A program made the translations under genes and the position numbers. From a plasmid: 64,000 nucleotides of DNA. Below are positions 1-64,000 of the stretch, piece after piece. Within the stretch, counting starts at the first letter, position 1, and each line of letters starts with the position of its first letter. The notes under the pieces were generated by a model. The model was not told where the DNA came from and did not search any database. It saw only the letters and a list, made by a program, of their open reading frames with translations. The DNA is taken from the sequence record NZ_LR134454.1, one strand, 5' to 3'.

Positions 1-1
1 G

Positions 2-2413
2 TTCTACAAGGCCGGCCACGCGCCGGTGCACGACGTGGACTACTGGATCAAGGGCCTGCGCCACAGCGTGTGGTTCACCCAGGCCGTGGAGAAGGCCGTC
101 GAGGCCGGCTACCGCACCTTCATCGAGTTCTCCCCGAACCCGATCACGCTGATCTCCGTCGCCGCGGTCACGTTCGGCTCCGGCATCCAGGACGCCGCGC
201 TGGTGCAGACGCTCAAGCGCAAGGAGGACGAGCCGGGCACGATCATGACCGCGCTCGCCACCGTCTTCGCACGTGGCCACCACGTCGACGTCGCCGCGCT
301 GTTCGGCCCCGGCCGCTACGCGCCCGTGCCGCGGACGAAGTTCCAGCGCAAGCACATCTGGATCCAGACCAAGCTGCCCGACGGCGGCTCGGGGATGGTC
401 CCCGGCGGCCACGTCGCGCTGCCCGACGGCCGGCACGTCTGGCAGTTGGACGCCGGCGCGCTCACCCTCGGCGACCAGACGAGGATCCCGCTCGTCGACC
501 TGGCGAAGCACGCCGCCGTCCAGGTGCTCGACGGTGCCGCGGTCACCGCGGCCGTCGAGCACGGCGAGGTGCGCGACGGGCTCACCCTCACCACCACCCT
601 GACCCCGCACCCCGGCGGCGCATCGATCCAGGTGCACGAGAACACCGGGACCGGCTTCCGCCTGCTCCTCGACGCCGTCGTCGTGGGCGGCGAGGCCTCC
701 GGCACCGCCGCGGCCCCGCTCATCACCAAGGCCGCCGCGCCCGCCGTGGAGGAGATGGACGAGCTCGACGAGTCCGAGCCCGAGATCACCGTCTCCGAGG
801 AGACCGAGGCCCCCGCGCCCGAGGGCAGCGGCGACCGCTGGTCCCCGGAGTCGGGCGAGACGGTGGAGCACCGGCTGGGCCTGATCATCGCCGAGATCAT
901 GGGCTTCGAGATCGAGGACCTCCCCAAGGAGATCCCGCTCATCGACCTGGGCATGGACTCGCTCATCGCGATGCGCATCAAGAACCGCGCCGAGTACGAG
1001 TTCGACATCCCGCCGATCCAGATCCAGGCGGTGCGCGACGCCTCCTTCAACGACGTGGTGCAGTTCGTCGAGTACGCGGTCGAGCATCGCGACCAGGTGG
1101 ACGCCCTCGCCGAGCACCAGTCCGGCAGTGGCGAACTCGCCGACGCCGGGCAGCTGGCCGAGATGATGAAGGCAGCCAAGGCGGAGGCCGCCGCGAAGGC
1201 CGAGGCCCCCGCCGCCGCGCCCGCCGAGGCCGCACCGGTCGCGGAGCCCGCAGCGGCACCGTCGGACCAGAACACCGAGGCCGACACCCCCGACCTGCTC
1301 GACGGCGCCGCCGTCGCGGCGGCCGTGGGTGACGGCGTGCCCCCGCGCGACGCCGCGGAGCGCCTCACCTTCGCGACGTACGCGATCGTCGTGGGCAAGT
1401 CCCCGGGCGGCGTTTTCAACGAGCTCGACGTGCTGTCCGAGGACGTGGCGGAGAAGCTGACCGCGCGCCTGTCGGAGCGCGCCGGCGGCGAGATCGACAT
1501 CGAGGACGTCATCGACTCGAAGAACATCGAGGAGATGGCCACCTACGTGGGCGCCGTCATGAACGAGGCGACCCCGGTGGACGGCTTCGTCCGTACGCTC
1601 CGCAAGCCGGAGAACACGGACCGTGCGCCGCTCTTCCTCTTCCACCCCGCGGGCGGCAACACCACCGCCTACGAGGCGCTGCTGCGTAAGCTGCCGGAGG
1701 ACCTTCCGATCTACGGCTTCGAGCGCGTCGAGGGCGAGATCGAGGAGCGCGTCGCCGAGTACCTGCCCAAGCTCAAGGAGATCCAGCCGGAGGGGCCGTA
1801 CCGGCTCGCGGGCTGGAGCCTGGGCGGCGCCTTCGCCTACGGGCTGGCGCGCGCCCTCGAGGACGAGGGCAAGGAGGTGGCGTACGTCGGCCTGCTCGAC
1901 GTCGTGGCGCCGAAGGTCCCGCTCACCGACGAGCCCGCCGAGAAGAAGGCCCGCCTGGAGCGCTGGGAGAAGTTCGCGCGCAAGAACTACGACATCGGCG
2001 ATGAGATCGAGCTGCCCATGGACCGCCTCAACGCGGCCGACGACGAGGGCCAGTTCCGGATCATCATGGAGCTGGTGCAGCTGTCCGACAAGAAGATCCC
2101 GACGTCGATGATCGAGCATCAGCGCACGTCCTTCGTGGACAACCGCATGCTGATCAAGGTGAACCCGGCCGACTACGGGAAGTTCGGCGGCACGGTCACG
2201 CTGTACCGCGCGGACCGCATGCACGACGGCGCCGTCGAGCTGGAGCCGAACTTCGCGGACATCGCGCCGGACGGCGGCTGGGGTCCGGTCGTCGAGGACC
2301 TGCGGATCGTCAAGATCGGCGGCGACCACCTGCAGCTCATCGGCGAGCCGTACATCGGCAAGATCGCGACGCACATGGCGGACGAGCTCAACCGGGCCGA
2401 CGGCGGCCGGTGA
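2..2413 (+). CDS. pks13: Polyketide synthase Pks13 (mycolic acid condensase), C-terminal part. The 5' end is truncated by the window edge. Contains an ACP (DLGMDSL), an Ala/Glu/Pro-rich linker and a thioesterase (GWSLGG).
   Basis: The reading frame is open from base 2 (FYKAGHAPVHDVDYWIKGLRHSVWFTQAVEKAVEAGYRTFIEF, KS/AT post-linker). There is an ACP Ser motif and a TE alpha/beta-hydrolase GxSxG near the C-terminus. The gene is followed by accD4, as in the fadD32-pks13-accD4 cluster. Confidence 0.85.
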   Translation, partial: FYKAGHAPVHDVDYWIKGLRHSVWFTQAVEKAVEAGYRTFIEFSPNPITLISVAAVTFGSGIQDAALVQTLKRKEDEPGTIMTALATVFARGHHVDVAALFGPGRYAPVPRTKFQRKHIWIQTKLPDGGSGMVPGGHVALPDGRHVWQLDAGALTLGDQTRIPLVDLAKHAAVQVLDGAAVTAAVEHGEVRDGLTLTTTLTPHPGGASIQVHENTGTGFRLLLDAVVVGGEASGTAAAPLITKAAAPAVEEMDELDESEPEITVSEETEAPAPEGSGDRWSPESGETVEHRLGLIIAEIMGFEIEDLPKEIPLIDLGMDSLIAMRIKNRAEYEFDIPPIQIQAVRDASFNDVVQFVEYAVEHRDQVDALAEHQSGSGELADAGQLAEMMKAAKAEAAAKAEAPAAAPAEAAPVAEPAAAPSDQNTEADTPDLLDGAAVAAAVGDGVPPRDAAERLTFATYAIVVGKSPGGVFNELDVLSEDVAEKLTARLSERAGGEIDIEDVIDSKNIEEMATYVGAVMNEATPVDGFVRTLRKPENTDRAPLFLFHPAGGNTTAYEALLRKLPEDLPIYGFERVEGEIEERVAEYLPKLKEIQPEGPYRLAGWSLGGAFAYGLARALEDEGKEVAYVGLLDVVAPKVPLTDEPAEKKARLERWEKFARKNYDIGDEIELPMDRLNAADDEGQFRIIMELVQLSDKKIPTSMIEHQRTSFVDNRMLIKVNPADYGKFGGTVTLYRADRMHDGAVELEPNFADIAPDGGWGPVVEDLRIVKIGGDHLQLIGEPYIGKIATHMADELNRADGGR

Positions 2414-2432
2414 GCTCCGGGCAGGGGATAGG

Positions 2433-4007
2433 GTGACAGACGTGACGGACGTATCGGACCAGGTCGACCTCAGCACCACCGCGGGCAAGCTCGAGGATCT
2501 GTACCGCCGCCTCGAGGCGGCCAAGGATCCCGGCAGCGAGCGGGCGCGTGCCCGCCGCGACGCGAAGGGCCTGCCCAGCGCGCGTGCGCGGATGAACATG
2601 CTGTTCGACGCGGGCACCTTCGTCGAGCTGGATCAGCTCGCGAAGTCGCCCGGCGACGACAAGATCAAGGACGGCGTGGTCATCGGCTACGGCCTGGTCA
2701 ACGGCCGGAAGGTCGCGGCCTTCAGCCACGACCAGACCGTCGGCGCCGGCACCGTCGGCGAGATGTTCGGCCGCAAGATGGTCAAGCTGTACGACTTCGC
2801 GGCGGCCGCGGGCCTGCCGGTGGTCGGCATCAACGACTCGGGCGGCGCCCGCATCCAGGACGCGGCCACGTCGATCGCGTGGTACGCCGAGCTCGGCCGC
2901 CACCAGGACGGCCTGTGCGGCCAGGTCCCGCAGATCTCCATGATCCTCGGCACCTGCGTGGGCGGCGCGGTCTACGCGCCCGCCAACACCGACGTCCTCG
3001 TCGGCGTGCAGGACAACACCTACATGTTCGTCACCGGCCCCGAGGTGATCCGCCCGACCACGGGCGAGACCACCTCCGCGGAGGACCTCGGCGGCGCGGT
3101 CAAGCAGGCCCAGTGGGGCAACCTGCACCACGTCGCGGTCGACGAGGCGGCGGCCTTCGACTGGGTCAAGCGCTACCTCGGCTTCATGCCGGACTCGATC
3201 CACCAGCGCGCGCCGCTGGTCAACCCGGGGCTGGAGCCGGAGCTCACCGACTCGGACCTCTCGCTCGAGTCGATCATCCCGGACGCCGACACCGCCGGCT
3301 ACGACATCCACGACGTGATCCTGCGGGTCTTCGACGACGGCGACTTCCTCGAGTACGCCGAGCTGTGGGCGCCGAACATCGTGACCGGCTTCGCCCGCGT
3401 CGACGGCCAGCCCGTCGGCGTCGTCGCGAACCAGCCGATGCACATGGCCGGCACGCTCGACACGCAGGCCTCGGAGAAGGCCGCGCGGTTCGTGCGCCTG
3501 TGCAACTCGTTCAACATCCCGCTCGTCTTCCTCGTGGACGTCCCCGGCATCCTGCCCGGCGTCGAGGAGGAGAAGATCGGCACCATCCGCCGGTCGGGCA
3601 AGTTCATCTTCAGCTACGTCGAGGCGGCCGTCCCGAAGGTCACCATCATCCTGCGCAAGTCCTACGGCGGCGCGTGGGCCGTGATGGGCTCCAAGCAGCT
3701 GGGTGCCGACTTCGTCTTCGCGTGGCCGACGGCGCGCCTGGCCGTGATGGGTGCCGAGGGCGCGGCCGCGATCATCAAGCGGCGCGAGATCGAGGAGGCC
3801 GGCGAGAACGGCCCCGCGATCCGGCAGGCCTTCATCGACTTCTACAACCAGTTCATGGCGACGCCGTGGCTGGCGGCCGAGCGCGGGTACATCGACGGCG
3901 TGATCGAGCCGAAGGAGACCCGCCTGCTGATCCGCAAGTCGATCGCGCAGCTGCGCGACAAGGAGCTGCAGCGCGTGCCGCGCCGCACCTACCTCATGCC
4001 GATGTAA
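2433..4007 (+). CDS. accD4: Acyl-CoA carboxylase carboxyltransferase beta subunit AccD4
   Basis: 524 aa with a GTG start. The sequence is propionyl-CoA carboxylase beta-chain-like (GLVNGRKVAAFSHDQTVGAGTVGEM, two CT subdomains). The position immediately 3' of pks13 is conserved synteny. Confidence 0.85.
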   Translation: MTDVTDVSDQVDLSTTAGKLEDLYRRLEAAKDPGSERARARRDAKGLPSARARMNMLFDAGTFVELDQLAKSPGDDKIKDGVVIGYGLVNGRKVAAFSHDQTVGAGTVGEMFGRKMVKLYDFAAAAGLPVVGINDSGGARIQDAATSIAWYAELGRHQDGLCGQVPQISMILGTCVGGAVYAPANTDVLVGVQDNTYMFVTGPEVIRPTTGETTSAEDLGGAVKQAQWGNLHHVAVDEAAAFDWVKRYLGFMPDSIHQRAPLVNPGLEPELTDSDLSLESIIPDADTAGYDIHDVILRVFDDGDFLEYAELWAPNIVTGFARVDGQPVGVVANQPMHMAGTLDTQASEKAARFVRLCNSFNIPLVFLVDVPGILPGVEEEKIGTIRRSGKFIFSYVEAAVPKVTIILRKSYGGAWAVMGSKQLGADFVFAWPTARLAVMGAEGAAAIIKRREIEEAGENGPAIRQAFIDFYNQFMATPWLAAERGYIDGVIEPKETRLLIRKSIAQLRDKELQRVPRRTYLMPM

Positions 4008-5357
4008 ATGGCGTCGCTGGAAGGCTTTCCGCAGCTCACGGGTTCAGTCCTCACGGACCCGGACGTGACCGCGGCGTACGCCGTCGACCACTGCTCGCCG
4101 GTGCACGGCGCCGTCCCGCTCGCGGTCGTGCTCGCCGAGACCACCGAGGACGTCGCCGCCGCGGCGGCCTGGTGCTACGCCAACGACGTGGTCATCGTGC
4201 CGCGCGGCGCGGGCAGCGGCCTCGCCGGCGGCGCCAGCGCCATCGAGGGCTGCGTGATCATCTCGCTCGCGAAGATGAACGCGATGCTCGAGATTAACGT
4301 GGCGGATCAGTACGCCCGCGCGGAGGCCGGCGTCCTCAACGCCGACCTCGACCGCGCGGTCCGTGAGCACGGGCTGATGTACCCGCCGGACCCGTCGTCG
4401 TTCGAGATCTGCTCCATCGGCGGCAACGTCGCGACCAATGCCGGCGGCCTGCGCTGCGTCATGTACGGCGTCACCCGCGAGTACGTGCTCGGGCTGACGG
4501 TCGTGCTGCCCGACGGCCGGATCATCCGGACCGGTCGGCGCACGGTCAAGGGCGTCACCGGCTACGACCTGACCCAGCTGCTCGTCGGCAGCGAGGGCAC
4601 CCTCGGCATCGTCACCGAGGTCACCGTCAAACTCCGTCCGGCGCCGGTGATCCCGCCGACGACCGTCGCCGCCTCGTTCCCGGACGTCGTGAGCGCCGCG
4701 GCCGCCGTCGCGGCCGTGGTCGGCACGGGCGTCGTACCCGCGCTCATGGAACTCATGGACCGCCGCACGCTCGAGTGCGTGGAGGCGCTGCGCCCCTTCG
4801 GCCTCGAGGACGAGACCCGGGCGATGCTCATCGGCCAGGGCTCGACGCCCGCGGACGCCGAGGTGCTGGCCCGCGAGTTCGAGGCCGCCGGAGCGCATTA
4901 CACCGTGGTCTCCGACGATCCCGTCGAAGCGGCCGAGCTGCTGGCCGTGCGCCGCGCCGCCTTCCACGCCTACGAGCACGCGGGCAACATCTTCTCCGAG
5001 GACGTGGGCGTGCCCCGCTCGCAGCTGCCGGAGATGTTCGCCCGCATCGAGGCGATCTCCGCGAAGTACGACGTCGACATTCCCACGTGCGCGCACGCGG
5101 GCGACGGCAACCTGCACCCCACGCTGATCTATCCGAAGGACGAGCGCGAGGTGCCCCAGGCCATCTGGGACGCCGCCGACGAGGTGTTCCAGGCCGCCCT
5201 CGCCCTCGGCGGCACCCTCACGGGCGAGCACGGCGTCGGCGTCCTCAAGGCCCGCTGGGTGGGCGAGGAACTGTCCGAGGACGTCCTCGAGCTGCACCGC
5301 GGCATCAAGGCCGTCTGGGACCCGAAGAACCTCCTCAACCCGGGCCGCGGCTTCTAG
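4008..5357 (+). CDS. FAD-linked oxidase (GlcD / D-lactate dehydrogenase-like FAD-binding oxidoreductase)
   Basis: The ATG directly abuts the accD4 TAA stop. The N-terminus has an FAD-binding PCMH fold (VVIVPRGAGSGLAGGA), and the C-terminal oxidase domain carries HAGDGNLHP. Confidence 0.8.
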   Translation: MASLEGFPQLTGSVLTDPDVTAAYAVDHCSPVHGAVPLAVVLAETTEDVAAAAAWCYANDVVIVPRGAGSGLAGGASAIEGCVIISLAKMNAMLEINVADQYARAEAGVLNADLDRAVREHGLMYPPDPSSFEICSIGGNVATNAGGLRCVMYGVTREYVLGLTVVLPDGRIIRTGRRTVKGVTGYDLTQLLVGSEGTLGIVTEVTVKLRPAPVIPPTTVAASFPDVVSAAAAVAAVVGTGVVPALMELMDRRTLECVEALRPFGLEDETRAMLIGQGSTPADAEVLAREFEAAGAHYTVVSDDPVEAAELLAVRRAAFHAYEHAGNIFSEDVGVPRSQLPEMFARIEAISAKYDVDIPTCAHAGDGNLHPTLIYPKDEREVPQAIWDAADEVFQAALALGGTLTGEHGVGVLKARWVGEELSEDVLELHRGIKAVWDPKNLLNPGRGF

Positions 5358-5378
5358 GCCTCGCTGCGCTCGATGCCG

Positions 5379-5461
5379 TCCCTAGCGGGGCGGCGCTCCC
5401 CCCATGTCCATGGACAGGGGGAGTGCACGGCGCGCGGAGGCGGTGCGCGTCCCGCTAGGGA
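5379..5461. repeat. Nested palindromic element between convergent genes (probable bidirectional terminator). An 11-bp outer inverted repeat (TCCCTAGCGGG / CCCGCTAGGGA) encloses the CTCCCCC-ATGTCCATGGACA-GGGGGAG hairpin.
   Basis: Read directly from the sequence. It lies in the 131-bp gap between the FAD oxidase 3' end and the LLM oxidoreductase 3' end. Confidence 0.4.
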
Positions 5462-5488
5462 GGGGCCGACGGTGCGCCGTCGCGACGG

Positions 5489-6373
5489 TCAGGCCGAGTG
5501 CCACGGGGCAGCGGACACGTCGGCGACCTCCTGCGCAGCGGCCGCGGCCACCTCGATCGCGTCGGGCGTCCACGGCCGCGAGACGCCGAGCACGAGGTGA
5601 TCGACGCCCCACCCCGCGGCGGTCCGGGCGCGCGCGGCGAGCTCGGCCGCGGTCTCCGCGGGGCCGAGCCGCGTGCTCAGCGTCGTCTCGATGTCCGACG
5701 GTGCCCGGCCGAGGTCCCGGCAGTGCCCGGCGAGCACCGCGAGCTTGCGCCGGACGGTCGCGCCCTCGTCGGGGATGTCGAAGACGTTGCAGGCGTCGGC
5801 GTACTGGGCCACCAGCCGCAGGGTGCGGCGCTCGCCGGCCCCGCCGACCAGGATCGGCGGCCGGGCGGCGGGCAGCGGCGACAGCCGGGGCCGCTCGCAG
5901 CGCACCGTCGTACCGGGGAACGGGGATTCGTCGCCGCACCAGATCCGGTGGGCGAGGCGCAGCGTGTCCTCCGTGGCGTCGAGCCGCGTGCGGGCGTCGG
6001 GGAACGGCAGGCCCATGTCGGCCGCCTCGGCGCCGTGGTGGCCCGCCCCGAGTCCGAGCCACGCGCGGCCGCCGGAGAGGAGGGCGAGCGTGGTGACGGC
6101 CGCGATCAGCACCGACGGCGGGCGGAAGGTCGCGGGGGAGACCATGGCGCCCAGCCGGATCCGCTCGGTCCGCGCGGCGAGGTGACCGAGGGTCGTGTAC
6201 GCCTCGAGATGATCGTGGTCCTCGGGCGGCGCGGTCGGGTCGACCTGCAGCAGGTGGTCCGCCACCCACAGCGTGTCGAAGGCCGCGTCGTCGGCCATCG
6301 CGGCGACGCGGAGCAGGCCGGGCAGCGGGCCTTCGGGGAACGACGGATTCGTCACGGACAGGCTGATTCTCAC
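5489..6373 (-). CDS. LLM-class F420-dependent oxidoreductase (luciferase-like monooxygenase family)
   Basis: 294 aa with a GTG start preceded by GGAGAG. Shows typical LLM motifs (DTLWVADHL, LGLGAGHHGAE). Confidence 0.75.
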   Translation of the reverse strand: MRISLSVTNPSFPEGPLPGLLRVAAMADDAAFDTLWVADHLLQVDPTAPPEDHDHLEAYTTLGHLAARTERIRLGAMVSPATFRPPSVLIAAVTTLALLSGGRAWLGLGAGHHGAEAADMGLPFPDARTRLDATEDTLRLAHRIWCGDESPFPGTTVRCERPRLSPLPAARPPILVGGAGERRTLRLVAQYADACNVFDIPDEGATVRRKLAVLAGHCRDLGRAPSDIETTLSTRLGPAETAAELAARARTAAGWGVDHLVLGVSRPWTPDAIEVAAAAAQEVADVSAAPWHSA

Positions 6374-6385
6374 GGGGCTCTCCTT

Positions 6386-7039
6386 CTACGTCGGTCCGTC
6401 TCCGTCGGGTTCGGCGGGAATGGGTGCGAGGCCGCGGATGAGGACGTCGACCGCCGCGGCCCCCTCGGGCAGCACGATCGTGGCGATCGCGGCACCGGTC
6501 AGCCCGGTCGCCGCGAGGCGGTGGACCTCGAGGGTCATCGCCTGCGTGATGCCGACCGCCGCGGTCGCGAGGGCCCGGGCGCGGATCGCGCCCGGGGAGT
6601 CCTCCGCGAGGAGCTCAGCGAGATCCGTCGCCGTGGCCTCGGCGATGAGGAGCTCGCGGGCCCGCAGCGCGGGGCTGGCGGCGATGATCTCGCGCACGCG
6701 CACCAGCCCCGCCGTCGCGCGGGGATCGTCGTCCGCGAGCAGGCCGCGCGGTTCGAGGAGGTGCGCACGGAAGGCACCGAGCACAGAGGTGCCCGGTGCG
6801 CGGTCGCGCAGCGTCGCGATCAGGCGTTCGCCGTACTCCGCCATGCCGTGCAGGACCAGGTCCTCCTTGGTGGGGAAGTAGTTGAAGACGGTGGCGGGGG
6901 AGACGCCGGCCTCCCGGGCCACCTCGGTGACGGTGACGCCGTCGAAGCCGCGGTCGGCGAACAGCGTGAGGGCCACGTCCTGGATCCGCCGCCGCGTGTC
7001 GATCTTCTTCTGCTCGCGCAGACCGACCTGCTGCGTCAC
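6386..7039 (-). CDS. TetR family transcriptional regulator
   Basis: N-terminal TetR HTH (RIQDVALTLFADRGFDGVTVTEVAREAGVSPATVFNYF). GAGGAGG lies 5 nt upstream of the GTG start. It is located 5' of the LLM gene on the same strand (operon). Confidence 0.85.
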   Translation of the reverse strand: MTQQVGLREQKKIDTRRRIQDVALTLFADRGFDGVTVTEVAREAGVSPATVFNYFPTKEDLVLHGMAEYGERLIATLRDRAPGTSVLGAFRAHLLEPRGLLADDDPRATAGLVRVREIIAASPALRARELLIAEATATDLAELLAEDSPGAIRARALATAAVGITQAMTLEVHRLAATGLTGAAIATIVLPEGAAAVDVLIRGLAPIPAEPDGDGPT

Positions 7040-7054
7040 GCGCGCCTCCTCGAA

Positions 7055-7089
7055 TAGTTACTGTTGCTCTAAAGTTAGAGTTACTCTAA
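7055..7089. promoter_or_regulatory. AT-rich operator-like region in the divergent TetR/TIGR03083 promoter. It has a GTTACT direct repeat and the near-palindrome TTAGAGTTACTCTAA.
   Basis: A 98-bp intergenic stretch that is unusually AT-rich for this genome. The palindrome has one central mismatch. Confidence 0.35.
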
Positions 7090-7137
7090 CATGGCGGATG
7101 ACGCACCACCACCGGCCCGAACGCAGGAGGAGCGACG

Positions 7138-7914
7138 ATGCACACCGAGACCTACCTGGACGCGGTCGTCGAACAGACCGGCATCCTCGCGGACTGGGTG
7201 CACGCGCGGGAGCCGGCGACGCCGGTGCCGACCGCACCGAAATGGACGCTCGCGGACCTGGTCGAGCACGTCGGCGCCACGCAGCGCATGGTCCGGTTGC
7301 TCGTCGCGGGGAGGCTCACGGACCCCGGGGCGGCCTTCGCCGACCAGGAGCCGGCGCCCGCCGACCCGGCCGCCTGGCGGGACTGGCTGAACGCCAACGC
7401 GGTCGCCGCGCGGGACGCGTTCGCCCCGGTCACCGACACCACGCCCGTGTGGGACCCCTCCGGCGCCGCCGCGGGCGTGCCCTTCTGGTCGCGCCGGCTG
7501 TTCGGCGAGGCCTGCGTGCACCGCGCGGATGCCGCGGCCGCGCTGGACCTGGCCTACGCGCTGCGGCCCGAGTACGCCGCGGCCGCGGTCGACGACTGGC
7601 TCGACACCCTCACCTCCGCCGGCTACTGGACGAACCGGCCGGATTTCGCGGCCGCCGTGCGCGGCGCGGGCCAGACCCTGTGCTTCGCCCCCACCGATGC
7701 GGCGGGCGGCTGGCTCGCACGGCGCGGACCGGACGGGGTCGGCCTGGAGCGCGCTGCCGCGCCGGCCGACGTCACCCTGCGCGGCCCGGCCGTCGAGCTG
7801 CTGCTCGTGCTGAGCAGGCGCCGGCCGCTCGCCGCCGCCGAGGGACTCGTCGTGCAGGGCGATCGGGCGCTGCTCGACCACTGGATCGACCACATGGACT
7901 GGGTCGCCGACTGA
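7138..7914 (+). CDS. TIGR03083 / maleylpyruvate-isomerase-N-terminal (DinB_2-like), mycothiol-dependent enzyme family protein
   Basis: 258 aa, with RBS CAGGAGGAG upstream. The N-terminal DinB/MDMPI-like segment (WTLADLVEHVGATQRMV) is typical of this actinobacterial family. Confidence 0.6.
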   Translation: MHTETYLDAVVEQTGILADWVHAREPATPVPTAPKWTLADLVEHVGATQRMVRLLVAGRLTDPGAAFADQEPAPADPAAWRDWLNANAVAARDAFAPVTDTTPVWDPSGAAAGVPFWSRRLFGEACVHRADAAAALDLAYALRPEYAAAAVDDWLDTLTSAGYWTNRPDFAAAVRGAGQTLCFAPTDAAGGWLARRGPDGVGLERAAAPADVTLRGPAVELLLVLSRRRPLAAAEGLVVQGDRALLDHWIDHMDWVAD

Positions 7915-7943
7915 GGCGCGCCCACCGACCCGAGGAGGAACCC

Positions 7944-8312
7944 ATGACAGACCGGGACGCCGTCGTCGCCGCCCAGCAGCGATTCGACGATGCCGAGCTC
8001 CGCGACGACCGAGCCGCCCTGGACGACCTGATCGACGCCGACTTCCTGTCGATCGGGCCGAAGGGATTCGTGCTCGACAAGGCGCAGTGGATCGCGCGCC
8101 ACGATCACTTCCGCTACCACGAGCTCGACGTCGACGAGATGGACGTGCGGCTGTACCCGTCGGCCGCGATCGTGCGGTGCGTGCAGCGCAACCACGCCGA
8201 CTCGTCGGGACACGACGTGCGGATCGCGACCCGCGTCTCGCAGACGTGGGTGCAGCGCGACGGGGCGTGGCGGATCGCCGGGATCCAGTTCAGCCCGCTC
8301 GCCGACGCCTGA
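7944..8312 (+). CDS. DUF4440 / SnoaL-like (NTF2 fold) protein
   Basis: 122 aa. An ATG with a GAGGAGG RBS sits inside a longer spurious ORF; only this C-terminal part looks real. Sequence MTDRDAVVAAQQRFDDAELRDDRAALDDLIDADFLSIGP. Confidence 0.55.
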   Translation: MTDRDAVVAAQQRFDDAELRDDRAALDDLIDADFLSIGPKGFVLDKAQWIARHDHFRYHELDVDEMDVRLYPSAAIVRCVQRNHADSSGHDVRIATRVSQTWVQRDGAWRIAGIQFSPLADA

Positions 8313-8322
8313 CCGGATCGGC

Positions 8323-8859
8323 CTACCGCAGCGCGTCGACGAAGACCGCGGCGACCGCCTCGAGGCCGCGCTGGTCGTCGTCGGTGAACCGCGCCGTCCG
8401 CTCGCTGTCGAGGTCGAAGACGCCGATCAGCTCGCCGTCGCGGACCAGGGGCACGACGAGCTCCGAGTTGGTCGCCCCGTCGCAGGCGATGTGGTCCGGC
8501 ACGGCGTGCACGTCGTCGACCCGCTGCGTGGTCCGCGTGCGCGCGGCCGCGCCGCACACACCGCGGTCCAGGGGGATGCGGATGCACGCCGGGAGTCCCT
8601 GGAAGGGCCCGACGACGAGCTCGGCACCGTCGTAGAAGTAGAAGCCCACCCAGTTGAGGTCGGGCACCGTCGCCTTGACGAGCGCCGAGAGGTTCGCGGC
8701 GTTGGCGATGCGATCGGGCTCGCCGTCGACGAGCGCACGGGCGTAGGCGGCGAGCTCTGCGTAGCGCTCGGCGGGGGAATCGGAGAGGTCGGGAAGCGTG
8801 AACGACACGCCCCGACGGTACGGGGTCCGACGGTGCCCCGACACCCTCCCGCAGGGCAT
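8323..8859 (-). CDS. GAF-domain free methionine-(R)-sulfoxide reductase (fRMsr/MsrC family)
   Basis: Aligns along its length to the YebR/fRMsr pattern (NWVGFYFYDGAELVVGPFQG…CIRIPLDRGVCG…HIACDGATNSELVVPL). The start is uncertain: ATG at 8859, or an internal GTG near 8790. Confidence 0.65.
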   Translation of the reverse strand: MPCGRVSGHRRTPYRRGVSFTLPDLSDSPAERYAELAAYARALVDGEPDRIANAANLSALVKATVPDLNWVGFYFYDGAELVVGPFQGLPACIRIPLDRGVCGAAARTRTTQRVDDVHAVPDHIACDGATNSELVVPLVRDGELIGVFDLDSERTARFTDDDQRGLEAVAAVFVDALR

Positions 8860-9171
8860 GAGTCTGGGCGGAAGCTGAGAGCATCGGGGAAACGAAACCG
8901 GCGTGATCGAGACCGAAAAACACCTCATGTACAGCGCTGACCTGCCTCGGCGCATCGATCTTCACCAGTGGTTGTAACAGGGTGACGCGGCGCTCCGACT
9001 AAGAGTTTGTCAGGAACTGAGATCTCGCATACAGTGCCTGACGAGCACTGAATCGCTCGCGTTGCTGTGCCACGGGGTCCTCCTGTGGTACCGACGGGGC
9101 CGGTACGCCGGCGCCGCGCAGGCGGTTTGCACGCGCCCACCGGGCGGAAACACTGAGGAAGAGAGTCTCGT

Positions 9172-10149
9172 ATGCGTATGCGCAACGGCTGGGCCAAGAA
9201 GGCCACCGCCGCCGCGGTCACCGTGGCTGCCATTCCGGCCCTGACGATCGCCGGCACGGGCGCCGCGAACGCCTGGGGCCCCGGCAACGCCAAGAACCCG
9301 CCGAAGGGCTTCAAGCAGGCCTTCGTCAACGGCGCGGGCATGCCGAACGTCAAGGTCCGCAGCTGGGCCTCGACCACCACCGACCCCAAGAAGGCCCCCA
9401 CCGTCGTGCTGCTCGACGGTCTGCGCGCCACCTGGGACGTCTCGGGCTGGGAGCGCGACTCCAACGTGGCCTTCCTGTCGCAGAAGGGCATCAACGTCGT
9501 GACGCCCGTCGGCGGCACCTCGAGCTGGTACACCGACTGGCAGGGCCCGTCCTCGACGAACCGCCAGGCCTACCGCTACACCTGGGCGTCGTTCCTCAAG
9601 AACAGCCTCCCGCAGTACATCCGCAGCCTCGGCTTCAGCGACAACGTCTCGCTGGTCGGCCTGTCGATGTCCGGTAGCGCCGCGATCATCAACACCGTCG
9701 AGTCGAACGGCTACTACAAGCGTGCCGCCTCGCTCTCCGGCCTGAACAACATCTCGGCGCCCGGCGTCCCGATCGCCGTCGGCATCGCCTCGCTCGATTC
9801 GGGCGGCTACAACGCCGGCCTCGACATGTGGGGCGGCCCGTTCGACTCCCGCTGGGCGAAGAACGACCCGACCGTGCAGGTGAACCGCCTGAAGAACATC
9901 CCGCTGTGGATCTCGGCCGGCAACGGCGTCTTCGGCAAGTACACCCCGAACCCGGGCCCGGCCGACGTCATCCAGGGCGTGCCGCTCGAGTGGCTCGCGC
10001 TGTCGCAGTCGCGCGCCTTCGAGGGTGCGGCCAAGCGTGCGGGCCTGTCCAAGGCGCACTTCGACTTCCCGCCGGCCGGCACCCACACGTGGGGCTACTG
10101 GCAGGACCAGGTGTGGCAGATGCAGCGCACCGGCTGGTTCTCGAAGTAA
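9172..10149 (+). CDS. Mycolyltransferase / antigen-85-family esterase, paralog 1 (secreted, signal peptide)
   Basis: 325 aa with a Sec signal peptide ending AANA. Has the esterase_D fold with catalytic Ser in VGLSMSGSAA. RBS GAGGAAGAGAG upstream. Confidence 0.8.
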   Translation: MRMRNGWAKKATAAAVTVAAIPALTIAGTGAANAWGPGNAKNPPKGFKQAFVNGAGMPNVKVRSWASTTTDPKKAPTVVLLDGLRATWDVSGWERDSNVAFLSQKGINVVTPVGGTSSWYTDWQGPSSTNRQAYRYTWASFLKNSLPQYIRSLGFSDNVSLVGLSMSGSAAIINTVESNGYYKRAASLSGLNNISAPGVPIAVGIASLDSGGYNAGLDMWGGPFDSRWAKNDPTVQVNRLKNIPLWISAGNGVFGKYTPNPGPADVIQGVPLEWLALSQSRAFEGAAKRAGLSKAHFDFPPAGTHTWGYWQDQVWQMQRTGWFSK

Positions 10150-10254
10150 TCCTTCGCGATTGCACGAACAGATCACACGACAGGCGGCCTCGTTCGGACG
10201 AACGGGGCCGCTTGTCGTATTGTGAGGTGGACGACTTTCCTGAGGAAACCGGGA

Positions 10255-10375
10255 GGGTGTGTAACGCCTTACCCTGTGATTTCGATGAGATCCAGGGAGA
10301 GTGTCGCTCATGTGACTTATGTGAAACATGTGACATGTGTGACGAACGATGTTAGAGTGACGGCTGTGACAAGGC
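10255..10375. promoter_or_regulatory. AT-rich spacer with at least 6 direct copies of (T)GTGAC between the two mycolyltransferase genes (candidate multi-site operator/promoter)
   Basis: catGTGACttatGTGAAacatGTGACatGTGTGACgaacgatgttagaGTGACggctGTGAC. The local GC is far below the genome background. Confidence 0.3.
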
Positions 10376-10449
10376 TGGTCGAGTGCGACCATCCGTCCGG
10401 TCCACCAGCTACTGCGCGGAGATTCCGTGTGAAAAAGGAGAGGTCAGCA

Positions 10450-11412
10450 ATGCGAGCAGCCTGGGGTAAGCGAGCGGGTGCGGCGGTTCTCACCGCGGCC
10501 ATGGTGCCCGCCCTCGCCGGTATGGGTGCCGGCGTCGCCGGCGCCTGGGGTCCGGGGTCGGCGAAGAACCCGCCCAAGGGCTTCAAGTCCGAGAAGGTCG
10601 ACGGAGCCGGCATGCCGGCCGTCACGGTGCGTTCGTGGGCTTCGACCACGACCGACCCGGCGAAGGCCCCGACCGTCGTCCTGCTCGACGGTCTGCGCGC
10701 CACGCAGGACGTCTCCGGCTGGGAGCGCGACTCGAACGTCGCCTTCCTGTCGCAGAAGGGCGTCAACGTCGTCATGCCCGTCGGCGGCACGGCCAGCTTC
10801 TACACGAACTGGGCGAACACCTCCAAGCACGGCAACGGCACCTACAAGGCCACCTGGGGCAACTTCCTCGCGTCGAGCCTGCCGAACTACATCAAGTCGC
10901 GCGGCTTCTCGAGCAACCTCTCGCTCGTCGGCATCTCGATGGGTGGCGGCGCCGCCCTCATCAACGCCGCGAACAACCCGGGCGTCTACAAGCGCGCCGC
11001 CGCGCTGTCGGGCTTCCTGAACACCTCGGCCCCCGGCATGCCGGTCGCCGTGGGCGTCGCCATGCTGGACGCGGGCGGCTACAACGTCCTCGACATGTGG
11101 GGCGGCCCGTTCGACGCCAACTGGGCGAAGAACGACCCGACCGTGCAGGTCGGTCGCCTGAAGGGCACCAAGCTCTGGATCACCGCCTCGACCGGTGAGC
11201 CCGGCAAGTACACCCCGAACCCGTCGCCCGCCGACATCGTTCAGGGCGTGCCGCTGGAGATCCTCGCCAAGTCGCAGTCGGAGGCCTTCAAGGCCGCCGC
11301 CGACAAGGCCGGCGTGAGCGCTCACTACGACTTCTCGTCGGTGGGCACCCACACCTGGGGCTACTGGAGCGACCAGGTCTGGCAGATGCAGCGCACGGGT
11401 TGGTTCAACTGA
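10450..11412 (+). CDS. Mycolyltransferase / antigen-85-family esterase, paralog 2
   Basis: 320 aa with about 60% identity to paralog 1 and a signal peptide. Catalytic Ser lies in VGISMGGGAA. The start was chosen at the ATG after the GGAGAGG RBS; the in-frame upstream extension was rejected. Confidence 0.8.
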   Translation: MRAAWGKRAGAAVLTAAMVPALAGMGAGVAGAWGPGSAKNPPKGFKSEKVDGAGMPAVTVRSWASTTTDPAKAPTVVLLDGLRATQDVSGWERDSNVAFLSQKGVNVVMPVGGTASFYTNWANTSKHGNGTYKATWGNFLASSLPNYIKSRGFSSNLSLVGISMGGGAALINAANNPGVYKRAAALSGFLNTSAPGMPVAVGVAMLDAGGYNVLDMWGGPFDANWAKNDPTVQVGRLKGTKLWITASTGEPGKYTPNPSPADIVQGVPLEILAKSQSEAFKAAADKAGVSAHYDFSSVGTHTWGYWSDQVWQMQRTGWFN

Positions 11413-11437
11413 TCCCGCGCTGATCGAACGATCGCAA

Positions 11438-11469
11438 GGAAGGCCCCGGGCACCTGCCCGGGGCCTTCC
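11438..11469. terminator. Hairpin GGAAGGCCCCGGGCA-CC-TGCCCGGGGCCTTCC downstream of mycolyltransferase 2
   Basis: A perfect 15-bp stem located 26 bp after the stop codon. Confidence 0.5.
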
Positions 11470-11526
11470 GGCGTATCGGTACGCTTTTCAGCGAACCCAC
11501 ACGAGAGAGTCGAGGTTGCAGCCCTC

Positions 11527-12468
11527 ATGACCCCGCCGGCCCCGCTCACCCCCACGACAGCCGATACCGACGAGCCCCTCGGTTTCCGCATCGATCCCGT
11601 GCTCGCGCGCAGCTGGCTGCTGGTCAACGCCGCGCAGCCCGAGCGCTTCGACGCGGCGGCCCGGTCGCGCGCGGACATCGTGGTGCTGGACATCGAGGAC
11701 GCCGTCGCGCCCAAGGACAAGGTGGCCGCGCGGAACAACGTGGTCGACTGGCTCAGCCGCGAGGTCGACGGGACGCCGAACGACGGCTGGGTCCGCGTCA
11801 ACGGCTTCGGCACGCAGTGGTGGGCCGACGACCTCGAGGCGCTGCGCGAGGCGAAGCACCTCGGCGGGGTCATGCTGGCGATGGTCGAGTCGATGGACCA
11901 CGTGACCGAGACGGCCAAGCGGCTGCCCGACACGCTCATCGTCGCGCTGGTGGAGACCGCGCGCGGGCTGGAGCGGATCAGCGAGATCGCGTCGGCCAAG
12001 GGCACGTTCCGCCTGGCCTTCGGCATCGGCGACTTCCGCCGCGACACGGGCTTCGGCGGCGACCCGACGACGCTGGCCTACGCCCGCTCGCGCTTCACCA
12101 TCGCCGCCAAGGCCGCGCACCTGCCGGGCGCGATCGACGGGCCGACCGTCGGATCCAAGGGGTTGCTGCTGACGGAGGCCACCGCGGTCTCCGCCGAGTT
12201 CGGCATGACCGGCAAGATCTGCCTCACCCCCGACCAGTGCCACCCGGTGAACGAGGGCCTGAGCCCCTCGCCCGAGGACATCCGCTGGTCGCGGGAGTTC
12301 TTCGCGGACTTCGACCGCGACGGCGGCGAGATCCGCAACGGCTCGGACCTGCCGCGTATCGCGCGCGCCACGAAGATCCTCGACCTGGCCCGCGCCTACG
12401 GCATCGTCGTCGCCGACGGCCTGGACGGCGAGCACGCCCCGGCACCGTCGGACACCTTCCACTACTGA
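11527..12468 (+). CDS. citE: HpcH/HpaI aldolase / citrate-lyase beta-subunit-like (CitE) CoA-ester lyase
   Basis: 313 aa with the CitE-like pattern (DIVVLDIEDAVAPKDK…LVETARGLERISEIA). Confidence 0.75.
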   Translation: MTPPAPLTPTTADTDEPLGFRIDPVLARSWLLVNAAQPERFDAAARSRADIVVLDIEDAVAPKDKVAARNNVVDWLSREVDGTPNDGWVRVNGFGTQWWADDLEALREAKHLGGVMLAMVESMDHVTETAKRLPDTLIVALVETARGLERISEIASAKGTFRLAFGIGDFRRDTGFGGDPTTLAYARSRFTIAAKAAHLPGAIDGPTVGSKGLLLTEATAVSAEFGMTGKICLTPDQCHPVNEGLSPSPEDIRWSREFFADFDRDGGEIRNGSDLPRIARATKILDLARAYGIVVADGLDGEHAPAPSDTFHY

Positions 12469-12500
12469 GTCGCTGCTGAGTCACCACTGAGCTCGACGAC

Positions 12501-12537
12501 GAAGCCCCCGCACCGCGCACCGGCGGTCGGGGGCTTC
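12501..12537. terminator. Hairpin GAAGCCCCCG…CGGGGGCTTC between convergent citE and yceI
   Basis: A 10-bp perfect inverted repeat with an 17-nt loop. Confidence 0.45.
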
Positions 12538-12551
12538 GTTCGCGCTGCGGA

Positions 12552-13088
12552 TCAGGCCTGGCGCAGGGCCTCGATGTCGAGCGTGAGGGTGATCTTGTCG
12601 CCGATCACCTTGCCGCCGGTCTCCAGCGGCATGTCGATCGAGATGCCGAAGTCCTGGCGGGTGATCACGGTGGACGCCTCGAACGCGGCGACCTCGCCCT
12701 GGCCCATGCCGGGGTTGGTGCCGAGGAACTCGAGGTCGAACTGCACGGGCTTGGTGATGCCGCGCAGGGTCAGCTCGCCGGTGAGCACGTAGTTCGAGCC
12801 CTTCTCCGCGACGCCGGTCGAGAGGAACGTCGCCTTCGGGTGGTTCTCGGCGTCGAAGAAGTCGGCGGTGCGGATGTGGGCGTCACGCTGCGCGTTGCGG
12901 GTGTTCACGGAGGTCACGTCGACCTCGGCGGAGAGCGACGCGCTGCCGTCCTCGGCGACCGTGATCGTGCCGCTGAACTCGTCGAAGCGGCCCTTGACCT
13001 TGCTCACCATCAGGTGGCGCACGGAGAACTCGACGGACGAGTGGACCGGGTCGACGACGTAGGTGCCGGCGGGGAGGACGTTGCTCAT
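12552..13088 (-). CDS. YceI family periplasmic/polyisoprenoid-binding protein
   Basis: 178 aa with a GGAGCA RBS. The YceI signature is present (VDPVHSSVEFSVRHLMVSKVKGRF). Confidence 0.8.
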   Translation of the reverse strand: MSNVLPAGTYVVDPVHSSVEFSVRHLMVSKVKGRFDEFSGTITVAEDGSASLSAEVDVTSVNTRNAQRDAHIRTADFFDAENHPKATFLSTGVAEKGSNYVLTGELTLRGITKPVQFDLEFLGTNPGMGQGEVAAFEASTVITRQDFGISIDMPLETGGKVIGDKITLTLDIEALRQA

Positions 13089-13203
13089 GGGGAAATGCTC
13101 CTTCGATGGTTGAACTCTCACGACTCATCGAGCATAACCGGACTGCGGTCCGATGTATTCCGGGCGGGGTGAACCCGACCGGAACATCCCTGGAATTCCG
13201 GTT

Positions 13204-13572
13204 CTACGCGGCCCCGTGGAAGACCGCCTCCACGTTGTTGCCGTCCGCGTCGCGGACGAAGGCGCCGTAGTACCCCGGGTGGTACTCGGGCCACAGGCGC
13301 GGCGCGTGCAGCGACTCCGCCCCCAGCTCGAGCGCGACGCGGTGGAACTCGTCGACGGTGCCGGTGTCCGGTGCGGCGAAGGCGATGTGCGCCTCCCGAT
13401 TCGAGGAGCCCTCGGCGGCGCCGGAGATCCAGAAGACGGGCTGCTCGGCGCCGTAGCCGACGGCCACGTCGAAGTCCATGAGCCGGCGCGAGCCGAGCAC
13501 GGCGAGCACCCCGTCGTAGAACCGCTTCGCGGCGTCCAGGTCGGCACAGTTGATCCCGAAGTGGTCGATCAT
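13204..13572 (-). CDS. VOC (glyoxalase/bleomycin-resistance/dioxygenase) family protein
   Basis: 122 aa with a GAGGAG RBS, beginning MIDHFGINCADLDAAKRFYDGVL. Confidence 0.75.
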   Translation of the reverse strand: MIDHFGINCADLDAAKRFYDGVLAVLGSRRLMDFDVAVGYGAEQPVFWISGAAEGSSNREAHIAFAAPDTGTVDEFHRVALELGAESLHAPRLWPEYHPGYYGAFVRDADGNNVEAVFHGAA

Positions 13573-13647
13573 GTCGGCTCCTCGCCCGATGCCGGGCGCC
13601 CTCTGCACCCGCGACGTCTCAGGTCTAGCACCGGGGACCGACAGGTT

Positions 13648-15330
13648 TCAGGACAATGCGGCGCGCGCCGCCTCCCGCGCGGCCTGCGGGTCCGGCGCGG
13701 CGACGGCGGCCTCGGCGGCCCACCGGCACTGCTGCAGCGTCACGGAGCCGACCCGGGCGCCCACGGCCGCGGCGGCGCCGGCCGCACACGACAGCGAGGT
13801 CACCCCGAGCCCGACGAGCACGCAGGCGAGCAGCGGGTCGGCCGCGGCCTCGCCGCACACGCCCACGGGCTTGTCCGCGTCGATGCCCGCTCGGGCCGTC
13901 AGCTGGATCAGCCGCAGCACCGCGGGCTGCCACGGGTCGGTGAGCGCGGCGAGCTCGGTGCTCATCCGGTCCGCGGCCATGGCGTACTGCGTGAGGTCGT
14001 TGGTGCCCAGGGAGGCGAAGTCCACCTCGGCCAGCACGGCGTCGGCGCACAGCGCGACGGCGGGGACCTCCACCATGACGCCCGCGGTCAGCCCGCGCGC
14101 GCGGCACTTCGCGGCGAAGTCCCGGGCCTCCGCGGCGGTGGCGATCATCGGCGCCATCACCCACGGCTGCGCGGTGGCACCCTCGGCCGCGGCGGCGATC
14201 GCGTCCAGCTGCCGGTCCAGCAGCCCGGGGTCGCCCTCCGCGATGCGGATGCCGCGCACCCCCAGCGCGGGGTTCTCCTCCTCGCCGTGATCGACGAACT
14301 TCAGCGGCTTGTCGGAGCCCGCGTCCAGCGTGCGGATCACGACCTTCTGCCCGGGGAAGGCGTCGATCACCTCGCGGTACAGCGCGGCCTGCTCCTCGAC
14401 CGACGGCTCGTCGGCGCGGTCGAGGAAGGCGAGCTCGGTCCGGAACAGGCCCACGCCCTCGACCTGCCGCTCGGCGGCGCTGCGCGCCGTGGCCCCGTCC
14501 TGCACGTTCGCCAGGACCGCGACGGCGGCCCCGTCCGACGTGTGCCCGGGCCCGCGCCACCGCGCGACCTCGGCGGCCTCCCGGGCCGACTCCGCGACGC
14601 GCATCCGGGCCTCGCTCTCCTCCGGGTCGACGGTGACGGTGCCCGCGCCGCCGTCGAGCAGCACGGGCGTGCCGGCGTCGACGGTGCCCGCGCCCGCGAG
14701 CCCGACGATGCAGGGGATGCCGAGCTGGCGGGCGATGATCGCGGTGTGGCTGGTCGGGCCGCCGAGCCGGGTGCCGATCCCCACGATGAGCGCGGGGTCG
14801 AGGCCGGCGGTGTCGGCCGGGGCGAGGTCGTCGGCCAGCAGGATCGACGGTGCGTCCGGCACCGGGACGCCGGGCTCCGGCCCGCCGAGCAGCTCGGCGA
14901 CGACACGATCGCGTACGTCGCGCAGGTCGGTGACGCGCTCGGCCATGAGGCCGCCGAGCTTGGTGAACATGTCCGCGAACTGGTCGGTCGCGGCGGCCAC
15001 GGCGTTGGCGGCGGGGGTGCCGGCCCGGATCAGCTTCTCCGTGGTGCCGATCCAGGCCTTGTCGGAGGCGAGGCCGGCGTTCGCGCCGAGGACCTCCGCC
15101 GCGGCGCCCTGTGCCTGCGCGGCGCGGGTCCGCAGCCGGTCGGCCACGGCCTGCGCCGCGGAGGAGAAGCGGGCGGCCTCGGCGTCGCGGTCGTCCTCGG
15201 GCAGGTCGACGGGCGGCGGCACCTCGGGGCGCGCGCCGGGCCACATGACGGGGGCGTAGGCGACCCCGGGCACCACGGGGGTGCCGGTGAGGGTGGCGAG
15301 GCCGGGCGCGGTCGACTGCTGCGAAGTCAT
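13648..15330 (-). CDS. ptsI: Phosphoenolpyruvate–protein phosphotransferase (PTS Enzyme I)
   Basis: 561 aa. The phosphohistidine region (GGPTSHTAIIARQLGIPCIVG) and the PEP-utilising C-terminal TIM barrel are both present. The start was taken at the internal MTSQQ of a longer ORF. Confidence 0.85.
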   Translation of the reverse strand: MTSQQSTAPGLATLTGTPVVPGVAYAPVMWPGARPEVPPPVDLPEDDRDAEAARFSSAAQAVADRLRTRAAQAQGAAAEVLGANAGLASDKAWIGTTEKLIRAGTPAANAVAAATDQFADMFTKLGGLMAERVTDLRDVRDRVVAELLGGPEPGVPVPDAPSILLADDLAPADTAGLDPALIVGIGTRLGGPTSHTAIIARQLGIPCIVGLAGAGTVDAGTPVLLDGGAGTVTVDPEESEARMRVAESAREAAEVARWRGPGHTSDGAAVAVLANVQDGATARSAAERQVEGVGLFRTELAFLDRADEPSVEEQAALYREVIDAFPGQKVVIRTLDAGSDKPLKFVDHGEEENPALGVRGIRIAEGDPGLLDRQLDAIAAAAEGATAQPWVMAPMIATAAEARDFAAKCRARGLTAGVMVEVPAVALCADAVLAEVDFASLGTNDLTQYAMAADRMSTELAALTDPWQPAVLRLIQLTARAGIDADKPVGVCGEAAADPLLACVLVGLGVTSLSCAAGAAAAVGARVGSVTLQQCRWAAEAAVAAPDPQAAREAARAALS

Positions 15331-15353
15331 GTGACACAGATTACGAAATCCTC

Positions 15354-15365
15354 TTGACTTGTCAA
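15354..15365. promoter_or_regulatory. Perfect palindrome TTGACTTGTCAA in the AT-rich ptsI / fruR divergent promoter (candidate DeoR/FruR operator)
   Basis: The 102-bp intergenic region is AT-rich. The palindrome is centred about 75 bp upstream of the fruR ATG. Confidence 0.4.
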
Positions 15366-15432
15366 CACAAACAGGCGTAAAAACAGAAAAATCAAATCCA
15401 TAACCACAGAAACCCACGAACTCGGAGGGGTC

Positions 15433-16206
15433 ATGTACGCGGAGGAACGACAGCGCGCGATCAGTGAACTGGTCGGTGGGCGCGGCCGCGCGTCGGTCAT
15501 GGAGCTGGCCGAACGGTTCGACGTCACCCCGGAGACGGTGCGCCGCGACCTCGACGCCCTCGAGCGCCTCGGCGGCGTCCGCCGCGTGCACGGCGGCGTC
15601 GTCGCCGCGGGCGTCCTCGCCGGCGCCGAATCGGGCCTGGGGGAGCGCGAGGGCACCAACGCCGAGGCCAAGCGCGCGATCGGCGCCGCCGCCCGCCGCT
15701 TCCTGCCGCCGGCGGGCGGCTCCGTCCTCTTCGACGCGGGCACCTCCACCATCGCCGCCGCCCGCGAGGTCCCGGGGAACCTGCACATCACCGCGATCAC
15801 CAACTCCGTGCCCGTGGCGGCCACCCTGTCCACCCGCGAGGCCGTCGAGCTGCGGCTCCTCGGCGGCCGCGTCCGCGGGCTCACGCAGGCGGCGGTCGGC
15901 GCCGGCACCGTCGCCGAGATCGCGGGACTGCGGACCGATGTCGCCATCCTCGGCGCCAACGGGCTCAGTGCTGAGCGGGGCCTCTCCACGCCCGACGCCG
16001 ACGAGGCCGCGGTGAAGACCGCGATGGTCCGCGCCGCCGACTTCGTGGTCCTCGTCGCCGACTCGTCCAAGTTCGCGCGGGAGAGCCTCGTCGCCTTCGC
16101 CGCACTGGACGCGATCGACGTGCTGGTCACCGATGCCGCACCCACCGGCCCGCTCGCGGCGGCGCTCGCCGACCACGGCGTGAACGTCGAGGTCGCCACC
16201 CGATGA
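15433..16206 (+). CDS. fruR: DeoR/GlpR family transcriptional repressor (FruR/SugR-like)
   Basis: 257 aa with the N-terminal DeoR HTH (RQRAISELVGGRGRASVMELAERFDVTPETVRRDLDAL). RBS GGAGGGG. Confidence 0.85.
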   Translation: MYAEERQRAISELVGGRGRASVMELAERFDVTPETVRRDLDALERLGGVRRVHGGVVAAGVLAGAESGLGEREGTNAEAKRAIGAAARRFLPPAGGSVLFDAGTSTIAAAREVPGNLHITAITNSVPVAATLSTREAVELRLLGGRVRGLTQAAVGAGTVAEIAGLRTDVAILGANGLSAERGLSTPDADEAAVKTAMVRAADFVVLVADSSKFARESLVAFAALDAIDVLVTDAAPTGPLAAALADHGVNVEVATR

Positions 16207-17162
16207 TCGTGACCGTCACCGCCAACCCCAGCCTCGACCGGCTCGTCGTCCTCGGCGGGCCGCTGCAGCGAGGCGCCGTGCACCGCGCCGCGGGCGCCGC
16301 CGCCGATCCCGGGGGCAAGGGCGTCAACGTCTCCCGCGTGGTGCACGCCGCGGGGGAGGGCACCGTCGCCCTGCTCCCCGCCGATCAGGGGGATCCGCTG
16401 CTCGTCGGGCTCTCGCGCCTCGGCGTCCCGGCGATCCCGGTCGCCGTCGGCCACGAGGTGCGCAGCAACATCACCGTCACGGAACCCGACGGCACCACCA
16501 CCAAGCTCAACGCGCCCGGGGCGCCGCTCGCGCCGGAGGCGGTGCGGGCGCTCGAGGACGCGATCGTCACCTCCGCCGACGGTGCCGCCTGGCTCGCCCT
16601 GTGCGGCTCGCTGCCGCCCGGTCTTCCGGACGACTGGTACGCCCGTCTCGCCGAGCGCCTCAGCGGGCAGCCGGACGGCCCGCGCATCGCCGTCGACACC
16701 TCCGGCGCGGCGCTCGCGGCGTCCGCGGTGCGCGGCGTCGCGCTGCTCAAGCCCAACGCCGAGGAGCTGGCCGAGCTCGTGGGCCGCGGCGCCGAGGCCG
16801 GCGCCGAGTTCGAGAACCGCGCGGCGGCGGGCGATCTCGCGCCCGTCCGGGACGCGGCGGGCGAACTGCAGCGCCGCACCGGCGGTGCCGTGCTCGCGAC
16901 GCTCGGCGCGGCGGGCGCGCTCCTCGTCACCGCCGAGGGCGCCTGGGCCGCGACACCGCCCCCGATCACGGTGCGCAGCACCGTCGGCGCCGGCGACAGC
17001 TCCCTCGCCGGCTACCTCATCGCCCACGCGCGCGGCGCCACGCCGCCGCGGCGTCTTTCCCTCGCGGTCGCGTACGGCGCCGCGGCCGCAGCACTGCCGG
17101 GCACCCAGGCGCCCCGACCGGAGGAACTCGCCGTCGCCGACGTGCGGGTCATCGCTCTGTAG
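16203..17162 (+). CDS. fruK: 1-phosphofructokinase (PfkB family)
   Basis: Its start overlaps the fruR stop by 4 bp (ATGA). Ribokinase-like motifs are present (GGKGVNV, TVGAGDS). Confidence 0.8.
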   Translation: MIVTVTANPSLDRLVVLGGPLQRGAVHRAAGAAADPGGKGVNVSRVVHAAGEGTVALLPADQGDPLLVGLSRLGVPAIPVAVGHEVRSNITVTEPDGTTTKLNAPGAPLAPEAVRALEDAIVTSADGAAWLALCGSLPPGLPDDWYARLAERLSGQPDGPRIAVDTSGAALAASAVRGVALLKPNAEELAELVGRGAEAGAEFENRAAAGDLAPVRDAAGELQRRTGGAVLATLGAAGALLVTAEGAWAATPPPITVRSTVGAGDSSLAGYLIAHARGATPPRRLSLAVAYGAAAAALPGTQAPRPEELAVADVRVIAL

Positions 17163-17199
17163 CTCCCGACGATCCATCAGCAGAACCGGAGAACACCCC

Positions 17200-19266
17200 A
17201 TGACCGAATCGATCATCGCGCCCGAGCTGGTCGCGCTCGACGTCTCGGCCGGCACCGACAAGTCCGAGGTGATCGCCTACCTCGCCGGCCGCATCACCGA
17301 CGCCGGCCGTTCCTCCTCCGTCGACGGGCTCGTCGAGGCGGCGCTCGCCCGCGAGGCCCAGTCGGCCACCGGCCTCCCGGGCGGCATCGCGATCCCGCAC
17401 TGCCGCGCCGCGGCCGTCACCGCCGCGAGCCTCGGCTTCGCGCGACTCGACCCGAAGGTCGACTTCGGCGCCCCCGACGGCGGTGCGGACCTCGTCTTCC
17501 TCATCGCCGCACCGGAATCCGGCGGCTCGCAGCACATGAAGCTGCTCAGCGCGCTGGCCCGTGCGCTGGTGCGACCCGAGTTCACCGCCGCGCTCCGCGC
17601 CGCCGCCACGCCGGAGGAGGTGGTCGCCCTCGTCGAGGAGGTCATCGCCCCGAAGCCGGCGGAACCCAAGCCCGCCGCTCCCGCCGCCGCTCCCGCCGCC
17701 GCTGCGGCTGCCGCCCCGGCCCCGGCCGCGGAGCCGGCACCGTCGGGCAAGCCCTCGCTGGTGGCGATCACGGCGTGCCCCACGGGGATCGCGCACACCT
17801 ACATGGCCGCCGATGCCCTGAAGCTGGCCGCCGAGCGCGCGGGCGTCGAGCTGACCGTCGAGACGCAGGGCTCCTCCGGCTCCACGCCGCTGTCGGCGCA
17901 GACCATCGCCGACGCGGGCGCCGTCCTCTTCGCCACCGACGTGGGCGTCAAGGGCCGCGAGCGCTTCGCCGGCAAGCCCGTGATCACGTCGGGCGTCAAG
18001 CGCGGCATCAACGAGCCGGACGCGATGATCGCCGAGGCCGTCGCGGCGGCGAGCGACCCGCACGCCGCCACCGTCGACGGGGACGCCGCCGCGAGCGCCG
18101 AATCCGCACCCGCACAGCAGGGGCTGGGCGGTCAGCTCAAGCGCGCGCTGCTCACCGGCGTCAGCTACATGATCCCGTTCGTCGCGGCGGGCGGCCTGCT
18201 CATCGCGCTCGGTTTCCTTTTGGGCGGGTACGAGATCGGGAACAGCACGGTGTCCGAGGGCACGTCCGACGGTGCCTACTTCGCGCTGCACAACTCGCTC
18301 TGGAACCTGCCTCCGGGCGGGCTACTGCAGTACCTCGGCTCGGTCAGCTTCGCGACGGGCCAGGCGGCGATGAGCCTCATGGTCGCGGTGCTCGCGGGCT
18401 ACATCGCCTACGCCATCGCCGACCGGCCCGGGCTTGCACCGGGATTCGTCGCCGGCGTGCTCGCGGTGACGGTCAACGCCGGCTTCATCGGCGGCGTCGT
18501 CGGCGGCCTGCTCGCGGGCGTCGTCGCGCTGTGGATCGGCAAGCTGCAGCTGCCGCAGTGGGCCCGCGGCCTCATGCCGGTGGTGATCATCCCGCTGTTC
18601 GCCACGCTCATCACGGGTGGCCTGATGTACATGGTCCTCGCCGGGCCGCTGCGCTGGGTGAACGAGTCGATGACCGACGCCCTCAACGGGATGAGCGGCA
18701 GCAGCAAGATCGCGCTCGGCGTGGTCCTCGGCCTCATGATGTGCTTCGACCTGGGCGGGCCGGTGAACAAGGCCGCGTACGCCTTCGGCGTCGCCGGGAT
18801 CGGGCTCAGCACCGCCGGCGTGCCGCAGTGGGAGATGATGGCCGCCGTCATGGCCGCGGGCATGGTGCCGCCCCTGGCGCTCGCCCTCGCCTCCACCGTC
18901 CTGCGCCCGGGCCTGTTCACCGAACCCGAGCGGGAGAACGGCAAGGCGGCCTGGTTCCTCGGTGCGTCGTTCATCTCCGAGGGCGCCATCCCGTTCGCCG
19001 CGGCCGACCCGCTGCGGGTGATCCCGTCGATGATGCTCGGCGGCGCCGTCACGGGCGGCCTGTCCATGGCGCTCGGTGCTCAGTTGCGCGCCCCGCACGG
19101 CGGCGTCTTCGTGCTGTTCGCCATGAACGGCACCTGGTGGAAGTTCCTCATCGCCCTCGCCGCCGGCGTCGTGGTGAGCGCGGTGGCGGTCGTCGCGGCC
19201 AAGTCCGTCGGCCGCCAGGACGCTTCCGCCGCCGAATCCGCCCAGCCCGCGGCCGTCGCCGCGTAA
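17200..19266 (+). CDS. ptsF: PTS fructose-specific EIIABC component
   Basis: 688 aa. It has the IIA His region (GIAIPHCR), an Ala/Pro linker, the IIB Cys (ITACPTGIAHTYMA) and a multi-TM IIC. The start was taken at the internal ATG of a longer ORF. Confidence 0.8.
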   Translation: MTESIIAPELVALDVSAGTDKSEVIAYLAGRITDAGRSSSVDGLVEAALAREAQSATGLPGGIAIPHCRAAAVTAASLGFARLDPKVDFGAPDGGADLVFLIAAPESGGSQHMKLLSALARALVRPEFTAALRAAATPEEVVALVEEVIAPKPAEPKPAAPAAAPAAAAAAAPAPAAEPAPSGKPSLVAITACPTGIAHTYMAADALKLAAERAGVELTVETQGSSGSTPLSAQTIADAGAVLFATDVGVKGRERFAGKPVITSGVKRGINEPDAMIAEAVAAASDPHAATVDGDAAASAESAPAQQGLGGQLKRALLTGVSYMIPFVAAGGLLIALGFLLGGYEIGNSTVSEGTSDGAYFALHNSLWNLPPGGLLQYLGSVSFATGQAAMSLMVAVLAGYIAYAIADRPGLAPGFVAGVLAVTVNAGFIGGVVGGLLAGVVALWIGKLQLPQWARGLMPVVIIPLFATLITGGLMYMVLAGPLRWVNESMTDALNGMSGSSKIALGVVLGLMMCFDLGGPVNKAAYAFGVAGIGLSTAGVPQWEMMAAVMAAGMVPPLALALASTVLRPGLFTEPERENGKAAWFLGASFISEGAIPFAAADPLRVIPSMMLGGAVTGGLSMALGAQLRAPHGGVFVLFAMNGTWWKFLIALAAGVVVSAVAVVAAKSVGRQDASAAESAQPAAVAA

Positions 19267-19333
19267 TACTGGTCCTGACCACTCGCGCGGCCGACCGGCG
19301 GCGCGCAGACGAACACACCCCACGAGGAGAGAC

Positions 19334-19591
19334 ATGCCCAGCACCACCGTCGCCGTCGGATCGGCCGTCGGCCTGCACGCCCGCCCCGCCGCCGTGATCG
19401 CGAACGCCGTCAACGAGTCGGGTCACGAGGTCACTCTGTCCGTCGCCGGCGGCGAGCCCGTGGACGCCGGCTCGGCGCTGATGATCATGACCCTCGGCGC
19501 CGAGCAGGGCGTGGAGGTCACCGTCGAATCCGCCGATCAGGGCACCGTCGACGCGATCGCGGCCCTCGTCGCGCAAGACCTTGATGCCTGA
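19334..19591 (+). CDS. ptsH: Phosphocarrier protein HPr
   Basis: 85 aa with the active His-15 context GLHARPA. RBS GAGGAGAG. Confidence 0.85.
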   Translation: MPSTTVAVGSAVGLHARPAAVIANAVNESGHEVTLSVAGGEPVDAGSALMIMTLGAEQGVEVTVESADQGTVDAIAALVAQDLDA

Positions 19592-19625
19592 GCAGCTCGA
19601 CGCCTGAGAGGTACCAGGCGCACGA

Positions 19626-19664
19626 AGGAGGGCGGCCGGAATCCCCGGCCGCCCTCCTTTTGTG
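19626..19664. terminator. Intrinsic terminator: a 14-bp GC stem (AGGAGGGCGGCCGG / CCGGCCGCCCTCCT) followed by a TTTT-G-T-G-TT tract
   Basis: Lies 35 bp after the ptsH stop. It also closes the convergent gene on the other strand. Confidence 0.6.
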
Positions 19665-19671
19665 TTCCGGT

Positions 19672-20289
19672 CTAGGTGACCGGCGCGATGCAGTAGCTCA
19701 CGCGCTGCGGCGCGGCGTAGTTCAGCGCCGACGAGCCGCGGCAGGTCAGCGGGGCGCCCGCCGCGCGCTGGATCACCCGGATCACGTTCGACGGTGCGCT
19801 GCCCGTCGCGGACGGGCAATCGACCGGGCGGATGTCCGTGGTCGCCGCCGTATCGGGCTTGACCTGGTAGCAGTTGCCCAGCGTGAGCTTGGGAACGACG
19901 CACAGGACCGAGCCCGCGGACTCGACGCGGGCGTAGCTCGGCTGGCTGCACGCGGTCTTGGCGGCGGCCTTCTCGGCGACGGCGAAGCTGAAGCCGTCGC
20001 CGTCGCACCCGGTGCGGGTGGCGTTGCCGCCCGAGACGGTGACGCAGTCGCCGACCTCGACGGAGCTCACCGGCGCGACCTCGGGACTCGACGGCTTGAC
20101 GCCGAGGAGCAGCACCGCGGCGCCCATCACGAGCGCGGCGATGAGGCCGGAGTAGATCACGGAGCTGACCACCTTCCACGTGGTGGTCGGCCGCACCTCG
20201 TCGAGCCGCCGGCCCACCGGGGTCGCCTCGAGGCGACGCCGGAGCGCGGCGAGACGCGGCTGCGCGGGGTGGAGGAAGGACGTCGACAT
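19672..20289 (-). CDS. Hypothetical single-pass membrane protein with a Cys-rich (8 Cys) extracytoplasmic domain
   Basis: 205 aa. There is a TM helix (VVSSVIYSGLIAALVMGAAVLLL) after a basic N-terminus. No family was recognised from memory. Confidence 0.5.
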   Translation of the reverse strand: MSTSFLHPAQPRLAALRRRLEATPVGRRLDEVRPTTTWKVVSSVIYSGLIAALVMGAAVLLLGVKPSSPEVAPVSSVEVGDCVTVSGGNATRTGCDGDGFSFAVAEKAAAKTACSQPSYARVESAGSVLCVVPKLTLGNCYQVKPDTAATTDIRPVDCPSATGSAPSNVIRVIQRAAGAPLTCRGSSALNYAAPQRVSYCIAPVT

Positions 20290-20290
20290 A

Positions 20291-20335
20291 GTCTCAATCT
20301 TAACTTGAGACTCACTAGGTAACACAAGTCTCAGT
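20291..20335. promoter_or_regulatory. Inverted repeat GTCTCAA-N7-TTGAGAC plus a third half-site AAGTCTCAG in a divergent promoter (candidate MarR operator)
   Basis: An AT-rich 110-bp intergenic region lies between the membrane-protein gene and the 2-hydroxyacid DH–MarR operon. Confidence 0.35.
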
Positions 20336-20399
20336 TTTCACAGATCGAATCGGCGCGGCTGGGCCACGGCGCCGACGCGGGCTCATTAGGCTTTGCGAC

Positions 20400-21320
20400 A
20401 TGTCATTCGACGACGCGCCCGTCATCGCCGTGGGGCCGAAGCCCGATCCCGATTTCGACGCCGCGATCACCGCGGGCGGCGGCGAACCCGGCCCGCTGGC
20501 CCGGGCCGACGGCCTGGTCTGGACCGATTCCCGCGCGACCCTGCCCGCGCTGCCCCCGAGCGTGCGCTGGGTGCAGCTGCCCTTCGCCGGCGTCGAGGGC
20601 TTCCTCGACAGCGGCGTCATCGCGGACAACCCGAAGGTCGTCTTCACCTCCGCCGCCGGCGCCTACTCCGGCACCGTCGCCGAACAGGCCATCGCGCTGC
20701 TCCTCGCCGGCGTGCGCGGCCTCTGGCGGCGCGAGACCTCCTGGGACGCCGCGGGCGCCGCCGCCCGCACGGGCCGCCTCGGCGGCACGACGGTGGCGAT
20801 CGTCGGCGCGGGCGGCATCGGCCGCGACCTCATCCCCGCGCTGCGCGGCCTCGGCGTCAAGGTGGTCGCCGTGAACCGCTCGGGCACCGACGTCTCCGAC
20901 GCCGTCGTGGTGACCGCCGACCGCCTCGACGAGGTGTGGCCCGCCGTCGACCACGTGATCCTGGCGGCCCCGTCGACCGCGGAGACCCGCGCCCTGGTGA
21001 ACGCGAAGGTCCTCGCGCAGCTCAAGCCGCACTCCTGGATCATCAACGTCGCGCGCGGCTCGCTCATCGACACGGACGCGCTGGTCGCGGCGCTGAAGAA
21101 GGGGACGATCGGCGGTGTCGGCCTCGACGTGACCGACCCCGAGCCGCTGCCCGACGGCCACCCGCTGTGGTCGATTCCCAACGCGATCATCACCCCGCAC
21201 GTCGCGAACCCACCGCAGCACCTGCGCCCCGCGCTGCTCGCCCGCGTCGAGGTCAACGTCCGCCGCTTCGCCAACGACATGGAGCCGCTCGCCGTCATCG
21301 ACGCCGACCGGGGCTACTGA
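20400..21320 (+). CDS. D-isomer-specific 2-hydroxyacid dehydrogenase family NAD-binding oxidoreductase
   Basis: 306 aa with a Rossmann GAGGIGRD motif and the 2-Hacid_dh_C catalytic region. Confidence 0.8.
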   Translation: MSFDDAPVIAVGPKPDPDFDAAITAGGGEPGPLARADGLVWTDSRATLPALPPSVRWVQLPFAGVEGFLDSGVIADNPKVVFTSAAGAYSGTVAEQAIALLLAGVRGLWRRETSWDAAGAAARTGRLGGTTVAIVGAGGIGRDLIPALRGLGVKVVAVNRSGTDVSDAVVVTADRLDEVWPAVDHVILAAPSTAETRALVNAKVLAQLKPHSWIINVARGSLIDTDALVAALKKGTIGGVGLDVTDPEPLPDGHPLWSIPNAIITPHVANPPQHLRPALLARVEVNVRRFANDMEPLAVIDADRGY

Positions 21321-21784
21321 TGTCCGACGGCCCGGCGGCGCCCCACGACGAGGTCGACCTCATCGTCCGGGGCATCGTCGGGCTGGCCAAGCGGATCCGC
21401 AGCGACGCGCGGTTCGTGGGCGCGGAGGTCTCCTACGTCGACTTCACGCTGCTGTTCGTCCTGCACGAGTCCCCGGGCATCCGCGCCGTCGACCTCGCGG
21501 AGGCCGTCTCCATCGACAAGTCCACCGCCAGCCGGCAGCTCGCGGGTCTGGAACGACGGGGCCTCATCACCCGCGACGTGGACCCGGGCAACCCCCGCTC
21601 CCGGCAGCTGCGGCTGACCGAGAAGGCCGAGCGCGTGCTGGCCGAGACGGACCGCGAATGGCGCCGCCGGATCGAGGCCCGGACGGCCGATTGGTCGCCC
21701 GAGGAACTGCGCACGTTCGCCACGCTGATCGACCGCTACATGAGCGTCGATCTGCCCGGCGAGGAGCGCCCGGCAGGCCTCTGA
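21320..21784 (+). CDS. MarR family transcriptional regulator
   Basis: 154 aa. Its ATG overlaps the upstream TGA. The wHTH is present (AVDLAEAVSIDKSTASRQLAGLERRGLITR). Confidence 0.75.
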   Translation: MSDGPAAPHDEVDLIVRGIVGLAKRIRSDARFVGAEVSYVDFTLLFVLHESPGIRAVDLAEAVSIDKSTASRQLAGLERRGLITRDVDPGNPRSRQLRLTEKAERVLAETDREWRRRIEARTADWSPEELRTFATLIDRYMSVDLPGEERPAGL

Positions 21785-22098
21785 TCTCGGGCGGAATCCC
21801 GTGGAGTGATGCGGCTCACGAGGCTACCGAGCGGTAAGTTATGCCGTGCTATGGTCAGCCCACTGTTCTGTGCATCAGGCGACCAGCGTGCCCTCGCGAT
21901 GCCCGGCGACCCCGGGCCTTCCGCGTAAATTCGCCTCCGTTCACACCGCGGCGGGGTCGTACACGCATGGAGTCTCCTCGGTGCCGGAACTTCCGGGCGT
22001 GCACCCGCGCGGCCCGGTAGGGACGACAGGAACGAATCAATGAACGTCGGTGGACCGACCATGACCCCGTCCGCGGGTCGGCAGTGGGAGTGCTGCGC

Positions 22099-23625
22099 AT
22101 GATCATCGGAGCTTTGAAAGAGGCGCAGCCGGGCGAGACCCGCGTCGCCGCAACCCCCGCCACGGTGGCCCAGCTGATCAAGCTGGGCTACGAGGTGGTC
22201 GTGGACTCGGGCGCCGGTGCGGCGTCCTCGTTCGCGGACGAGGCCTACGTGGAGGCAGGCGCGTCGATCGGTGACGCTCGCGCCGCCGACATCGTGCTGG
22301 GCGTCAACGCCCCGTCGAGCGCGCAGCTCGACGGCATGCGGCCGGGCACGACCATCGCCGGTCTCCTGGCGCCCGCGCAGAACCCCGAGCTGCTCGAGGA
22401 CCTCCGCGGCCGCGAGCTGACCGCGTTCGCCATGGAGTCGGTGCCGCGCATCTCGCGCGCCCAGTCGATGGACGTGCTGTCCTCGATGGCGAACATCGCC
22501 GGCTACCGCGCCGTCGTCGAGGCCGCGCACGTCTTCGGCCGGTTCTTCACCGGCCAGGTCACGGCCGCCGGCAAGGTCCCGCCGGCCAAGGTGCTCGTGG
22601 TGGGCGCCGGCGTCGCCGGACTCGCCGCGATCGGTGCCGCCGGCTCGCTCGGCGCCATCGTGCGCGCCACCGACCCCCGCCCCGAGGTGGCCGACCAGGT
22701 CGCGTCGCTCGGCGGCGAGTACCTCTCCGTGCAGAACGAGGAGGCCGAGGTCTCGGCCACCGGCTACGCCAAGGAGATGGGCGACGACTACAAGGCCCGC
22801 GAGGCGCAGCTGTACGCCGAGCAGTGCAAGGACGTCGACATCATCATCACCACGGCTCTGATCCCCGGGCGCCCCGCGCCGCGGATCATCACCGAGGAGA
22901 TGGTCGCGTCGATGAAGCCCGGCAGCGTCATCGTCGACATGGCGGCGTCCAACGGCGGCAACGTCGGCGGCACCGTCAAGGACCAGGCGATCGTCACGCC
23001 CAACGGCGTCACCATCATCGGCTACACCGACCTCGCCGGGCGTCTGCCCGCGCAGGCCTCGCAGCTGTACGGCACGAACCTCGTCAACCTGCTCAAGCTG
23101 GTGACCCCCGAGAAGGACGGGCAGCTCGTGCTCGACTTCGAGGACCCGGTCCAGCGGTCGATCACCGTGACCCGCGCGGGCGAGCTGCTGTTCCCGCCGC
23201 CGCCGGTGCAGGTCTCGGCCGCGCCGAAGGCCGCGCCCGCCGCCGAGGTCGAGGCCGCGCCCGTCAAGGAGCCGATGTCGGCGTCCAAGAAGGTCTCGCT
23301 CACCCTGGTGGGCGTCGTCCTCTTCGGCCTGCTGATCAGCTTCTCGCCGAACCCGCTGCCGCAGCACTTCACCGTGCTCATGCTGGCGATCGTCATCGGC
23401 TACTACGTCATCGGCAACGTGGCGCACGCGCTGCACACGCCGCTGATGTCGGTCACCAACGCCATTTCCGGCGTCGTCGTGGTGGGCGCTCTCCTGCAGA
23501 TCGCCACCAACACCACGACCGTCCTGGTGCTGTCGACGATCGCGATCCTGGTCGCGTCGATCAACATCTTCGGTGGCTTCGCGGTCACCCGCCGCATGCT
23601 CGCCATGTTCAGCAAGGGGGCATGA
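22099..23625 (+). CDS. pntA: NAD(P) transhydrogenase alpha subunit (dI plus a C-terminal membrane dII-alpha segment)
   Basis: The N-terminus reads MIIGALKE, followed by an alanine-dehydrogenase-like NAD domain. A C-terminal TM bundle is present. A 315-bp untranslated leader lies upstream. Confidence 0.8.
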
Positions 23626-23632
23626 GTAACCC

Positions 23633-25081
23633 ATGAGTATCACTGCAATCTCCGTTGCGGCGTACATCGTCGCCTCGCTGCTGTTCATCCTCTCGCTGGC
23701 CGGGCTGTCCAAGCACGAGACCTCCAAGAGCGGCCTGACCTACGGCATCGTCGGCATGGGCATCGCCCTGGTGGCGACCATCGCGCTGGTCATCGACAAG
23801 GTCCTCAAGCCCGAGCTGGACCTGACCTGGCTGCCCGTCCTGCTCATGGCCGGCGCCATCGTCATCGGCGCGCTCATCGGCTTCTGGCGCGCGCGCATCG
23901 TCGAGATGACCGGCATGCCCGAGCTGATCGCCCTGCTCCACTCCTTCGTGGGCCTGGCGGCCGTGCTCATCGGCTGGAACGGCGCGCTCGAGGGCTTCCA
24001 CGCCGACGGCGTGAACCCGGCCGACGTCCGCGCGCTCACCAACATTCACGAGGCCGAGATCGCGATCGGCATCTTCATCGGTGCGGTCACCCTGACCGGC
24101 TCGATCGTCGCCAACCGCAAGCTCTCCGGCAAGATGAAGTCGGCGCCGCTCATGCTGCCCGGCAAGAACTACATCAACGTCGGCTCGATCGTCGTCTTCA
24201 TCGTGCTCACCGCGGTCTACGTCTCGCGGGACACGCACGGCGACAACACCTCGATGATCCTGCTGGGCGTCATCACCGCGCTCGCCCTGTTCCTGGGCTG
24301 GCACCTGGTCGCGTCCATCGGCGGCGGCGACATGCCCGTCGTCATCTCGATGCTCAACAGCTACTCCGGTTGGGCCGCGGCCGCGTCGGGCTTCCTGCTG
24401 AGCAACGACCTGCTCATCGTCACCGGTGCGCTCGTCGGCTCCTCGGGTGCGTACCTGAGCTACATCATGTGCAAGGCGATGAACCGCTCGTTCATCTCCG
24501 TCATCGCGGGTGGTTTCGGCATCGAGGCCGGCCCGGCCGACGACAAGGACTACGGCGAGCACCGCGAGGTCAACGCCGAGCAGGTCGCCGAGCTCCTCAC
24601 CGGCGCCAAGTCCGTGGTCATCACCCCGGGCTACGGCATGGCCGTGGCGCAGGCCCAGTACGGCGTCGCCGAGCTGACCAGCGAGCTGCGCAAGAAGGGC
24701 GTCGAGGTCCGCTTCGGCATCCACCCCGTTGCCGGCCGCCTGCCCGGGCACATGAACGTGCTCCTCGCCGAGGCGAAGGTGCCGTACGACATCGTGCTCG
24801 AGATGGACGAGATCAACGACGACTTCCCCGAGACCGACGTGGTCCTGGTGATCGGTGCCAACGACACCGTCAACCCGGCCGCGTCCGAGGACCCGAGCAG
24901 CCCCATTGCGGGCATGCCGGTGCTCACGGTGTGGGAGGCCGAGAACGTGATCGTGTTCAAGCGGTCGATGGCCGCCGGCTACGCCGGCGTGCAGAACCCG
25001 CTGTTCTTCCGTGACAACTCGGCGATGCTCTTCGGCGACGCCAAGGACCGCGTGCAGGACATCCTCTCCGCGATGCGCTGA
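23633..25081 (+). CDS. pntB: NAD(P) transhydrogenase beta subunit
   Basis: 482 aa with an N-terminal multi-TM region and a C-terminal NADP(H) dIII domain ([10 protein letters not shown]…). Confidence 0.85.
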
Positions 25082-25092
25082 CGCGAACAGCA

Positions 25093-25132
25093 CTCGGGCC
25101 CGGCACCGTCGAACGACGGTGCCGGGCCCGAG
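25093..25132. terminator. Perfect 19-bp stem, 2-nt loop hairpin between convergent pntB and the NmrA-like gene
   Basis: CTCGGGCCCGGCACCGTCG-AA-CGACGGTGCCGGGCCCGAG. Confidence 0.55.
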
Positions 25133-25138
25133 TCGTCT

Positions 25139-25789
25139 CTACGTCCAGGCCTCCTCGATGCGGACGTCGCCGTCGGTGAACGGCAGGTCCTTCCCCACGG
25201 TGTCCGGCCGGTCGAGCACCGAAGCGGCCACCAGCGCGACGTTCGCGCGCGACGTGCCGGGGTTGTCCGCGGCCCGCACGGCCACGGGATCCACCCGCCC
25301 CGTGGGCTCGTCGAGAGTGAGGCGGCCCGGCATGAGCACGGTCCAGTCCAGATCGGAGGCGCGCACCGCGACGTCGGCGGCGGCCTTCGCCTCCGCGTAG
25401 GGGAAGAAGGCGTCCGTCTCCGGGACGCCGTGGTCGGGGGCGGCGCCGAGGTACGAGACCATGACGTAGCGCTTCACCCCGGCCGCCTCCGCGGCCTGCA
25501 CGGAACGGATCGCCGCGTCGCGGTCCACGGCGTAGGTGCGGTCGGGGTTCCCGCCGCCCGCGCCCGCGGAGAAGACCACCGCGTCGGCGCCCGCGAGCGC
25601 GGCCGCGATCTCCTCGCGCGACGCGTGCTCGACGTCCAGGACCAGGGGTTTCGCCCCGGTCGCGGCGACGTCCGCCGCGTGCTCCGGGTTCCGTATCCAC
25701 GAGGTGACCGCGTCGCCCCGGGAGCTGAGGACGCGCGCCAGGATGAGCGCGATCTTGCCGTGTCCACCGATGATCGTGACAGCTGCCAT
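25139..25789 (-). CDS. NAD(P)H-binding NmrA/SDR-like oxidoreductase
   Basis: About 216 aa with the N-terminal Rossmann motif TIIGGHGKIA. Confidence 0.7.
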   Translation of the reverse strand: MAAVTIIGGHGKIALILARVLSSRGDAVTSWIRNPEHAADVAATGAKPLVLDVEHASREEIAAALAGADAVVFSAGAGGGNPDRTYAVDRDAAIRSVQAAEAAGVKRYVMVSYLGAAPDHGVPETDAFFPYAEAKAAADVAVRASDLDWTVLMPGRLTLDEPTGRVDPVAVRAADNPGTSRANVALVAASVLDRPDTVGKDLPFTDGDVRIEEAWT

Positions 25790-25814
25790 GCATTCCAACG
25801 TACGCGCTTGCTCC

Positions 25815-25855
25815 TGCGGTGGATTCTTGCCGCTCAGCGGGCACTATCCACCGCA
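25815..25855. repeat. 41-bp nested palindromic element, copy A (TGCGGTGGAT-N-CCGCTCAGCGGGC-N-ATCCACCGCA)
   Basis: The outer inverted repeat is 10 bp and perfect; the inner stem is also palindromic. It lies 22 bp 3' of the DUF559 stop. Confidence 0.6.
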
Positions 25856-25877
25856 CTGCTGCCGCCCGCGAGCGCGC

Positions 25878-26768
25878 TCACGCGGCGGCGGCGTTCACCG
25901 CGGTCAGGACATCCGTGATCACGGCCTCGCCGTCGCCGTCGAGGCGGTGCCACCCGAAGCGCAACACCCGCCACCCGGCGAGAGTCAACCGGTTCTGCTT
26001 CCCGGCGTCGTTCGCGGCGCGGTCGGCCGTGCGGTGAAAGGCCCATCCGTCGATCTCCACGGCGACCCGCTGCTCGGGGAAGGCGAAGTCGATCGCGTAG
26101 ACGCCGAACGGGAACTGCGCGCACCACCCGGTGACGTGATGCGACTCGAGGAGCGACTGGAATCGACGCTCGGCTTCCGACTCCGTATCGCCGGCGACGA
26201 CGTCGAGCAGGCGCCGCGCCTCAGCCATCCCATGCCGGCCGGCGTTGCGGGTCAGCGCGGCGGTGAGCCCGTCGATCGTGACGATCCCCTCCTGCAGCGC
26301 GCGGTCGAGGTGGGCGCTGTTCGTCGACGCCGCCTCCAGGGCGGTCAGCGGCGCCGTCGTCACGGTGAGACCGCGGACCACTTCCAGGTCTGCAGGGAGG
26401 AGATCGCGCCGGTGCAGTTCCAAGGAGTACGGCACGGTGGGCGACCGCTTGTTCTGGCGCGGGACTGTGACGGACACCGAGTCCGGCGGTGACTCCACGA
26501 TCCCGTGCCACCACGCCGCCGCCGGCCCGTCGACCGCGCCGTCCGTGGCTCCCACGGCGGCCCGCATTCTCGCCTCCGCGGTGAAGGTGTGCGTCGCCGA
26601 GAGATACACGCCGCTGCTGAGCTGGATCCACAGTTTGTCGCGGACGCGCCTCGCTACGGCGGATGAGCTCATCCCGAGCTTCAGCGCCGCGCCACGCGTG
26701 ATGACACCGTCGTGGTCCGCGAAATGCTCCGCGACCAGCCTCGCCACCGTCGATGTCCCCATATCCAT
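25878..26768 (-). CDS. DUF559 (Vsr-like endonuclease fold) domain protein
   Basis: About 296 aa. The C-terminal DUF559 region is present (FPFGVYAIDFAFPEQRVAVEIDGWAFH). The start was taken at the MDMGTS codon inside a longer ORF. Confidence 0.7.
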   Translation of the reverse strand: MDMGTSTVARLVAEHFADHDGVITRGAALKLGMSSSAVARRVRDKLWIQLSSGVYLSATHTFTAEARMRAAVGATDGAVDGPAAAWWHGIVESPPDSVSVTVPRQNKRSPTVPYSLELHRRDLLPADLEVVRGLTVTTAPLTALEAASTNSAHLDRALQEGIVTIDGLTAALTRNAGRHGMAEARRLLDVVAGDTESEAERRFQSLLESHHVTGWCAQFPFGVYAIDFAFPEQRVAVEIDGWAFHRTADRAANDAGKQNRLTLAGWRVLRFGWHRLDGDGEAVITDVLTAVNAAAA

Positions 26769-26809
26769 TGGACGCACCGGCTCCGGCGGCGGTTCCCCGT
26801 GCCCGCGGG

Positions 26810-26850
26810 TGCGGTGGATATTGCCCGCTGAGCGGTGAGAATCCACCGCA
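26810..26850. repeat. 41-bp nested palindromic element, copy B. It matches the reverse complement of copy A at 36/41 positions.
   Basis: It lies 41 bp 5' of the DUF559 start and 4 bp 3' of the lysE stop. Confidence 0.6.
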
Positions 26851-26853
26851 TAC

Positions 26854-27465
26854 TCACCCGCCGAGGGGCATCGTCGCCAGCCGCGCGGCGAGGACGAGGA
26901 GCAGGAGCCCGATCGCGAGGTTGATCGCCCGCCACACGCCCGGCCGGCCGAGCACGCCGGACAGGCGGCGGGCGCCGAAACCGAGCAGGCAGAACCAGGC
27001 GACACTGGCGACGACGGCGCCGAGGGCGAACCACCAGCGGTCGGCGCCGTAGCGCGTGGACGCGGAGCCGAGCAACAGCACGGTGTCCAGGTAGACGTGC
27101 GGGTTCAGCCAGGTCAGCACCAACACCCCGGTCACGACAGCCGCGACCGAGGCGGCGCCGTCACCGCCCGCGACGAGCCCCTCGGAACGACGCGCCGACC
27201 ACAGCGACCGCAGGCCGTAGCCCACCAGCACCACGGCGCCGGCCCACTTCACCACCTCCATGAGCAGCGGCCGGCCCGAGACCGCGGCGCCGAGCCCCGC
27301 GACGCCGGCGAGGATGAGCGCGACGTCCGAGGCGATGCACACCGCCACCACCGCGCCGAGCCCGCGGCCGCGCACGCCCACCTGCAGCACGTAGGCGTTC
27401 TGGGCGCCGATCGCCACGATCAGCGAGAGCCCGAGGCCGAGGCCGGCGAGGAGTGCGGAGGTCAT
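26854..27465 (-). CDS. lysE: LysE/ArgO family basic amino-acid exporter
   Basis: 203 aa with 6 TM segments and the LysE N-terminal pattern (LGLSLIVAIGAQNAYVL). It is divergent from a LysR-type lysG. Confidence 0.8.
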   Translation of the reverse strand: MTSALLAGLGLGLSLIVAIGAQNAYVLQVGVRGRGLGAVVAVCIASDVALILAGVAGLGAAVSGRPLLMEVVKWAGAVVLVGYGLRSLWSARRSEGLVAGGDGAASVAAVVTGVLVLTWLNPHVYLDTVLLLGSASTRYGADRWWFALGAVVASVAWFCLLGFGARRLSGVLGRPGVWRAINLAIGLLLLVLAARLATMPLGG

Positions 27466-27536
27466 GGCGTCGACGCTAGGGCCGCGCGGTCCATTAGCGC
27501 CAATACGAAAAGGCGATCACCCATTAGAATCACTTC

Positions 27537-28409
27537 ATGCTGAGCGGGCACCACCTGGAGACCCTCGTCGCGGTGGTCGAGGAGGAGAGCTTCGGCGCGG
27601 CGGCGGCGCGCCTGCGCGTCACCCAGTCGGCGGTCAGCCAGCGGATCCGGGCGCTGGAACAGCAGGTGGGCCACGTGGTCGTCACCCGCGAGGGCCCGTG
27701 CCGCCCCACCGCGCAGGGCGAGGAGCTGCTGGGTCTCGCCCGCGGCGTCGCCTCGCTCGAGGCCGATGCGCTGGGCCGGCTCGCGGGCGGGGCGCCGTCG
27801 GCCGTGCTCGACGTGGGCGTGAACGCGGACTCCCTCGCCACCTGGTTCCGCGACGTGATCGCCGCCGTCGCCGCCCTGCCCGACGGTCCGCTGCTGCGCC
27901 TCGTCGTCGACGACGAGCACCACACCGCGGACCTGCTGCGCGCGGGCTCGGTCCTCGGGGCCATCACCACCGACCCGGAACCGGTGCAGGGCTGCGCCGT
28001 CGAGTACCTCGGCACCATGCGCTACGTGCCGGTGTGTACGCCCGGCTACGCGGAGCGATGGCGCGCCGGCGGGCGCTGGCGCTGGCGGGAGATGCCCGTC
28101 GTGCAGTTCGACCTGCGCAAGGACGAGCTGCAGACCAAGGTGCTCCACCGCCGCGGCATCCGGGAGTCGCCGCCGATGCACCGCATCCCGTCGTCCGAGG
28201 CCTTCACCTACGCCGTCCGCGCCGGCCTGGGCTGGGGCAGCCTGCCCGAGGCCGACCTCGGCGACGCCCTCGACCGCGGCGCGCTCATCCGGCTCACGGA
28301 CGACACCGTCGACGTGAAGCTGTACTGGCAGTCCTGGCGGCTGCACACCCGGGCCACGGAGCGTCTCGCCGATGCGATCCACGCCGCGGCCGCCGTCCAC
28401 CTGCGCTGA
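27537..28409 (+). CDS. lysG: LysR family regulator (LysG/ArgP-type)
   Basis: 290 aa with a LysR HTH (FGAAAARLRVTQSAVSQRIRALE). Confidence 0.8.
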   Translation: MLSGHHLETLVAVVEEESFGAAAARLRVTQSAVSQRIRALEQQVGHVVVTREGPCRPTAQGEELLGLARGVASLEADALGRLAGGAPSAVLDVGVNADSLATWFRDVIAAVAALPDGPLLRLVVDDEHHTADLLRAGSVLGAITTDPEPVQGCAVEYLGTMRYVPVCTPGYAERWRAGGRWRWREMPVVQFDLRKDELQTKVLHRRGIRESPPMHRIPSSEAFTYAVRAGLGWGSLPEADLGDALDRGALIRLTDDTVDVKLYWQSWRLHTRATERLADAIHAAAAVHLR

Positions 28410-28449
28410 TTCCTCGCGGACTCCCCGGAGCGCGAGTACGTTGGCGCTC

Positions 28450-29937
28450 ATGCCGGATCACCCAGCGCCGCACCCCCTCCGCACGCTCCACGAGGGCCTC
28501 AGCGACCTCGATCGCCGGCTGTTCGACGCCGTGGCCGAATCGCCCAGCCCGCTGCTCGACCTCACCATGCGGCCGCTGTCGGCGGCCGCCGACCACTCGA
28601 AGCTGTGGATGGTGATCGCCGCGGGCCTCGGCGGCCTCGGCGGGCTGTCGTCGCGCCGGGGCGCCGTCCGCGGCGTGGCCTCGCTCGCGGTGACGAGCCT
28701 GATCGTCAACCAGGGGCTCAAGCGGATCTATCCGCGCCGCCGCCCCGTCCACGACGGGGTGCCGGTCAAGCGGGCCCGCCGCCAGCCCACGTCGACGTCC
28801 TTCCCGTCCGGACACTCCGCGGCCGCGGCGGCCTTCGCGATCGGGGTGGGGCTGGAGAACCGCACCGCCGGGTACGCCCTCGCGGGACTGGCCGGGGCGG
28901 TGGGCTTCTCCCGGGTCGCCACGGGCGCGCACTACCCCGGCGACGTGCTGGCCGGGTTCGCCGTCGGCGCGGGCGTCGCGGTCGCGGGCGCCCGGCTCGT
29001 GCCGCCCGTCGACGACAGCCGCACCATGACGCCGGAGCCCACCGTCGAACGGATCACGACGGATCCGGACGGCGCCGGCCTCGTCGTCGTGCTCAATCCC
29101 GCGTCCGGCGACGGCACCGGCACCCGCGTCGCGGAGGAGATCCGCAGCGCCCTGCCGAAGGCCGAGATCATCGAGCTGGACGAGGATTCCGACATCGAGG
29201 CCGTGGCCACCGAGGCAGCCGGCCGGGCGGAACATCTCGGCGTCGCGGGTGGCGACGGCACCGTCGCGACCCTCGCCGCGCACGCCGTCGCGGCGGGCAA
29301 GCCCCTCGCGGTCTTCCCTGCGGGCACCTTCAACCACTTCGCGAAGGACATCGGCGCCGAGACCGTCGCCGCCGTCGTGGAGTCGATCCGGGCCGGGCGA
29401 CTGGCGCACGTCGACGTGGTGTGGCTCAACGACGAGAAGCTGCTGCTCAACACGGCGAGCATCGGTGCGTACCCGGAATTCGTGCGCGCCCGCACCCGCT
29501 ACCAGCGGCGGCGCATCGGCCGCGTCACGGCGACGGTGCGCGCGCTGCGCCGGGTGCTCCGCCACACGGCCCCGGTGGCGGTGCGGATCGAGGGCCGGCC
29601 GGTCACCGTCTCCTTCTTCTTCCTCGGCAACTCCATGTACGGCGCACCGGGTTTCGTGCCGGGGCGGCGCACGCGGATCGACGACGGCGTGCTCGACGTG
29701 CGGTACCTCGAGGACGGGCACGGCAACGCCACGGCCCGCCTGTTCGGGTCGTGGCTCAGCGGCCGGATCCGCAACTCCAAGGTCTACCGGGAGTTGCAGG
29801 CCCCCGTCGTCACCCTCGAGGCCGACGAGCCCTTCCGCGTGGCCCACGACGGCGAGGCGGGGGAACTGCACACGCGCGCCCGGTTCCGGGTCGACTACCG
29901 CGCCCTGCGCGTCTTCGGGACCAGCCTCACGCGCTGA
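28450..29937 (+). CDS. Bifunctional PAP2 phosphatase / diacylglycerol-kinase-catalytic-domain protein
   Basis: The N-terminal membrane PAP2 motifs are present (KRIYPRRRP…SFPSGHS…SRVATGAHYPGD). The C-terminal DAGK_cat domain carries GGDGTV. Confidence 0.75.
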   Translation: MPDHPAPHPLRTLHEGLSDLDRRLFDAVAESPSPLLDLTMRPLSAAADHSKLWMVIAAGLGGLGGLSSRRGAVRGVASLAVTSLIVNQGLKRIYPRRRPVHDGVPVKRARRQPTSTSFPSGHSAAAAAFAIGVGLENRTAGYALAGLAGAVGFSRVATGAHYPGDVLAGFAVGAGVAVAGARLVPPVDDSRTMTPEPTVERITTDPDGAGLVVVLNPASGDGTGTRVAEEIRSALPKAEIIELDEDSDIEAVATEAAGRAEHLGVAGGDGTVATLAAHAVAAGKPLAVFPAGTFNHFAKDIGAETVAAVVESIRAGRLAHVDVVWLNDEKLLLNTASIGAYPEFVRARTRYQRRRIGRVTATVRALRRVLRHTAPVAVRIEGRPVTVSFFFLGNSMYGAPGFVPGRRTRIDDGVLDVRYLEDGHGNATARLFGSWLSGRIRNSKVYRELQAPVVTLEADEPFRVAHDGEAGELHTRARFRVDYRALRVFGTSLTR

Positions 29938-29947
29938 CTCGCACGGC

Positions 29948-30775
29948 TCAGGAGACACCCAGCAGCGTCATCTCGTTCGCCTCGATGTCCGCGGCGATGA
30001 GCGTGCCCGTGCCGCCGCCGGTCCCGGTGCCGTCGGTGCGGGTGTGGACCGTGTTGATCACGCCGACGGCGGTGAACGACCCGTCCGGCCAGCGGGCGTA
30101 GACGGGCCCGCCCGAGTCCCCCTCGACGGCGGGGATTCCGGCCCAGGTGACGCGGGTGCCCGAGACGTCGTCGAGCACGCCGCAATGCCGGCCGGTGCGG
30201 GCGCCGACGACGCAGATCTCGGGCCGCCCCGCGCGCAGCTCCTCGGTGCTGCTGACGCCGCGGACGGGGCCGATCGACCGCGCGATCGGCGCGACGTCGG
30301 CGCCCACCACCTGGATGATCGCGATGTCCTGCCCGCGGGTGCTGCGGGTGGCCTTGATGTACTCACCGAACGGCGTGCTGCCGCCGCCGGACGTGAGGTA
30401 CCGGGCGACGGGACTGCGCCCCGGCCGCGCCTTCCCCGCCAGCTCGGCGCAGTGCCCGGCGGTGAAGGCCACGACCTCACCGCCGGGGTAGCGGGCCAGG
30501 AAGCCCAACGTGCAGACGCTCGCGTAGACGCCGAACGAGTCGGCGTAGGTGGTGATCCCGGCGCCGGTCGTGGGCTTCGGCGCCGTCGCGGGCTTCAGGT
30601 CCGGCGCCACCACGTCGTAGGGCTGCACGACGGGCGTCGTCACCGCCACGGTCGACGTGCTCGGCGGCGCTTCGGGCGCGGCGACCTCGTCCCGCTGGAT
30701 CACCGCGCACCCGCCGAGCAGCGCGACGGCGAGCGCGCACGCCGCGGCCCGCAGCGGGCGTCGGGCGGCGGTCAT
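29948..30775 (-). CDS. Secreted trypsin-like (S1 / alpha-lytic type) serine protease lipoprotein
   Basis: Signal peptide plus lipobox LLGGC. Catalytic His (TAGHC), GDSGGPV and Asp are all present. Confidence 0.7.
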   Translation of the reverse strand: MTAARRPLRAAACALAVALLGGCAVIQRDEVAAPEAPPSTSTVAVTTPVVQPYDVVAPDLKPATAPKPTTGAGITTYADSFGVYASVCTLGFLARYPGGEVVAFTAGHCAELAGKARPGRSPVARYLTSGGGSTPFGEYIKATRSTRGQDIAIIQVVGADVAPIARSIGPVRGVSSTEELRAGRPEICVVGARTGRHCGVLDDVSGTRVTWAGIPAVEGDSGGPVYARWPDGSFTAVGVINTVHTRTDGTGTGGGTGTLIAADIEANEMTLLGVS

Positions 30776-30792
30776 CGACTCAGCGTAGGGCG

Positions 30793-31650
30793 TCAGGCGC
30801 GCGAGCGGATGGCCTCGGTGACGGCGGAGATCGCCAGCGCGCGCACCACGTCGACCTTCGCGTCGACGGCACCGGTCGCGGCGGAGATGAAGGCGTCGCC
30901 GTCGAAACGCGTGTGCGGCGGGTCGATAGCGCGGGCGAGGCCGTCGTGCGCGCCCTGCGCGAGGATCAGGCACTCGACCTTGGTGAGCTTCGCGTTGGTG
31001 ATCACCACGCCGATGGTGGTGTTCTGCCGATTGCCGCCGAAGGGCTCGTAGCCGCCGAAGTCGGGGGTCCCGGCCTCGCCGGTGAGGATCTCGCCGAAGG
31101 CGTTCACGGCGCACAGCGCGCCCACGACGATGTCGCCCGCGCGGACCTCGGCGTAGGCGAGGCCGGCGTCGTGCAGGTTCTCCAGTCCGCGGGCCTTGCC
31201 CGTGGTGGCGCCGGTGCCGGCGCCGATGAGGCCGTGCAGCTCGGCGTCGGCGCTCGCGGAAGCCGCTGCCGCGTAGCCGTTCTCGGCGGTCGGGCGGACC
31301 GTCGGATCGCCGACCATGAGGTCGAACAGGCCCAGGGTGGGGACGATGGGCACGCGGCCGGCGACGGTCTCGACGCCCCGGCCCTCCTCCTCGAGGCGGC
31401 GCATCACCCCGTCGGCGCTGGCGAGGCCGAAGGCGGAGCCCCCGGTGAGCACGGCGGCGTGGATCTCCTCGACGGAGCGCTCGGGGGAGAGCAGGTCGAA
31501 CTCGCGGGAAGCGGGGGCGCCGCCGCGCACCTCCCCGGACCCGACGGTCCCGTCGGGGAAGGTCACGACGGTGCAGCCGGTGCGCGCGGCCGCGTCGGTG
31601 AAGTGGCCGACGCGGACGCCGGGGACGGTCACGCTCTGAACGACGGGCAT
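30793..31650 (-). CDS. P1-family (DmpA/L-aminopeptidase, S58) peptidase
   Basis: 285 aa with the DmpA/ArgJ-like fold (GVRVGHFTD…GTGATTGKARG). Confidence 0.7.
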   Translation of the reverse strand: MPVVQSVTVPGVRVGHFTDAAARTGCTVVTFPDGTVGSGEVRGGAPASREFDLLSPERSVEEIHAAVLTGGSAFGLASADGVMRRLEEEGRGVETVAGRVPIVPTLGLFDLMVGDPTVRPTAENGYAAAASASADAELHGLIGAGTGATTGKARGLENLHDAGLAYAEVRAGDIVVGALCAVNAFGEILTGEAGTPDFGGYEPFGGNRQNTTIGVVITNAKLTKVECLILAQGAHDGLARAIDPPHTRFDGDAFISAATGAVDAKVDVVRALAISAVTEAIRSRA

Positions 31651-31694
31651 GTCCCCAGGCTACGACGGTGCCGCCCGGCGCGGGTGCCGGCGGG

Positions 31695-32081
31695 TCAGGC
31701 GCGGGTGGGGGCGTACGCGGCCTCGTAGGCGGCGCGCGTCGCGTCGCGGCGCTCGGCCACGGCGGGGTTCTCCAGCTCGGGGTCGAGGCCGTTCTTCTCC
31801 AGCCGGCGGGCGCGATTGGGGCGCATGTAGGCGGCGTTGTAGAAGACGGCGAGCAGCGCGCCGAGCAGCACCGTGGCGCCGCGCAGCGCCAGCGGGCCGG
31901 GGAGCAGCATGAGCAGCGCGTACACCGGGAGCACCGCGAGCTGGCCGCGGATCAGGTGCCGGGCCGCCCAGGTGCGGCGGGTCAGGGTGCGGCGCACCCA
32001 TTCCCGGTTCCGCTCCGGCAGCGAGCCGGTGTAGACCCAGGCGAGGTAATGCAGGGGATCGGGGCGGTGGACGGCGTTCAT
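31695..32081 (-). CDS. Small 2-TM membrane protein (DUF5313-like)
   Basis: 128 aa. The start overlaps the upstream MarR stop by 4 bp. Confidence 0.45.
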   Translation of the reverse strand: MNAVHRPDPLHYLAWVYTGSLPERNREWVRRTLTRRTWAARHLIRGQLAVLPVYALLMLLPGPLALRGATVLLGALLAVFYNAAYMRPNRARRLEKNGLDPELENPAVAERRDATRAAYEAAYAPTRA

Positions 32082-32536
32082 CGGGACTCCTTCAATGCGC
32101 CCGCGGCGAGCGCTTTGGCGTTGACGGTGGTGAGCACGCGGTGCAGGTCCTCGAGTTCGTCGAGGCTCGCGCCCAGGGCCTCGATCACGGCGGGCGGCAC
32201 GGCGAGGGCCTGTTCGCGCAGGTCCCGGCCGGCCGCGGTGAGCTCGACGTCGATCCGGCGCTCGTCGTCGGCGGCGCGGCCGCGGGTGAGGAGACCCTGT
32301 GCCTCGAGCCGCTTGAGCAGCGGGCTCAGCGTGGGCGAATCCAGCTGCAGCGCCTCGGCGATCCCCTTCACCGACCGCGGCGACTCCTCCCACAGGGCCA
32401 GCATCACGAGGTACTGGGGGTGGGTGAGGCCCATGGGCGCCAGGATCGGCCGGTACACCGACAGCACCGCGCGGTTGGCGACGGCCAGCGCGAAGCACAC
32501 CTGGCGTTCCAGGGAGAGCGGATCGGGATCTGTCAT
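32078..32536 (-). CDS. MarR family transcriptional regulator (OhrR-like)
   Basis: 152 aa with the wHTH LTHPQYLVMLALWEESPRSVKGIAEALQLDSPTLSPLLKRLE. Confidence 0.8.
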   Translation of the reverse strand: MTDPDPLSLERQVCFALAVANRAVLSVYRPILAPMGLTHPQYLVMLALWEESPRSVKGIAEALQLDSPTLSPLLKRLEAQGLLTRGRAADDERRIDVELTAAGRDLREQALAVPPAVIEALGASLDELEDLHRVLTTVNAKALAAGALKESR

Positions 32537-32583
32537 GCCTCGACGCTAGCAGATTAGTCGTGCACGAATCAATAGTGCACTAA

Positions 32584-35043
32584 CTATTCCTCGGGGCCCT
32601 CCCACGGCGCCTCGTCGGCGGAGGGCAGGTCACCGGGGAGCAGGTCGCGCCGGAAGCCGCGCCAGCTCGGTTGCCGCAGGTGGCCGCCCCGGCGCAGCGA
32701 CGAGTAGCGCACGTCGCCGATCACCTTGGGGAGCACCCACACGGCGTCACGGGCCTCGGGATCGTCGATCGGCGCCGTGAACGGGGAGCGGCGCATCCGC
32801 AGCGGCTCCAGCTCTTCGGCCAGCGCGGCCAGGTCGCGGTCGCTGAACCCGGAGCCCACCGACCCCAGGTAGACGAGCCCCGTCTCGGCGGGCAGGCCCA
32901 CGAGCACCGAGCCGATCCCGCCCCCGCGCGAGCCCTTGCCGGGCTTCCAGCCGCCGATCGCGACCTGCAGGTCGCGCCAGTTCTTGTGCTTGAGCCATGC
33001 GCGCACCCGCTGCCCCGGCAGGTACGGCGAGTCCCGGCGCTTCGCGATGATCCCCTCCCAGCCGAGTTCCGCGCTGAGCGCCGCGGCCTCCGCTCCGGTC
33101 GCCGCGTCGACGAGCGGCGGCACGCTCACCGCCGTGTCGTGTTCGAGCAGCGGCGCAAGGCCTTCCAGCACCTGGCGGCGCACCGTCCACGGGCGCTTCG
33201 TCAGGTCGACGCCGTTGAGCGACAGCACGTCGAAGAGGTACAGCTGCACCGCGCCGGACCGGGTCTCGCCGCCCGCCATCAGGTGGAACGACGGTACGCC
33301 GTTCGGGTCGAGCACCACCGCCTCGCCGTCGAGCACCACGTCCATCCCGTCGAGATCGGCGGCGAGGGACTCGAACTCGGGGAACTCGCCGGTCACCGTG
33401 CGGCCCGAGCGGGTGCGCAGGGAGACGGTGCCGCCGCGCACCGTCGCGATCATGCGGTAGCCGTCCCACTTGCCCTCGAAGGCCCAGTCCGCGGCGGAGA
33501 GCCCGTCGATCGCGGATTCGGTGGGCAGCATGGGATCCGGCGCGAGGCCGGCGGCGGGCTTGGCGGGCGCGGACTTGTCCTTGGTGAGGTGCGCGAGCCA
33601 GTTCTTGTCGCCGGTGCGGATCAGCGCGTACCGCTTGCCCTGCAGCCGATTCCCGTGCAGCGTCACGATCACCTCGTTCGAGCGCCACTTCTCCAGCTCG
33701 TAGGTGCCGTGGTCCCAGATGGTCACGTCGCCGCCGCCGTACTCGCCCCGGGGGATGCTGCCCTCGAAGGCCGCGTAGTCCATCGGGTGGTCCTCGGTGC
33801 GGACGGCGAGGTGGTTGATGTCGGGGTCGTCGGGGAGGTTCTTCGGCACGGCCCAGGAGGCGAGCACCCCGTCGTGCTCCAGGCGGAAGTCGTAGTGCAG
33901 GCGCCGCGCGTGGTGCTCCTGGATGACGAAGATCGGATCGCCCTGCGACGGTGCGCCGCCGAAGGGCTCGGGCGTCTTCCGCGCGTCGCGCTTGGCGCGG
34001 TACTCGCCGAGGTCGACGGGCTCGGGCGGCGGCGCCGACGGTGCCTCGGCGCCGTCCGGCCGGGCGTCGGCACCGTAGAGCCCGGCGAGGAGGTCGCCGT
34101 CGGCCAGGGCGCGCGCGAGGACCTCGCCGAACTCGAGCTGGCGCAGGCCGGGGCGGGCGAGCTCGTCCCAGGTGCGCGGCGCGGCGACCCACGGATGGTC
34201 CCGTCCGCGCAGCGAGTACGGCGCGACGGTGGTCTTGGACGCGCTGTTCTGCGACCAGTCGACGAAGATGCGGCCGCCCCGCTGGACCTTCGCCATCGAC
34301 GCGGTGACCAGCTCGGGCGATTCGACCTCCAGCTGCGAGGCGATGGCGTGCGCGACCGTGCGCGCGCCGTTCGCCGAGATGCCGCCGGGCAGGGGCGCGT
34401 AGACGTGCAGCCCCTTGGAGCCGCTGGTCACGGGGTAGCCCTCCATGTCCATCGCGGCGAGCAGCTCGCGGATGCGCAGGGCGAGCGCGGCGCAGTCGTC
34501 GAGGGTGACGTCGGGGCCGGGATCGAGGTCGAGCACGAGGCGGTTCGGCGGTCCGGGGACCTCCGGGCGGTCGGGGTCGGCACCGTCGGGCACGAACGCC
34601 CACTGCGGGACGTGCAGCTCCAGCGCGGCCTGCTGGCCCAGCCACACCATGCCGGCGGCGTTCTCGATGACCGGGTACTGGGACTCGCCGTCGGAGTGGA
34701 ACTGGCTGCCGCGGCGGATCCACGCCGGCGCGTGGCTCGGCAGCCGCTTCTCGAAGAAGGCGGTCTTGTCCACGCCGTTGGGCCAGCGCTTGCGGGTGAG
34801 GGGCCGGTCGCGCAGGTGGGGGAGGGCGAACGGGGCGATGGCCTGGAAGTAGTCGATGACCTCGGCCTTCGTGGTACCCGTGGCGGGGTAGAGCACCTTG
34901 TCGAGGTTGGTCAGCTGCACACCGACGCCGTCGACCTCGCGGTTCTCCCGGATCTGCGCCACGGGCCCATTATCGGGCCCCGCGCCCGCAGCGGGGAGGA
35001 ACGTCCCGTTCGCGCCCTCGCTAAATGACTCCTCACCAGTCAC
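32584..35043 (-). CDS. ligD: Multidomain NHEJ DNA ligase LigD (polymerase/primase – phosphoesterase – ATP-dependent ligase)
   Basis: LigD_Pol domain (VQLTNLDKVLYP…KRWPNGV). PE domain (FVIQEHHARRLHYDFRLE). Ligase domain with adenylation and OB folds. It is divergent from ku. The GTG start is at 35043 or 35052. Confidence 0.8.
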   Translation of the reverse strand: MTGEESFSEGANGTFLPAAGAGPDNGPVAQIRENREVDGVGVQLTNLDKVLYPATGTTKAEVIDYFQAIAPFALPHLRDRPLTRKRWPNGVDKTAFFEKRLPSHAPAWIRRGSQFHSDGESQYPVIENAAGMVWLGQQAALELHVPQWAFVPDGADPDRPEVPGPPNRLVLDLDPGPDVTLDDCAALALRIRELLAAMDMEGYPVTSGSKGLHVYAPLPGGISANGARTVAHAIASQLEVESPELVTASMAKVQRGGRIFVDWSQNSASKTTVAPYSLRGRDHPWVAAPRTWDELARPGLRQLEFGEVLARALADGDLLAGLYGADARPDGAEAPSAPPPEPVDLGEYRAKRDARKTPEPFGGAPSQGDPIFVIQEHHARRLHYDFRLEHDGVLASWAVPKNLPDDPDINHLAVRTEDHPMDYAAFEGSIPRGEYGGGDVTIWDHGTYELEKWRSNEVIVTLHGNRLQGKRYALIRTGDKNWLAHLTKDKSAPAKPAAGLAPDPMLPTESAIDGLSAADWAFEGKWDGYRMIATVRGGTVSLRTRSGRTVTGEFPEFESLAADLDGMDVVLDGEAVVLDPNGVPSFHLMAGGETRSGAVQLYLFDVLSLNGVDLTKRPWTVRRQVLEGLAPLLEHDTAVSVPPLVDAATGAEAAALSAELGWEGIIAKRRDSPYLPGQRVRAWLKHKNWRDLQVAIGGWKPGKGSRGGGIGSVLVGLPAETGLVYLGSVGSGFSDRDLAALAEELEPLRMRRSPFTAPIDDPEARDAVWVLPKVIGDVRYSSLRRGGHLRQPSWRGFRRDLLPGDLPSADEAPWEGPEE

Positions 35044-35052
35044 AATGGTCAC

Positions 35053-35865
35053 ATGCGCGCGATATGGACGGGTGAGCTGTCGTTCGGGCTCGTGAACGTG
35101 CCCGTGAAGGTGTACTCCGCGATCGAGAGCCACGACGCGAAGTCGCACCAGGTGGACTCGAAGGACGGGGTCCGCATCCGGTACAAGCGCGTGCGCGAGG
35201 GCACCGACGACGAGGTGGAGTTCGCGAACATCGCGAACGCCTACGAGGCCGACGGCGGCGAGACGGTGGTCGTCTCGAAGGAGGACATCAAGTCGATGCC
35301 GGTGGAGAAGCACCGGGAGATCGCGGTGACGGAGTTCGTGCCGCGCGAGGACGTCGACCCGATCATGTTCGACAAGCCCTACTTCCTGGAGCCCTCGTCG
35401 AAGTCGCCCAAGGCGTACGTGCTGCTGCGGCAGGCGCTGCAGGAGACCGACCGGCTCGCGATCTGCACGTTCACGCTGCGCAACCGCACGCGGCTGTGCG
35501 CGCTGCGCGTGGTCGGCAACGTCATGGTGCTGCAGACCCTGCTCTGGCCCGACGAGGTGCGCACGCCGGAGTTCCCGGCGCTCACCGAGGACGTGAAGAT
35601 CCGCCCGCAGGAGCTCGCGATGGCCGCCTCACTCATCGACTCGATGGCGACCGACTTCGACCCCGAGCAGTACGAGGACGACTACCAGGTGCAGCTGCGC
35701 CAGCTGATCGAGGCGAAGGCCACCGGCGGCACCGCGTTCCCCGAGGCCCCCGAGGAGGAGGCCGAGGACGACGAGGTCGCCGACCTGCTCGCCGCGCTCA
35801 AGGCGTCGGTGAAGAACCGGGAGGCGCAGCCCGAGCGGCCCGCGCGCAAGCGCACCGCGAGCTGA
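35053..35865 (+). CDS. ku: Ku protein (non-homologous end joining)
   Basis: 270 aa. Begins MRAIWTGELSFGLVNVPVKVYSA, the canonical bacterial Ku N-terminus. Confidence 0.9.
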   Translation: MRAIWTGELSFGLVNVPVKVYSAIESHDAKSHQVDSKDGVRIRYKRVREGTDDEVEFANIANAYEADGGETVVVSKEDIKSMPVEKHREIAVTEFVPREDVDPIMFDKPYFLEPSSKSPKAYVLLRQALQETDRLAICTFTLRNRTRLCALRVVGNVMVLQTLLWPDEVRTPEFPALTEDVKIRPQELAMAASLIDSMATDFDPEQYEDDYQVQLRQLIEAKATGGTAFPEAPEEEAEDDEVADLLAALKASVKNREAQPERPARKRTAS

Positions 35866-36432
35866 TCACCGCCCGCTCGCGACGTCCCGCAGGTCCGCGA
35901 AGGCGCGCCGGGTCACGTCCTCCAGGTCGACGGTGCCCTCCGCCGCGATCCACTCCTCGTACGCCGCGGTGAAGGCGGCGACGCCCGCGCCCGCCGCGAC
36001 CCGGGCCGTCCGCGGCGCGGCGCCGCGGACGGCGAGCGCGGCCGCGAGGGCGCGCGCCAGGGAGTCCATCTTGTGCAGTTCGCGTTCGCGCAGCGCCGGC
36101 GTCGCGTCGATGACGCGCTGGCGCTCGATCGGCAGGGCGCCGCGGCCGGCGATCATCCGCGCCATCGTGCCGAACGCGGCCGCGACGACGTCGATCGGCG
36201 CGGCCTCCGGCTGCGCCTCGGCGGCCTGTGCGGCGAGCATCTCCTCGAGGAGGCCCTGGCCCCAGAACAGGACCTCCTTCTTGTCGGCGTAGTGCCGGAA
36301 GAAGGTCCGCTCGGTGAGCCCCGCGCGCTCGGCGATCTGCGCGACGGTGGTGGCCTCGTAGCCCTGCTCGGCGAACAGCGCGAACGCCGCCGCCTCGAGC
36401 CGCTCCTGTGCGTTCGGCTGCCACCGTGCCAT
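35866..36432 (-). CDS. TetR family transcriptional regulator
   Basis: 188 aa with the HTH TTVAQIAERAGLTERTFFRHY. It is the last gene of the NmrA-like–TetR operon. Confidence 0.8.
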   Translation of the reverse strand: MARWQPNAQERLEAAAFALFAEQGYEATTVAQIAERAGLTERTFFRHYADKKEVLFWGQGLLEEMLAAQAAEAQPEAAPIDVVAAAFGTMARMIAGRGALPIERQRVIDATPALRERELHKMDSLARALAAALAVRGAAPRTARVAAGAGVAAFTAAYEEWIAAEGTVDLEDVTRRAFADLRDVASGR

Positions 36433-36441
36433 GCGTCGAGC

Positions 36442-37326
36442 CTACGAAACGGCCGCGGGATCCCAGCGCGCGATGTCGTCGACGAGGCCCGCGCCGTCGG
36501 GCGCCCACCCCAGCGCGGCGCGGGTCAGCTCCGTCGACGCCGTGGTGTCCAGGGCGAGCAGCGGTGCGAGGAAACCGAACCGGGCCTCGGCGTCGCCGGG
36601 CTCGACCACCTCGGTCGGGACGCCCATGAGCCGCCCGACGGCCGCGGCGATGTCGGCCACCGCGACGGCCTCGCCGGCGGCGTGGAAGACGGATCCCGCG
36701 GTTCCGCGCTCGGCGGCCAGGCGGAACAGCCGCGCGGCGTCGCGGCGGTGCACCGCGGGCCAGCGCTGCGCCCCGTCGCCGACGTACCCGGAACGCCCGG
36801 CGTCGCCCGCGATGGCGGCCAGGCGGCCGACGAAACCGGCGGGCACGTCGTCGTGCACCGACGGTGCCAGCCGGACGACGGACGAGCGGACGTCCCGCTC
36901 CGCGAGCGCGAGCGCGGCGGCGAACCCGGCGGTCCGCGGGGACGGGGGCATCGGGTCGGTCTCCAGCGCGTCGCGGCCGCTGGTCAGCCCGAGGAGGCCG
37001 GAGGCGATGACGAGGGGCCGCCCGGATCCGGCGAGCGCGTCGCCCATCGCGTCGATGGCCGCGACCTCGACCTGCGCCGACTCGGCGAACTGCGAGAAGT
37101 CGTGGTTGAACGCGAGATGGATGACCCCGTCCGTGTCCGCGGCGGCCGCGCGGAGCACCGCGGTCTCCTCGATCGTGCCGCGGACAGGCTCGGCGCCCAG
37201 CGCGCGGACGGCGTCGGCACCGCGATCCGACCGGACGAGGCCGGTGACCTCGTGGCCGGCGCCGAGCAACTCAGTGACCACTGCGGAGCCGACGAAGCCG
37301 GACGCGCCCGTGACGAAGAATCGCAT
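36442..37326 (-). CDS. NAD-dependent epimerase/dehydratase-family (NmrA/SDR-like) oxidoreductase
   Basis: 294 aa, beginning MRFFVTGASGFVGSAVV. RBS AGGAGG. Confidence 0.8.
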   Translation of the reverse strand: MRFFVTGASGFVGSAVVTELLGAGHEVTGLVRSDRGADAVRALGAEPVRGTIEETAVLRAAAADTDGVIHLAFNHDFSQFAESAQVEVAAIDAMGDALAGSGRPLVIASGLLGLTSGRDALETDPMPPSPRTAGFAAALALAERDVRSSVVRLAPSVHDDVPAGFVGRLAAIAGDAGRSGYVGDGAQRWPAVHRRDAARLFRLAAERGTAGSVFHAAGEAVAVADIAAAVGRLMGVPTEVVEPGDAEARFGFLAPLLALDTTASTELTRAALGWAPDGAGLVDDIARWDPAAVS

Positions 37327-37347
37327 GGTGAGAACCTCCTGAACGAT

Positions 37348-37404
37348 GTGATGTCAGTTGCTGACATCACTGACCATACGCCTGATGTCAGCAACTGTCA
37401 TCAC
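37348..37404. promoter_or_regulatory. Two tandem palindromic operators: GTGATGTCAG-TTG-CTGACATCAC and TGATGTCAG-CAA-CTGTCATCAC (candidate TetR binding sites)
   Basis: They sit 22–78 bp upstream of the NmrA-like–TetR operon. The first has 10-bp perfect arms; the second has one mismatch. Confidence 0.5.
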
Positions 37405-37417
37405 TGCCGTGTGCGGA

Positions 37418-39178
37418 CTACAGCGTGCGCTTGAGGCCCACGTGTTCGGAGCGGTACCCGAGCCGGGTGTAGAAGGCCCGCGCCCGGTCGCGGGAGACGT
37501 CGGTGGTGAGTTGGGAGAGCACGGCGCCGTGGGTCCGGCCGTGGTGGTGCGCCCACTCGATCATCGCGGTGCCCAGGCCCTGCGACCGGTGGCCGCGGGC
37601 CACCCGGACGCCCTCGATCTGCAGCCGTGTCGACCCGCTGCGGGACAGCCCCGGGATGACGGTGAGGTGCATCGTCCCCACGATCCGGCCGGCGTCGTCC
37701 CGGATCACGGCCAGGTACTGCGAGCGGTCACGGGTCACCAGCTCGAAGGCGCTGTCGTACTCCGCGGCGTCGCCCACCTCGCGCGTCGCGCCGAGTTCGT
37801 CGTCGGCGAGCAGCGCGACGATCGCGGGCACGTCGTCGCGGCGCGCGCGCTCCACCCGGTAGGGGGTGCCGCCGATGCCGCGGAGCACTCCGCCGACCGC
37901 GGCGCGGGCCTGCAACTCGCGGACCACGCCGTCGAGCCAGGCCCCGACGTTCGCGCGCGCCTCGAGGGTGTCGGGGTAGCGGCACCGCAGGTGCAGCCCC
38001 GCCTCGTCGAGGATGAACCAGAGCATCACCCCGTCCGTGCGGATGGTCGCGCCGACGTACTGCGCGTCGAGCCGGGTCGCGTCCACGCGGACGGGCAGGC
38101 GGCGCAGGTCCAGCCACGAGATCGCGAACATGCCGGGGGCCTCCGGCATCCCGCCCCACTGCTCGAGGACGTCGGCGAGCGGCCACGAGCCGAGCCGCAC
38201 CGCCTCCTTCACGGCCTCGGCGGCCGCGGCCGGTTCCGCGGACGGGGAGTCCAGCACCGAGTTGGTGATGAACCAGCCCACCGAGTCGTGCCACGTCTCG
38301 TCGTAGCGGCTGTGCACGGGGAACACGGCGCGCAGCGGCGCGCCGGCGAGGTCCAGGGTCACGCGGGTCAGGGCCGCCACCGTCGCCGACAGGGTGGACA
38401 CGCCCGCCTCCCGGGCGGCCGCGGCGAACGCGGCGACCTCGTCGGTGCCGAAGACGTCGCGGACCTCCACGCGCTCGCGGTGCGCCTCGGGGGTGCCCAG
38501 CGGCAGGGGGAACAGAGGCATGACTCTGCCACTGGCGGTGATGATCTCGGCCCAGCGGCGCCGCACGTCCTCGGGTGCCGCGGGGCGGTCCGCCAGGGCC
38601 CGGGTGTGGTCGACGAACGGCGGGACGACCTCCGTCGACGGTGCCCGCCCCGCGCGGACGTCCTCGAGCGCGGCGAGCAGGTCGCGCGCGATCACGAGCA
38701 TCGACCACATGTCGGTGTGCGAGTGGTCGGCGGCCACGATCACCGTCGGGCCCGCGGCCGTCTCCAGGACGCAGAGCCGGTGCGCGGGACGGCGATAGGG
38801 GGAGCAGGCGTCGTCGAGCACGTCGCGAAGGGCGTCGTTGACGGCCTGACCCGGGCCGATCGCGTGCTCCACCCAGTTCCCCGGCCGCACCGAGATCTCG
38901 TGCAGGGTGGGCCCAGCGGGTCCGGGGAGGAACGCGGTCCGCAGCGTGCCGTGCCGGGCGATCACCGCGAGCCAGGCGGCGGCGAGCTGCTCGCGCGGCA
39001 CCGGGTCGGGCAGCCGGAAGGACAGCGCCATCCACGACCCCGGCCGGTCCCCGCCGCCCACGTGCCGCGCCTGATCGAAGGAGACCGGCAGCGCCGCGGC
39101 GGGCTCCGACGCCGCGACGTCGTAGCCGTACAGCCGGCCGAACGGCAGGCGCAGGTGGGCGACGTTGGTCAGGCGCAT
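37418..39178 (-). CDS. Condensation-domain (NRPS C-domain/PapA-like acyltransferase) fused to a C-terminal GNAT N-acetyltransferase
   Basis: 587 aa. Residues 1–430 carry C-domain motifs (LPVSFDQAR; QLAAAWLAVIARHGTLRTAF; the variant active site AADHSHTDMWS in place of HHxxxDG). Residues 440–587 form a GNAT domain (RVARGHRSQGLGTAMIEWAHHHGRTHG…RLGY). Confidence 0.65.
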   Translation of the reverse strand: MRLTNVAHLRLPFGRLYGYDVAASEPAAALPVSFDQARHVGGGDRPGSWMALSFRLPDPVPREQLAAAWLAVIARHGTLRTAFLPGPAGPTLHEISVRPGNWVEHAIGPGQAVNDALRDVLDDACSPYRRPAHRLCVLETAAGPTVIVAADHSHTDMWSMLVIARDLLAALEDVRAGRAPSTEVVPPFVDHTRALADRPAAPEDVRRRWAEIITASGRVMPLFPLPLGTPEAHRERVEVRDVFGTDEVAAFAAAAREAGVSTLSATVAALTRVTLDLAGAPLRAVFPVHSRYDETWHDSVGWFITNSVLDSPSAEPAAAAEAVKEAVRLGSWPLADVLEQWGGMPEAPGMFAISWLDLRRLPVRVDATRLDAQYVGATIRTDGVMLWFILDEAGLHLRCRYPDTLEARANVGAWLDGVVRELQARAAVGGVLRGIGGTPYRVERARRDDVPAIVALLADDELGATREVGDAAEYDSAFELVTRDRSQYLAVIRDDAGRIVGTMHLTVIPGLSRSGSTRLQIEGVRVARGHRSQGLGTAMIEWAHHHGRTHGAVLSQLTTDVSRDRARAFYTRLGYRSEHVGLKRTL

Positions 39179-39230
39179 GGGCGGTACCCTAGCCCTCCAA
39201 CGAACCCTCCGCGCGGCGAGAGAAGGCCGG

Positions 39231-40004
39231 ATGACCAGCTTCGACGTCCCCGGGGCGCGGCTCGCCACCGAGTACAGCGACGAGCACGGACGCCCCGTCG
39301 TGCAGCTCCACGGCCTCACCTCCAGCCGCGCCCGGGACCGCGTGCTGGACCTGGACCTCGGACGCGGCCTCAGCGGGACGCGGCTCCTGCGCTACGACGC
39401 GCGCGGGCACGGCTCCTCGACCGGCTGCGCGGTCCCCGACGACTATCGCTGGCCGAACCTCGCCGACGACCTGCTGCGGCTCCTCGACCACTGGTTCCCC
39501 GGGGAGCGGGTGCACGGCGTCGGGCCGTCGATGGGCACCGGCACGCTGCTGCACGCCGCCGTGCGCGAGCCGGAACGGTTCAGCGGGCTGACCCTCATGG
39601 TGCCGCCGACCGCATGGGCGACGCGTGTCGCGAAGGCCGCCGAATACCGCTCCGCCGCAACGATGATCGAGGAGCGCGGGCTGGAGGCGTTCCTCGCGGC
39701 GGGGGAGGGTGCCGCGCCGCCGCCGGCCACCGTCGAACACCCTCCGACGCGGCCCGACGTCCCCGCATCGCTCCTGCCCTCGCTCTTCCGCGGCGCCGCC
39801 GCGAGCGATCTCCCCGCGCTCGGGGAGATCGCCCGCATCGACGTGCCCGTCACCGTTCTGGCCTGGATCGACGATCCGGCGCACCCGGTCTCGACGGCCG
39901 AGGAGCTCAGCAGGGCGCTCCCGCGGGCGTCGCTGTCGGTCGCTCGGACTCCGCAGGACGTGCAGGAGTGGCCGTCGGTCCTGTGCCGGGACGTCGCGGG
40001 GTGA
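39231..40004 (+). CDS. Alpha/beta-fold hydrolase
   Basis: 257 aa. HGLTSS is an oxyanion-hole motif; the nucleophile pentapeptide is GPSMG. It is divergent from the condensation–GNAT gene. Confidence 0.7.
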   Translation: MTSFDVPGARLATEYSDEHGRPVVQLHGLTSSRARDRVLDLDLGRGLSGTRLLRYDARGHGSSTGCAVPDDYRWPNLADDLLRLLDHWFPGERVHGVGPSMGTGTLLHAAVREPERFSGLTLMVPPTAWATRVAKAAEYRSAATMIEERGLEAFLAAGEGAAPPPATVEHPPTRPDVPASLLPSLFRGAAASDLPALGEIARIDVPVTVLAWIDDPAHPVSTAEELSRALPRASLSVARTPQDVQEWPSVLCRDVAG

Positions 40005-40863
40005 GCCGCGAGACCGCCACGCCGACCAGACACAGGACGCCGCCCAGCAGGCCCCACGCGGTGGGCGTCTCGGCCAGGAACGCCCAGCTCAGCAGGATCG
40101 ACAGGCCCGGCACCGCGTAGGACGACGAGGCGGTGACCCCGGCGGGCGTGTGCGCCAGCGCGTAGGCCCACAGCAGGAAGGCGAGCGCGGTCGGCACGAG
40201 TCCCAGGTAGATCACCCCGACGGTGCTCGACATCGGCGCCGTCGCCAACTCGGCGAAGAGCCGGGGCGCCCAGGGCAGCAGGACGATCGCGCCGACGCCC
40301 GCACCCAGCGCGGTGGCGGTCAGCGGGTCGACGGTGCGCAGCACCAGCTTCTGCGCCACCACGCTGATGCCGTAGAGCAGCGCCGCGGCGACCGCCAGCG
40401 CCACGCCGGCACCGTCGCGCCGGCCGTCGCCGGTGAAGGCGATGATCGCGGCCCCGGCGAAGCTGATCGCGATGCCCACCACCAGCAGCGGCGGGAAGCC
40501 CTCCTGCAGGAAGGCGCCGGCCAGCACCGCGACGATGATCGGTGCGATGTTCACCAGGAGCGCCGTGGTCCCGGCGTCGAGGTGCTGCTCCGCGGCGTTG
40601 ACCAGCACGGTGTACAGCGCGAACCACAGCGCGCCGTAGCCGATGGTCAGCGCGAGGGTGCGGCCGCGGGGCAGCCGGACGCCGCCGTTGTACAGGGCGT
40701 TCATTCCCCAGATCATGCCGAGGACGGCGGCGCCCACCAAGAGGCGTCCCTCCGCCATGGCGATGGGGGAGACGTGCGGGCCGAGCCCGCGGATCACCAC
40801 GAAGGCCGAGGCCCACGCGAACATCACGGCCACGAGTGCCAGGGCGGGGAGTCGATTCGTCAT
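39907..40863 (-). CDS. DMT superfamily (EamA-like) transporter
   Basis: About 318 aa with 10 TM helices and two EamA repeats. Confidence 0.7.
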   Translation of the reverse strand: MTNRLPALALVAVMFAWASAFVVIRGLGPHVSPIAMAEGRLLVGAAVLGMIWGMNALYNGGVRLPRGRTLALTIGYGALWFALYTVLVNAAEQHLDAGTTALLVNIAPIIVAVLAGAFLQEGFPPLLVVGIAISFAGAAIIAFTGDGRRDGAGVALAVAAALLYGISVVAQKLVLRTVDPLTATALGAGVGAIVLLPWAPRLFAELATAPMSSTVGVIYLGLVPTALAFLLWAYALAHTPAGVTASSSYAVPGLSILLSWAFLAETPTAWGLLGGVLCLVGVAVSRLTPRRPGTGPTATPARPAESERPTATPAGAPC

Positions 40864-40947
40864 GAGCTCAACTCTGCGATCGGAGCGGAGTAAGCACAAG
40901 CGCATATTTCTGCACTATCATTCAGTAGAACTGAATGGAGGCTTCTC

Positions 40948-41853
40948 ATGCTCGACGCGCACCGGCTCATGATCTTCCGCTCCGTCGCCGCCACGGGTTC
41001 CGTGGCCGCGGCGGCGGCCAGCCTCGGCTACACCCCGTCGGCCGTCTCGCAGCACGTCGCCGCCCTGCAGCGTGAGACGGGGCTCAAGCTCCTGGAACGG
41101 GTCGGACGGGGCGTCGAGCTCACCCCCGCCGGGCGGGTGCTGGCCACCGAGGCCGACGGGGTGCTCAGCAGCCTCAACGACCTCGGCGCCACCGTCGACG
41201 ACCTGCGGGCCGGCAAGGCCAACCGGATCACCATGAACGTCTTCGCCACCGCCGGCACGCACTGGATGCCGTCGGTCGTGCAGACGCTCAGCGCCGAGTT
41301 CCCCGATACCCGCCTGCGCCTGCGGATCGAGGACGAGGTCACCGAGATCGCCGCCCGCCGGCCGGATCTCGCCGTCGCGGTGCGCCAGGAGCACGGGCAG
41401 ACGACCGCGGTGCAGGGCTTCTCCCACGAGGACCTCGTGGTGGAGTCCTACGTCGCCGTCGTGCCCGCGGATCACGCGTTCGCGGGCCGGGAGCTGGTGG
41501 ACATGGCCGAGCTCGAACACGAGCGCTGGATCGACAACGACGTGCGGCGCGGCGCGTGCCGCCAGGCCGTGCTCGATGCTTGCGCCGCAGCGGGGTTCAC
41601 GCCCCGCTTCGTGGTCGAGACCACCGACTACCCGTCGGCGCTGCGGTTCGTCGCCCGGGGCGTCGGCGTCACCGTCCTGCCGCGCCTCGGCGCCACCGAG
41701 CTGCCGCCCGGCACCGTCGCCGTCGACGTGTGCAACCCCGCGCCGCGGCGCACCATCGTCGCCTACGTCAAGGACTCCGAGTGCCGGAACCCCGTGGTGC
41801 GCAGGGCCATGCACCTGCTCCGCGAGGCCGCCGCGAGTTCTAATCGTCCGTGA
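40948..41853 (+). CDS. LysR family transcriptional regulator
   Basis: 301 aa with the HTH AAAASLGYTPSAVSQHVAALQRETG. Confidence 0.8.
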   Translation: MLDAHRLMIFRSVAATGSVAAAAASLGYTPSAVSQHVAALQRETGLKLLERVGRGVELTPAGRVLATEADGVLSSLNDLGATVDDLRAGKANRITMNVFATAGTHWMPSVVQTLSAEFPDTRLRLRIEDEVTEIAARRPDLAVAVRQEHGQTTAVQGFSHEDLVVESYVAVVPADHAFAGRELVDMAELEHERWIDNDVRRGACRQAVLDACAAAGFTPRFVVETTDYPSALRFVARGVGVTVLPRLGATELPPGTVAVDVCNPAPRRTIVAYVKDSECRNPVVRRAMHLLREAAASSNRP

Positions 41854-43198
41854 GGCGGGTGGCGACGAGGACCGTCGCCACCGCCGAGGCGAGTGGCACC
41901 AGTAGAGCCATGGCGAATCCCGTGTGCCCCCACGCGAGAGTTTGCGCGAAGATCCCACCGGCGCACGCGATCGCGAGGGCGGTGCCCACCGCTTCGGAGA
42001 GCTTGAGGGCGCTGGAGTTGGCGCCCTGCTGGTCGTCCGCGCTGAGGCCGAGCAGAAGGATCGACAGGGTCGGCAGCGCCAGGCCCATGCCGAACCCGCC
42101 GATCCCCCACGCCACGAAGATCACCGGCCACGGGGCATCGATCGCGAACGCCGACGCGACGGCGGTGAGGGCGAGCGCCAGCAGACCGGACCCGATCAGT
42201 GGGAGGCGCCGGCGGACCGGCCCCGTCGCGGGGATCCGCGCCTGCACCTGCGAGGCGAGCGCCCACAGCAGGGCTGCGCCCGTCATCACCGAGCCCGCGG
42301 CGAACGGCGAGAGCCGGTCGACGTGCACCAGGTACAGCGGAACGTAGATCTCCGCGGCGAAGAAGGCGCCCGCCAGGAGGAGGTTCGCGAGCATGAGCCG
42401 CGGGATACCCGCCCGGCCGGTCAGAGACCCCGCGGGCAACATTCGCCGCGTCGCCACCAGTGCGGCGGCCAGACAGGCCACCGCGACCGCGAGGAGCACG
42501 GCGCCGCCCTTCGGTGCGGCGAACTGCGCGACGGCCATGGTCGTGCCCGCCGCGAGGGCCGCGAGCAACAGCCCGCGATCCGGCGGATCCTCATGGCGGT
42601 AGGCCGATTCGTCGAACCCGGCGGTGGCGCGCAGGGTCGCGGCGAGGGCCAGCAGCGACGGCCCCGCCAGCCCCAGGAAGACCCAGCGCCACCCCACCGT
42701 GTCGACGGCGAGCCCCGCGAGGGCGGGACCGATGAGCGACGGCACGACCCACGCCGTCGAGTACGCGGCGAAGACCCGCGGGCGCCCGTCCTCCGGTACC
42801 AGCCGCCCGACCATGGCGTAGAGCACGACGCTGATCAGGCCGCTCCCCAGGCCCTGCACGCCGCGACCCACCGCCAGCACCCCCATGCCGGGTGCCGCAC
42901 CGACGATCACCAGGCCGACCGCGAACAGCAGTGCGCCCGTGATCAGTGGCGGCTTCACGCCGGCCCGGTCCACCCAGGGACCGACCCACGCGATCGCGAC
43001 GATCATCGCCGCGAAGGCGGCGCCGAACGCCACCGAGTACTCGGCGGTCGCGCCGAACTCGGCCGCGGCGCGCGGCAGCACGGTGCCGACGGCGAGGGTC
43101 TCGAAGGCGGAGAACGCGATCAGCGCGACAGACCCGATCAGGAACCAGCGCAGCCGGGCCCGATCGGGAGCCGTCCGGGCGTCCGCGTCGGTAGTCAT
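41840..43198 (-). CDS. MFS transporter
   Basis: About 452 aa with 12–14 TM helices. The start is ATG 43198 or GTG 43207. Confidence 0.75.
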   Translation of the reverse strand: MTTDADARTAPDRARLRWFLIGSVALIAFSAFETLAVGTVLPRAAAEFGATAEYSVAFGAAFAAMIVAIAWVGPWVDRAGVKPPLITGALLFAVGLVIVGAAPGMGVLAVGRGVQGLGSGLISVVLYAMVGRLVPEDGRPRVFAAYSTAWVVPSLIGPALAGLAVDTVGWRWVFLGLAGPSLLALAATLRATAGFDESAYRHEDPPDRGLLLAALAAGTTMAVAQFAAPKGGAVLLAVAVACLAAALVATRRMLPAGSLTGRAGIPRLMLANLLLAGAFFAAEIYVPLYLVHVDRLSPFAAGSVMTGAALLWALASQVQARIPATGPVRRRLPLIGSGLLALALTAVASAFAIDAPWPVIFVAWGIGGFGMGLALPTLSILLLGLSADDQQGANSSALKLSEAVGTALAIACAGGIFAQTLAWGHTGFAMALLVPLASAVATVLVATRLTDD

Positions 43199-43284
43199 CC
43201 TCGGCACGCTAATACGTCGACCATGGTTGAGGTCAACCGAGAAAACCGGTTGATCGCACAGTCCCCGAGCGGCATCGTGGAAAG

Positions 43285-44685
43285 GTGCATACCGACCCCA
43301 GCCCCCGCAGCCGCGTGCCCCGCATGCTGCGGCCGCTGCTGCGCCGGGACTACCGCCTCCTCTTCGTGACGTTGCTCTGCGCGCTGACCACCGACGGCAT
43401 GTGGCTGGTCTCCGTCGTGTGGCAGGTGATCGACATGGGCGGCTCCGCCACCAGCGTCTCGCTGGTCTCGGGCGCCGCCTCCATCGGCCTGCTCGTCTCC
43501 ACCCTCGCGGGCGGGGTGCTCGCGGACCGGGTCTCGCAGCAGCGCATCCTGTTCGTGCTGGAGCTGCTCAAGGTCGCGGTCATCGGCGGCATCGGCGCGC
43601 TGATCGTCGCGGACGCCATCACGGTGCCGATCCTCATGGCCGGTTCCCTCGCGCTGGGGCTGGTGTCGGGCTTCTACTTCCCCGCCTACTCCGCGCTGGT
43701 GCCGCGGCTCGTGCCGGCCGCCGAGCTGCTCGCGGTCAACGGCTACGAGTCGGCCGTCCGTCCCGCGGCCGCGATGGCCGTCGGACCGGCGGTCGCGGCG
43801 TGGATCATCGCCGTCGCCGACCCCGGTGCGGCGCTGCTGGTAGCGGGCGGGATCTGCCTGTTCGCCGCGCTCTGGGTGGTCCGCATCCGGGTCCCGGAGG
43901 CCGACGATGCCGACGAGGCCGAGTCCGGCTCGCCGCTGCGCGACCTCTGGGAGGGCATCGGCTACGTGCGGCGGACCCCGTGGCTGCTGGCGACCCTGCT
44001 CTTCGCGAGCCTGATGGTGCTGGTCACCGTGGGCCCGATCGACGTCCTGCTGCCCTTCGCGATCAAGGACCAGGCGCACGGCGCCGCGAGTGAACACTCG
44101 ATGATCCTGGCGGCCTACGGTTTCGGCGGCGTGGCCGGCGCGCTGTTCATGGCCGCCCGGCGGATGCCCCGGCGCTACCTGACCGTGATGATGGGGATCT
44201 GGGGCGTCGCGTCGCTGCCGATGCTGGTGTTCGGCCTGGCCGAGAGCGTCTGGCCCATGGTGGTCGCCGGCTTCGTGCTCGGCGTGCTGTTCGAGGCGCC
44301 GGTGGTGATCTGGGGGACCCTGCTACAGCGCCGGGTACCGCGACGGTTGCTGGGCCGGGTCTCCAGCCTGGACTTCTTCGTCTCACTCGTGTTCATGCCC
44401 CTGTCCTTCGCGGTGGCGGGCCCGGTGAGCCAGGCGATCGGCCTCACCGCGACCTTCGCCCTCGCCGCTCTGATCCCGATCCCGCTCGCGGTGGTCGCCA
44501 TCCTCGCCGCGCGGATGCCGCAGGACGAGCTGGAGCACCCGCTGCGCGAGGACGACGAGGACGCGGGGGACGACGATGGGGACGGCACCGTCGAGCCCGG
44601 GTCCGATGCCCGGGCGGACGCCGCCCGCGACGCGCCGGTTTCGCCGACCGTGAACGCTCCGCCCGGGGAACGCACCGTCGGATAG
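43285..44685 (+). CDS. MFS transporter (EntS/YbdA-like exporter family)
   Basis: 466 aa and 12 TM helices, with an acidic C-terminal tail. Confidence 0.75.
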
Positions 44686-44695
44686 GCTGAGACGT

Positions 44696-45013
44696 ATGAC
44701 GAGCGGGGTGGCGAGCATCGAGACGCACGAGTCGGCGGAGGCCGCGCGCCCCGCGCTGCTGCGCGAGGTGTTCGGGCGCGTCCTGCGGCAGGAGCGCACC
44801 CGCCAGGGCCGCACGCTCGCCGAGGTCGCGCGGGACGCCGGCGTCTCCACGCAGTACCTCTCCGAGGTCGAGCGCGGGCGCAAGGAGGCCTCGTCGGAGG
44901 TCCTCGCCAGCGTCTGCGACGCGCTCGGCGGCTCGATGATCGAGTTCGTCGGCGGCGTTCACCGCGAGCTGCTCGGCGCGCGCACGCGCCCGGTGGCGCT
45001 CGCCGCGGCCTGA
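44696..45013 (+). CDS. clgR: XRE-family HTH regulator resembling ClgR (Clp gene regulator)
   Basis: 105 aa. The [57 protein letters not shown] pattern closely follows the ClgR consensus. It lies 10 bp after the MFS stop. Confidence 0.6.
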
Positions 45014-45014
45014 G

Positions 45015-46088
45015 CTACTCCTCGGTCGCGGCGGCCTCCGCTGCGGCCGCTTCCGCCTCGTCGGCTGCCTCGGCCTCCTTCGCCTCGGCCTCCTTCGCGG
45101 CGCGGGTGTCCTTGTCGTACCGCAGCAGGTGCGGGTGCACGGCCCGGAAGCCGCGGGCCCGGTAGGCGCGCAGACTGCGGGTCTCCAGCCCCGGCACGTC
45201 GGCGATCGCCTGCGTGAAGTTGTCGTCGATGAGCACCGTCCCCGGGCGCGCGGCGCTGGTCAGCCGGGCCGCCAGGTTCACGACGCTGCCGAACAGGTCG
45301 CCGTAGCGCTGCAGCACCTCGCCGTAGGCCATGCCCACGCGCAGCTGCGGGAACTCGATCTCGATGACGTCCAGCTCGGGGTACTCGTGGGGCTCCTGCA
45401 GCTCGAGGCCGATCCGGGCCGCGGCCGCGGGGTCCTCGGCCGCGAACATGACCTCGTCGCCGACGCCCTTGATGATCCACCCGCCGCCGCCGTAGATCAC
45501 CGCCTGCATCCGCGCTTCGAACGTCGCGACCAGGGTGTTGAGCTCCTCGACCGCGAGCCCGCGGCTGAGCCGGGTGTAGCCGACCATGTCCGCGAAGCCG
45601 ACGGCCATCATGGCGGTCATCGCGTCGGACGAGTCGTGGGTCACGAGGCGCTGGGTGGCCGTCGACAGGTGCCGCCGCCAGACGTGGGCCTGCAGGTTCT
45701 CCATCTTGTCGATGACCTGCGCGACGCCGGCCGACGGATCCTTCACGCCGGCGTCGTGCGCCGTGTCGAGGTGGGCCTTGACGATGCCGGCCTGCCACTC
45801 GGCGAGCCGGTACATCGCCTGGCCGAGGGACTGCGCGCCGGGCAGCACGGCCTCGCGGTCGATGACGTCCAGCGCGAACAGGTCGGCGAGGTCCTTGACG
45901 ATGGCCACGTCGTCCGCCGTGAAGGCCGGCTGGTCGTCGTCGCGCAGGTCGGCGAACCCCGCGGAGGTCCACCAGACGCGGAGGTCCTCCACGTCGATGC
46001 CGCCCTGCTCGGCGAGCTCGCGGAAGGTGTACTTGCGTTCGCCCGGGAGGAGCAGCCCGTCGATGTCCAGATCTTCGGCGTCGCCCAT
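45015..46088 (-). CDS. Class III adenylate cyclase with an N-terminal regulatory domain (Rv1264-like)
   Basis: 357 aa. The C-terminal CHD carries VGFADMVGYT, GDEVM and NLAARL motifs, followed by a C-terminal Ala/Glu tail. Confidence 0.7.
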   Translation of the reverse strand: MGDAEDLDIDGLLLPGERKYTFRELAEQGGIDVEDLRVWWTSAGFADLRDDDQPAFTADDVAIVKDLADLFALDVIDREAVLPGAQSLGQAMYRLAEWQAGIVKAHLDTAHDAGVKDPSAGVAQVIDKMENLQAHVWRRHLSTATQRLVTHDSSDAMTAMMAVGFADMVGYTRLSRGLAVEELNTLVATFEARMQAVIYGGGGWIIKGVGDEVMFAAEDPAAAARIGLELQEPHEYPELDVIEIEFPQLRVGMAYGEVLQRYGDLFGSVVNLAARLTSAARPGTVLIDDNFTQAIADVPGLETRSLRAYRARGFRAVHPHLLRYDKDTRAAKEAEAKEAEAADEAEAAAAEAAATEE

Positions 46089-46119
46089 GCATCCACTGTA
46101 TGGGGCATAGGCTGGACGG

Positions 46120-47496
46120 GTGACGATCAGTGTGTTCGACCTGTTCTCGGTGGGCATCGGCCCGTCGAGTTCCCACACCGTGGGGCCGATGCGGGCGGGC
46201 GCGGATTTCGCCGATGAGCTGCGGTCTTCTCCCTCGACGGTGCGCGCGGTCGTCGTCGACCTGTACGGCTCTCTCGCCGCGACCGGGCGCGGCCACGGCA
46301 CACAACCTGCTGTGCTGCTGGGCCTGGAGGGCAACCGCCCGGAGACCGTGGACCCCGACTACGTCGAGAAGCGCGGCGCCGAGATCGAGGCCACCCGCAG
46401 GGTGAGCTTCGGCAGACGCGACGAGGTGCCGCTGTGCGCCGAGGACATCGTGCTGCACCCGCTCACGGTGCTGCCGCGGCACACCAACGGCATCCGGTTC
46501 CGGGCGGAGCTCGCCGACGGCACGGTGCACGAGGCCGTCTACTACTCGGTGGGCGGCGGCTTCGTCGAGCGCGAGTCCGGCGCCGACACCGTGAATCCGC
46601 TCGCCGGAACCCCCGGCGTGCCCCACGACTTCGACACCGCCGCCGCGCTCCTGGAGACGTGTCCGCGCACCGGCCGCACGGTCCCTCAGCTGATGCTGGA
46701 GAACGAGATCGCGCTGCACGGCGGACCGTCGGACGTGGCGGAACGGGAGGTCCGCGCCGGGCTGCTGCACATCTGGGAGGTCATGGAGGCCTGCATCGAG
46801 CGGGGCTTCCGCGCCGAGGGCATGCTGCCCGGCGGGCTGGGGGTCAAGCGGCGCGCGCCGGGGCTGTACCGCCGGCTCATCGATTCCGACGGTGCCGACG
46901 CCATGGACTGGCTCAACGTCGCGGCCATGGCCGTCAACGAGGAGAACGCCTGCGGCGGCCGGATCGTCACCGCGCCGACCAACGGCGCGGCGGGGATCGT
47001 GCCGGCGGTGCTGTACTACGCGCTGAAGTTCCGGCCGCACCTCGCCGAGCGCCGCGAGGAGACGGTGTGCGACTACCTGCTGACCGCCGCCGCGATCGCG
47101 GTGCTCTACAAGCGTCGCGCGTCGATCTCGGGCGCCGAGGTGGGCTGCCAGGGCGAAGTCGGCTCCGCGTGCTCGATGGCCGCGGGCGCGCTCGCGCAGG
47201 TCATGGGTGCCACGCCCGCGCAGGTGGAGAACGCCGCCGAGATCGGCATCGAGCACAACCTGGGCCTGACCTGCGACCCCATCGGCGGCCTCGTGCAGAT
47301 CCCCTGCATCGAGCGCAACGCCATCGCCTCGGTGAAGGCCGTGAACGCCGCCCGCATCGCCCTGCACGGCGACGGCACGCACCGCGTCTCGCTGGATCAG
47401 GCCATCGAGACCATGCGCCAGACCGGCGCCGACATGCTGTCGAAGTACAAGGAGACCTCCCTCGGCGGCCTCGCCGTCAACGTGCCGGAGTGTTGA
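46120..47496 (+). CDS. sdaA: L-serine ammonia-lyase (Fe-S L-serine dehydratase, single-chain)
   Basis: 458 aa with an SDH beta-like N-terminus and an alpha-like C-terminus containing the cysteine ligands. Confidence 0.85.
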
Positions 47497-47521
47497 GGGA
47501 CCGCGATGTAGGGCGTTGGCC

Positions 47522-48151
47522 TCAGTCTTTGCAGATGCCGTTGATTTGACCGGCGAGATTGTCGACCAGGTCGCCTTGGAACTTCACGTCGGCGGCCGGT
47601 TCACGGCGTTCGTAAGAGTCCAGGATGGCTACAAACGCGGTGATCCAGTCCTGCACCGTGCTGCGAATGGGTTCGGCGGCGTTTGGCGAGATGCGTGAGG
47701 CCAGTTGCGAAAGAGACTGGCGCGCCTTAGCGATATCTGCGTCGAGCGTTGGCCGAGAGTAGTCCAACGGCGTCTCGAATTTCGGCAACTGCTGCGACGT
47801 CAGCCCTCCTGCGACGCAAACGCTCGCCTTGGAGGTCATGGTGCCTCGTAAGCGGTAGTCGTAGGCGGAGGTGCCCGCCGCTGACGAACTGGCCGCGGTG
47901 GATGGGGCGGCGGTGCCCGAGGTGTCGCTGGAGCGCGTGAGGGCGAAAGTCAGAGCTGCACCCGCGATGAGCGCGATGACGACCGCGATGACGACGAAGA
48001 TGATCGTCTTGCTCGACCGCTTCGGAGGGGCGGGTGGCGGGAACTGGGGCGGCATCCCCGGCTGCGCGCCTTGGAACGGCGGCCCCTGGAATTGCGAGGG
48101 CGTCCCCGACTGCGGCGTCTGGTCCTCCGGTGGCTGCTGCCCCTGTGTCAT
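47522..48151 (-). CDS. Hypothetical membrane-anchored protein with a Pro/Gln-rich N-terminus
   Basis: About 209 aa, beginning MTQGQQPPEDQTPQSG…PPAPP and followed by a TM helix (IIFVVIAVVIALIAGAALTFAL) and a roughly 140-aa extracytoplasmic domain. Confidence 0.5.
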   Translation of the reverse strand: MTQGQQPPEDQTPQSGTPSQFQGPPFQGAQPGMPPQFPPPAPPKRSSKTIIFVVIAVVIALIAGAALTFALTRSSDTSGTAAPSTAASSSAAGTSAYDYRLRGTMTSKASVCVAGGLTSQQLPKFETPLDYSRPTLDADIAKARQSLSQLASRISPNAAEPIRSTVQDWITAFVAILDSYERREPAADVKFQGDLVDNLAGQINGICKD

Positions 48152-48313
48152 GCGTTCCTCCCCGTGCGCCGGTGCGGCGAGCACCGCGTCGATGCGGACA
48201 TGGTAGCGGTGCACGACGTGGAACCGGCCGCGCAGCGGCGGCATCCCACCGTCCACCTGCGTCCCCTACCTGCTGCGGCGAAACGTGTCAGTGGCCGTCG
48301 CTAGGGTGGCGGC

Positions 48314-48718
48314 ATGGACGTGCTCACGGTGGCTGCGGTGTGTTTCCGGGACGAGGCCGGGCGGGTGCTCACGGTGCGCAAACGCGGTACCGATGCCTTC
48401 ATGCTGCCCGGCGGCAAGCTGGAGCCGGGGGAGGCCGCGGTCGACTGCGCGGTCCGCGAGATCGACGAGGAGCTCGGCGTCGCGCTGACGACGGAGGACC
48501 TCACCCACCTGGTGTCGTGGCGCGGCCCCGCCGCGAACGAGGCGAACACCGACATCGAGTCCACGGTGTTCGCCACCGCGCTGCGGGTCGAGCCGCGGGC
48601 CGCGGCCGAGATCGCGGAGGCCCGCTGGCTGGACCCGGCCGACCACGGCGACGTCACCATCGCGCCGATGCTGGAGCAGTACCTCTTCCCGCGGCTGGCG
48701 GGCGCCCCCATCGCATGA
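48314..48718 (+). CDS. NUDIX hydrolase
   Basis: 134 aa with the Nudix box GGKLEPGEAAVDCAVREIDEELGV. Confidence 0.75.
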   Translation: MDVLTVAAVCFRDEAGRVLTVRKRGTDAFMLPGGKLEPGEAAVDCAVREIDEELGVALTTEDLTHLVSWRGPAANEANTDIESTVFATALRVEPRAAAEIAEARWLDPADHGDVTIAPMLEQYLFPRLAGAPIA

Positions 48719-49872
48719 GGATCACCCAGCCGCAGGCCCGCCGGATCGCCCTCGCCGCCCAGGGCTTCGAGCCGGGCTTCGCCGGCGCCGCGGCGCCGAC
48801 GATGCGGCAGGTGCAGAAGACGATCGACCGGCTCAAGCTCATCCAGATCGACAGCGTCAACGTGGTCGCCCGCAGCCAGTACCTCCCGGTCTTCGCGCGC
48901 CTCGGCGACTACGACACCGCGCTGCTCGACCGCGCCCGCGACAAGAACCCGCGGCGGCTCGTCGAGGCGTGGGCCCACGAGGCCTCGCTGGTCCCGCCCG
49001 AGACCTGGCCGCTGCTGCGGCACCGTCGGACCGCGGACCGGGTGTCGCAGCGGTTCGCGAGCTACGACGATCGGCACCCCGGCCAACTGGACCGGCTGCG
49101 CGGCGCGCTCGCCGAACTGCCGCCGCTGACCGCCCGCGCGCTCGAGGCGCACCTGGAGCACGAGCAGGTGGTGGAGAGGACGCACTGGGGTTGGAACTGG
49201 TCGTCGGTGAAGGAGGGGCTGGAGGTGCTCTTCCACGCCGGAGAGGTCACCAGCGCCGGCCGCACCAGCCAGTTCGAGCGGCTGTACGCCCCCACGTCGA
49301 CGGTGCTCGGCCCGCTCGCGGAGCGGGAGGTATCCGACGAGGAAGCGTTCGTCGAGTTGCTGCGGCAGTCGGCGAAGGCGCACGGCATCGGGACGCTGCG
49401 CTGCCTGCGCGACTACTTCCGGCTGTCCACCGCGCAGGCGGCGCCGGCCGTCGAGAAGCTCGTCGAAACAGGCGAACTCCTCCCGGTGGAGGCCGACTGG
49501 TGGCCCGGCACCGTCTACCTGCACGCGGAGGCCAAGCGGCCGCGGGCGATGTCGGCGCGGGCGCTGCTCTCGCCCTTCGACCCCGTCGTGTGGCAGCGCG
49601 AGCGGGCCGAGGCGCTGTTCGACTTCTTCTACCGGATCGAGATCTACACGCCCAAGGAGAAGCGGGTGCACGGCTACTACGTGCTGCCCTTCCTCTTCGG
49701 CGACCGGATCGTCGCGCGCTGCGACGTGAAGGCCGACCGCGCGGCGGGGGAGCTGCTCGTGCACTCCACCACCTGGGAGCCCGGCGGCCGCGACGCCGCG
49801 TCCGAGGCAGCGCTGGAGCAGACCGTCGCCGAGATGGCCGGCTGGCTGGGGCTCGACGGCTACCGGCTCTGA
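48715..49872 (+). CDS. Winged-helix DNA glycosylase of the YcaQ/AlkZ-like family (DUF1006)
   Basis: 385 aa. Its ATG overlaps the NUDIX TGA. It begins MRITQPQARRIALAAQGF and carries the conserved Q-x-Q-like motif region. Confidence 0.7.
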   Translation: MRITQPQARRIALAAQGFEPGFAGAAAPTMRQVQKTIDRLKLIQIDSVNVVARSQYLPVFARLGDYDTALLDRARDKNPRRLVEAWAHEASLVPPETWPLLRHRRTADRVSQRFASYDDRHPGQLDRLRGALAELPPLTARALEAHLEHEQVVERTHWGWNWSSVKEGLEVLFHAGEVTSAGRTSQFERLYAPTSTVLGPLAEREVSDEEAFVELLRQSAKAHGIGTLRCLRDYFRLSTAQAAPAVEKLVETGELLPVEADWWPGTVYLHAEAKRPRAMSARALLSPFDPVVWQRERAEALFDFFYRIEIYTPKEKRVHGYYVLPFLFGDRIVARCDVKADRAAGELLVHSTTWEPGGRDAASEAALEQTVAEMAGWLGLDGYRL

Positions 49873-50657
49873 TCCGCGGGCACCGTGATCGCGGTGAAGA
49901 CGCGGAACAGGGCGTGCGCATCCGGGCGGTAGTGCCCGTAGTCGGGGGCGGATCGTCGGGACGCGCCGTCCCACTGCTTCTTGGTCACCGCGGCGAAGTC
50001 GAGGTGGTAGCCGTGCCGCGCCGCCAGGAGCTGCAGCAACGTCTTCGACGAGCGGCCGTTGCCCTCGCGGAACGGGTGCGCGCAGTTGAGATAGGCGTAC
50101 GCCTCGGCGAGGTGGTGCGCGTAGCCGCGGCGGTCGAGGTGGTGGGCGGGCTTGCGGAGGATCCCTGCGGCGTCGCCGAGGTACCGCTCGATCCATGCGG
50201 CGCGGAAGGTCTGGTGGCGCAGGTCCATGTCGTACCGGCGGAAGACGCCCGCCCACGGGTAGACCTCGCCGAACAGGACGCGGTGGATCGCGATGAGGTG
50301 CACGCCGTCGAAGGTCGCCGGGACGTCGATCGCCCCCGTCTCGATACCGAACTGCCGCGCCGTGCCGATCTCGAACTCGAGCTGCTGCACCGCGCCCGCG
50401 TCACGGATCCCGAGGCGGTTCCGCAGGATCCCCGTTCCGGGATACAGCGTGTCGGCGAAGGCGGCGGGGACGTCGGCGCACTCCGGAGGTCCGACCTCGG
50501 CGCCGGCCAGCGCGCGGTCGATCGCGCTGGCGACGTACTCGTCCAGGGTGACAGCGCCGTCCGCCAGTGCGAGCAGTCGCTCGGTGTCCGGGGACGTGGG
50601 CGCCCACCCCTCGAGCACGCTGTTGGCGATCGCGCCCAACACCGTCGCTCGATCCAT
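49860..50657 (-). CDS. Fic/Doc family protein
   Basis: 265 aa with the canonical Fic motif HPFREGNGRSS. Confidence 0.8.
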   Translation of the reverse strand: MDRATVLGAIANSVLEGWAPTSPDTERLLALADGAVTLDEYVASAIDRALAGAEVGPPECADVPAAFADTLYPGTGILRNRLGIRDAGAVQQLEFEIGTARQFGIETGAIDVPATFDGVHLIAIHRVLFGEVYPWAGVFRRYDMDLRHQTFRAAWIERYLGDAAGILRKPAHHLDRRGYAHHLAEAYAYLNCAHPFREGNGRSSKTLLQLLAARHGYHLDFAAVTKKQWDGASRRSAPDYGHYRPDAHALFRVFTAITVPADQSR

Positions 50658-50689
50658 CCCCGCAGCTTATCGAGACCGGTCGTCGTGAC

Positions 50690-50750
50690 ATCGGCCGAAT
50701 CCTGCGGTACGCGGCCGATATGGGCCTCCTACTACCCGAATCGGCCGATT
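50690..50750. promoter_or_regulatory. Three copies of the palindromic motif ATCGGCCGAT (one perfect 12-mer, AATCGGCCGATT) in the 104-bp ABC-F–Fic spacer
   Basis: ATCGGCCGAAT is followed after 11 bp by GCGGCCGATA, then after 19 bp by AATCGGCCGATT. Confidence 0.35.
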
Positions 50751-50761
50751 TCACGACTGGA

Positions 50762-52297
50762 TCAGCGGGTGATCTCGACCTCGCGGGTCAGGCCCAGCAG
50801 GTCGAGGAAGGCGCGGTCGTGCGAGACGACGACGAGCGCGCCCTCCCACGACTTCAGCGCCTCCACCAGCAGCTCCACCGACGGGACATCGAGGTTGTTG
50901 GTCGGCTCGTCCAGCGCCAGCAACGACGGCGCGGGATCCCCGAGCAGGGCGATCGCCAGGGCGAGCCGCAGGCGCTCGCCCCCGCTGAGGGTGCTGACGA
51001 TCCGCTCGGACTGCCGTCCCCGGAACAGCATCCGGGCGAGCGCGGCGTGCGCGTGCTGGGCGTCGAGGTCGGGGTGGGCGTCGCGCACGGCGTCGAGCAG
51101 CGAACCTTCTTCAGCCGCCCCGAAGCGCACGTCCTGCGGGACGTAGCCGATCACCGTCGGCGGCTCCGCGGCCCGGGCGGCATCGATGGCGCGGCGCAGC
51201 ACCGTCGTCTTGCCCGCCCCGTTGGGACCCACGAGCGCGATTCGCTCCGGACCGACGACCTGCAGCGGACCGTCGTCGAGCTGCGTGCGGTGCAGTCCCG
51301 GGCCCGGTTCGGGCATGGCGATCCGGACGGAGCGGTCGTCGCGGACGCCCTCTTTGGCGGCGTCGAGCGCGTCGCGCGCGGAGTCGACGCGGTCCTCGTG
51401 GAGGCCGCGGTGCTTGCCCGCCGAGACCTCGGCGGCGTTCTTCCGCAGGCCCGCGATGATCTTCGGGACCCGCTTCTCGGCCTCGGCCTTCGCGGCGAAC
51501 CGCGCGCGACGATCCAGCTTGATCTGCGCTTCCACCAGGTCGCGGCGCTGCGCCTTGAGGTCGACCTTCGCCGACGTCACGGCCTGTTCCGCGGCGGCCT
51601 GCTCGGCGTCGAGCACCTCGCGGTAGTGCGAGTACGGCCCGCCGAAGACGCGGACGGACCCGCGGTACAGCTCGACGGTCGAGTCCATGCGGTCGAGCAG
51701 CGTGAGGTCGTGGCTGACCACGACGGCCGTCCCGCCGAATCGCTCCAGCGCCTCGGTGAGCAGGCCGCGGGCGCGCTCGTCGAGGTTGTTGGTCGGCTCG
51801 TCGAGGAGCAGGGTGTCGGGGCGGAGCAGCAGCTGACCCGCGATGGCGAGGAGGGTGGCCTCGCCGCCGGACAGCGTGCCGACGGTGCGGTCCAGGGCGC
51901 CGAGTCGCAGGCCGAGGCCGTCGAGGACCGCGGTCGCGCGCTCCTCGACGTCCCAGTCGTCGCCGACGGCCTCGAAGTCCTCGGGCTCGGCCGAGCCGCC
52001 CTCGATGCGGCGCAGGGCGGCGACGGTGCCGCCGATGCCCAGCGCGTCGGCGAGGGTGTCCTCCGGCCGTGCTTGCGGGTGTTGCGGGACGTAGCCGACC
52101 ACGCCGGTGCCGCTCACCGAGCCGGCCGTCGGGGTGATCCGACCTGCGAGGATGCGCAGCATGGTGCTCTTGCCGGCGCCGTTGGCGCCGACCAGGGCGG
52201 CGCGCCCGGCGGGGATGGTGAAGCTCAGGTCGTCGAAGACGACGGTGCCGTCGGGCCAGCGGAGGGAGAGTGCGGAGACAGCGAGAGAGGTAGCCAT
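50762..52297 (-). CDS. ABC-F family ATPase (two NBDs, no TMD; ribosome-associated translation/antibiotic-resistance-factor type)
   Basis: 511 aa. The Walker A motifs are GANGAGKST and GPNGAGKTT, with two LSGGE signatures and a charged inter-domain linker. Confidence 0.8.
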   Translation of the reverse strand: MATSLAVSALSLRWPDGTVVFDDLSFTIPAGRAALVGANGAGKSTMLRILAGRITPTAGSVSGTGVVGYVPQHPQARPEDTLADALGIGGTVAALRRIEGGSAEPEDFEAVGDDWDVEERATAVLDGLGLRLGALDRTVGTLSGGEATLLAIAGQLLLRPDTLLLDEPTNNLDERARGLLTEALERFGGTAVVVSHDLTLLDRMDSTVELYRGSVRVFGGPYSHYREVLDAEQAAAEQAVTSAKVDLKAQRRDLVEAQIKLDRRARFAAKAEAEKRVPKIIAGLRKNAAEVSAGKHRGLHEDRVDSARDALDAAKEGVRDDRSVRIAMPEPGPGLHRTQLDDGPLQVVGPERIALVGPNGAGKTTVLRRAIDAARAAEPPTVIGYVPQDVRFGAAEEGSLLDAVRDAHPDLDAQHAHAALARMLFRGRQSERIVSTLSGGERLRLALAIALLGDPAPSLLALDEPTNNLDVPSVELLVEALKSWEGALVVVSHDRAFLDLLGLTREVEITR

Positions 52298-52742
52298 GAA
52301 TGCTCCTTGAGGTCGTCAGGAGCCGCGGCCGGTGGAATGGTCACACCAGGGCGTGCGGCAGGGCCGAGGACGTCTCAGGACAGCATGGCGCCGAGTCTAA
52401 TCACAGGTGCTTGCGCTCCGCATCGGAATTTCACGGGGACAGGAGTGTGATCTGCGTCCCACTCCGGCCCGTGGCGCTTGTGCGGCGCGCGGTGTGTGGT
52501 GCTACTTTCAAACCATGTCCGGGAGTCTTGAGGCCCATCTGCGCGTCGGTTATGAGACCGTCGCGCTGGGCTGCCGTCTCCCCATGGTTCGCGTGCACTG
52601 TCGAATGTGTTGCCGCTGAGCGTTCCCGCTCGCACTCTCGCCGGCCCTTCCACCTGGGCTGATCCGTTCGACAACTCCATTTCCACGCCAGCGCCCGGGA
52701 TGATTCCGGAGGTCGCGGCGTACGCACACACTTCGAGGAACC

Positions 52743-54053
52743 ATGACCGTCGTTGATCTCCCCGCCGTTTCCCCCACTCGCGCCCCGCAGGCCCGTCCCG
52801 CGCAGGCCCGCACCGCCCGGCCGCGCAATCCGCTGGCCCGGCCCGCCGCCGCCGAGCGCCAGGTCCGTACGGCCGCCCCCGCCCGCGTCTTCGCCCCGCA
52901 GTTGCGGGTCTCGGAGAAGCCCGCCGCTGCCGTGCTCCGCGTCATCCGGCGCGGCGGCCTGGTGCTCCGCGACGAGATCGTGCGCGAGACCCAGCTGTCC
53001 GCCGCGACCGTGAACCGCCAGGTCACGGCACTCATCGAGGCGGGCCTGGTGCGCGAGCGCGCCGACCGCGCGGCCAGTGGCGTCGTCGGCCGGCCCCGCC
53101 TGCCGCTCGAGGTCGACCCGAACGGCCCCGTCGCCCTCGGCATCCACATCGGCTTCCGCGTGAGCACGGTGACGATGCACGACGTCGCCGGCAAGGTCAT
53201 CGGCGCGATCCAGATCCCCACGCCCGAGAGCGGCGAGCCCGGTGAGGTGCTGTCGGTGATCGCCACCAGCGCGCGGCGGTTCCTCGCCCGTTGGGACGGT
53301 CGTACCGTTCTGGGTGCCGGCGTCGCGATCGGCGGCCGCGTGGACGACCGCGGTGTGGTCGCCGACCATCCGCGCCTCGGCTGGAAGGACGTCGCTCTGG
53401 GCGAACGCCTTTCGGGCGCGATCGGCCTGCCCGTGACGGTGGCCCCGCACGTCGAGGCGATGGCCGCCGCCGAGCTGCATCTGTCCGAGGAGTACGAGTC
53501 GCAGGGCTCCACCCTGTACTTCTACGGCCGCGAGACCGTGGGCGTCGCGCTCGCGCTGCACGGCGCGGTGCATTCGCCGAAGTCGGGCCCGCACACCATC
53601 GGACACCTGCCGACCCGCAACGTCGAGCTGCTCGACCCGAAGCGCACCGGCCGGCTCGAGGACGCCGTCACCGACACCGCTGTCGTGGATGCCGCACGCG
53701 CGCAGAAGCTTCCGGTGCGGACCATCGCGGACCTGCACAAGCTGGCCGACGGCGGCAACGAGACCGCGCGGGCCGTCGTCGCCGAGCGCGGTCGGGTGCT
53801 GGGCGAGGCCGCCGCGCTGGTGGCAGACATCTTCAACCCGGACCGGCTGATCCTGGGCGGCCAGGCCTTCACCGACCACACCGCGATCCTCCCGCACGTC
53901 TCCGCCGCGCTGAAGGCCACCTCGGCCGAGCCGGGCCGGTCGGTGCGGGTCAGCGGGGCCGGTGGGCGCGTGCAGCAGCAGGCCGCCGGTGCCGCCGCGC
54001 TCGACGGTGTCTACACCGACCCGCTCGGTGCCGTCTCCCGCGCGGTCGCCTGA
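52743..54053 (+). CDS. ROK family transcriptional regulator (wHTH + sugar-kinase-like domain)
   Basis: 436 aa. The N-terminal MarR-like wHTH is present (RVIRRGGLVLRDEIVRETQLSAATVNRQVTALIEAGL), as is the ROK core. Confidence 0.75.
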   Translation: MTVVDLPAVSPTRAPQARPAQARTARPRNPLARPAAAERQVRTAAPARVFAPQLRVSEKPAAAVLRVIRRGGLVLRDEIVRETQLSAATVNRQVTALIEAGLVRERADRAASGVVGRPRLPLEVDPNGPVALGIHIGFRVSTVTMHDVAGKVIGAIQIPTPESGEPGEVLSVIATSARRFLARWDGRTVLGAGVAIGGRVDDRGVVADHPRLGWKDVALGERLSGAIGLPVTVAPHVEAMAAAELHLSEEYESQGSTLYFYGRETVGVALALHGAVHSPKSGPHTIGHLPTRNVELLDPKRTGRLEDAVTDTAVVDAARAQKLPVRTIADLHKLADGGNETARAVVAERGRVLGEAAALVADIFNPDRLILGGQAFTDHTAILPHVSAALKATSAEPGRSVRVSGAGGRVQQQAAGAAALDGVYTDPLGAVSRAVA

Positions 54054-54057
54054 CCGC

Positions 54058-55272
54058 TCACTTCGCGTCCTTGACCATGAGGTAGCTCGCCGACGCCTGC
54101 TGATGTGCCTGCGTGAGGGTGCCCACGCCGCTGGTCGAGACGTAGTACCGGCCCGCCGCGAAACTGCAGCTGTAAGCCTTGCGGGGAGCTCCGTTGGAGC
54201 GAGTGATCGACGACGCGCACCGGGATCCCGGGACGCCCGCCACGGTCGGCTCCTCGCTGGCGTTGCCGGACCCGCCGCCCTCGCCCGTCCGGTAGGCATC
54301 GGCGAGATAGCGCGCACTGGTGGCGCTGCGCGTGCGCGTCACCGTCGAGCCGGCGGCGGCGACCAGGTCGACGCCGGCGCGCTCGTGAAGCGTCTTCGTG
54401 GCGAGCCAGTCGTCGGCCGCCGCGTTCGCCCAGGCCTGGGGAGTGAGGTAGCCGAGGGCGAGCTGCGCCCCGTCGCCCGTACGGATGACGTCCGGCAGTG
54501 TCAGCGACATGATGCCGTCGCGGTCCGGCGGAAGCGTGAGCATCTGATCCGGCGTCGCGGTGAGCGCGCGCATCGCCACCGTCTGCCGGTCGAACCAGGA
54601 CGTCGCGAGGGCCTCGGCGACCGCATCGGCGACCTCGCTGAAGCCGATGACGAGCAGGTAGTCCTGGAACGGCATCCACCACACCGTGGTGAGGGAGCGG
54701 TTCGCCAGGCTGGTCCCCAGGAAGGCGTCGGTGTGGCCGGAGATGGGTGGGGATGGGTTGGAACCCACAGCCGCACGGATGGCCCGTGCCGCGGAGACCG
54801 CGTTGTCACTGGTCCGGTACCGGATGACGCCGGTCGTCATGCGCGCGGTGTTCGGCTGGGCACGCTCGACGAGCGCCGTCTGCCGCGCCGAGACGGCGCC
54901 GCCGACGTAGCTCCCGTTCTGTGATAGGCCGGAGATCAGCGGGATTCCGAAGACCATCCCCAGCGCGACGTCGGAGGGGAGGACCGGCGTCGTCGACGGC
55001 GCGGGCCAGTTGAAGGTCCGGTCCAATTCGGGTGGCGCGATGAGGTGGCCCGACAGCTCGTAGCTCGCCTGGACGCGCCGGTCATTGGAGTCCGTCCGCT
55101 CCGGCACCTGGCGCGGGGCCGTCGGGTAGCCGCCGGTGTCGAGGCGGCTCGTCGCGCTCGGGTCGGGCTGGGCGGTCCCGTCCACGACGGTCGCGCAGCC
55201 AGTGGCCGCCAGTGCTGTGGTCAGCATCACAGCGATGCCGTGCCGCCGGAATCCCCTCATAGCGGACAGCAT
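54058..55272 (-). CDS. Hypothetical lipoprotein (lipobox LAATGC)
   Basis: 404 aa with a signal peptide ending LTTALAATGC. No domain was recognised from memory. Confidence 0.5.
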   Translation of the reverse strand: MLSAMRGFRRHGIAVMLTTALAATGCATVVDGTAQPDPSATSRLDTGGYPTAPRQVPERTDSNDRRVQASYELSGHLIAPPELDRTFNWPAPSTTPVLPSDVALGMVFGIPLISGLSQNGSYVGGAVSARQTALVERAQPNTARMTTGVIRYRTSDNAVSAARAIRAAVGSNPSPPISGHTDAFLGTSLANRSLTTVWWMPFQDYLLVIGFSEVADAVAEALATSWFDRQTVAMRALTATPDQMLTLPPDRDGIMSLTLPDVIRTGDGAQLALGYLTPQAWANAAADDWLATKTLHERAGVDLVAAAGSTVTRTRSATSARYLADAYRTGEGGGSGNASEEPTVAGVPGSRCASSITRSNGAPRKAYSCSFAAGRYYVSTSGVGTLTQAHQQASASYLMVKDAK

Positions 55273-55753
55273 TGCACGGATGTGTTGCTGCGGCGTTGAC
55301 GGGCCGGGGGTGTGCGGGGGCTGCGAATAGTCGGGCGAAAGTTACTGAAATGAATTCTCGTAGTCGATGTAGATGCTTACGAAACTTTGGTGCGCCGCGA
55401 TTGTCGCGCCGCGGATCCCTGGAGCCTGAGTCCGTGAATCCGGTTCTCACCAGGTCGCTCGTTGCAAACCCGCATACGGTGCAACATGTTCTCGTCGGCC
55501 GGTGTCGGCCGCGCCTGCGGGCGCGCGTCGTGGGGGCTCGCGCGGTGCGCGACCGACGCCCGTGACCGTGCACAACGTGATCGACAACCGGAATTGTCGA
55601 TCGCGATCCTGTGGGGTCTGACCTGGTCGTCTTGCAATCGGACAACGGTGGCTTCAAAGAAGTGCAGTTGCAATGCGGGTGGTACATTCTTTTGCGACAA
55701 CGAATTCAGTCGGTACGTATGTGCCGCCTGGCTGGGCAGACGGGAGGGTGGCA

Positions 55754-56056
55754 TTGAGTTCCGACAAGGACGCCGGTGCGAACCTCGGCCAGAGCGCCGG
55801 TGCGCGCGCCATCGAGGCGCGCGCGGCGATAGCGACGGCGCAGTTGCGGTCGACCGTGACGTCGATCAGTTCCTCGGTGGGCTGCACCAGCTCGCACGGC
55901 GAGCGGATCGTCGAGACGATCGACGACCTCATCGACGACGTCATGCCCGAACTCGAGGCCGCCGAGGCCCTCACCGCCGGCCGGGGAGCCTCGGGCCCCG
56001 CGTCGCGTCCCTCGGTGTGGGTCGAGGCCCCGTCGACCGCGAGCGCTTCGTCGTGA
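55754..56056 (+). CDS. Small hypothetical protein at the head of the ESX locus
   Basis: 100 aa with a TTG start 6 nt after GGGAGGG. It shares a strand with the giant acidic protein and eccA, 54 bp upstream of the former. Confidence 0.35.
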   Translation: MSSDKDAGANLGQSAGARAIEARAAIATAQLRSTVTSISSSVGCTSSHGERIVETIDDLIDDVMPELEAAEALTAGRGASGPASRPSVWVEAPSTASASS

Positions 56057-56110
56057 CCCCGTCGATCGTCGCGGCGGTGTCGCCGCGCCCGGCTTGAATG
56101 AGGTGTCGAA

Positions 56111-64000: not shown

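What the first reader, a model, noticed from the sequence alone, without database searches (positions are those of the whole stretch)
25815..26850. DUF559 endonuclease gene bracketed by inverted copies of a 41-bp nested palindrome
Two 41-bp elements have identical 10-bp termini (TGCGGTGGAT…ATCCACCGCA) and a palindromic core (GCCGCTCAGCGGGC). They lie in opposite orientation 22 bp downstream and 41 bp upstream of a DUF559 gene. Both copies are exactly 41 bp, and one matches the reverse complement of the other at 36/41 positions. DUF559 genes are notoriously multicopy in actinobacteria. There are two readings: (a) these are terminal inverted repeats of a roughly 1.04-kb MITE-like unit that mobilises the DUF559 cassette; (b) they belong to a genome-wide REP-like hairpin family used as terminators, since copy B also sits 4 bp after the lysE stop.
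Basis: seen in the sequence. Interest (0 to 1): 0.6.

Follow-up and report, generated by a model that had tools for sequence, protein, structure and literature searches.

The report
Palindrome-bounded AbiEi–Vsr nuclease gene cassette
The two 41-bp palindromes mark the ends of a compact one-gene nuclease module, a layout shared by most sampled relatives of this large actinobacterial gene family and apparently not yet described.

Summary
Two 41-bp palindromes (25815-25855, 26810-26850) bracket one 296-aa gene. They match in inverted orientation at 38/41, not 36/41.

The protein is an AbiEi-like DNA-binding half fused to a Vsr/DUF559 nuclease domain.

The arrangement is general. In 36 of 51 non-redundant metagenomic relatives with both flanks, the two flanks share a lineage-specific 34-72-bp nested palindrome (controls 0/16 and 0/51). 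Terrabacter and Nocardioides genomes show the same bracket with the same TGCGGTGGAT termini.

At the orthologous Tsukamurella site (lysE / NAD-binding gene), strains carry one of three states: nothing, a single solo palindrome, or palindrome-gene-palindrome. A genome with 97-99% identical flanks carries a deeply divergent allele (dS about 1, against 0.03-0.12 in the neighbouring genes). That allele lies in the opposite orientation and has compensated palindrome arms. Homology breaks 3-7 nt outside the palindromes.

The palindromes also occur alone: 34 of 40 genomic copies sit beside unrelated genes, usually just after stop codons.

Best reading: the palindromes are AbiEi-type binding sites that delimit an exchangeable, probably selfish nuclease cassette, loosely like REP/RAYT or homing elements. 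They are neither ordinary terminators nor a classical MITE. The mechanism is inferred, not shown.

The parts
25815..25855 (.). Palindrome A (41 bp), 22 bp downstream of the nuclease gene's stop codon and 25 bp upstream of the ATG of the NAD(P)H-binding gene
   Evidence: Same element at the same place in T. ocularis L027.
25878..26768 (-). 296-aa gene. Residues about 1-195 are AbiEi-like (winged helix-turn-helix plus C-terminal domain). Residues about 196-296 form a Vsr/DUF559 (EDxHD-type) nuclease domain. The catalytic-type residues D227, E238, D240 and H245 are conserved.
   Evidence: Pfam; PADLOC AbiEi 3.4e-18; PDB 3hrl; AF2 model pLDDT 94.6; Foldseek hits 6y8q and 3r3p; invariant columns; dN/dS 0.1-0.2.
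26769..26809 (-). 41-bp spacer between palindrome B and the start codon. The promoter or leader presumably lies here. The 10 nt next to the ATG (GGTGCGTCCA, 26769-26778) are conserved upstream of Tsukamurella family members, including a paralogue.
   Evidence: No sigma-70 consensus found.
26810..26850 (.). Palindrome B (41 bp), upstream of the nuclease gene and 3 nt after the lysE stop codon. Candidate AbiEi-type operator.
   Evidence: AbiEi-family operators are paired 23-bp inverted repeats overlapping the promoter (PMC7319586).
25808..26857 (.). The whole exchangeable module (1,050 bp). Outside it the window is 99.2% and 97.4% identical to genome CP070357.1. Inside it the sequence is 75.5% identical and inverted.
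26854..27465 (-). lysE-family exporter gene (flank, not part of the module)
25139..25789 (-). NAD(P)H-binding (NAD_binding_10) gene (flank, not part of the module)

Best explanation
The two 41-bp elements are the cognate palindromic end-sites of a self-contained, one-gene cassette of about 1.05 kb: palindrome, promoter, AbiEi-Vsr nuclease gene, palindrome.

Shown here:
- This layout is the norm for the gene family.
- The palindromes diverge together with the gene.
- The two copies at a locus stay alike.
- The segment bounded by the palindromes is an independent evolutionary unit. At one chromosomal site it can be absent, reduced to a single palindrome, or replaced by a deeply divergent allele in either orientation.
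- Copies of the same palindrome family lie alone beside unrelated genes.

Inferred:
- Two AbiEi-like N-terminal halves bind the two arms of each palindrome, as AbiEi antitoxins bind paired inverted repeats.
- The upstream copy therefore represses the gene.
- The Vsr-type nuclease domains, held at these sites, make nicks or breaks. These breaks promote recombination at the palindromes: insertion, deletion to a solo palindrome, re-orientation, allele exchange and dispersal of solo copies.

On this reading it is a selfish or semi-domesticated nuclease-plus-repeat system. It is analogous to REP/RAYT and to free-standing homing endonuclease genes, but built from different parts.
For: 1. Generality.
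- 36 of 51 non-redundant metagenomic family loci share a repeat between their two flanks. Shifted controls gave 0/16 and shuffled controls 0/51.
- Palindromes lie 13-44 bp upstream of the projected start codon in seven examples. In about three quarters of cases the downstream palindrome overlaps the stop codon.
- No further copies were found more than 350 bp from the gene in 22 palindrome/locus cases from loci of at least 5 kb.

2. Same termini, other genera.
- The bracket appears in Terrabacter L020, Nocardioides solisilvae L044 and MAG L058.
- In all 6 loci of 83 that hold a family gene, the gene is directly adjacent to the element.

3. Cognate co-divergence.
- At the orthologous Tsukamurella locus the arms are TGCGGTGGAT, TGTGGAGGAT, GTGGTCGAT or TGTGTGAGAT. 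The changes are compensated and occur in both copies.
- Within-locus upstream/downstream identity is 0.75, against 0.54 between loci. Palindrome similarity correlates with protein similarity (rho 0.33).

4. Unit behaviour.
- T. sp. 1534 has no palindrome and no gene. T. sputi has one solo palindrome. The window has the full unit.
- CP070357.1 has 99.2%/97.4% identical flanks but a 75.5% identical, inverted cassette. The breakpoints lie 3-7 nt outside the palindromes.
- Cassette dS is 1.07, against 0.03 and 0.12 in the neighbouring genes. dN/dS is 0.17.

5. Protein.
- AbiEi fold (6y8q, E 8e-6) plus the I-Bth0305I homing-endonuclease catalytic fold (3r3p, TM 0.81).
- AbiEi proteins bind paired 23-bp inverted repeats over their promoter (PMC7319586).
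- I-Bth0305I is a homodimer that footprints about 60 bp around a pseudopalindrome (PMC3239194).

6. Solo copies. 34 of 40 genomic elements with at least 1.2 kb on both sides have no family gene within 1.5 kb. Their flanking genes are unrelated to one another.

7. DNA level rather than RNA level. G.T mismatches number 84 and A.C 99 on the sense strand.
Against: - No movement, binding or cleavage was observed. Everything mechanistic is inference.
- There are no target-site duplications.
- No transposase or recombinase is present.
- The full-length gene is absent from plasmid, phage and viral collections.
- The gene sits at the same locus from T. soli to the window lineage. This fits long residence as well as mobility.
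- Allele replacement could be ordinary homologous recombination in the conserved flanks, not palindrome-directed.
- 15 of 51 loci did not score a shared flank repeat. T. soli and a T. ocularis paralogue have a palindrome on one side only.
- Whole-genome copy numbers could not be measured.
Confidence: 0.6

Rival explanations
1. An ordinary resident gene with no mobility. It would be a tightly autorepressed, possibly toxic or anti-phage AbiEi-nuclease fusion. The upstream palindrome is its operator. The downstream copy is a second operator (for looping) or a terminator. The high allele diversity reflects diversifying or balancing selection and recombination, as in defence loci. Solo copies are extra binding sites.
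For: - AbiEi proteins autoregulate through inverted repeats over their promoter.
- PADLOC AbiEi models match.
- The gene is at the same locus across Tsukamurella.
- It is under purifying selection.
- It is absent from plasmids and phages.
Against: - It does not explain why the downstream element is a near copy of the upstream one in most family members.
- It does not explain why a naive site lacks both palindromes while a relative keeps exactly one.
- It does not explain why 34 of 40 copies are solo beside unrelated genes.
- There is no AbiEii toxin partner.
Confidence: 0.22
2. Generic REP-like or terminator hairpins that happen to flank a DUF559 gene. On this reading the hairpins terminate or stabilise transcripts of lysE and of the DUF559 gene.
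For: Solo copies lie 1-30 bp after stop codons, often between convergent genes. The stems are stable. Some MAG loci have 3 copies in 3.2 kb.
Against: - The association with the gene family is far above the controls.
- There is no T-run.
- There is no G.U over A.C excess on the sense strand.
- The upstream copy lies upstream of the gene's own start.
- The naive orthologous site has no hairpin.
- There is no Rfam match.
Confidence: 0.05
3. A programmed inversion switch (inverton). The inverted palindromes mediate flipping of the segment to switch the gene, or read-through into the NAD-binding gene, on and off.
For: The cassette occurs in both orientations at the same site. 'DUF559 domain-containing protein' is 14-fold enriched among predicted programmed-inversion targets (PMC9881135).
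Against: - The opposite-orientation cassettes are different alleles (dS about 1), not flipped copies.
- No invertase lies in the neighbourhood.
- In many family members the two palindromes are better matched as direct repeats (direct 7, inverted 4, tie 10).
Confidence: 0.06
4. A classical TIR transposon or MITE mobilised in trans by a transposase encoded elsewhere. The DUF559 gene would be passenger cargo.
For: The terminal inverted symmetry. Solo 41-bp copies could be minimal non-autonomous elements.
Against: - There are no target-site duplications.
- The cargo is always the same gene family, and it co-diverges with the ends.
- No recurrent transposase lies near the solo copies.
Confidence: 0.05

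Closest known systems
REP/REPIN-RAYT systems (Bertels & Rainey; PMC3116915, PMC3337134)
   Same: - A single enzyme gene is flanked by its own cognate palindromic repeats.
- Further copies are dispersed in extragenic DNA.
- Repeat type co-varies with the enzyme lineage.
- Residence at one locus is long-term.
   Different: - The enzyme is an AbiEi-like DNA binder fused to a Vsr/PD-(D/E)xK nuclease, not a Y1/HUH transposase.
- There is no GTAG motif.
- Observed copy numbers are low (7 or fewer exact copies per genome).
- Alleles are replaced between close strains.
Homing endonuclease I-Bth0305I (EDxHD family; PMC3239194)
   Same: - The catalytic-domain fold is the same (Foldseek TM 0.81).
- The protein is multidomain.
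- I-Bth0305I is dimeric, with a long (about 60 bp) pseudopalindromic site.
- The gene shows presence/absence at a fixed site.
   Different: - The gene here is not in an intron or intein.
- It does not split its presumed site. Intact palindromes remain on both sides.
- The DNA-binding half is AbiEi-like.
AbiE type IV toxin-antitoxin / abortive infection system (AbiEi antitoxin; PMC3985639, PMC7319586)
   Same: The N-terminal half has the whole AbiEi fold. A palindrome of paired inverted half-sites lies just upstream of the gene, in the same size class as AbiEi operators (49-59 bp).
   Different: - There is no AbiEii nucleotidyltransferase toxin.
- The AbiEi module is fused to a nuclease.
- A second copy of the site lies downstream of the gene, and solo copies lie elsewhere.
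Vsr very-short-patch repair endonuclease / E. coli-type short DUF559 proteins
   Same: The nuclease fold and catalytic-type residues.
   Different: - No adjacent cytosine methyltransferase.
- An extra 195-aa DNA-binding half.
- The flanking palindromes.

Membership tests
REP/REPIN-RAYT | The enzyme is an IS200/IS605-type Y1 (HUH) transposase | tested here: not met
   Pfam, PADLOC and Foldseek give AbiEi plus Vsr/DUF559 only.
REP/REPIN-RAYT | The enzyme gene is flanked by its cognate palindromic repeats | tested here: met
   Window; 36/51 relatives; L020, L044, L058.
REP/REPIN-RAYT | Tens to hundreds of dispersed extragenic copies per genome | tested here: inconclusive
   34/40 genomic copies are solo. 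At most about 7 exact-termini copies per genome were seen in the scan. Whole genomes could not be scanned with mismatches.
Homing endonuclease gene (EDxHD/Vsr-like) | Vsr-like catalytic domain | tested here: met
   3r3p TM 0.80-0.81, rmsd 2.3-2.6 A. E238, D240 and H245 are invariant.
Homing endonuclease gene (EDxHD/Vsr-like) | The gene interrupts its own recognition site, and the empty allele carries the intact site | tested here: not met
   Complete palindromes remain on both sides. One empty site has no palindrome at all and another has one.
Homing endonuclease gene (EDxHD/Vsr-like) | The enzyme cleaves the empty allele | not testable with these tools
   Needs a cleavage assay.
AbiE type IV toxin-antitoxin | AbiEi antitoxin (wHTH plus C-terminal domain) | tested here: met
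   PADLOC AbiEi 3.4e-18 over residues 13-175. 6y8q E 7.6e-6.
AbiE type IV toxin-antitoxin | Adjacent AbiEii (DUF1814) nucleotidyltransferase toxin in one operon | tested here: not met
   The neighbours are lysE and an NAD(P)H-binding gene.
AbiE type IV toxin-antitoxin | Paired inverted repeats over the promoter, bound by the antitoxin | tested here: inconclusive
   A 41-bp palindrome ends 41 bp upstream of the ATG. Binding was not tested. No sigma-70 consensus was found.
MITE / TIR transposon | Target-site duplications flanking the element | tested here: not met
   39 of 51 elements have none. The flanks instead extend the palindrome by 2-3 bp.
MITE / TIR transposon | Mobilised by a transposase (DDE, Y1, serine or tyrosine) | tested here: not met
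   None is present in the cassette or recurrent near solo copies.
Intrinsic terminator | G+C-rich stem-loop followed by a T-run | tested here: not met
   0 terminator-like sites in 25600-27000.
Inverton | An invertase gene nearby, and the same segment in both orientations | tested here: not met
   No recombinase in the 20-kb neighbourhood. The opposite-orientation cassettes are divergent alleles.

The most novel reading that the evidence does not exclude
AbiEi-Vsr nuclease cassettes bounded by their own palindromes are a previously unrecognised class of selfish element in Actinomycetota. They would move, re-orient, exchange alleles and seed solo palindromes through site-directed nuclease breaks, without any canonical transposase or recombinase. 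They would form a nuclease-based counterpart of REPIN/RAYT, comprising thousands of gene clusters.
Probability: 0.3. Interest if true: 0.85.

Novelty: new variant of a known kind. Interest (0 to 1): 0.7.

Why it matters
DUF559/AbiEi-domain proteins are among the most common uncharacterised multicopy genes of Actinobacteria. A search of 1.84 billion cluster representatives gave 3,333 hits at E<=1e-10.

The analysis shows that these genes come as palindrome-bounded modules with cognate, co-evolving sites. This yields a concrete, testable hypothesis for the protein's DNA target.

It also explains a family of dispersed actinobacterial palindromes. And it may explain why DUF559 genes were flagged as inversion targets in an earlier survey (PMC9881135). 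If the nuclease drives the rearrangements, this is a new way for a repeat-plus-enzyme system to persist in bacterial genomes.

Tried and rejected
- Rfam scan of 25000-27600: only chance-level hits.
- Promoter and terminator consensus scan: nothing.
- RNA-level function: no G.U over A.C excess on the sense strand.
- Target-site duplications: none.
- Plasmid, phage and viral carriage of the gene or the element: none for the full-length gene or the pattern.
- 'Cut at the apex' exchange model, in which the outer half-palindromes stay with the chromosome: rejected. The outer halves also differ between the window and CP070357.1, and the break in homology lies outside the palindromes.
- Simple in-place inversion between the inverted repeats: rejected. 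The opposite-orientation cassette is a different allele (dS about 1).
- Positive selection on the DNA-binding domain: not seen by pairwise dN/dS (0.11-0.27), although dS is saturated.
- A recurrent second gene family next to solo palindromes: none found.
- Literature searches found no description of this arrangement. The library does not cover subscription journals.
- The first look-up of the gene failed because I started one codon too early. It was repeated correctly.

Full report
**1. The observation**

The pattern TGCGGTGGAT-N21-ATCCACCGCA occurs exactly twice in the window, at 25815-25855 (A) and 26810-26850 (B). None is expected by chance.

A equals the reverse complement of B at 38/41 positions and equals B directly at 32/41.

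Between them lies one minus-strand gene, 25878-26768 (296 aa). Its stop codon is 22 bp from A and its ATG is 41 bp from B. B ends 3 nt before the lysE stop codon. A ends 25 bp upstream of the ATG of an NAD(P)H-binding gene.

Each element folds at about -24 kcal/mol. There is no T-run, no promoter or terminator consensus and no Rfam match. This is the only family gene in the window.

**2. The protein**

- Pfam finds AbiEi_4 at the N-terminus and DUF559/MTES_1575 at the C-terminus.
- PADLOC AbiEi models cover residues 13-175 (3.4e-18).
- A high-confidence AlphaFold model (pLDDT 94.6) matches whole AbiEi of Streptococcus agalactiae (6y8q, E 7.6e-6) with its first ~195 residues.
- The last ~100 residues match the catalytic domain of the homing endonuclease I-Bth0305I (3r3p, TM 0.81), the DUF559 protein 3hrl and Vsr.
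- D227, E238, D240 and H245 are invariant in the family.

Two published facts bear on this. AbiEi proteins bind paired 23-bp inverted repeats (3- or 13-bp gap) over their own promoter (PMC7319586). I-Bth0305I is a homodimer that footprints about 60 bp around a central pseudopalindrome (PMC3239194).

The family is large. A search of 1.84 billion cluster representatives gave 3,333 hits at E<=1e-10.

**3. The same palindrome elsewhere**

One scan of 185,579 species genomes found 83 stretches with exact termini. Fifty-one 41-bp elements come from high-G+C Actinomycetota: Nocardioides, Tsukamurella, Terrabacter, Gordonia, Streptomyces and MAGs.

Their termini are fixed by the search. The interior varies but stays self-complementary. 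There are 109 cells with changes on both sides, against 42.8 in shuffles (0/500), and slid controls collapse. This symmetry could reflect base pairing. It could equally reflect two protein subunits reading two half-sites. The data do not separate these.

A family HMM found a relative of the window's gene in only 6 of the 83 loci, and always directly beside the element. In four of the six, a second copy brackets the gene:
- T. ocularis L027
- Terrabacter ginsenosidimutans L020 (gene frameshifted)
- Nocardioides solisilvae L044
- MAG L058

Among 40 elements with at least 1.2 kb on both sides, 6 are gene-linked. The other 34 are solo, with no gene or remnant within 1.5 kb.

Solo copies sit beside unrelated genes. 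Most lie 1-30 bp after a stop codon, often between convergent genes. There are no target-site duplications. The stem often extends 2-3 bp (CWG...CWG). In some cases ctag...ctag supplies TAG stops to both neighbours.

**4. The bracket is a property of the gene family**

A metagenome scan with a family alignment returned 80 loci, 40-48% identical to the query apart from one near-identical locus. Almost none carry TGCGGTGGAT termini.

Of 51 non-redundant loci with both flanks, 36 share a repeat between the upstream and downstream 280 bp. Controls shifted 1.3 kb outward gave 0/16 and shuffled controls gave 0/51.

The repeats are nested palindromes, almost all 34-72 bp, of several lineage-specific types. 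Examples are GCGATTTCGGCGCG..., TGATCGCCG...CGGCGATCA, GATCCGGCAG... and GCGATTTGTGTGCG.... The apex is often GCTCAGC, GCTCACC or GGTCAGC.

- The upstream copy ends about 13-44 bp before the projected start codon in the seven loci where I projected it.
- The downstream copy overlaps the stop codon in about three quarters of cases. The TGA of TGATCG... is often the stop codon itself.
- Within a locus the two copies are 0.75 identical, against 0.54 between loci.
- Palindrome similarity tracks protein similarity (rho 0.33).
- Both direct and inverted relative orientations occur.
- No extra copies lie more than 350 bp from the gene in 22 palindrome/locus cases from loci of at least 5 kb.
- Mismatches in the stems show no G.T excess over A.C on the sense strand (84 vs 99). 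This argues against an RNA-level role.

**5. One chromosomal site, several states**

The window is Tsukamurella. The lysE / NAD-binding intergenic site was recovered from eight lineages.

| Lineage | State at the site |
|---|---|
| T. sp. 1534 | 48-bp spacer, no palindrome, no gene |
| T. sputi | one solo, partly decayed palindrome (CGCGGTGGATAGTGCCCACTGCGCGGACGGGATCCACCGCA) |
| T. sp. 8F | a different gene |
| T. soli | the gene, no upstream palindrome, an unrelated hairpin downstream |
| Window, T. ocularis | palindrome-gene-palindrome |
| L171, L175, L176 | palindrome-gene-palindrome, gene in the opposite orientation |

(Sequence details.)

The outer arms differ between alleles by compensated changes made in both copies: TGCGGTGGAT, TGTGGAGGAT, GTGGTCGAT and TGTGTGAGAT. 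The apex CGCTCAGCG is largely kept.

The sharpest comparison is with genome CP070357.1 (L171).
- The flanks are 99.2% and 97.4% identical.
- Homology stops 7 nt outside A and 3 nt (plus the stop codon) outside B.
- The 1,050 bp between is 75.5% identical and inverted.
- Cassette dS is 1.07, against 0.03 (NAD gene) and 0.12 (lysE). dN/dS is 0.17.
- Four alleles are 70-77% identical to one another, while the NAD gene is 89-100% identical.
- The AbiEi-like part, including the putative recognition helix, is the most divergent region.

The cassette, palindromes included, is therefore an old, functional, independently evolving unit that has been exchanged or re-inserted at this site. It is not a fast-drifting resident, and it is not a flipped copy.

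**6. Interpretation**

Shown: the palindromes are cognate, co-evolving boundaries of a one-gene nuclease module. The module is polymorphic for presence, allele and orientation. The palindromes also exist alone.

Inferred from family knowledge:
- The AbiEi-like half binds the arms.
- The upstream copy acts as an autorepressing operator.
- The nuclease acts at these sites.
- Nuclease-induced breaks drive the rearrangements and the spread of solo copies.

That last step is my preferred mechanism, but it is untested. Against it:
- no target-site duplications
- no carriage on plasmids or phages
- long residence at one locus
- the possibility that allele exchange is ordinary recombination in the conserved flanks

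The main rival is a non-mobile, autorepressed toxic or defence gene. Pure terminator/REP, inverton and passenger-of-a-transposon readings are disfavoured (see the rivals section).

**7. Novelty**

Full-text searches found no description of palindromes flanking AbiEi-DUF559 genes.

The nearest hint is a table entry. It lists 'DUF559 domain-containing protein' as 14-fold enriched among predicted programmed-inversion targets (PMC9881135).

The system works most like REP/RAYT or a free-standing homing endonuclease gene. It fails defining tests for membership of either, and of AbiE, MITEs, terminators and invertons.

Noticed in passing
window 25092-25133: A perfect 20-bp-stem hairpin (ACTCGGGCCCGGCACCGTCG AA CGACGGTGCCGGGCCCGAGT, about -46 kcal/mol) lies between the convergent pntB and NAD(P)H-binding genes. 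It is conserved in other Tsukamurella and unrelated to the 41-bp family. It is probably a bidirectional terminator. It produced spurious miRNA hits in Rfam.
   Followed up: partly
L002, L004, L011, L019, L031, L040, L045, L066, L077, L079 (Pseudomonas fluorescens group): These are 41/42-bp palindromes with the identical 10-bp termini and a CAGTCA...TGACTG inner stem (for example TGCGGTGGATCAGTCAATGATGTAGTGACTGATCCACCGCA). No DUF559-family gene lies in the 8-kb loci. The cross-phylum identity of the termini is unexplained.
   Followed up: partly
L017, L026, L030, L041 (Aggregatibacter, Canicola): These 43-bp matches look like inverted pairs of the Pasteurellaceae DNA uptake signal sequence (AAGTGCGGT; from my own knowledge). 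They are unrelated to the finding.
   Followed up: no
window 26769-26778 (minus strand); L171, L174, L175, L176, L177 just upstream of the start codons: A conserved motif (G)GTGCGTCCA(AT) lies directly before the start codon of Tsukamurella family members, including a 46%-identical paralogue. It is not Shine-Dalgarno-like and its role is unknown.
   Followed up: no
L038 1335-1375; many metagenome loci (e.g. L098, L148, L162, L168): The palindrome ends carry stop codons on both strands (ctag...ctag, TGATC...GATCA). Neighbouring or own genes therefore terminate inside or at the edge of the element.
   Followed up: partly
L013, L043, L053 vs L003, L025, L038 (Nocardioides sp. 5M014); Tsukamurella L008, L024, L032, L037, L039: Within a genome the inner half-arms come in two types (X and Y). 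They occur as X/X, Y/Y and mixed X/Y palindromes in either polarity, as if halves reassort at the apex. A and B in the window are X/Y and Y/X.
   Followed up: partly
L073 1409-4622 and L052 3938-6375 (MAGs MFD01275): Three palindromes of this family (TGCGGTGGAT and TGTGGTGGAT termini) lie within 3.2 kb. They separate ordinary genes (an HU-like gene and an FAD oxidoreductase). This suggests a much higher density of solo copies in some lineages.
   Followed up: partly
L084 904-4185 (same contig as the window, about 6-9 kb beyond lysE): Ku and LigD (non-homologous end-joining) genes lie close to the cassette. This is probably coincidental but relevant to how breaks would be repaired.
   Followed up: no

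Follow-up and report, generated by a model that had tools for sequence, protein, structure and literature searches.

What does a protein that joins a condensation-type domain to a GNAT acetyltransferase do, and which of its gene neighbours work with it? The gene in question lies in a 64,000-nucleotide stretch of DNA (the window; NZ_LR134454.1), which is ~99% identical to Tsukamurella tyrosinosolvens. A literature search found no paper on this acyltransferase-GNAT fusion family. The original prediction had recognized the union of the two domains and read it as part of a compact module for small-molecule acylation, deacylation and export; the core observation was confirmed, and the interpretation was partly supported. 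The gene and its parts are as follows:

37418..39178, minus strand: fusion gene, PapA2-like acyltransferase-GNAT (open reading frame, invariant N-terminus, full-length orthologues)
37895..39178, minus strand: condensation-superfamily domain of PapA2 type, aa 1-428 (Pfam, family profile, Foldseek)
38702..38728, minus strand: motif DHSHTDMWS, aa 151-159, with predicted catalytic His152 and Asp156 (translation)
37421..37873, minus strand: GNAT N-acetyltransferase domain, aa 436-586 (Pfam, PDB matches)
37571..37588, minus strand: acetyl-CoA-binding loop RSQGLG, R531-G536, with R531, G534 and G536 invariant

The open reading frame runs from an ATG at 39178 to a stop at 37418-37420. It comprises 587 codons with the stop counted, so the protein has 586 residues and not the 587 given before, the frame itself having been correct. 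An upstream GTG start at 39319 was rejected in favor of ATG 39178, because 13 orthologues from three orders share the unchanged N-terminus MRLTNV.HLRLPFGRL. The best 120 clusters of the database search were all full-length (581-613 aa, 68-99% identity) and the same gene is uninterrupted in 80 genome loci, showing a genuine fusion and no assembly artefact. Orthologues are known from Mycobacteriales, Micrococcales and Propionibacteriales, and the AF2 model of the protein reaches a pLDDT of 92.8 and a pTM of 0.84.

The Pfam Condensation match of the N-terminal domain (31.9 bits, cut-off 30.6, residues ~50-325 of 586) is marginal when taken alone. The assignment is secured because intermediate relatives reach Condensation scores of up to 70 bits, because the family profile matches M. 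tuberculosis PapA2 (6AEF) over its full length (E=1.5e-52, residues 3-436), and because the fold agrees, PapA2 (6aef) being the top Foldseek match of the AlphaFold model (E=2.9e-30, TM 0.81). With the same profile, the best NRPS C domain scored 5e-34 and PapA5 1e-6. Profile and model thus point specifically to a PapA2-like domain and not to a fragment of an NRPS module; of the previous “NRPS condensation-domain” reading, the superfamily stands and the NRPS origin does not. PapA2 (Rv3820c, trehalose-2-sulfate 2'-O-acyltransferase) is likewise a stand-alone condensation-superfamily acyltransferase of ~450 aa. Both proteins have a similar N-terminal strand, their catalytic His and Asp align and neither carries A or PCP domains, yet identity is only ~19%, the motif reads D-H-x-H-x-D-M-W-S in the fusion versus A-H-x-x-x-D-P in PapA2, and in the fusion G18 and D20 stand where PapA2 has C19 and H21, the first two of its zinc ligands (PMC6996325). 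The free-standing NRPS condensation enzymes VibH and SgcC5 and in-line NRPS C domains have the V-shaped two-lobe fold and the Pfam Condensation match in common with the fusion, but by profile as well as by fold they lie farther from it than PapA2 does. Compared with their HHxxxDG motif, the fusion keeps the second His and the Asp, whereas the first His is replaced by Asp and the Gly by Met. D151, H152, H154, D156, W158 and S159 are invariant in the 13 orthologues; among 58 family members, D156 never varies and the conservation of D151, H152 and S159 is 90% or higher. The Asp-for-His exchange had been described correctly, but it is no peculiarity of the fusion, since DH is nearly invariant throughout a clade of stand-alone PapA-like proteins and PapA2 has Ala at this position.

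Kinship with NRPS domains would fit an enzyme acting in trans, which forms an amide or ester bond with a PCP- or ACP-tethered donor encoded elsewhere. The Condensation match itself, the clear relationship to NRPS C domains and megasynthases (28-32% identity to the latter) and the use of PKS-bound acyl groups in vivo by PapA1, PapA3 and PapA5 speak for such an enzyme, as does one carrier-protein gene:

26-2413: PP-binding/thioesterase open reading frame, the only one in the window, ~35 kb from the fusion gene

This frame is, however, remote and no conserved neighbor, which upholds the earlier statement that the fusion has no adjoining adenylation or carrier domain. Unlike for VibH, SgcC5 and NRPS C domains, no carrier-protein or adenylation partner lies near the fusion at any locus, and all annotated loci lack an A, PCP, MbtH, PKS or FadD gene beside it and its hydrolase neighbor. 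With PapA2 by far the nearest relative, we regard carrier dependence as very unlikely.

The C-terminal GNAT domain is complete, as predicted, scoring 56.1 bits with Acetyltransf_1 (cut-off 20.7) and 40.5 bits with Acetyltransf_7. The RSQGLG loop corresponds to the GNAT R/Q-x-x-G-x-G/A motif, and Tyr570 is invariant in the orthologue alignment. The domain looks active by these residues, and both domains retain their catalytic or cofactor motifs (His152/Asp156; R531-x-x-G534-x-G536 and Tyr570). PDB matches include 1Z4E (E=5.7e-21), AAC(3)-I (~1e-7) and GNA1 (2e-3). Fold, acetyl-CoA loop and C-terminal Tyr are shared with small GNATs of the 1Z4E type and, more distantly, with AAC(3)-I and PhnO, none of which resembles the fusion in being joined to a PapA-like domain. 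Whereas 1Z4E carries no substrate assignment, AAC(3)-I and GNA1 are the nearest relatives that are both solved and characterized, and these modify aminocyclitol or amino-sugar amines. The AAC(3)-I, PhnO and GNA1 matches lie far under the family cut-offs, with 24.8 bits for AAC(3)-I (cut-off 200) and 31.3 bits for PhnO (cut-off 142) against curated models. Alphaproteobacteria and Nonomuraea have stand-alone GNAT homologues (47-54% identity), whose gene context was uninformative.

Back-to-back with the fusion gene lies a hydrolase gene:

39231..40004, plus strand: alpha/beta-hydrolase-fold gene, 257 aa (Abhydrolase_1 51 bits), divergent from the fusion gene
39522..39536, plus strand: nucleophile elbow GPSMG with Ser100 (conservation, coordinates checked)
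39870..39887, plus strand: acid loop DDPAHP with Asp215, His218 and Pro219, after strand beta7 (strand from AF2 model)

It is adjacent and divergent at 78 of the 80 fusion loci, equally so at all five loci of a GNAT-less, C-only sister clade, and it also adjoins in M. marinum; the pair spans hundreds of actinobacterial species. Both partners are strongly conserved, with ~70% identity across orders. This pattern bears out the predicted tie and argues that the hydrolase is a genuine functional partner. In the Rhodococcus opacus group the fusion is kept and the adjacent hydrolase is lost; therefore the pair is not obligatorily coupled. A neighbor survey across genera revealed no conserved neighbor besides the hydrolase.

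The original prediction had counted two further genes as module members:

39907-40905, minus strand: EamA/DMT transporter
40948-41853, plus strand: LysR regulator

If so, the four genes would make, trim, export and regulate one acylated small molecule. They are contiguous in the window and in 8/8 Tsukamurella genome loci, and elsewhere the pair often has transporter genes from other families nearby. Across the 80 loci, however, DMT and LysR adjoin the pair in those eight only, the 72 non-Tsukamurella loci harboring no homologue except two unrelated LysR matches (25-33% identity, other positions). The co-occurrence check hence links the fusion to the hydrolase across genera and to DMT in Tsukamurella only; as MFS, SDR and TetR genes likewise accompany the pair in this genus alone, the four-gene “export module” is unsupported. 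LysR and DMT look like a divergent regulator/target pair of their own, and DMT is convergent with the hydrolase gene with an overlap of 98 nt, so that the two are not co-transcribed. We consider a four-gene module highly improbable, and DMT, LysR, MFS, SDR and TetR would all stand outside the unit.

The hydrolase model (pLDDT 73, pTM 0.79) adopts an esterase/PcaD/KAI2-like fold. Like PcaD, RsbQ and KAI2-type proteins (PDB 3OM8, 2XUA, 4UHC), it has the HG oxyanion motif, the GxSxG elbow and the Asp after beta7; all 82 members have G98, S100, M101 and G102. Unlike in these proteins, no conserved His is found at the canonical position after beta8 (VARTPQDVQEWP, aa 237-248) in any of the 82 hydrolases, which therefore may not be conventional esterases. 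They instead share a clade-specific His three residues past the Asp (D-D-P-x-H-P), with Asp215, His218 and Pro219 each present in 82/82. Invariant His218 together with Asp215/Asp243 suggests a rewired but active site. The missing His and the invariant Ser100 could also mean that the hydrolase, in a complex with the fusion, serves as acyl acceptor or regulatory subunit and not as an enzyme; the C-like or GNAT domain would then acylate or acetylate a protein, possibly the hydrolase itself at Ser100. The ~70% identity of both partners is compatible with a large protein-protein interface, but there is no evidence for their interaction, and both the seemingly rewired active site and the R. opacus group, with its fusion lacking an adjacent hydrolase, speak against protein-directed acylation, which we hold to be exceedingly improbable.

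We give about an even chance to the reading that, in Actinomycetota, the PapA2-type-GNAT fusion and the hydrolase make up a self-contained acyl-transfer unit of two genes. The fusion would be a cytoplasmic bifunctional transferase, and what we best infer for it is acyl-CoA-dependent O-acylation and N-acetylation of a sugar-like acceptor. Its N-terminal domain, a stand-alone member of the condensation/chloramphenicol-acetyltransferase superfamily with an intact His152/Asp156 dyad, most likely uses acyl-CoA to acylate a polar, sugar-like acceptor at a hydroxyl (or amine) group. The GNAT domain would N-acetylate an amino group, with acetyl-CoA as donor, on the same molecule or its precursor, and the hydrolase would remove or pass on the ester-linked acyl group in turnover, editing or transacylation. 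PapA1, PapA3 and TlsA are PapA2 relatives that acylate trehalose-type sugars. PapA2 itself uses palmitoyl-CoA and trehalose-2-sulfate (PMC6996325), and the Rhodococcus trehalose-lipid synthase TlsA is a reported PapA homologue (PMC8396431). More distant relatives (24-31% identity) have glycosyltransferase or sulfotransferase genes beside them. The N-acyl amino acid that had been proposed as product finds no support here; the alternative proposal, an acylated cell-envelope metabolite, is possible. Glycosyltransferase, sugar-pathway, FadD, PKS and lipid-export genes show no consistent linkage to the pair, which leaves PapA2/TlsA-type homology at ~20% identity as the only basis for the amino-sugar or sugar-like acceptor. 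Unlike PapA2, the fusion carries a C-terminal GNAT domain, lies outside any pks/fadD/mmpL/sulfotransferase lipid cluster and is also present in Arthrobacter, Microbacterium and Nocardioides, which lack mycolic acids.

In mycobacteria, PapA1 and PapA2 are paired with Chp1, PapA3 with Chp2 and PapA5 with TesA. There, too, a condensation-type acyltransferase is joined by a serine-hydrolase fold that transfers or removes acyl groups, such as Chp1 for PapA1/PapA2 (PMC3318749). Chp1 and Chp2 are membrane-associated and cutinase-like and TesA is a type II thioesterase, whereas the partner of the fusion is a soluble PcaD/esterase/KAI2-like hydrolase that lacks the canonical His, is divergently encoded and lies outside a lipid cluster.

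The target might instead be an exogenous amino-sugar or ester compound, with CAT-like O-acylation, AAC-like N-acetylation and ester hydrolysis combined in a xenobiotic- or antibiotic-modifying cassette that spreads horizontally among soil actinomycetes. The two-gene unit is self-contained, its contexts vary and transporters often adjoin it; the gene tree conflicts with taxonomy, Mycobacterium being nested in Micrococcales at 84-85% identity and the Nocardioides fusion being 83% identical to that of Rhodococcus, compared with just 70-71% across the same orders for YchF, a neighbor in some loci. The best named GNAT matches are AAC(3)-I, PhnO and streptothricin acetyltransferase, and the hydrolase weakly matches the macrolide esterases EstX/EstT. 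All resistance-family scores nevertheless remain far under curated cut-offs, as noted for AAC(3)-I, orthologues were found on 0 of 72,556 plasmids, the loci examined show no mobile-element genes (IS, integron or other) beside the pair, and ychF synteny in five genera suggests long chromosomal residence. A modifying cassette thus appears rather unlikely.

The two genes of the proposed acyl-transfer unit also have a short intergenic region in common:

39179..39230, no strand: divergent intergenic region of 52 nt, common to fusion and hydrolase genes (sequence)
39185..39191, minus strand: heptamer TAGGGTA, predicted -10-like element seven nt before the ATG (conservation)

The hydrolase gene is preceded by a GAGAAGG Shine-Dalgarno sequence at 39220-39226, and these 52 nt contain none for the fusion gene. 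Transcription of both genes would start divergently from this region. If one control region drives both an enzyme and its antagonist, a futile cycle would result unless they are regulated, or unless the hydrolase is a transacylase. The heptamer, which reads TACCCT on the hydrolase strand, contains a TANNNT hexamer that at all 87 loci ends 6-8 nt ahead of the ATG, with the A after the hexamer (TAGGRTA) in 84 of them. This conserved spacing implies that the fusion gene is transcribed from the TAGGRTA -10 element as a leaderless mRNA.

The fusion gene lies in DNA of about 72% GC, within a longer open reading frame, and its start is fixed at 39178 because orthologues from Tsukamurella, Gordonia, Rhodococcus, Nocardia, Agrococcus, Arthrobacter, Microbacterium, Janibacter, Nocardioides and Aeromicrobium all share the invariant N-terminus MRLTNV.HLRLPFGRL. 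The encoded protein is ~99% identical to that of Tsukamurella tyrosinosolvens. The original prediction was right about the gene and gave 587 aa for its product, a number that counts the stop codon. It had also placed a divergent α/β-hydrolase, a DMT exporter and a LysR regulator next to the fusion, and all three were found in this arrangement:

37418-39178, minus strand, fusion gene (586 aa; 587 codons counting the stop), inside the longer open reading frame 37418-39319
39231-40004, plus strand, α/β-hydrolase gene (257 aa), divergent neighbor of the fusion gene
39907-40905, minus strand, EamA/DMT transporter gene (Pfam)
40948-41853, plus strand, LysR regulator gene (Pfam)

That a condensation-type domain and a GNAT acetyltransferase are joined in one polypeptide withstood a frameshift check: the reading frame is unbroken and orthologues of equal length occur in hundreds of genomes, ruling out an assembly or frameshift artefact. 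Among database clusters, the top 120 consist without exception of full-length proteins (581-613 aa, 68-99% identity) with both domains present, and 438 loci with a relative turned up when a single genome from each species was scanned. In databases, fusion orthologues are named just “GNAT family N-acetyltransferase” or “peptide synthetase”. Both domains look catalytically competent, because their motif residues are invariant in a 13-sequence alignment: D151, H152, H154, D156, W158 and S159 in the N-terminal part, and the acetyl-CoA loop R531-x-x-G534-x-G536 together with Tyr570 in the GNAT part. The domain architecture appears to be undescribed, each domain coming from a well-known superfamily and not constituting a new kind of enzyme; a literature search found no publication on the fusion or the gene pair.

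Assignment of the N-terminal (C-like) domain to the condensation superfamily, as predicted, is backed by both Pfam and Foldseek. The Pfam Condensation model (PF00668) matches the fusion protein at 31.9 bits, just over the gathering cut-off of 30.6, and this marginal match is secured because stand-alone relatives of the clade, scoring 27-70 bits, reach well beyond it. Numerous NRPS C domains are matched by a profile of the C-like family, with E-values from 1e-34 to 1e-8 (best 5e-34). AlphaFold2 modeled the whole fusion confidently (pLDDT 92.8, pTM 0.84), with a predicted V-shaped two-lobe (CAT-like) fold, and the 50 best Foldseek matches of this model are all C-, E- or X-type domains at probability 1.00. 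When residues 1-435 were used for an exhaustive search, the fusion proteins recovered fell into no more than two clusters at 50% identity. The other matches were stand-alone relatives (about 435-475 aa, ~50-57% identical), a wide range of ~450-aa stand-alone proteins at ~30% and, at 28-32%, NRPS megasynthases. The active-site motif DHSHTDMWS, residues 151-159, departs from strict HHxxxDG (D151-H152-S-H-T-D156-M157) by having Asp for the first His and Met for the Gly; H152, the catalytic second His, and D156, the Asp, are retained, as had been read from the sequence, and are conserved in the C-like family. Since stand-alone relatives share a D-H-x-x-x-D-x-x-S motif, this Asp-for-His replacement is a trait of the clade and not a lesion.

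Sequence profiles and the structural model both point to PapA2, the trehalose-2-sulfate acyltransferase of M. tuberculosis (PDB 6AEF), as the closest relative of the C-like domain. The family profile matches PapA2 over its full length (E=1.5e-52; single-sequence match of the fusion, E=4.6e-4) and PapA5 at E=1e-6 only, and PapA2 ranks first in the Foldseek search (E=2.9e-30, TM 0.81), ahead of every NRPS C domain. In the profile alignment, H152 and D156 fall on PapA2 H166 and D170. Neither Pfam PapA_C nor the WS/DGAT Pfam models matched the fusion at E<=0.01, and the C-like domain had no NCBIfam family match. PapA2 is an acyl-CoA-dependent trehalose-2-sulfate O-acyltransferase with His166 in a tunnel between the two lobes, and its zinc site consists of C19, H21, H124 and H135 (PMC6996325). 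The first two of these four ligands correspond to G18 and D20 in the fusion and are thus not conserved; the zinc site is private to PapA2 and no defining feature of the PapA family. The wider C-like clade is repeatedly tied to sugar modification, because Rhodococcus TlsA, required for succinoyl-trehalose lipids, is a reported PapA homologue (PMC8396431) and because distant relatives (24-31% identity) on a metagenomic contig, at a second T. tyrosinosolvens locus and on a Sinorhizobium plasmid adjoin glycosyltransferase, acyltransferase or sulfotransferase genes.

To our knowledge, PapA-type acyltransferases are known almost exclusively from mycobacterial virulence-lipid clusters. Unlike those clusters, which contain pks, fadD and mmpL genes and, for PapA2, a sulfotransferase gene, the window and most loci of the pair (fusion plus hydrolase) carry no such genes; mmpS/mmpL genes lie near the pair only in M. 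marinum. The second, distant C-like paralogue of T. tyrosinosolvens (24% identity; NCTC13231 ‘plasmid 9’, 6848-8308) clusters with a glycosyltransferase, two acyltransferases and an acyl-CoA carboxylase subunit in what looks like a glycolipid locus. On the Sinorhizobium terangae plasmid (4782-12290), a sulfotransferase, a C-like protein (27% identity), a GMC oxidoreductase, an aminotransferase, a HAD hydrolase and a glycosyltransferase stand in a row, recalling the sulfotransferase-plus-PapA2 logic of sulfolipid synthesis.

To delimit the functional unit, the neighbors in the window were searched by tblastn against 80 genome loci carrying the fusion and all open reading frames of these loci were clustered. 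The hydrolase gene is divergently adjacent in 78 of the 80, at 65-75% identity outside Tsukamurella. The same divergent hydrolase also accompanies the C-like gene in 5/5 loci examined of a GNAT-less sister clade (Phycicoccus, Patulibacter, Microbacterium and Micropruina), whose C-like domain is ~57% identical, and the GNAT domain is a later addition to the C-like gene in one clade. Because the hydrolase is kept in both sets of loci, the core consists of the PapA2-like gene and the hydrolase gene. The DMT, LysR, both MFS and Ku genes were found by tblastn in the eight Tsukamurella loci only, the SDR and TetR genes in just two of these eight, and clustering revealed no further neighbor common to several genera, YchF excepted, which rules out all of them as members of a module. 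Of the acylation/deacylation/export module originally proposed, the hydrolase therefore stands, whereas the DMT and LysR genes are a local coincidence confined to Tsukamurella. These two form a divergent pair of their own, and the DMT gene converges with the hydrolase gene in a 98-nt overlap (39907-40004), where the DMT tail is of low complexity and rich in Pro/Thr/Ala. For cloning and knock-out, the unit is thus the pair and not the four-gene neighborhood. An obligate-looking gene pair of this kind across orders appears to be undescribed. We hold with high confidence that the locus encodes, under a shared control region, a cytoplasmic transferase that is bifunctional, both active sites being intact, and a dedicated partner of serine-hydrolase fold.

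In the Rhodococcus opacus group (L019, L022, L087) the fusion is intact with its TAGGAT promoter and the adjacent hydrolase gene is gone, replaced in L019 and L087 by a gene for a small membrane protein (MLIIGMILFGVLVGA...). At the GNAT-less locus of Microbacterium sp. P04 (L083, 4418-5936), a 230-aa GNAT is encoded just 4 nt past the hydrolase gene, apparently in an operon with it; this occurs in one of the five loci and the protein has no homology to the GNAT part of the fusion (E=0.065), so that it was rejected as a feature of the clade. EgtB-like genes (DinB_2 plus FGE-sulfatase) lie a few kb from the pair in two Nocardioides and one Phycicoccus (L077, L081, L088), and with just these three loci a link to ergothioneine was set aside as coincidence. 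Neither fusion nor hydrolase matched a PADLOC family, and an anti-phage defence reading was rejected. Adenylation or carrier-protein genes, already noted as missing next to the fusion, are absent from the Pfam-annotated neighborhoods of 11 loci and from 30 kb around it in the window.

The partner protein displays the hallmarks of an α/β-hydrolase, as judged from sequence and model. Abhydrolase_1 matches at 51 bits (cut-off 25.8), the nearest relatives among solved structures are 3OM8, PcaD-type lactonases, esterases, and MenH- and KAI2-type proteins, and all 82 orthologues compared share the oxyanion residues H27-G28, the elbow G98-x-S100-M-G102 (G98-P-S100-M-G102 in the window), Asp215 after β7 and His218-Pro219 within DDPxHP. 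The segment after β8, the usual place of the catalytic His, reads ARTPQDVQEWP, and the canonical His is absent in 82/82; His occupies position 239 in just 26 of the 82, 242 is variable and 243 is Asp/Glu in 80. The invariant His218 is instead located in the acid loop. The AlphaFold2 model of the hydrolase is of moderate quality (pLDDT 73). Because the hydrolase paired with the GNAT-less gene of Microbacterium sp. P04 has a His after β8 (ARSPHEV), the ancestral enzyme was probably canonical. The present one may possess a rewired triad or be non-hydrolytic. The order nucleophile-acid-histidine is regarded as a constant of the α/β-hydrolase fold; a triad Ser100-His218-Asp would, if real, break it. 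Such a histidine-less hydrolase appears to be undescribed and could be an instructive exception within one of the best-studied enzyme folds. Precedents for teamwork of a PapA protein with a hydrolase are Chp1, Chp2 and TesA.

The region between the two genes measures 52 nt in the window and 20-90 nt in other loci. All of 87 loci compared have a TANNNT hexamer, usually TAGGAT or TAGGGT, whose end lies 6-8 nt upstream of the C-like ATG, leaving no room for a Shine-Dalgarno sequence. A hexamer this near the ATG is a signature of leaderless mRNAs in actinobacterial promoters, implying that the fusion transcript is leaderless. In 84 of the 87 the hexamer is followed by A, and the resulting heptamer TAGGRTA (39185-39191 in the window) reads TANNNT on both strands, which suggests a face-to-face, bidirectional −10 element for the C-like and hydrolase genes. 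The hydrolase gene has a normal ribosome-binding site (GAGAAGG). A structured RNA or riboswitch was ruled out: the RNAalifold consensus of the long intergenic type reaches −1.04 kcal/mol with essentially no covariation, and Rfam gave no match over 35000-43500.

The pair spans three orders or more (four classes/orders when the GNAT-less sister clade in Thermoleophilia is included), among actinomycetes common in soil and in the clinic, such as Nocardia, Gordonia, Tsukamurella and M. marinum, where it lies near dnaB. YchF is encoded within 8 kb of the pair in 18 loci (Gordonia, Rhodococcus, Arthrobacter, Curtobacterium, Microbacterium) and is 70-71% identical between two orders, about equal to the fusion between Tsukamurella and Arthrobacter; the fusion clade is about as conserved as this universal ATPase. 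Purely vertical inheritance under strong constraint, which the ychF synteny would support, is weakened by a neighbor-joining tree of the C-like domain that conflicts with taxonomy and nests Mycobacterium within Micrococcales at 84-85% identity. The same tree places Nocardioides, Aeromicrobium and Agrococcus beside Nocardia/Rhodococcus (~82-83% identity). The long intergenic type is likewise common to Mycobacterium (L054, L069, L074, L080) and Micrococcales (L040-L076: Arthrobacter, Microbacterium, Curtobacterium), with the motif TTCAGGCTAACCGGGG directly upstream of the −10 in both. These patterns suggest transfer of the fusion between orders, and its history seems to reflect strong constraint as well as horizontal transfer among actinomycetes. 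A plasmid-borne mobile cassette was rejected, as PLSDB gave no orthologue, its matches being either under 60% identical or GNAT-only.

The C-terminal GNAT domain is complete, as had been predicted: Acetyltransf_1 (PF00583) matches at 56.1 bits (cut-off 20.7), the domain aligns with PDB 1Z4E at E=5.7e-21, R531-S-Q-G534-L-G536 forms the acetyl-CoA-binding R/Q-x-x-G-x-G/A loop, and Tyr570 is intact. Its nearest characterized relatives are AAC(3)-I and GNA1, whose targets are the amines of aminocyclitols and amino sugars. Stand-alone GNAT homologues were dropped as a source of substrate clues, their neighborhoods being mutually unrelated. By analogy with PapA2/TlsA-type relatives, the PapA2-like domain would O-acylate a sugar-like acceptor from acyl-CoA; the GNAT domain, judging from AAC(3)-I and GNA1, would N-acetylate an amine on the same scaffold, and the hydrolase would remove or relay the acyl group. 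This sugar-like-acceptor mechanism is tentative, being drawn by analogy, and our explanation of the locus as a whole stands at an even balance. It is rather unlikely, in the fully specified version, that the pair makes and turns over a so far undescribed metabolite occurring widely in Actinomycetota, an N-acetylated, O-acylated amino sugar or pseudodisaccharide (for example of trehalose, trehalosamine or GlcN-inositol type), with the hydrolase triad rewired to Ser100-His218-Asp by a move of the His from β8 to the acid loop. The main rival, a xenobiotic- or antibiotic-modifying cassette, would account for the patchy, transfer-prone and context-free distribution and for the weak likeness to resistance enzymes seen in each of the three domains. 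All resistance-enzyme scores, however, fall far under their curated cut-offs, and we judge this reading improbable; among the curated NCBIfam models, the GNAT domain scores 24.8 bits with AAC(3)-I (cut-off 200), 18.8 with STAT (420) and 31.3 with PhnO (142). Whether by acylation of a sugar-like acceptor or by modification of a foreign compound, the pair points to an unrecognized acylated metabolite or a detoxification reaction in actinomycetes, and to a PapA-type clade beyond mycobacterial lipids.

On the other side of the fusion gene in the window, a TetR gene (35866-36432) and an SDR/NAD-epimerase gene (36442-37326) separate it from Ku, its direct neighbor in most Tsukamurella loci. This block, present between fusion and Ku in just two of eight other Tsukamurella loci, looks like a recent insertion, and the SDR gene is preceded by its own promoter-like, sigma-70-like site (ATGACA-17-TATGGT, 37401-37373, minus strand). 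Just past it lie the divergent non-homologous end-joining genes LigD (a multidomain ATP-dependent DNA ligase) and Ku (32584-35865). The only PP-binding-plus-thioesterase frame in the window (26-2413, plus strand), which probably forms the end of a PKS or NRPS cut off by the window start, is 35 kb from the fusion and unlinked to it in other genomes. Elsewhere, the window encodes PTS components (13648-19266), namely Enzyme I (13648-16176, minus strand) and an EIIA/EIIB protein (16582-19266, plus strand), and an EccA-like AAA ATPase of type VII secretion (58972-61551, plus strand).
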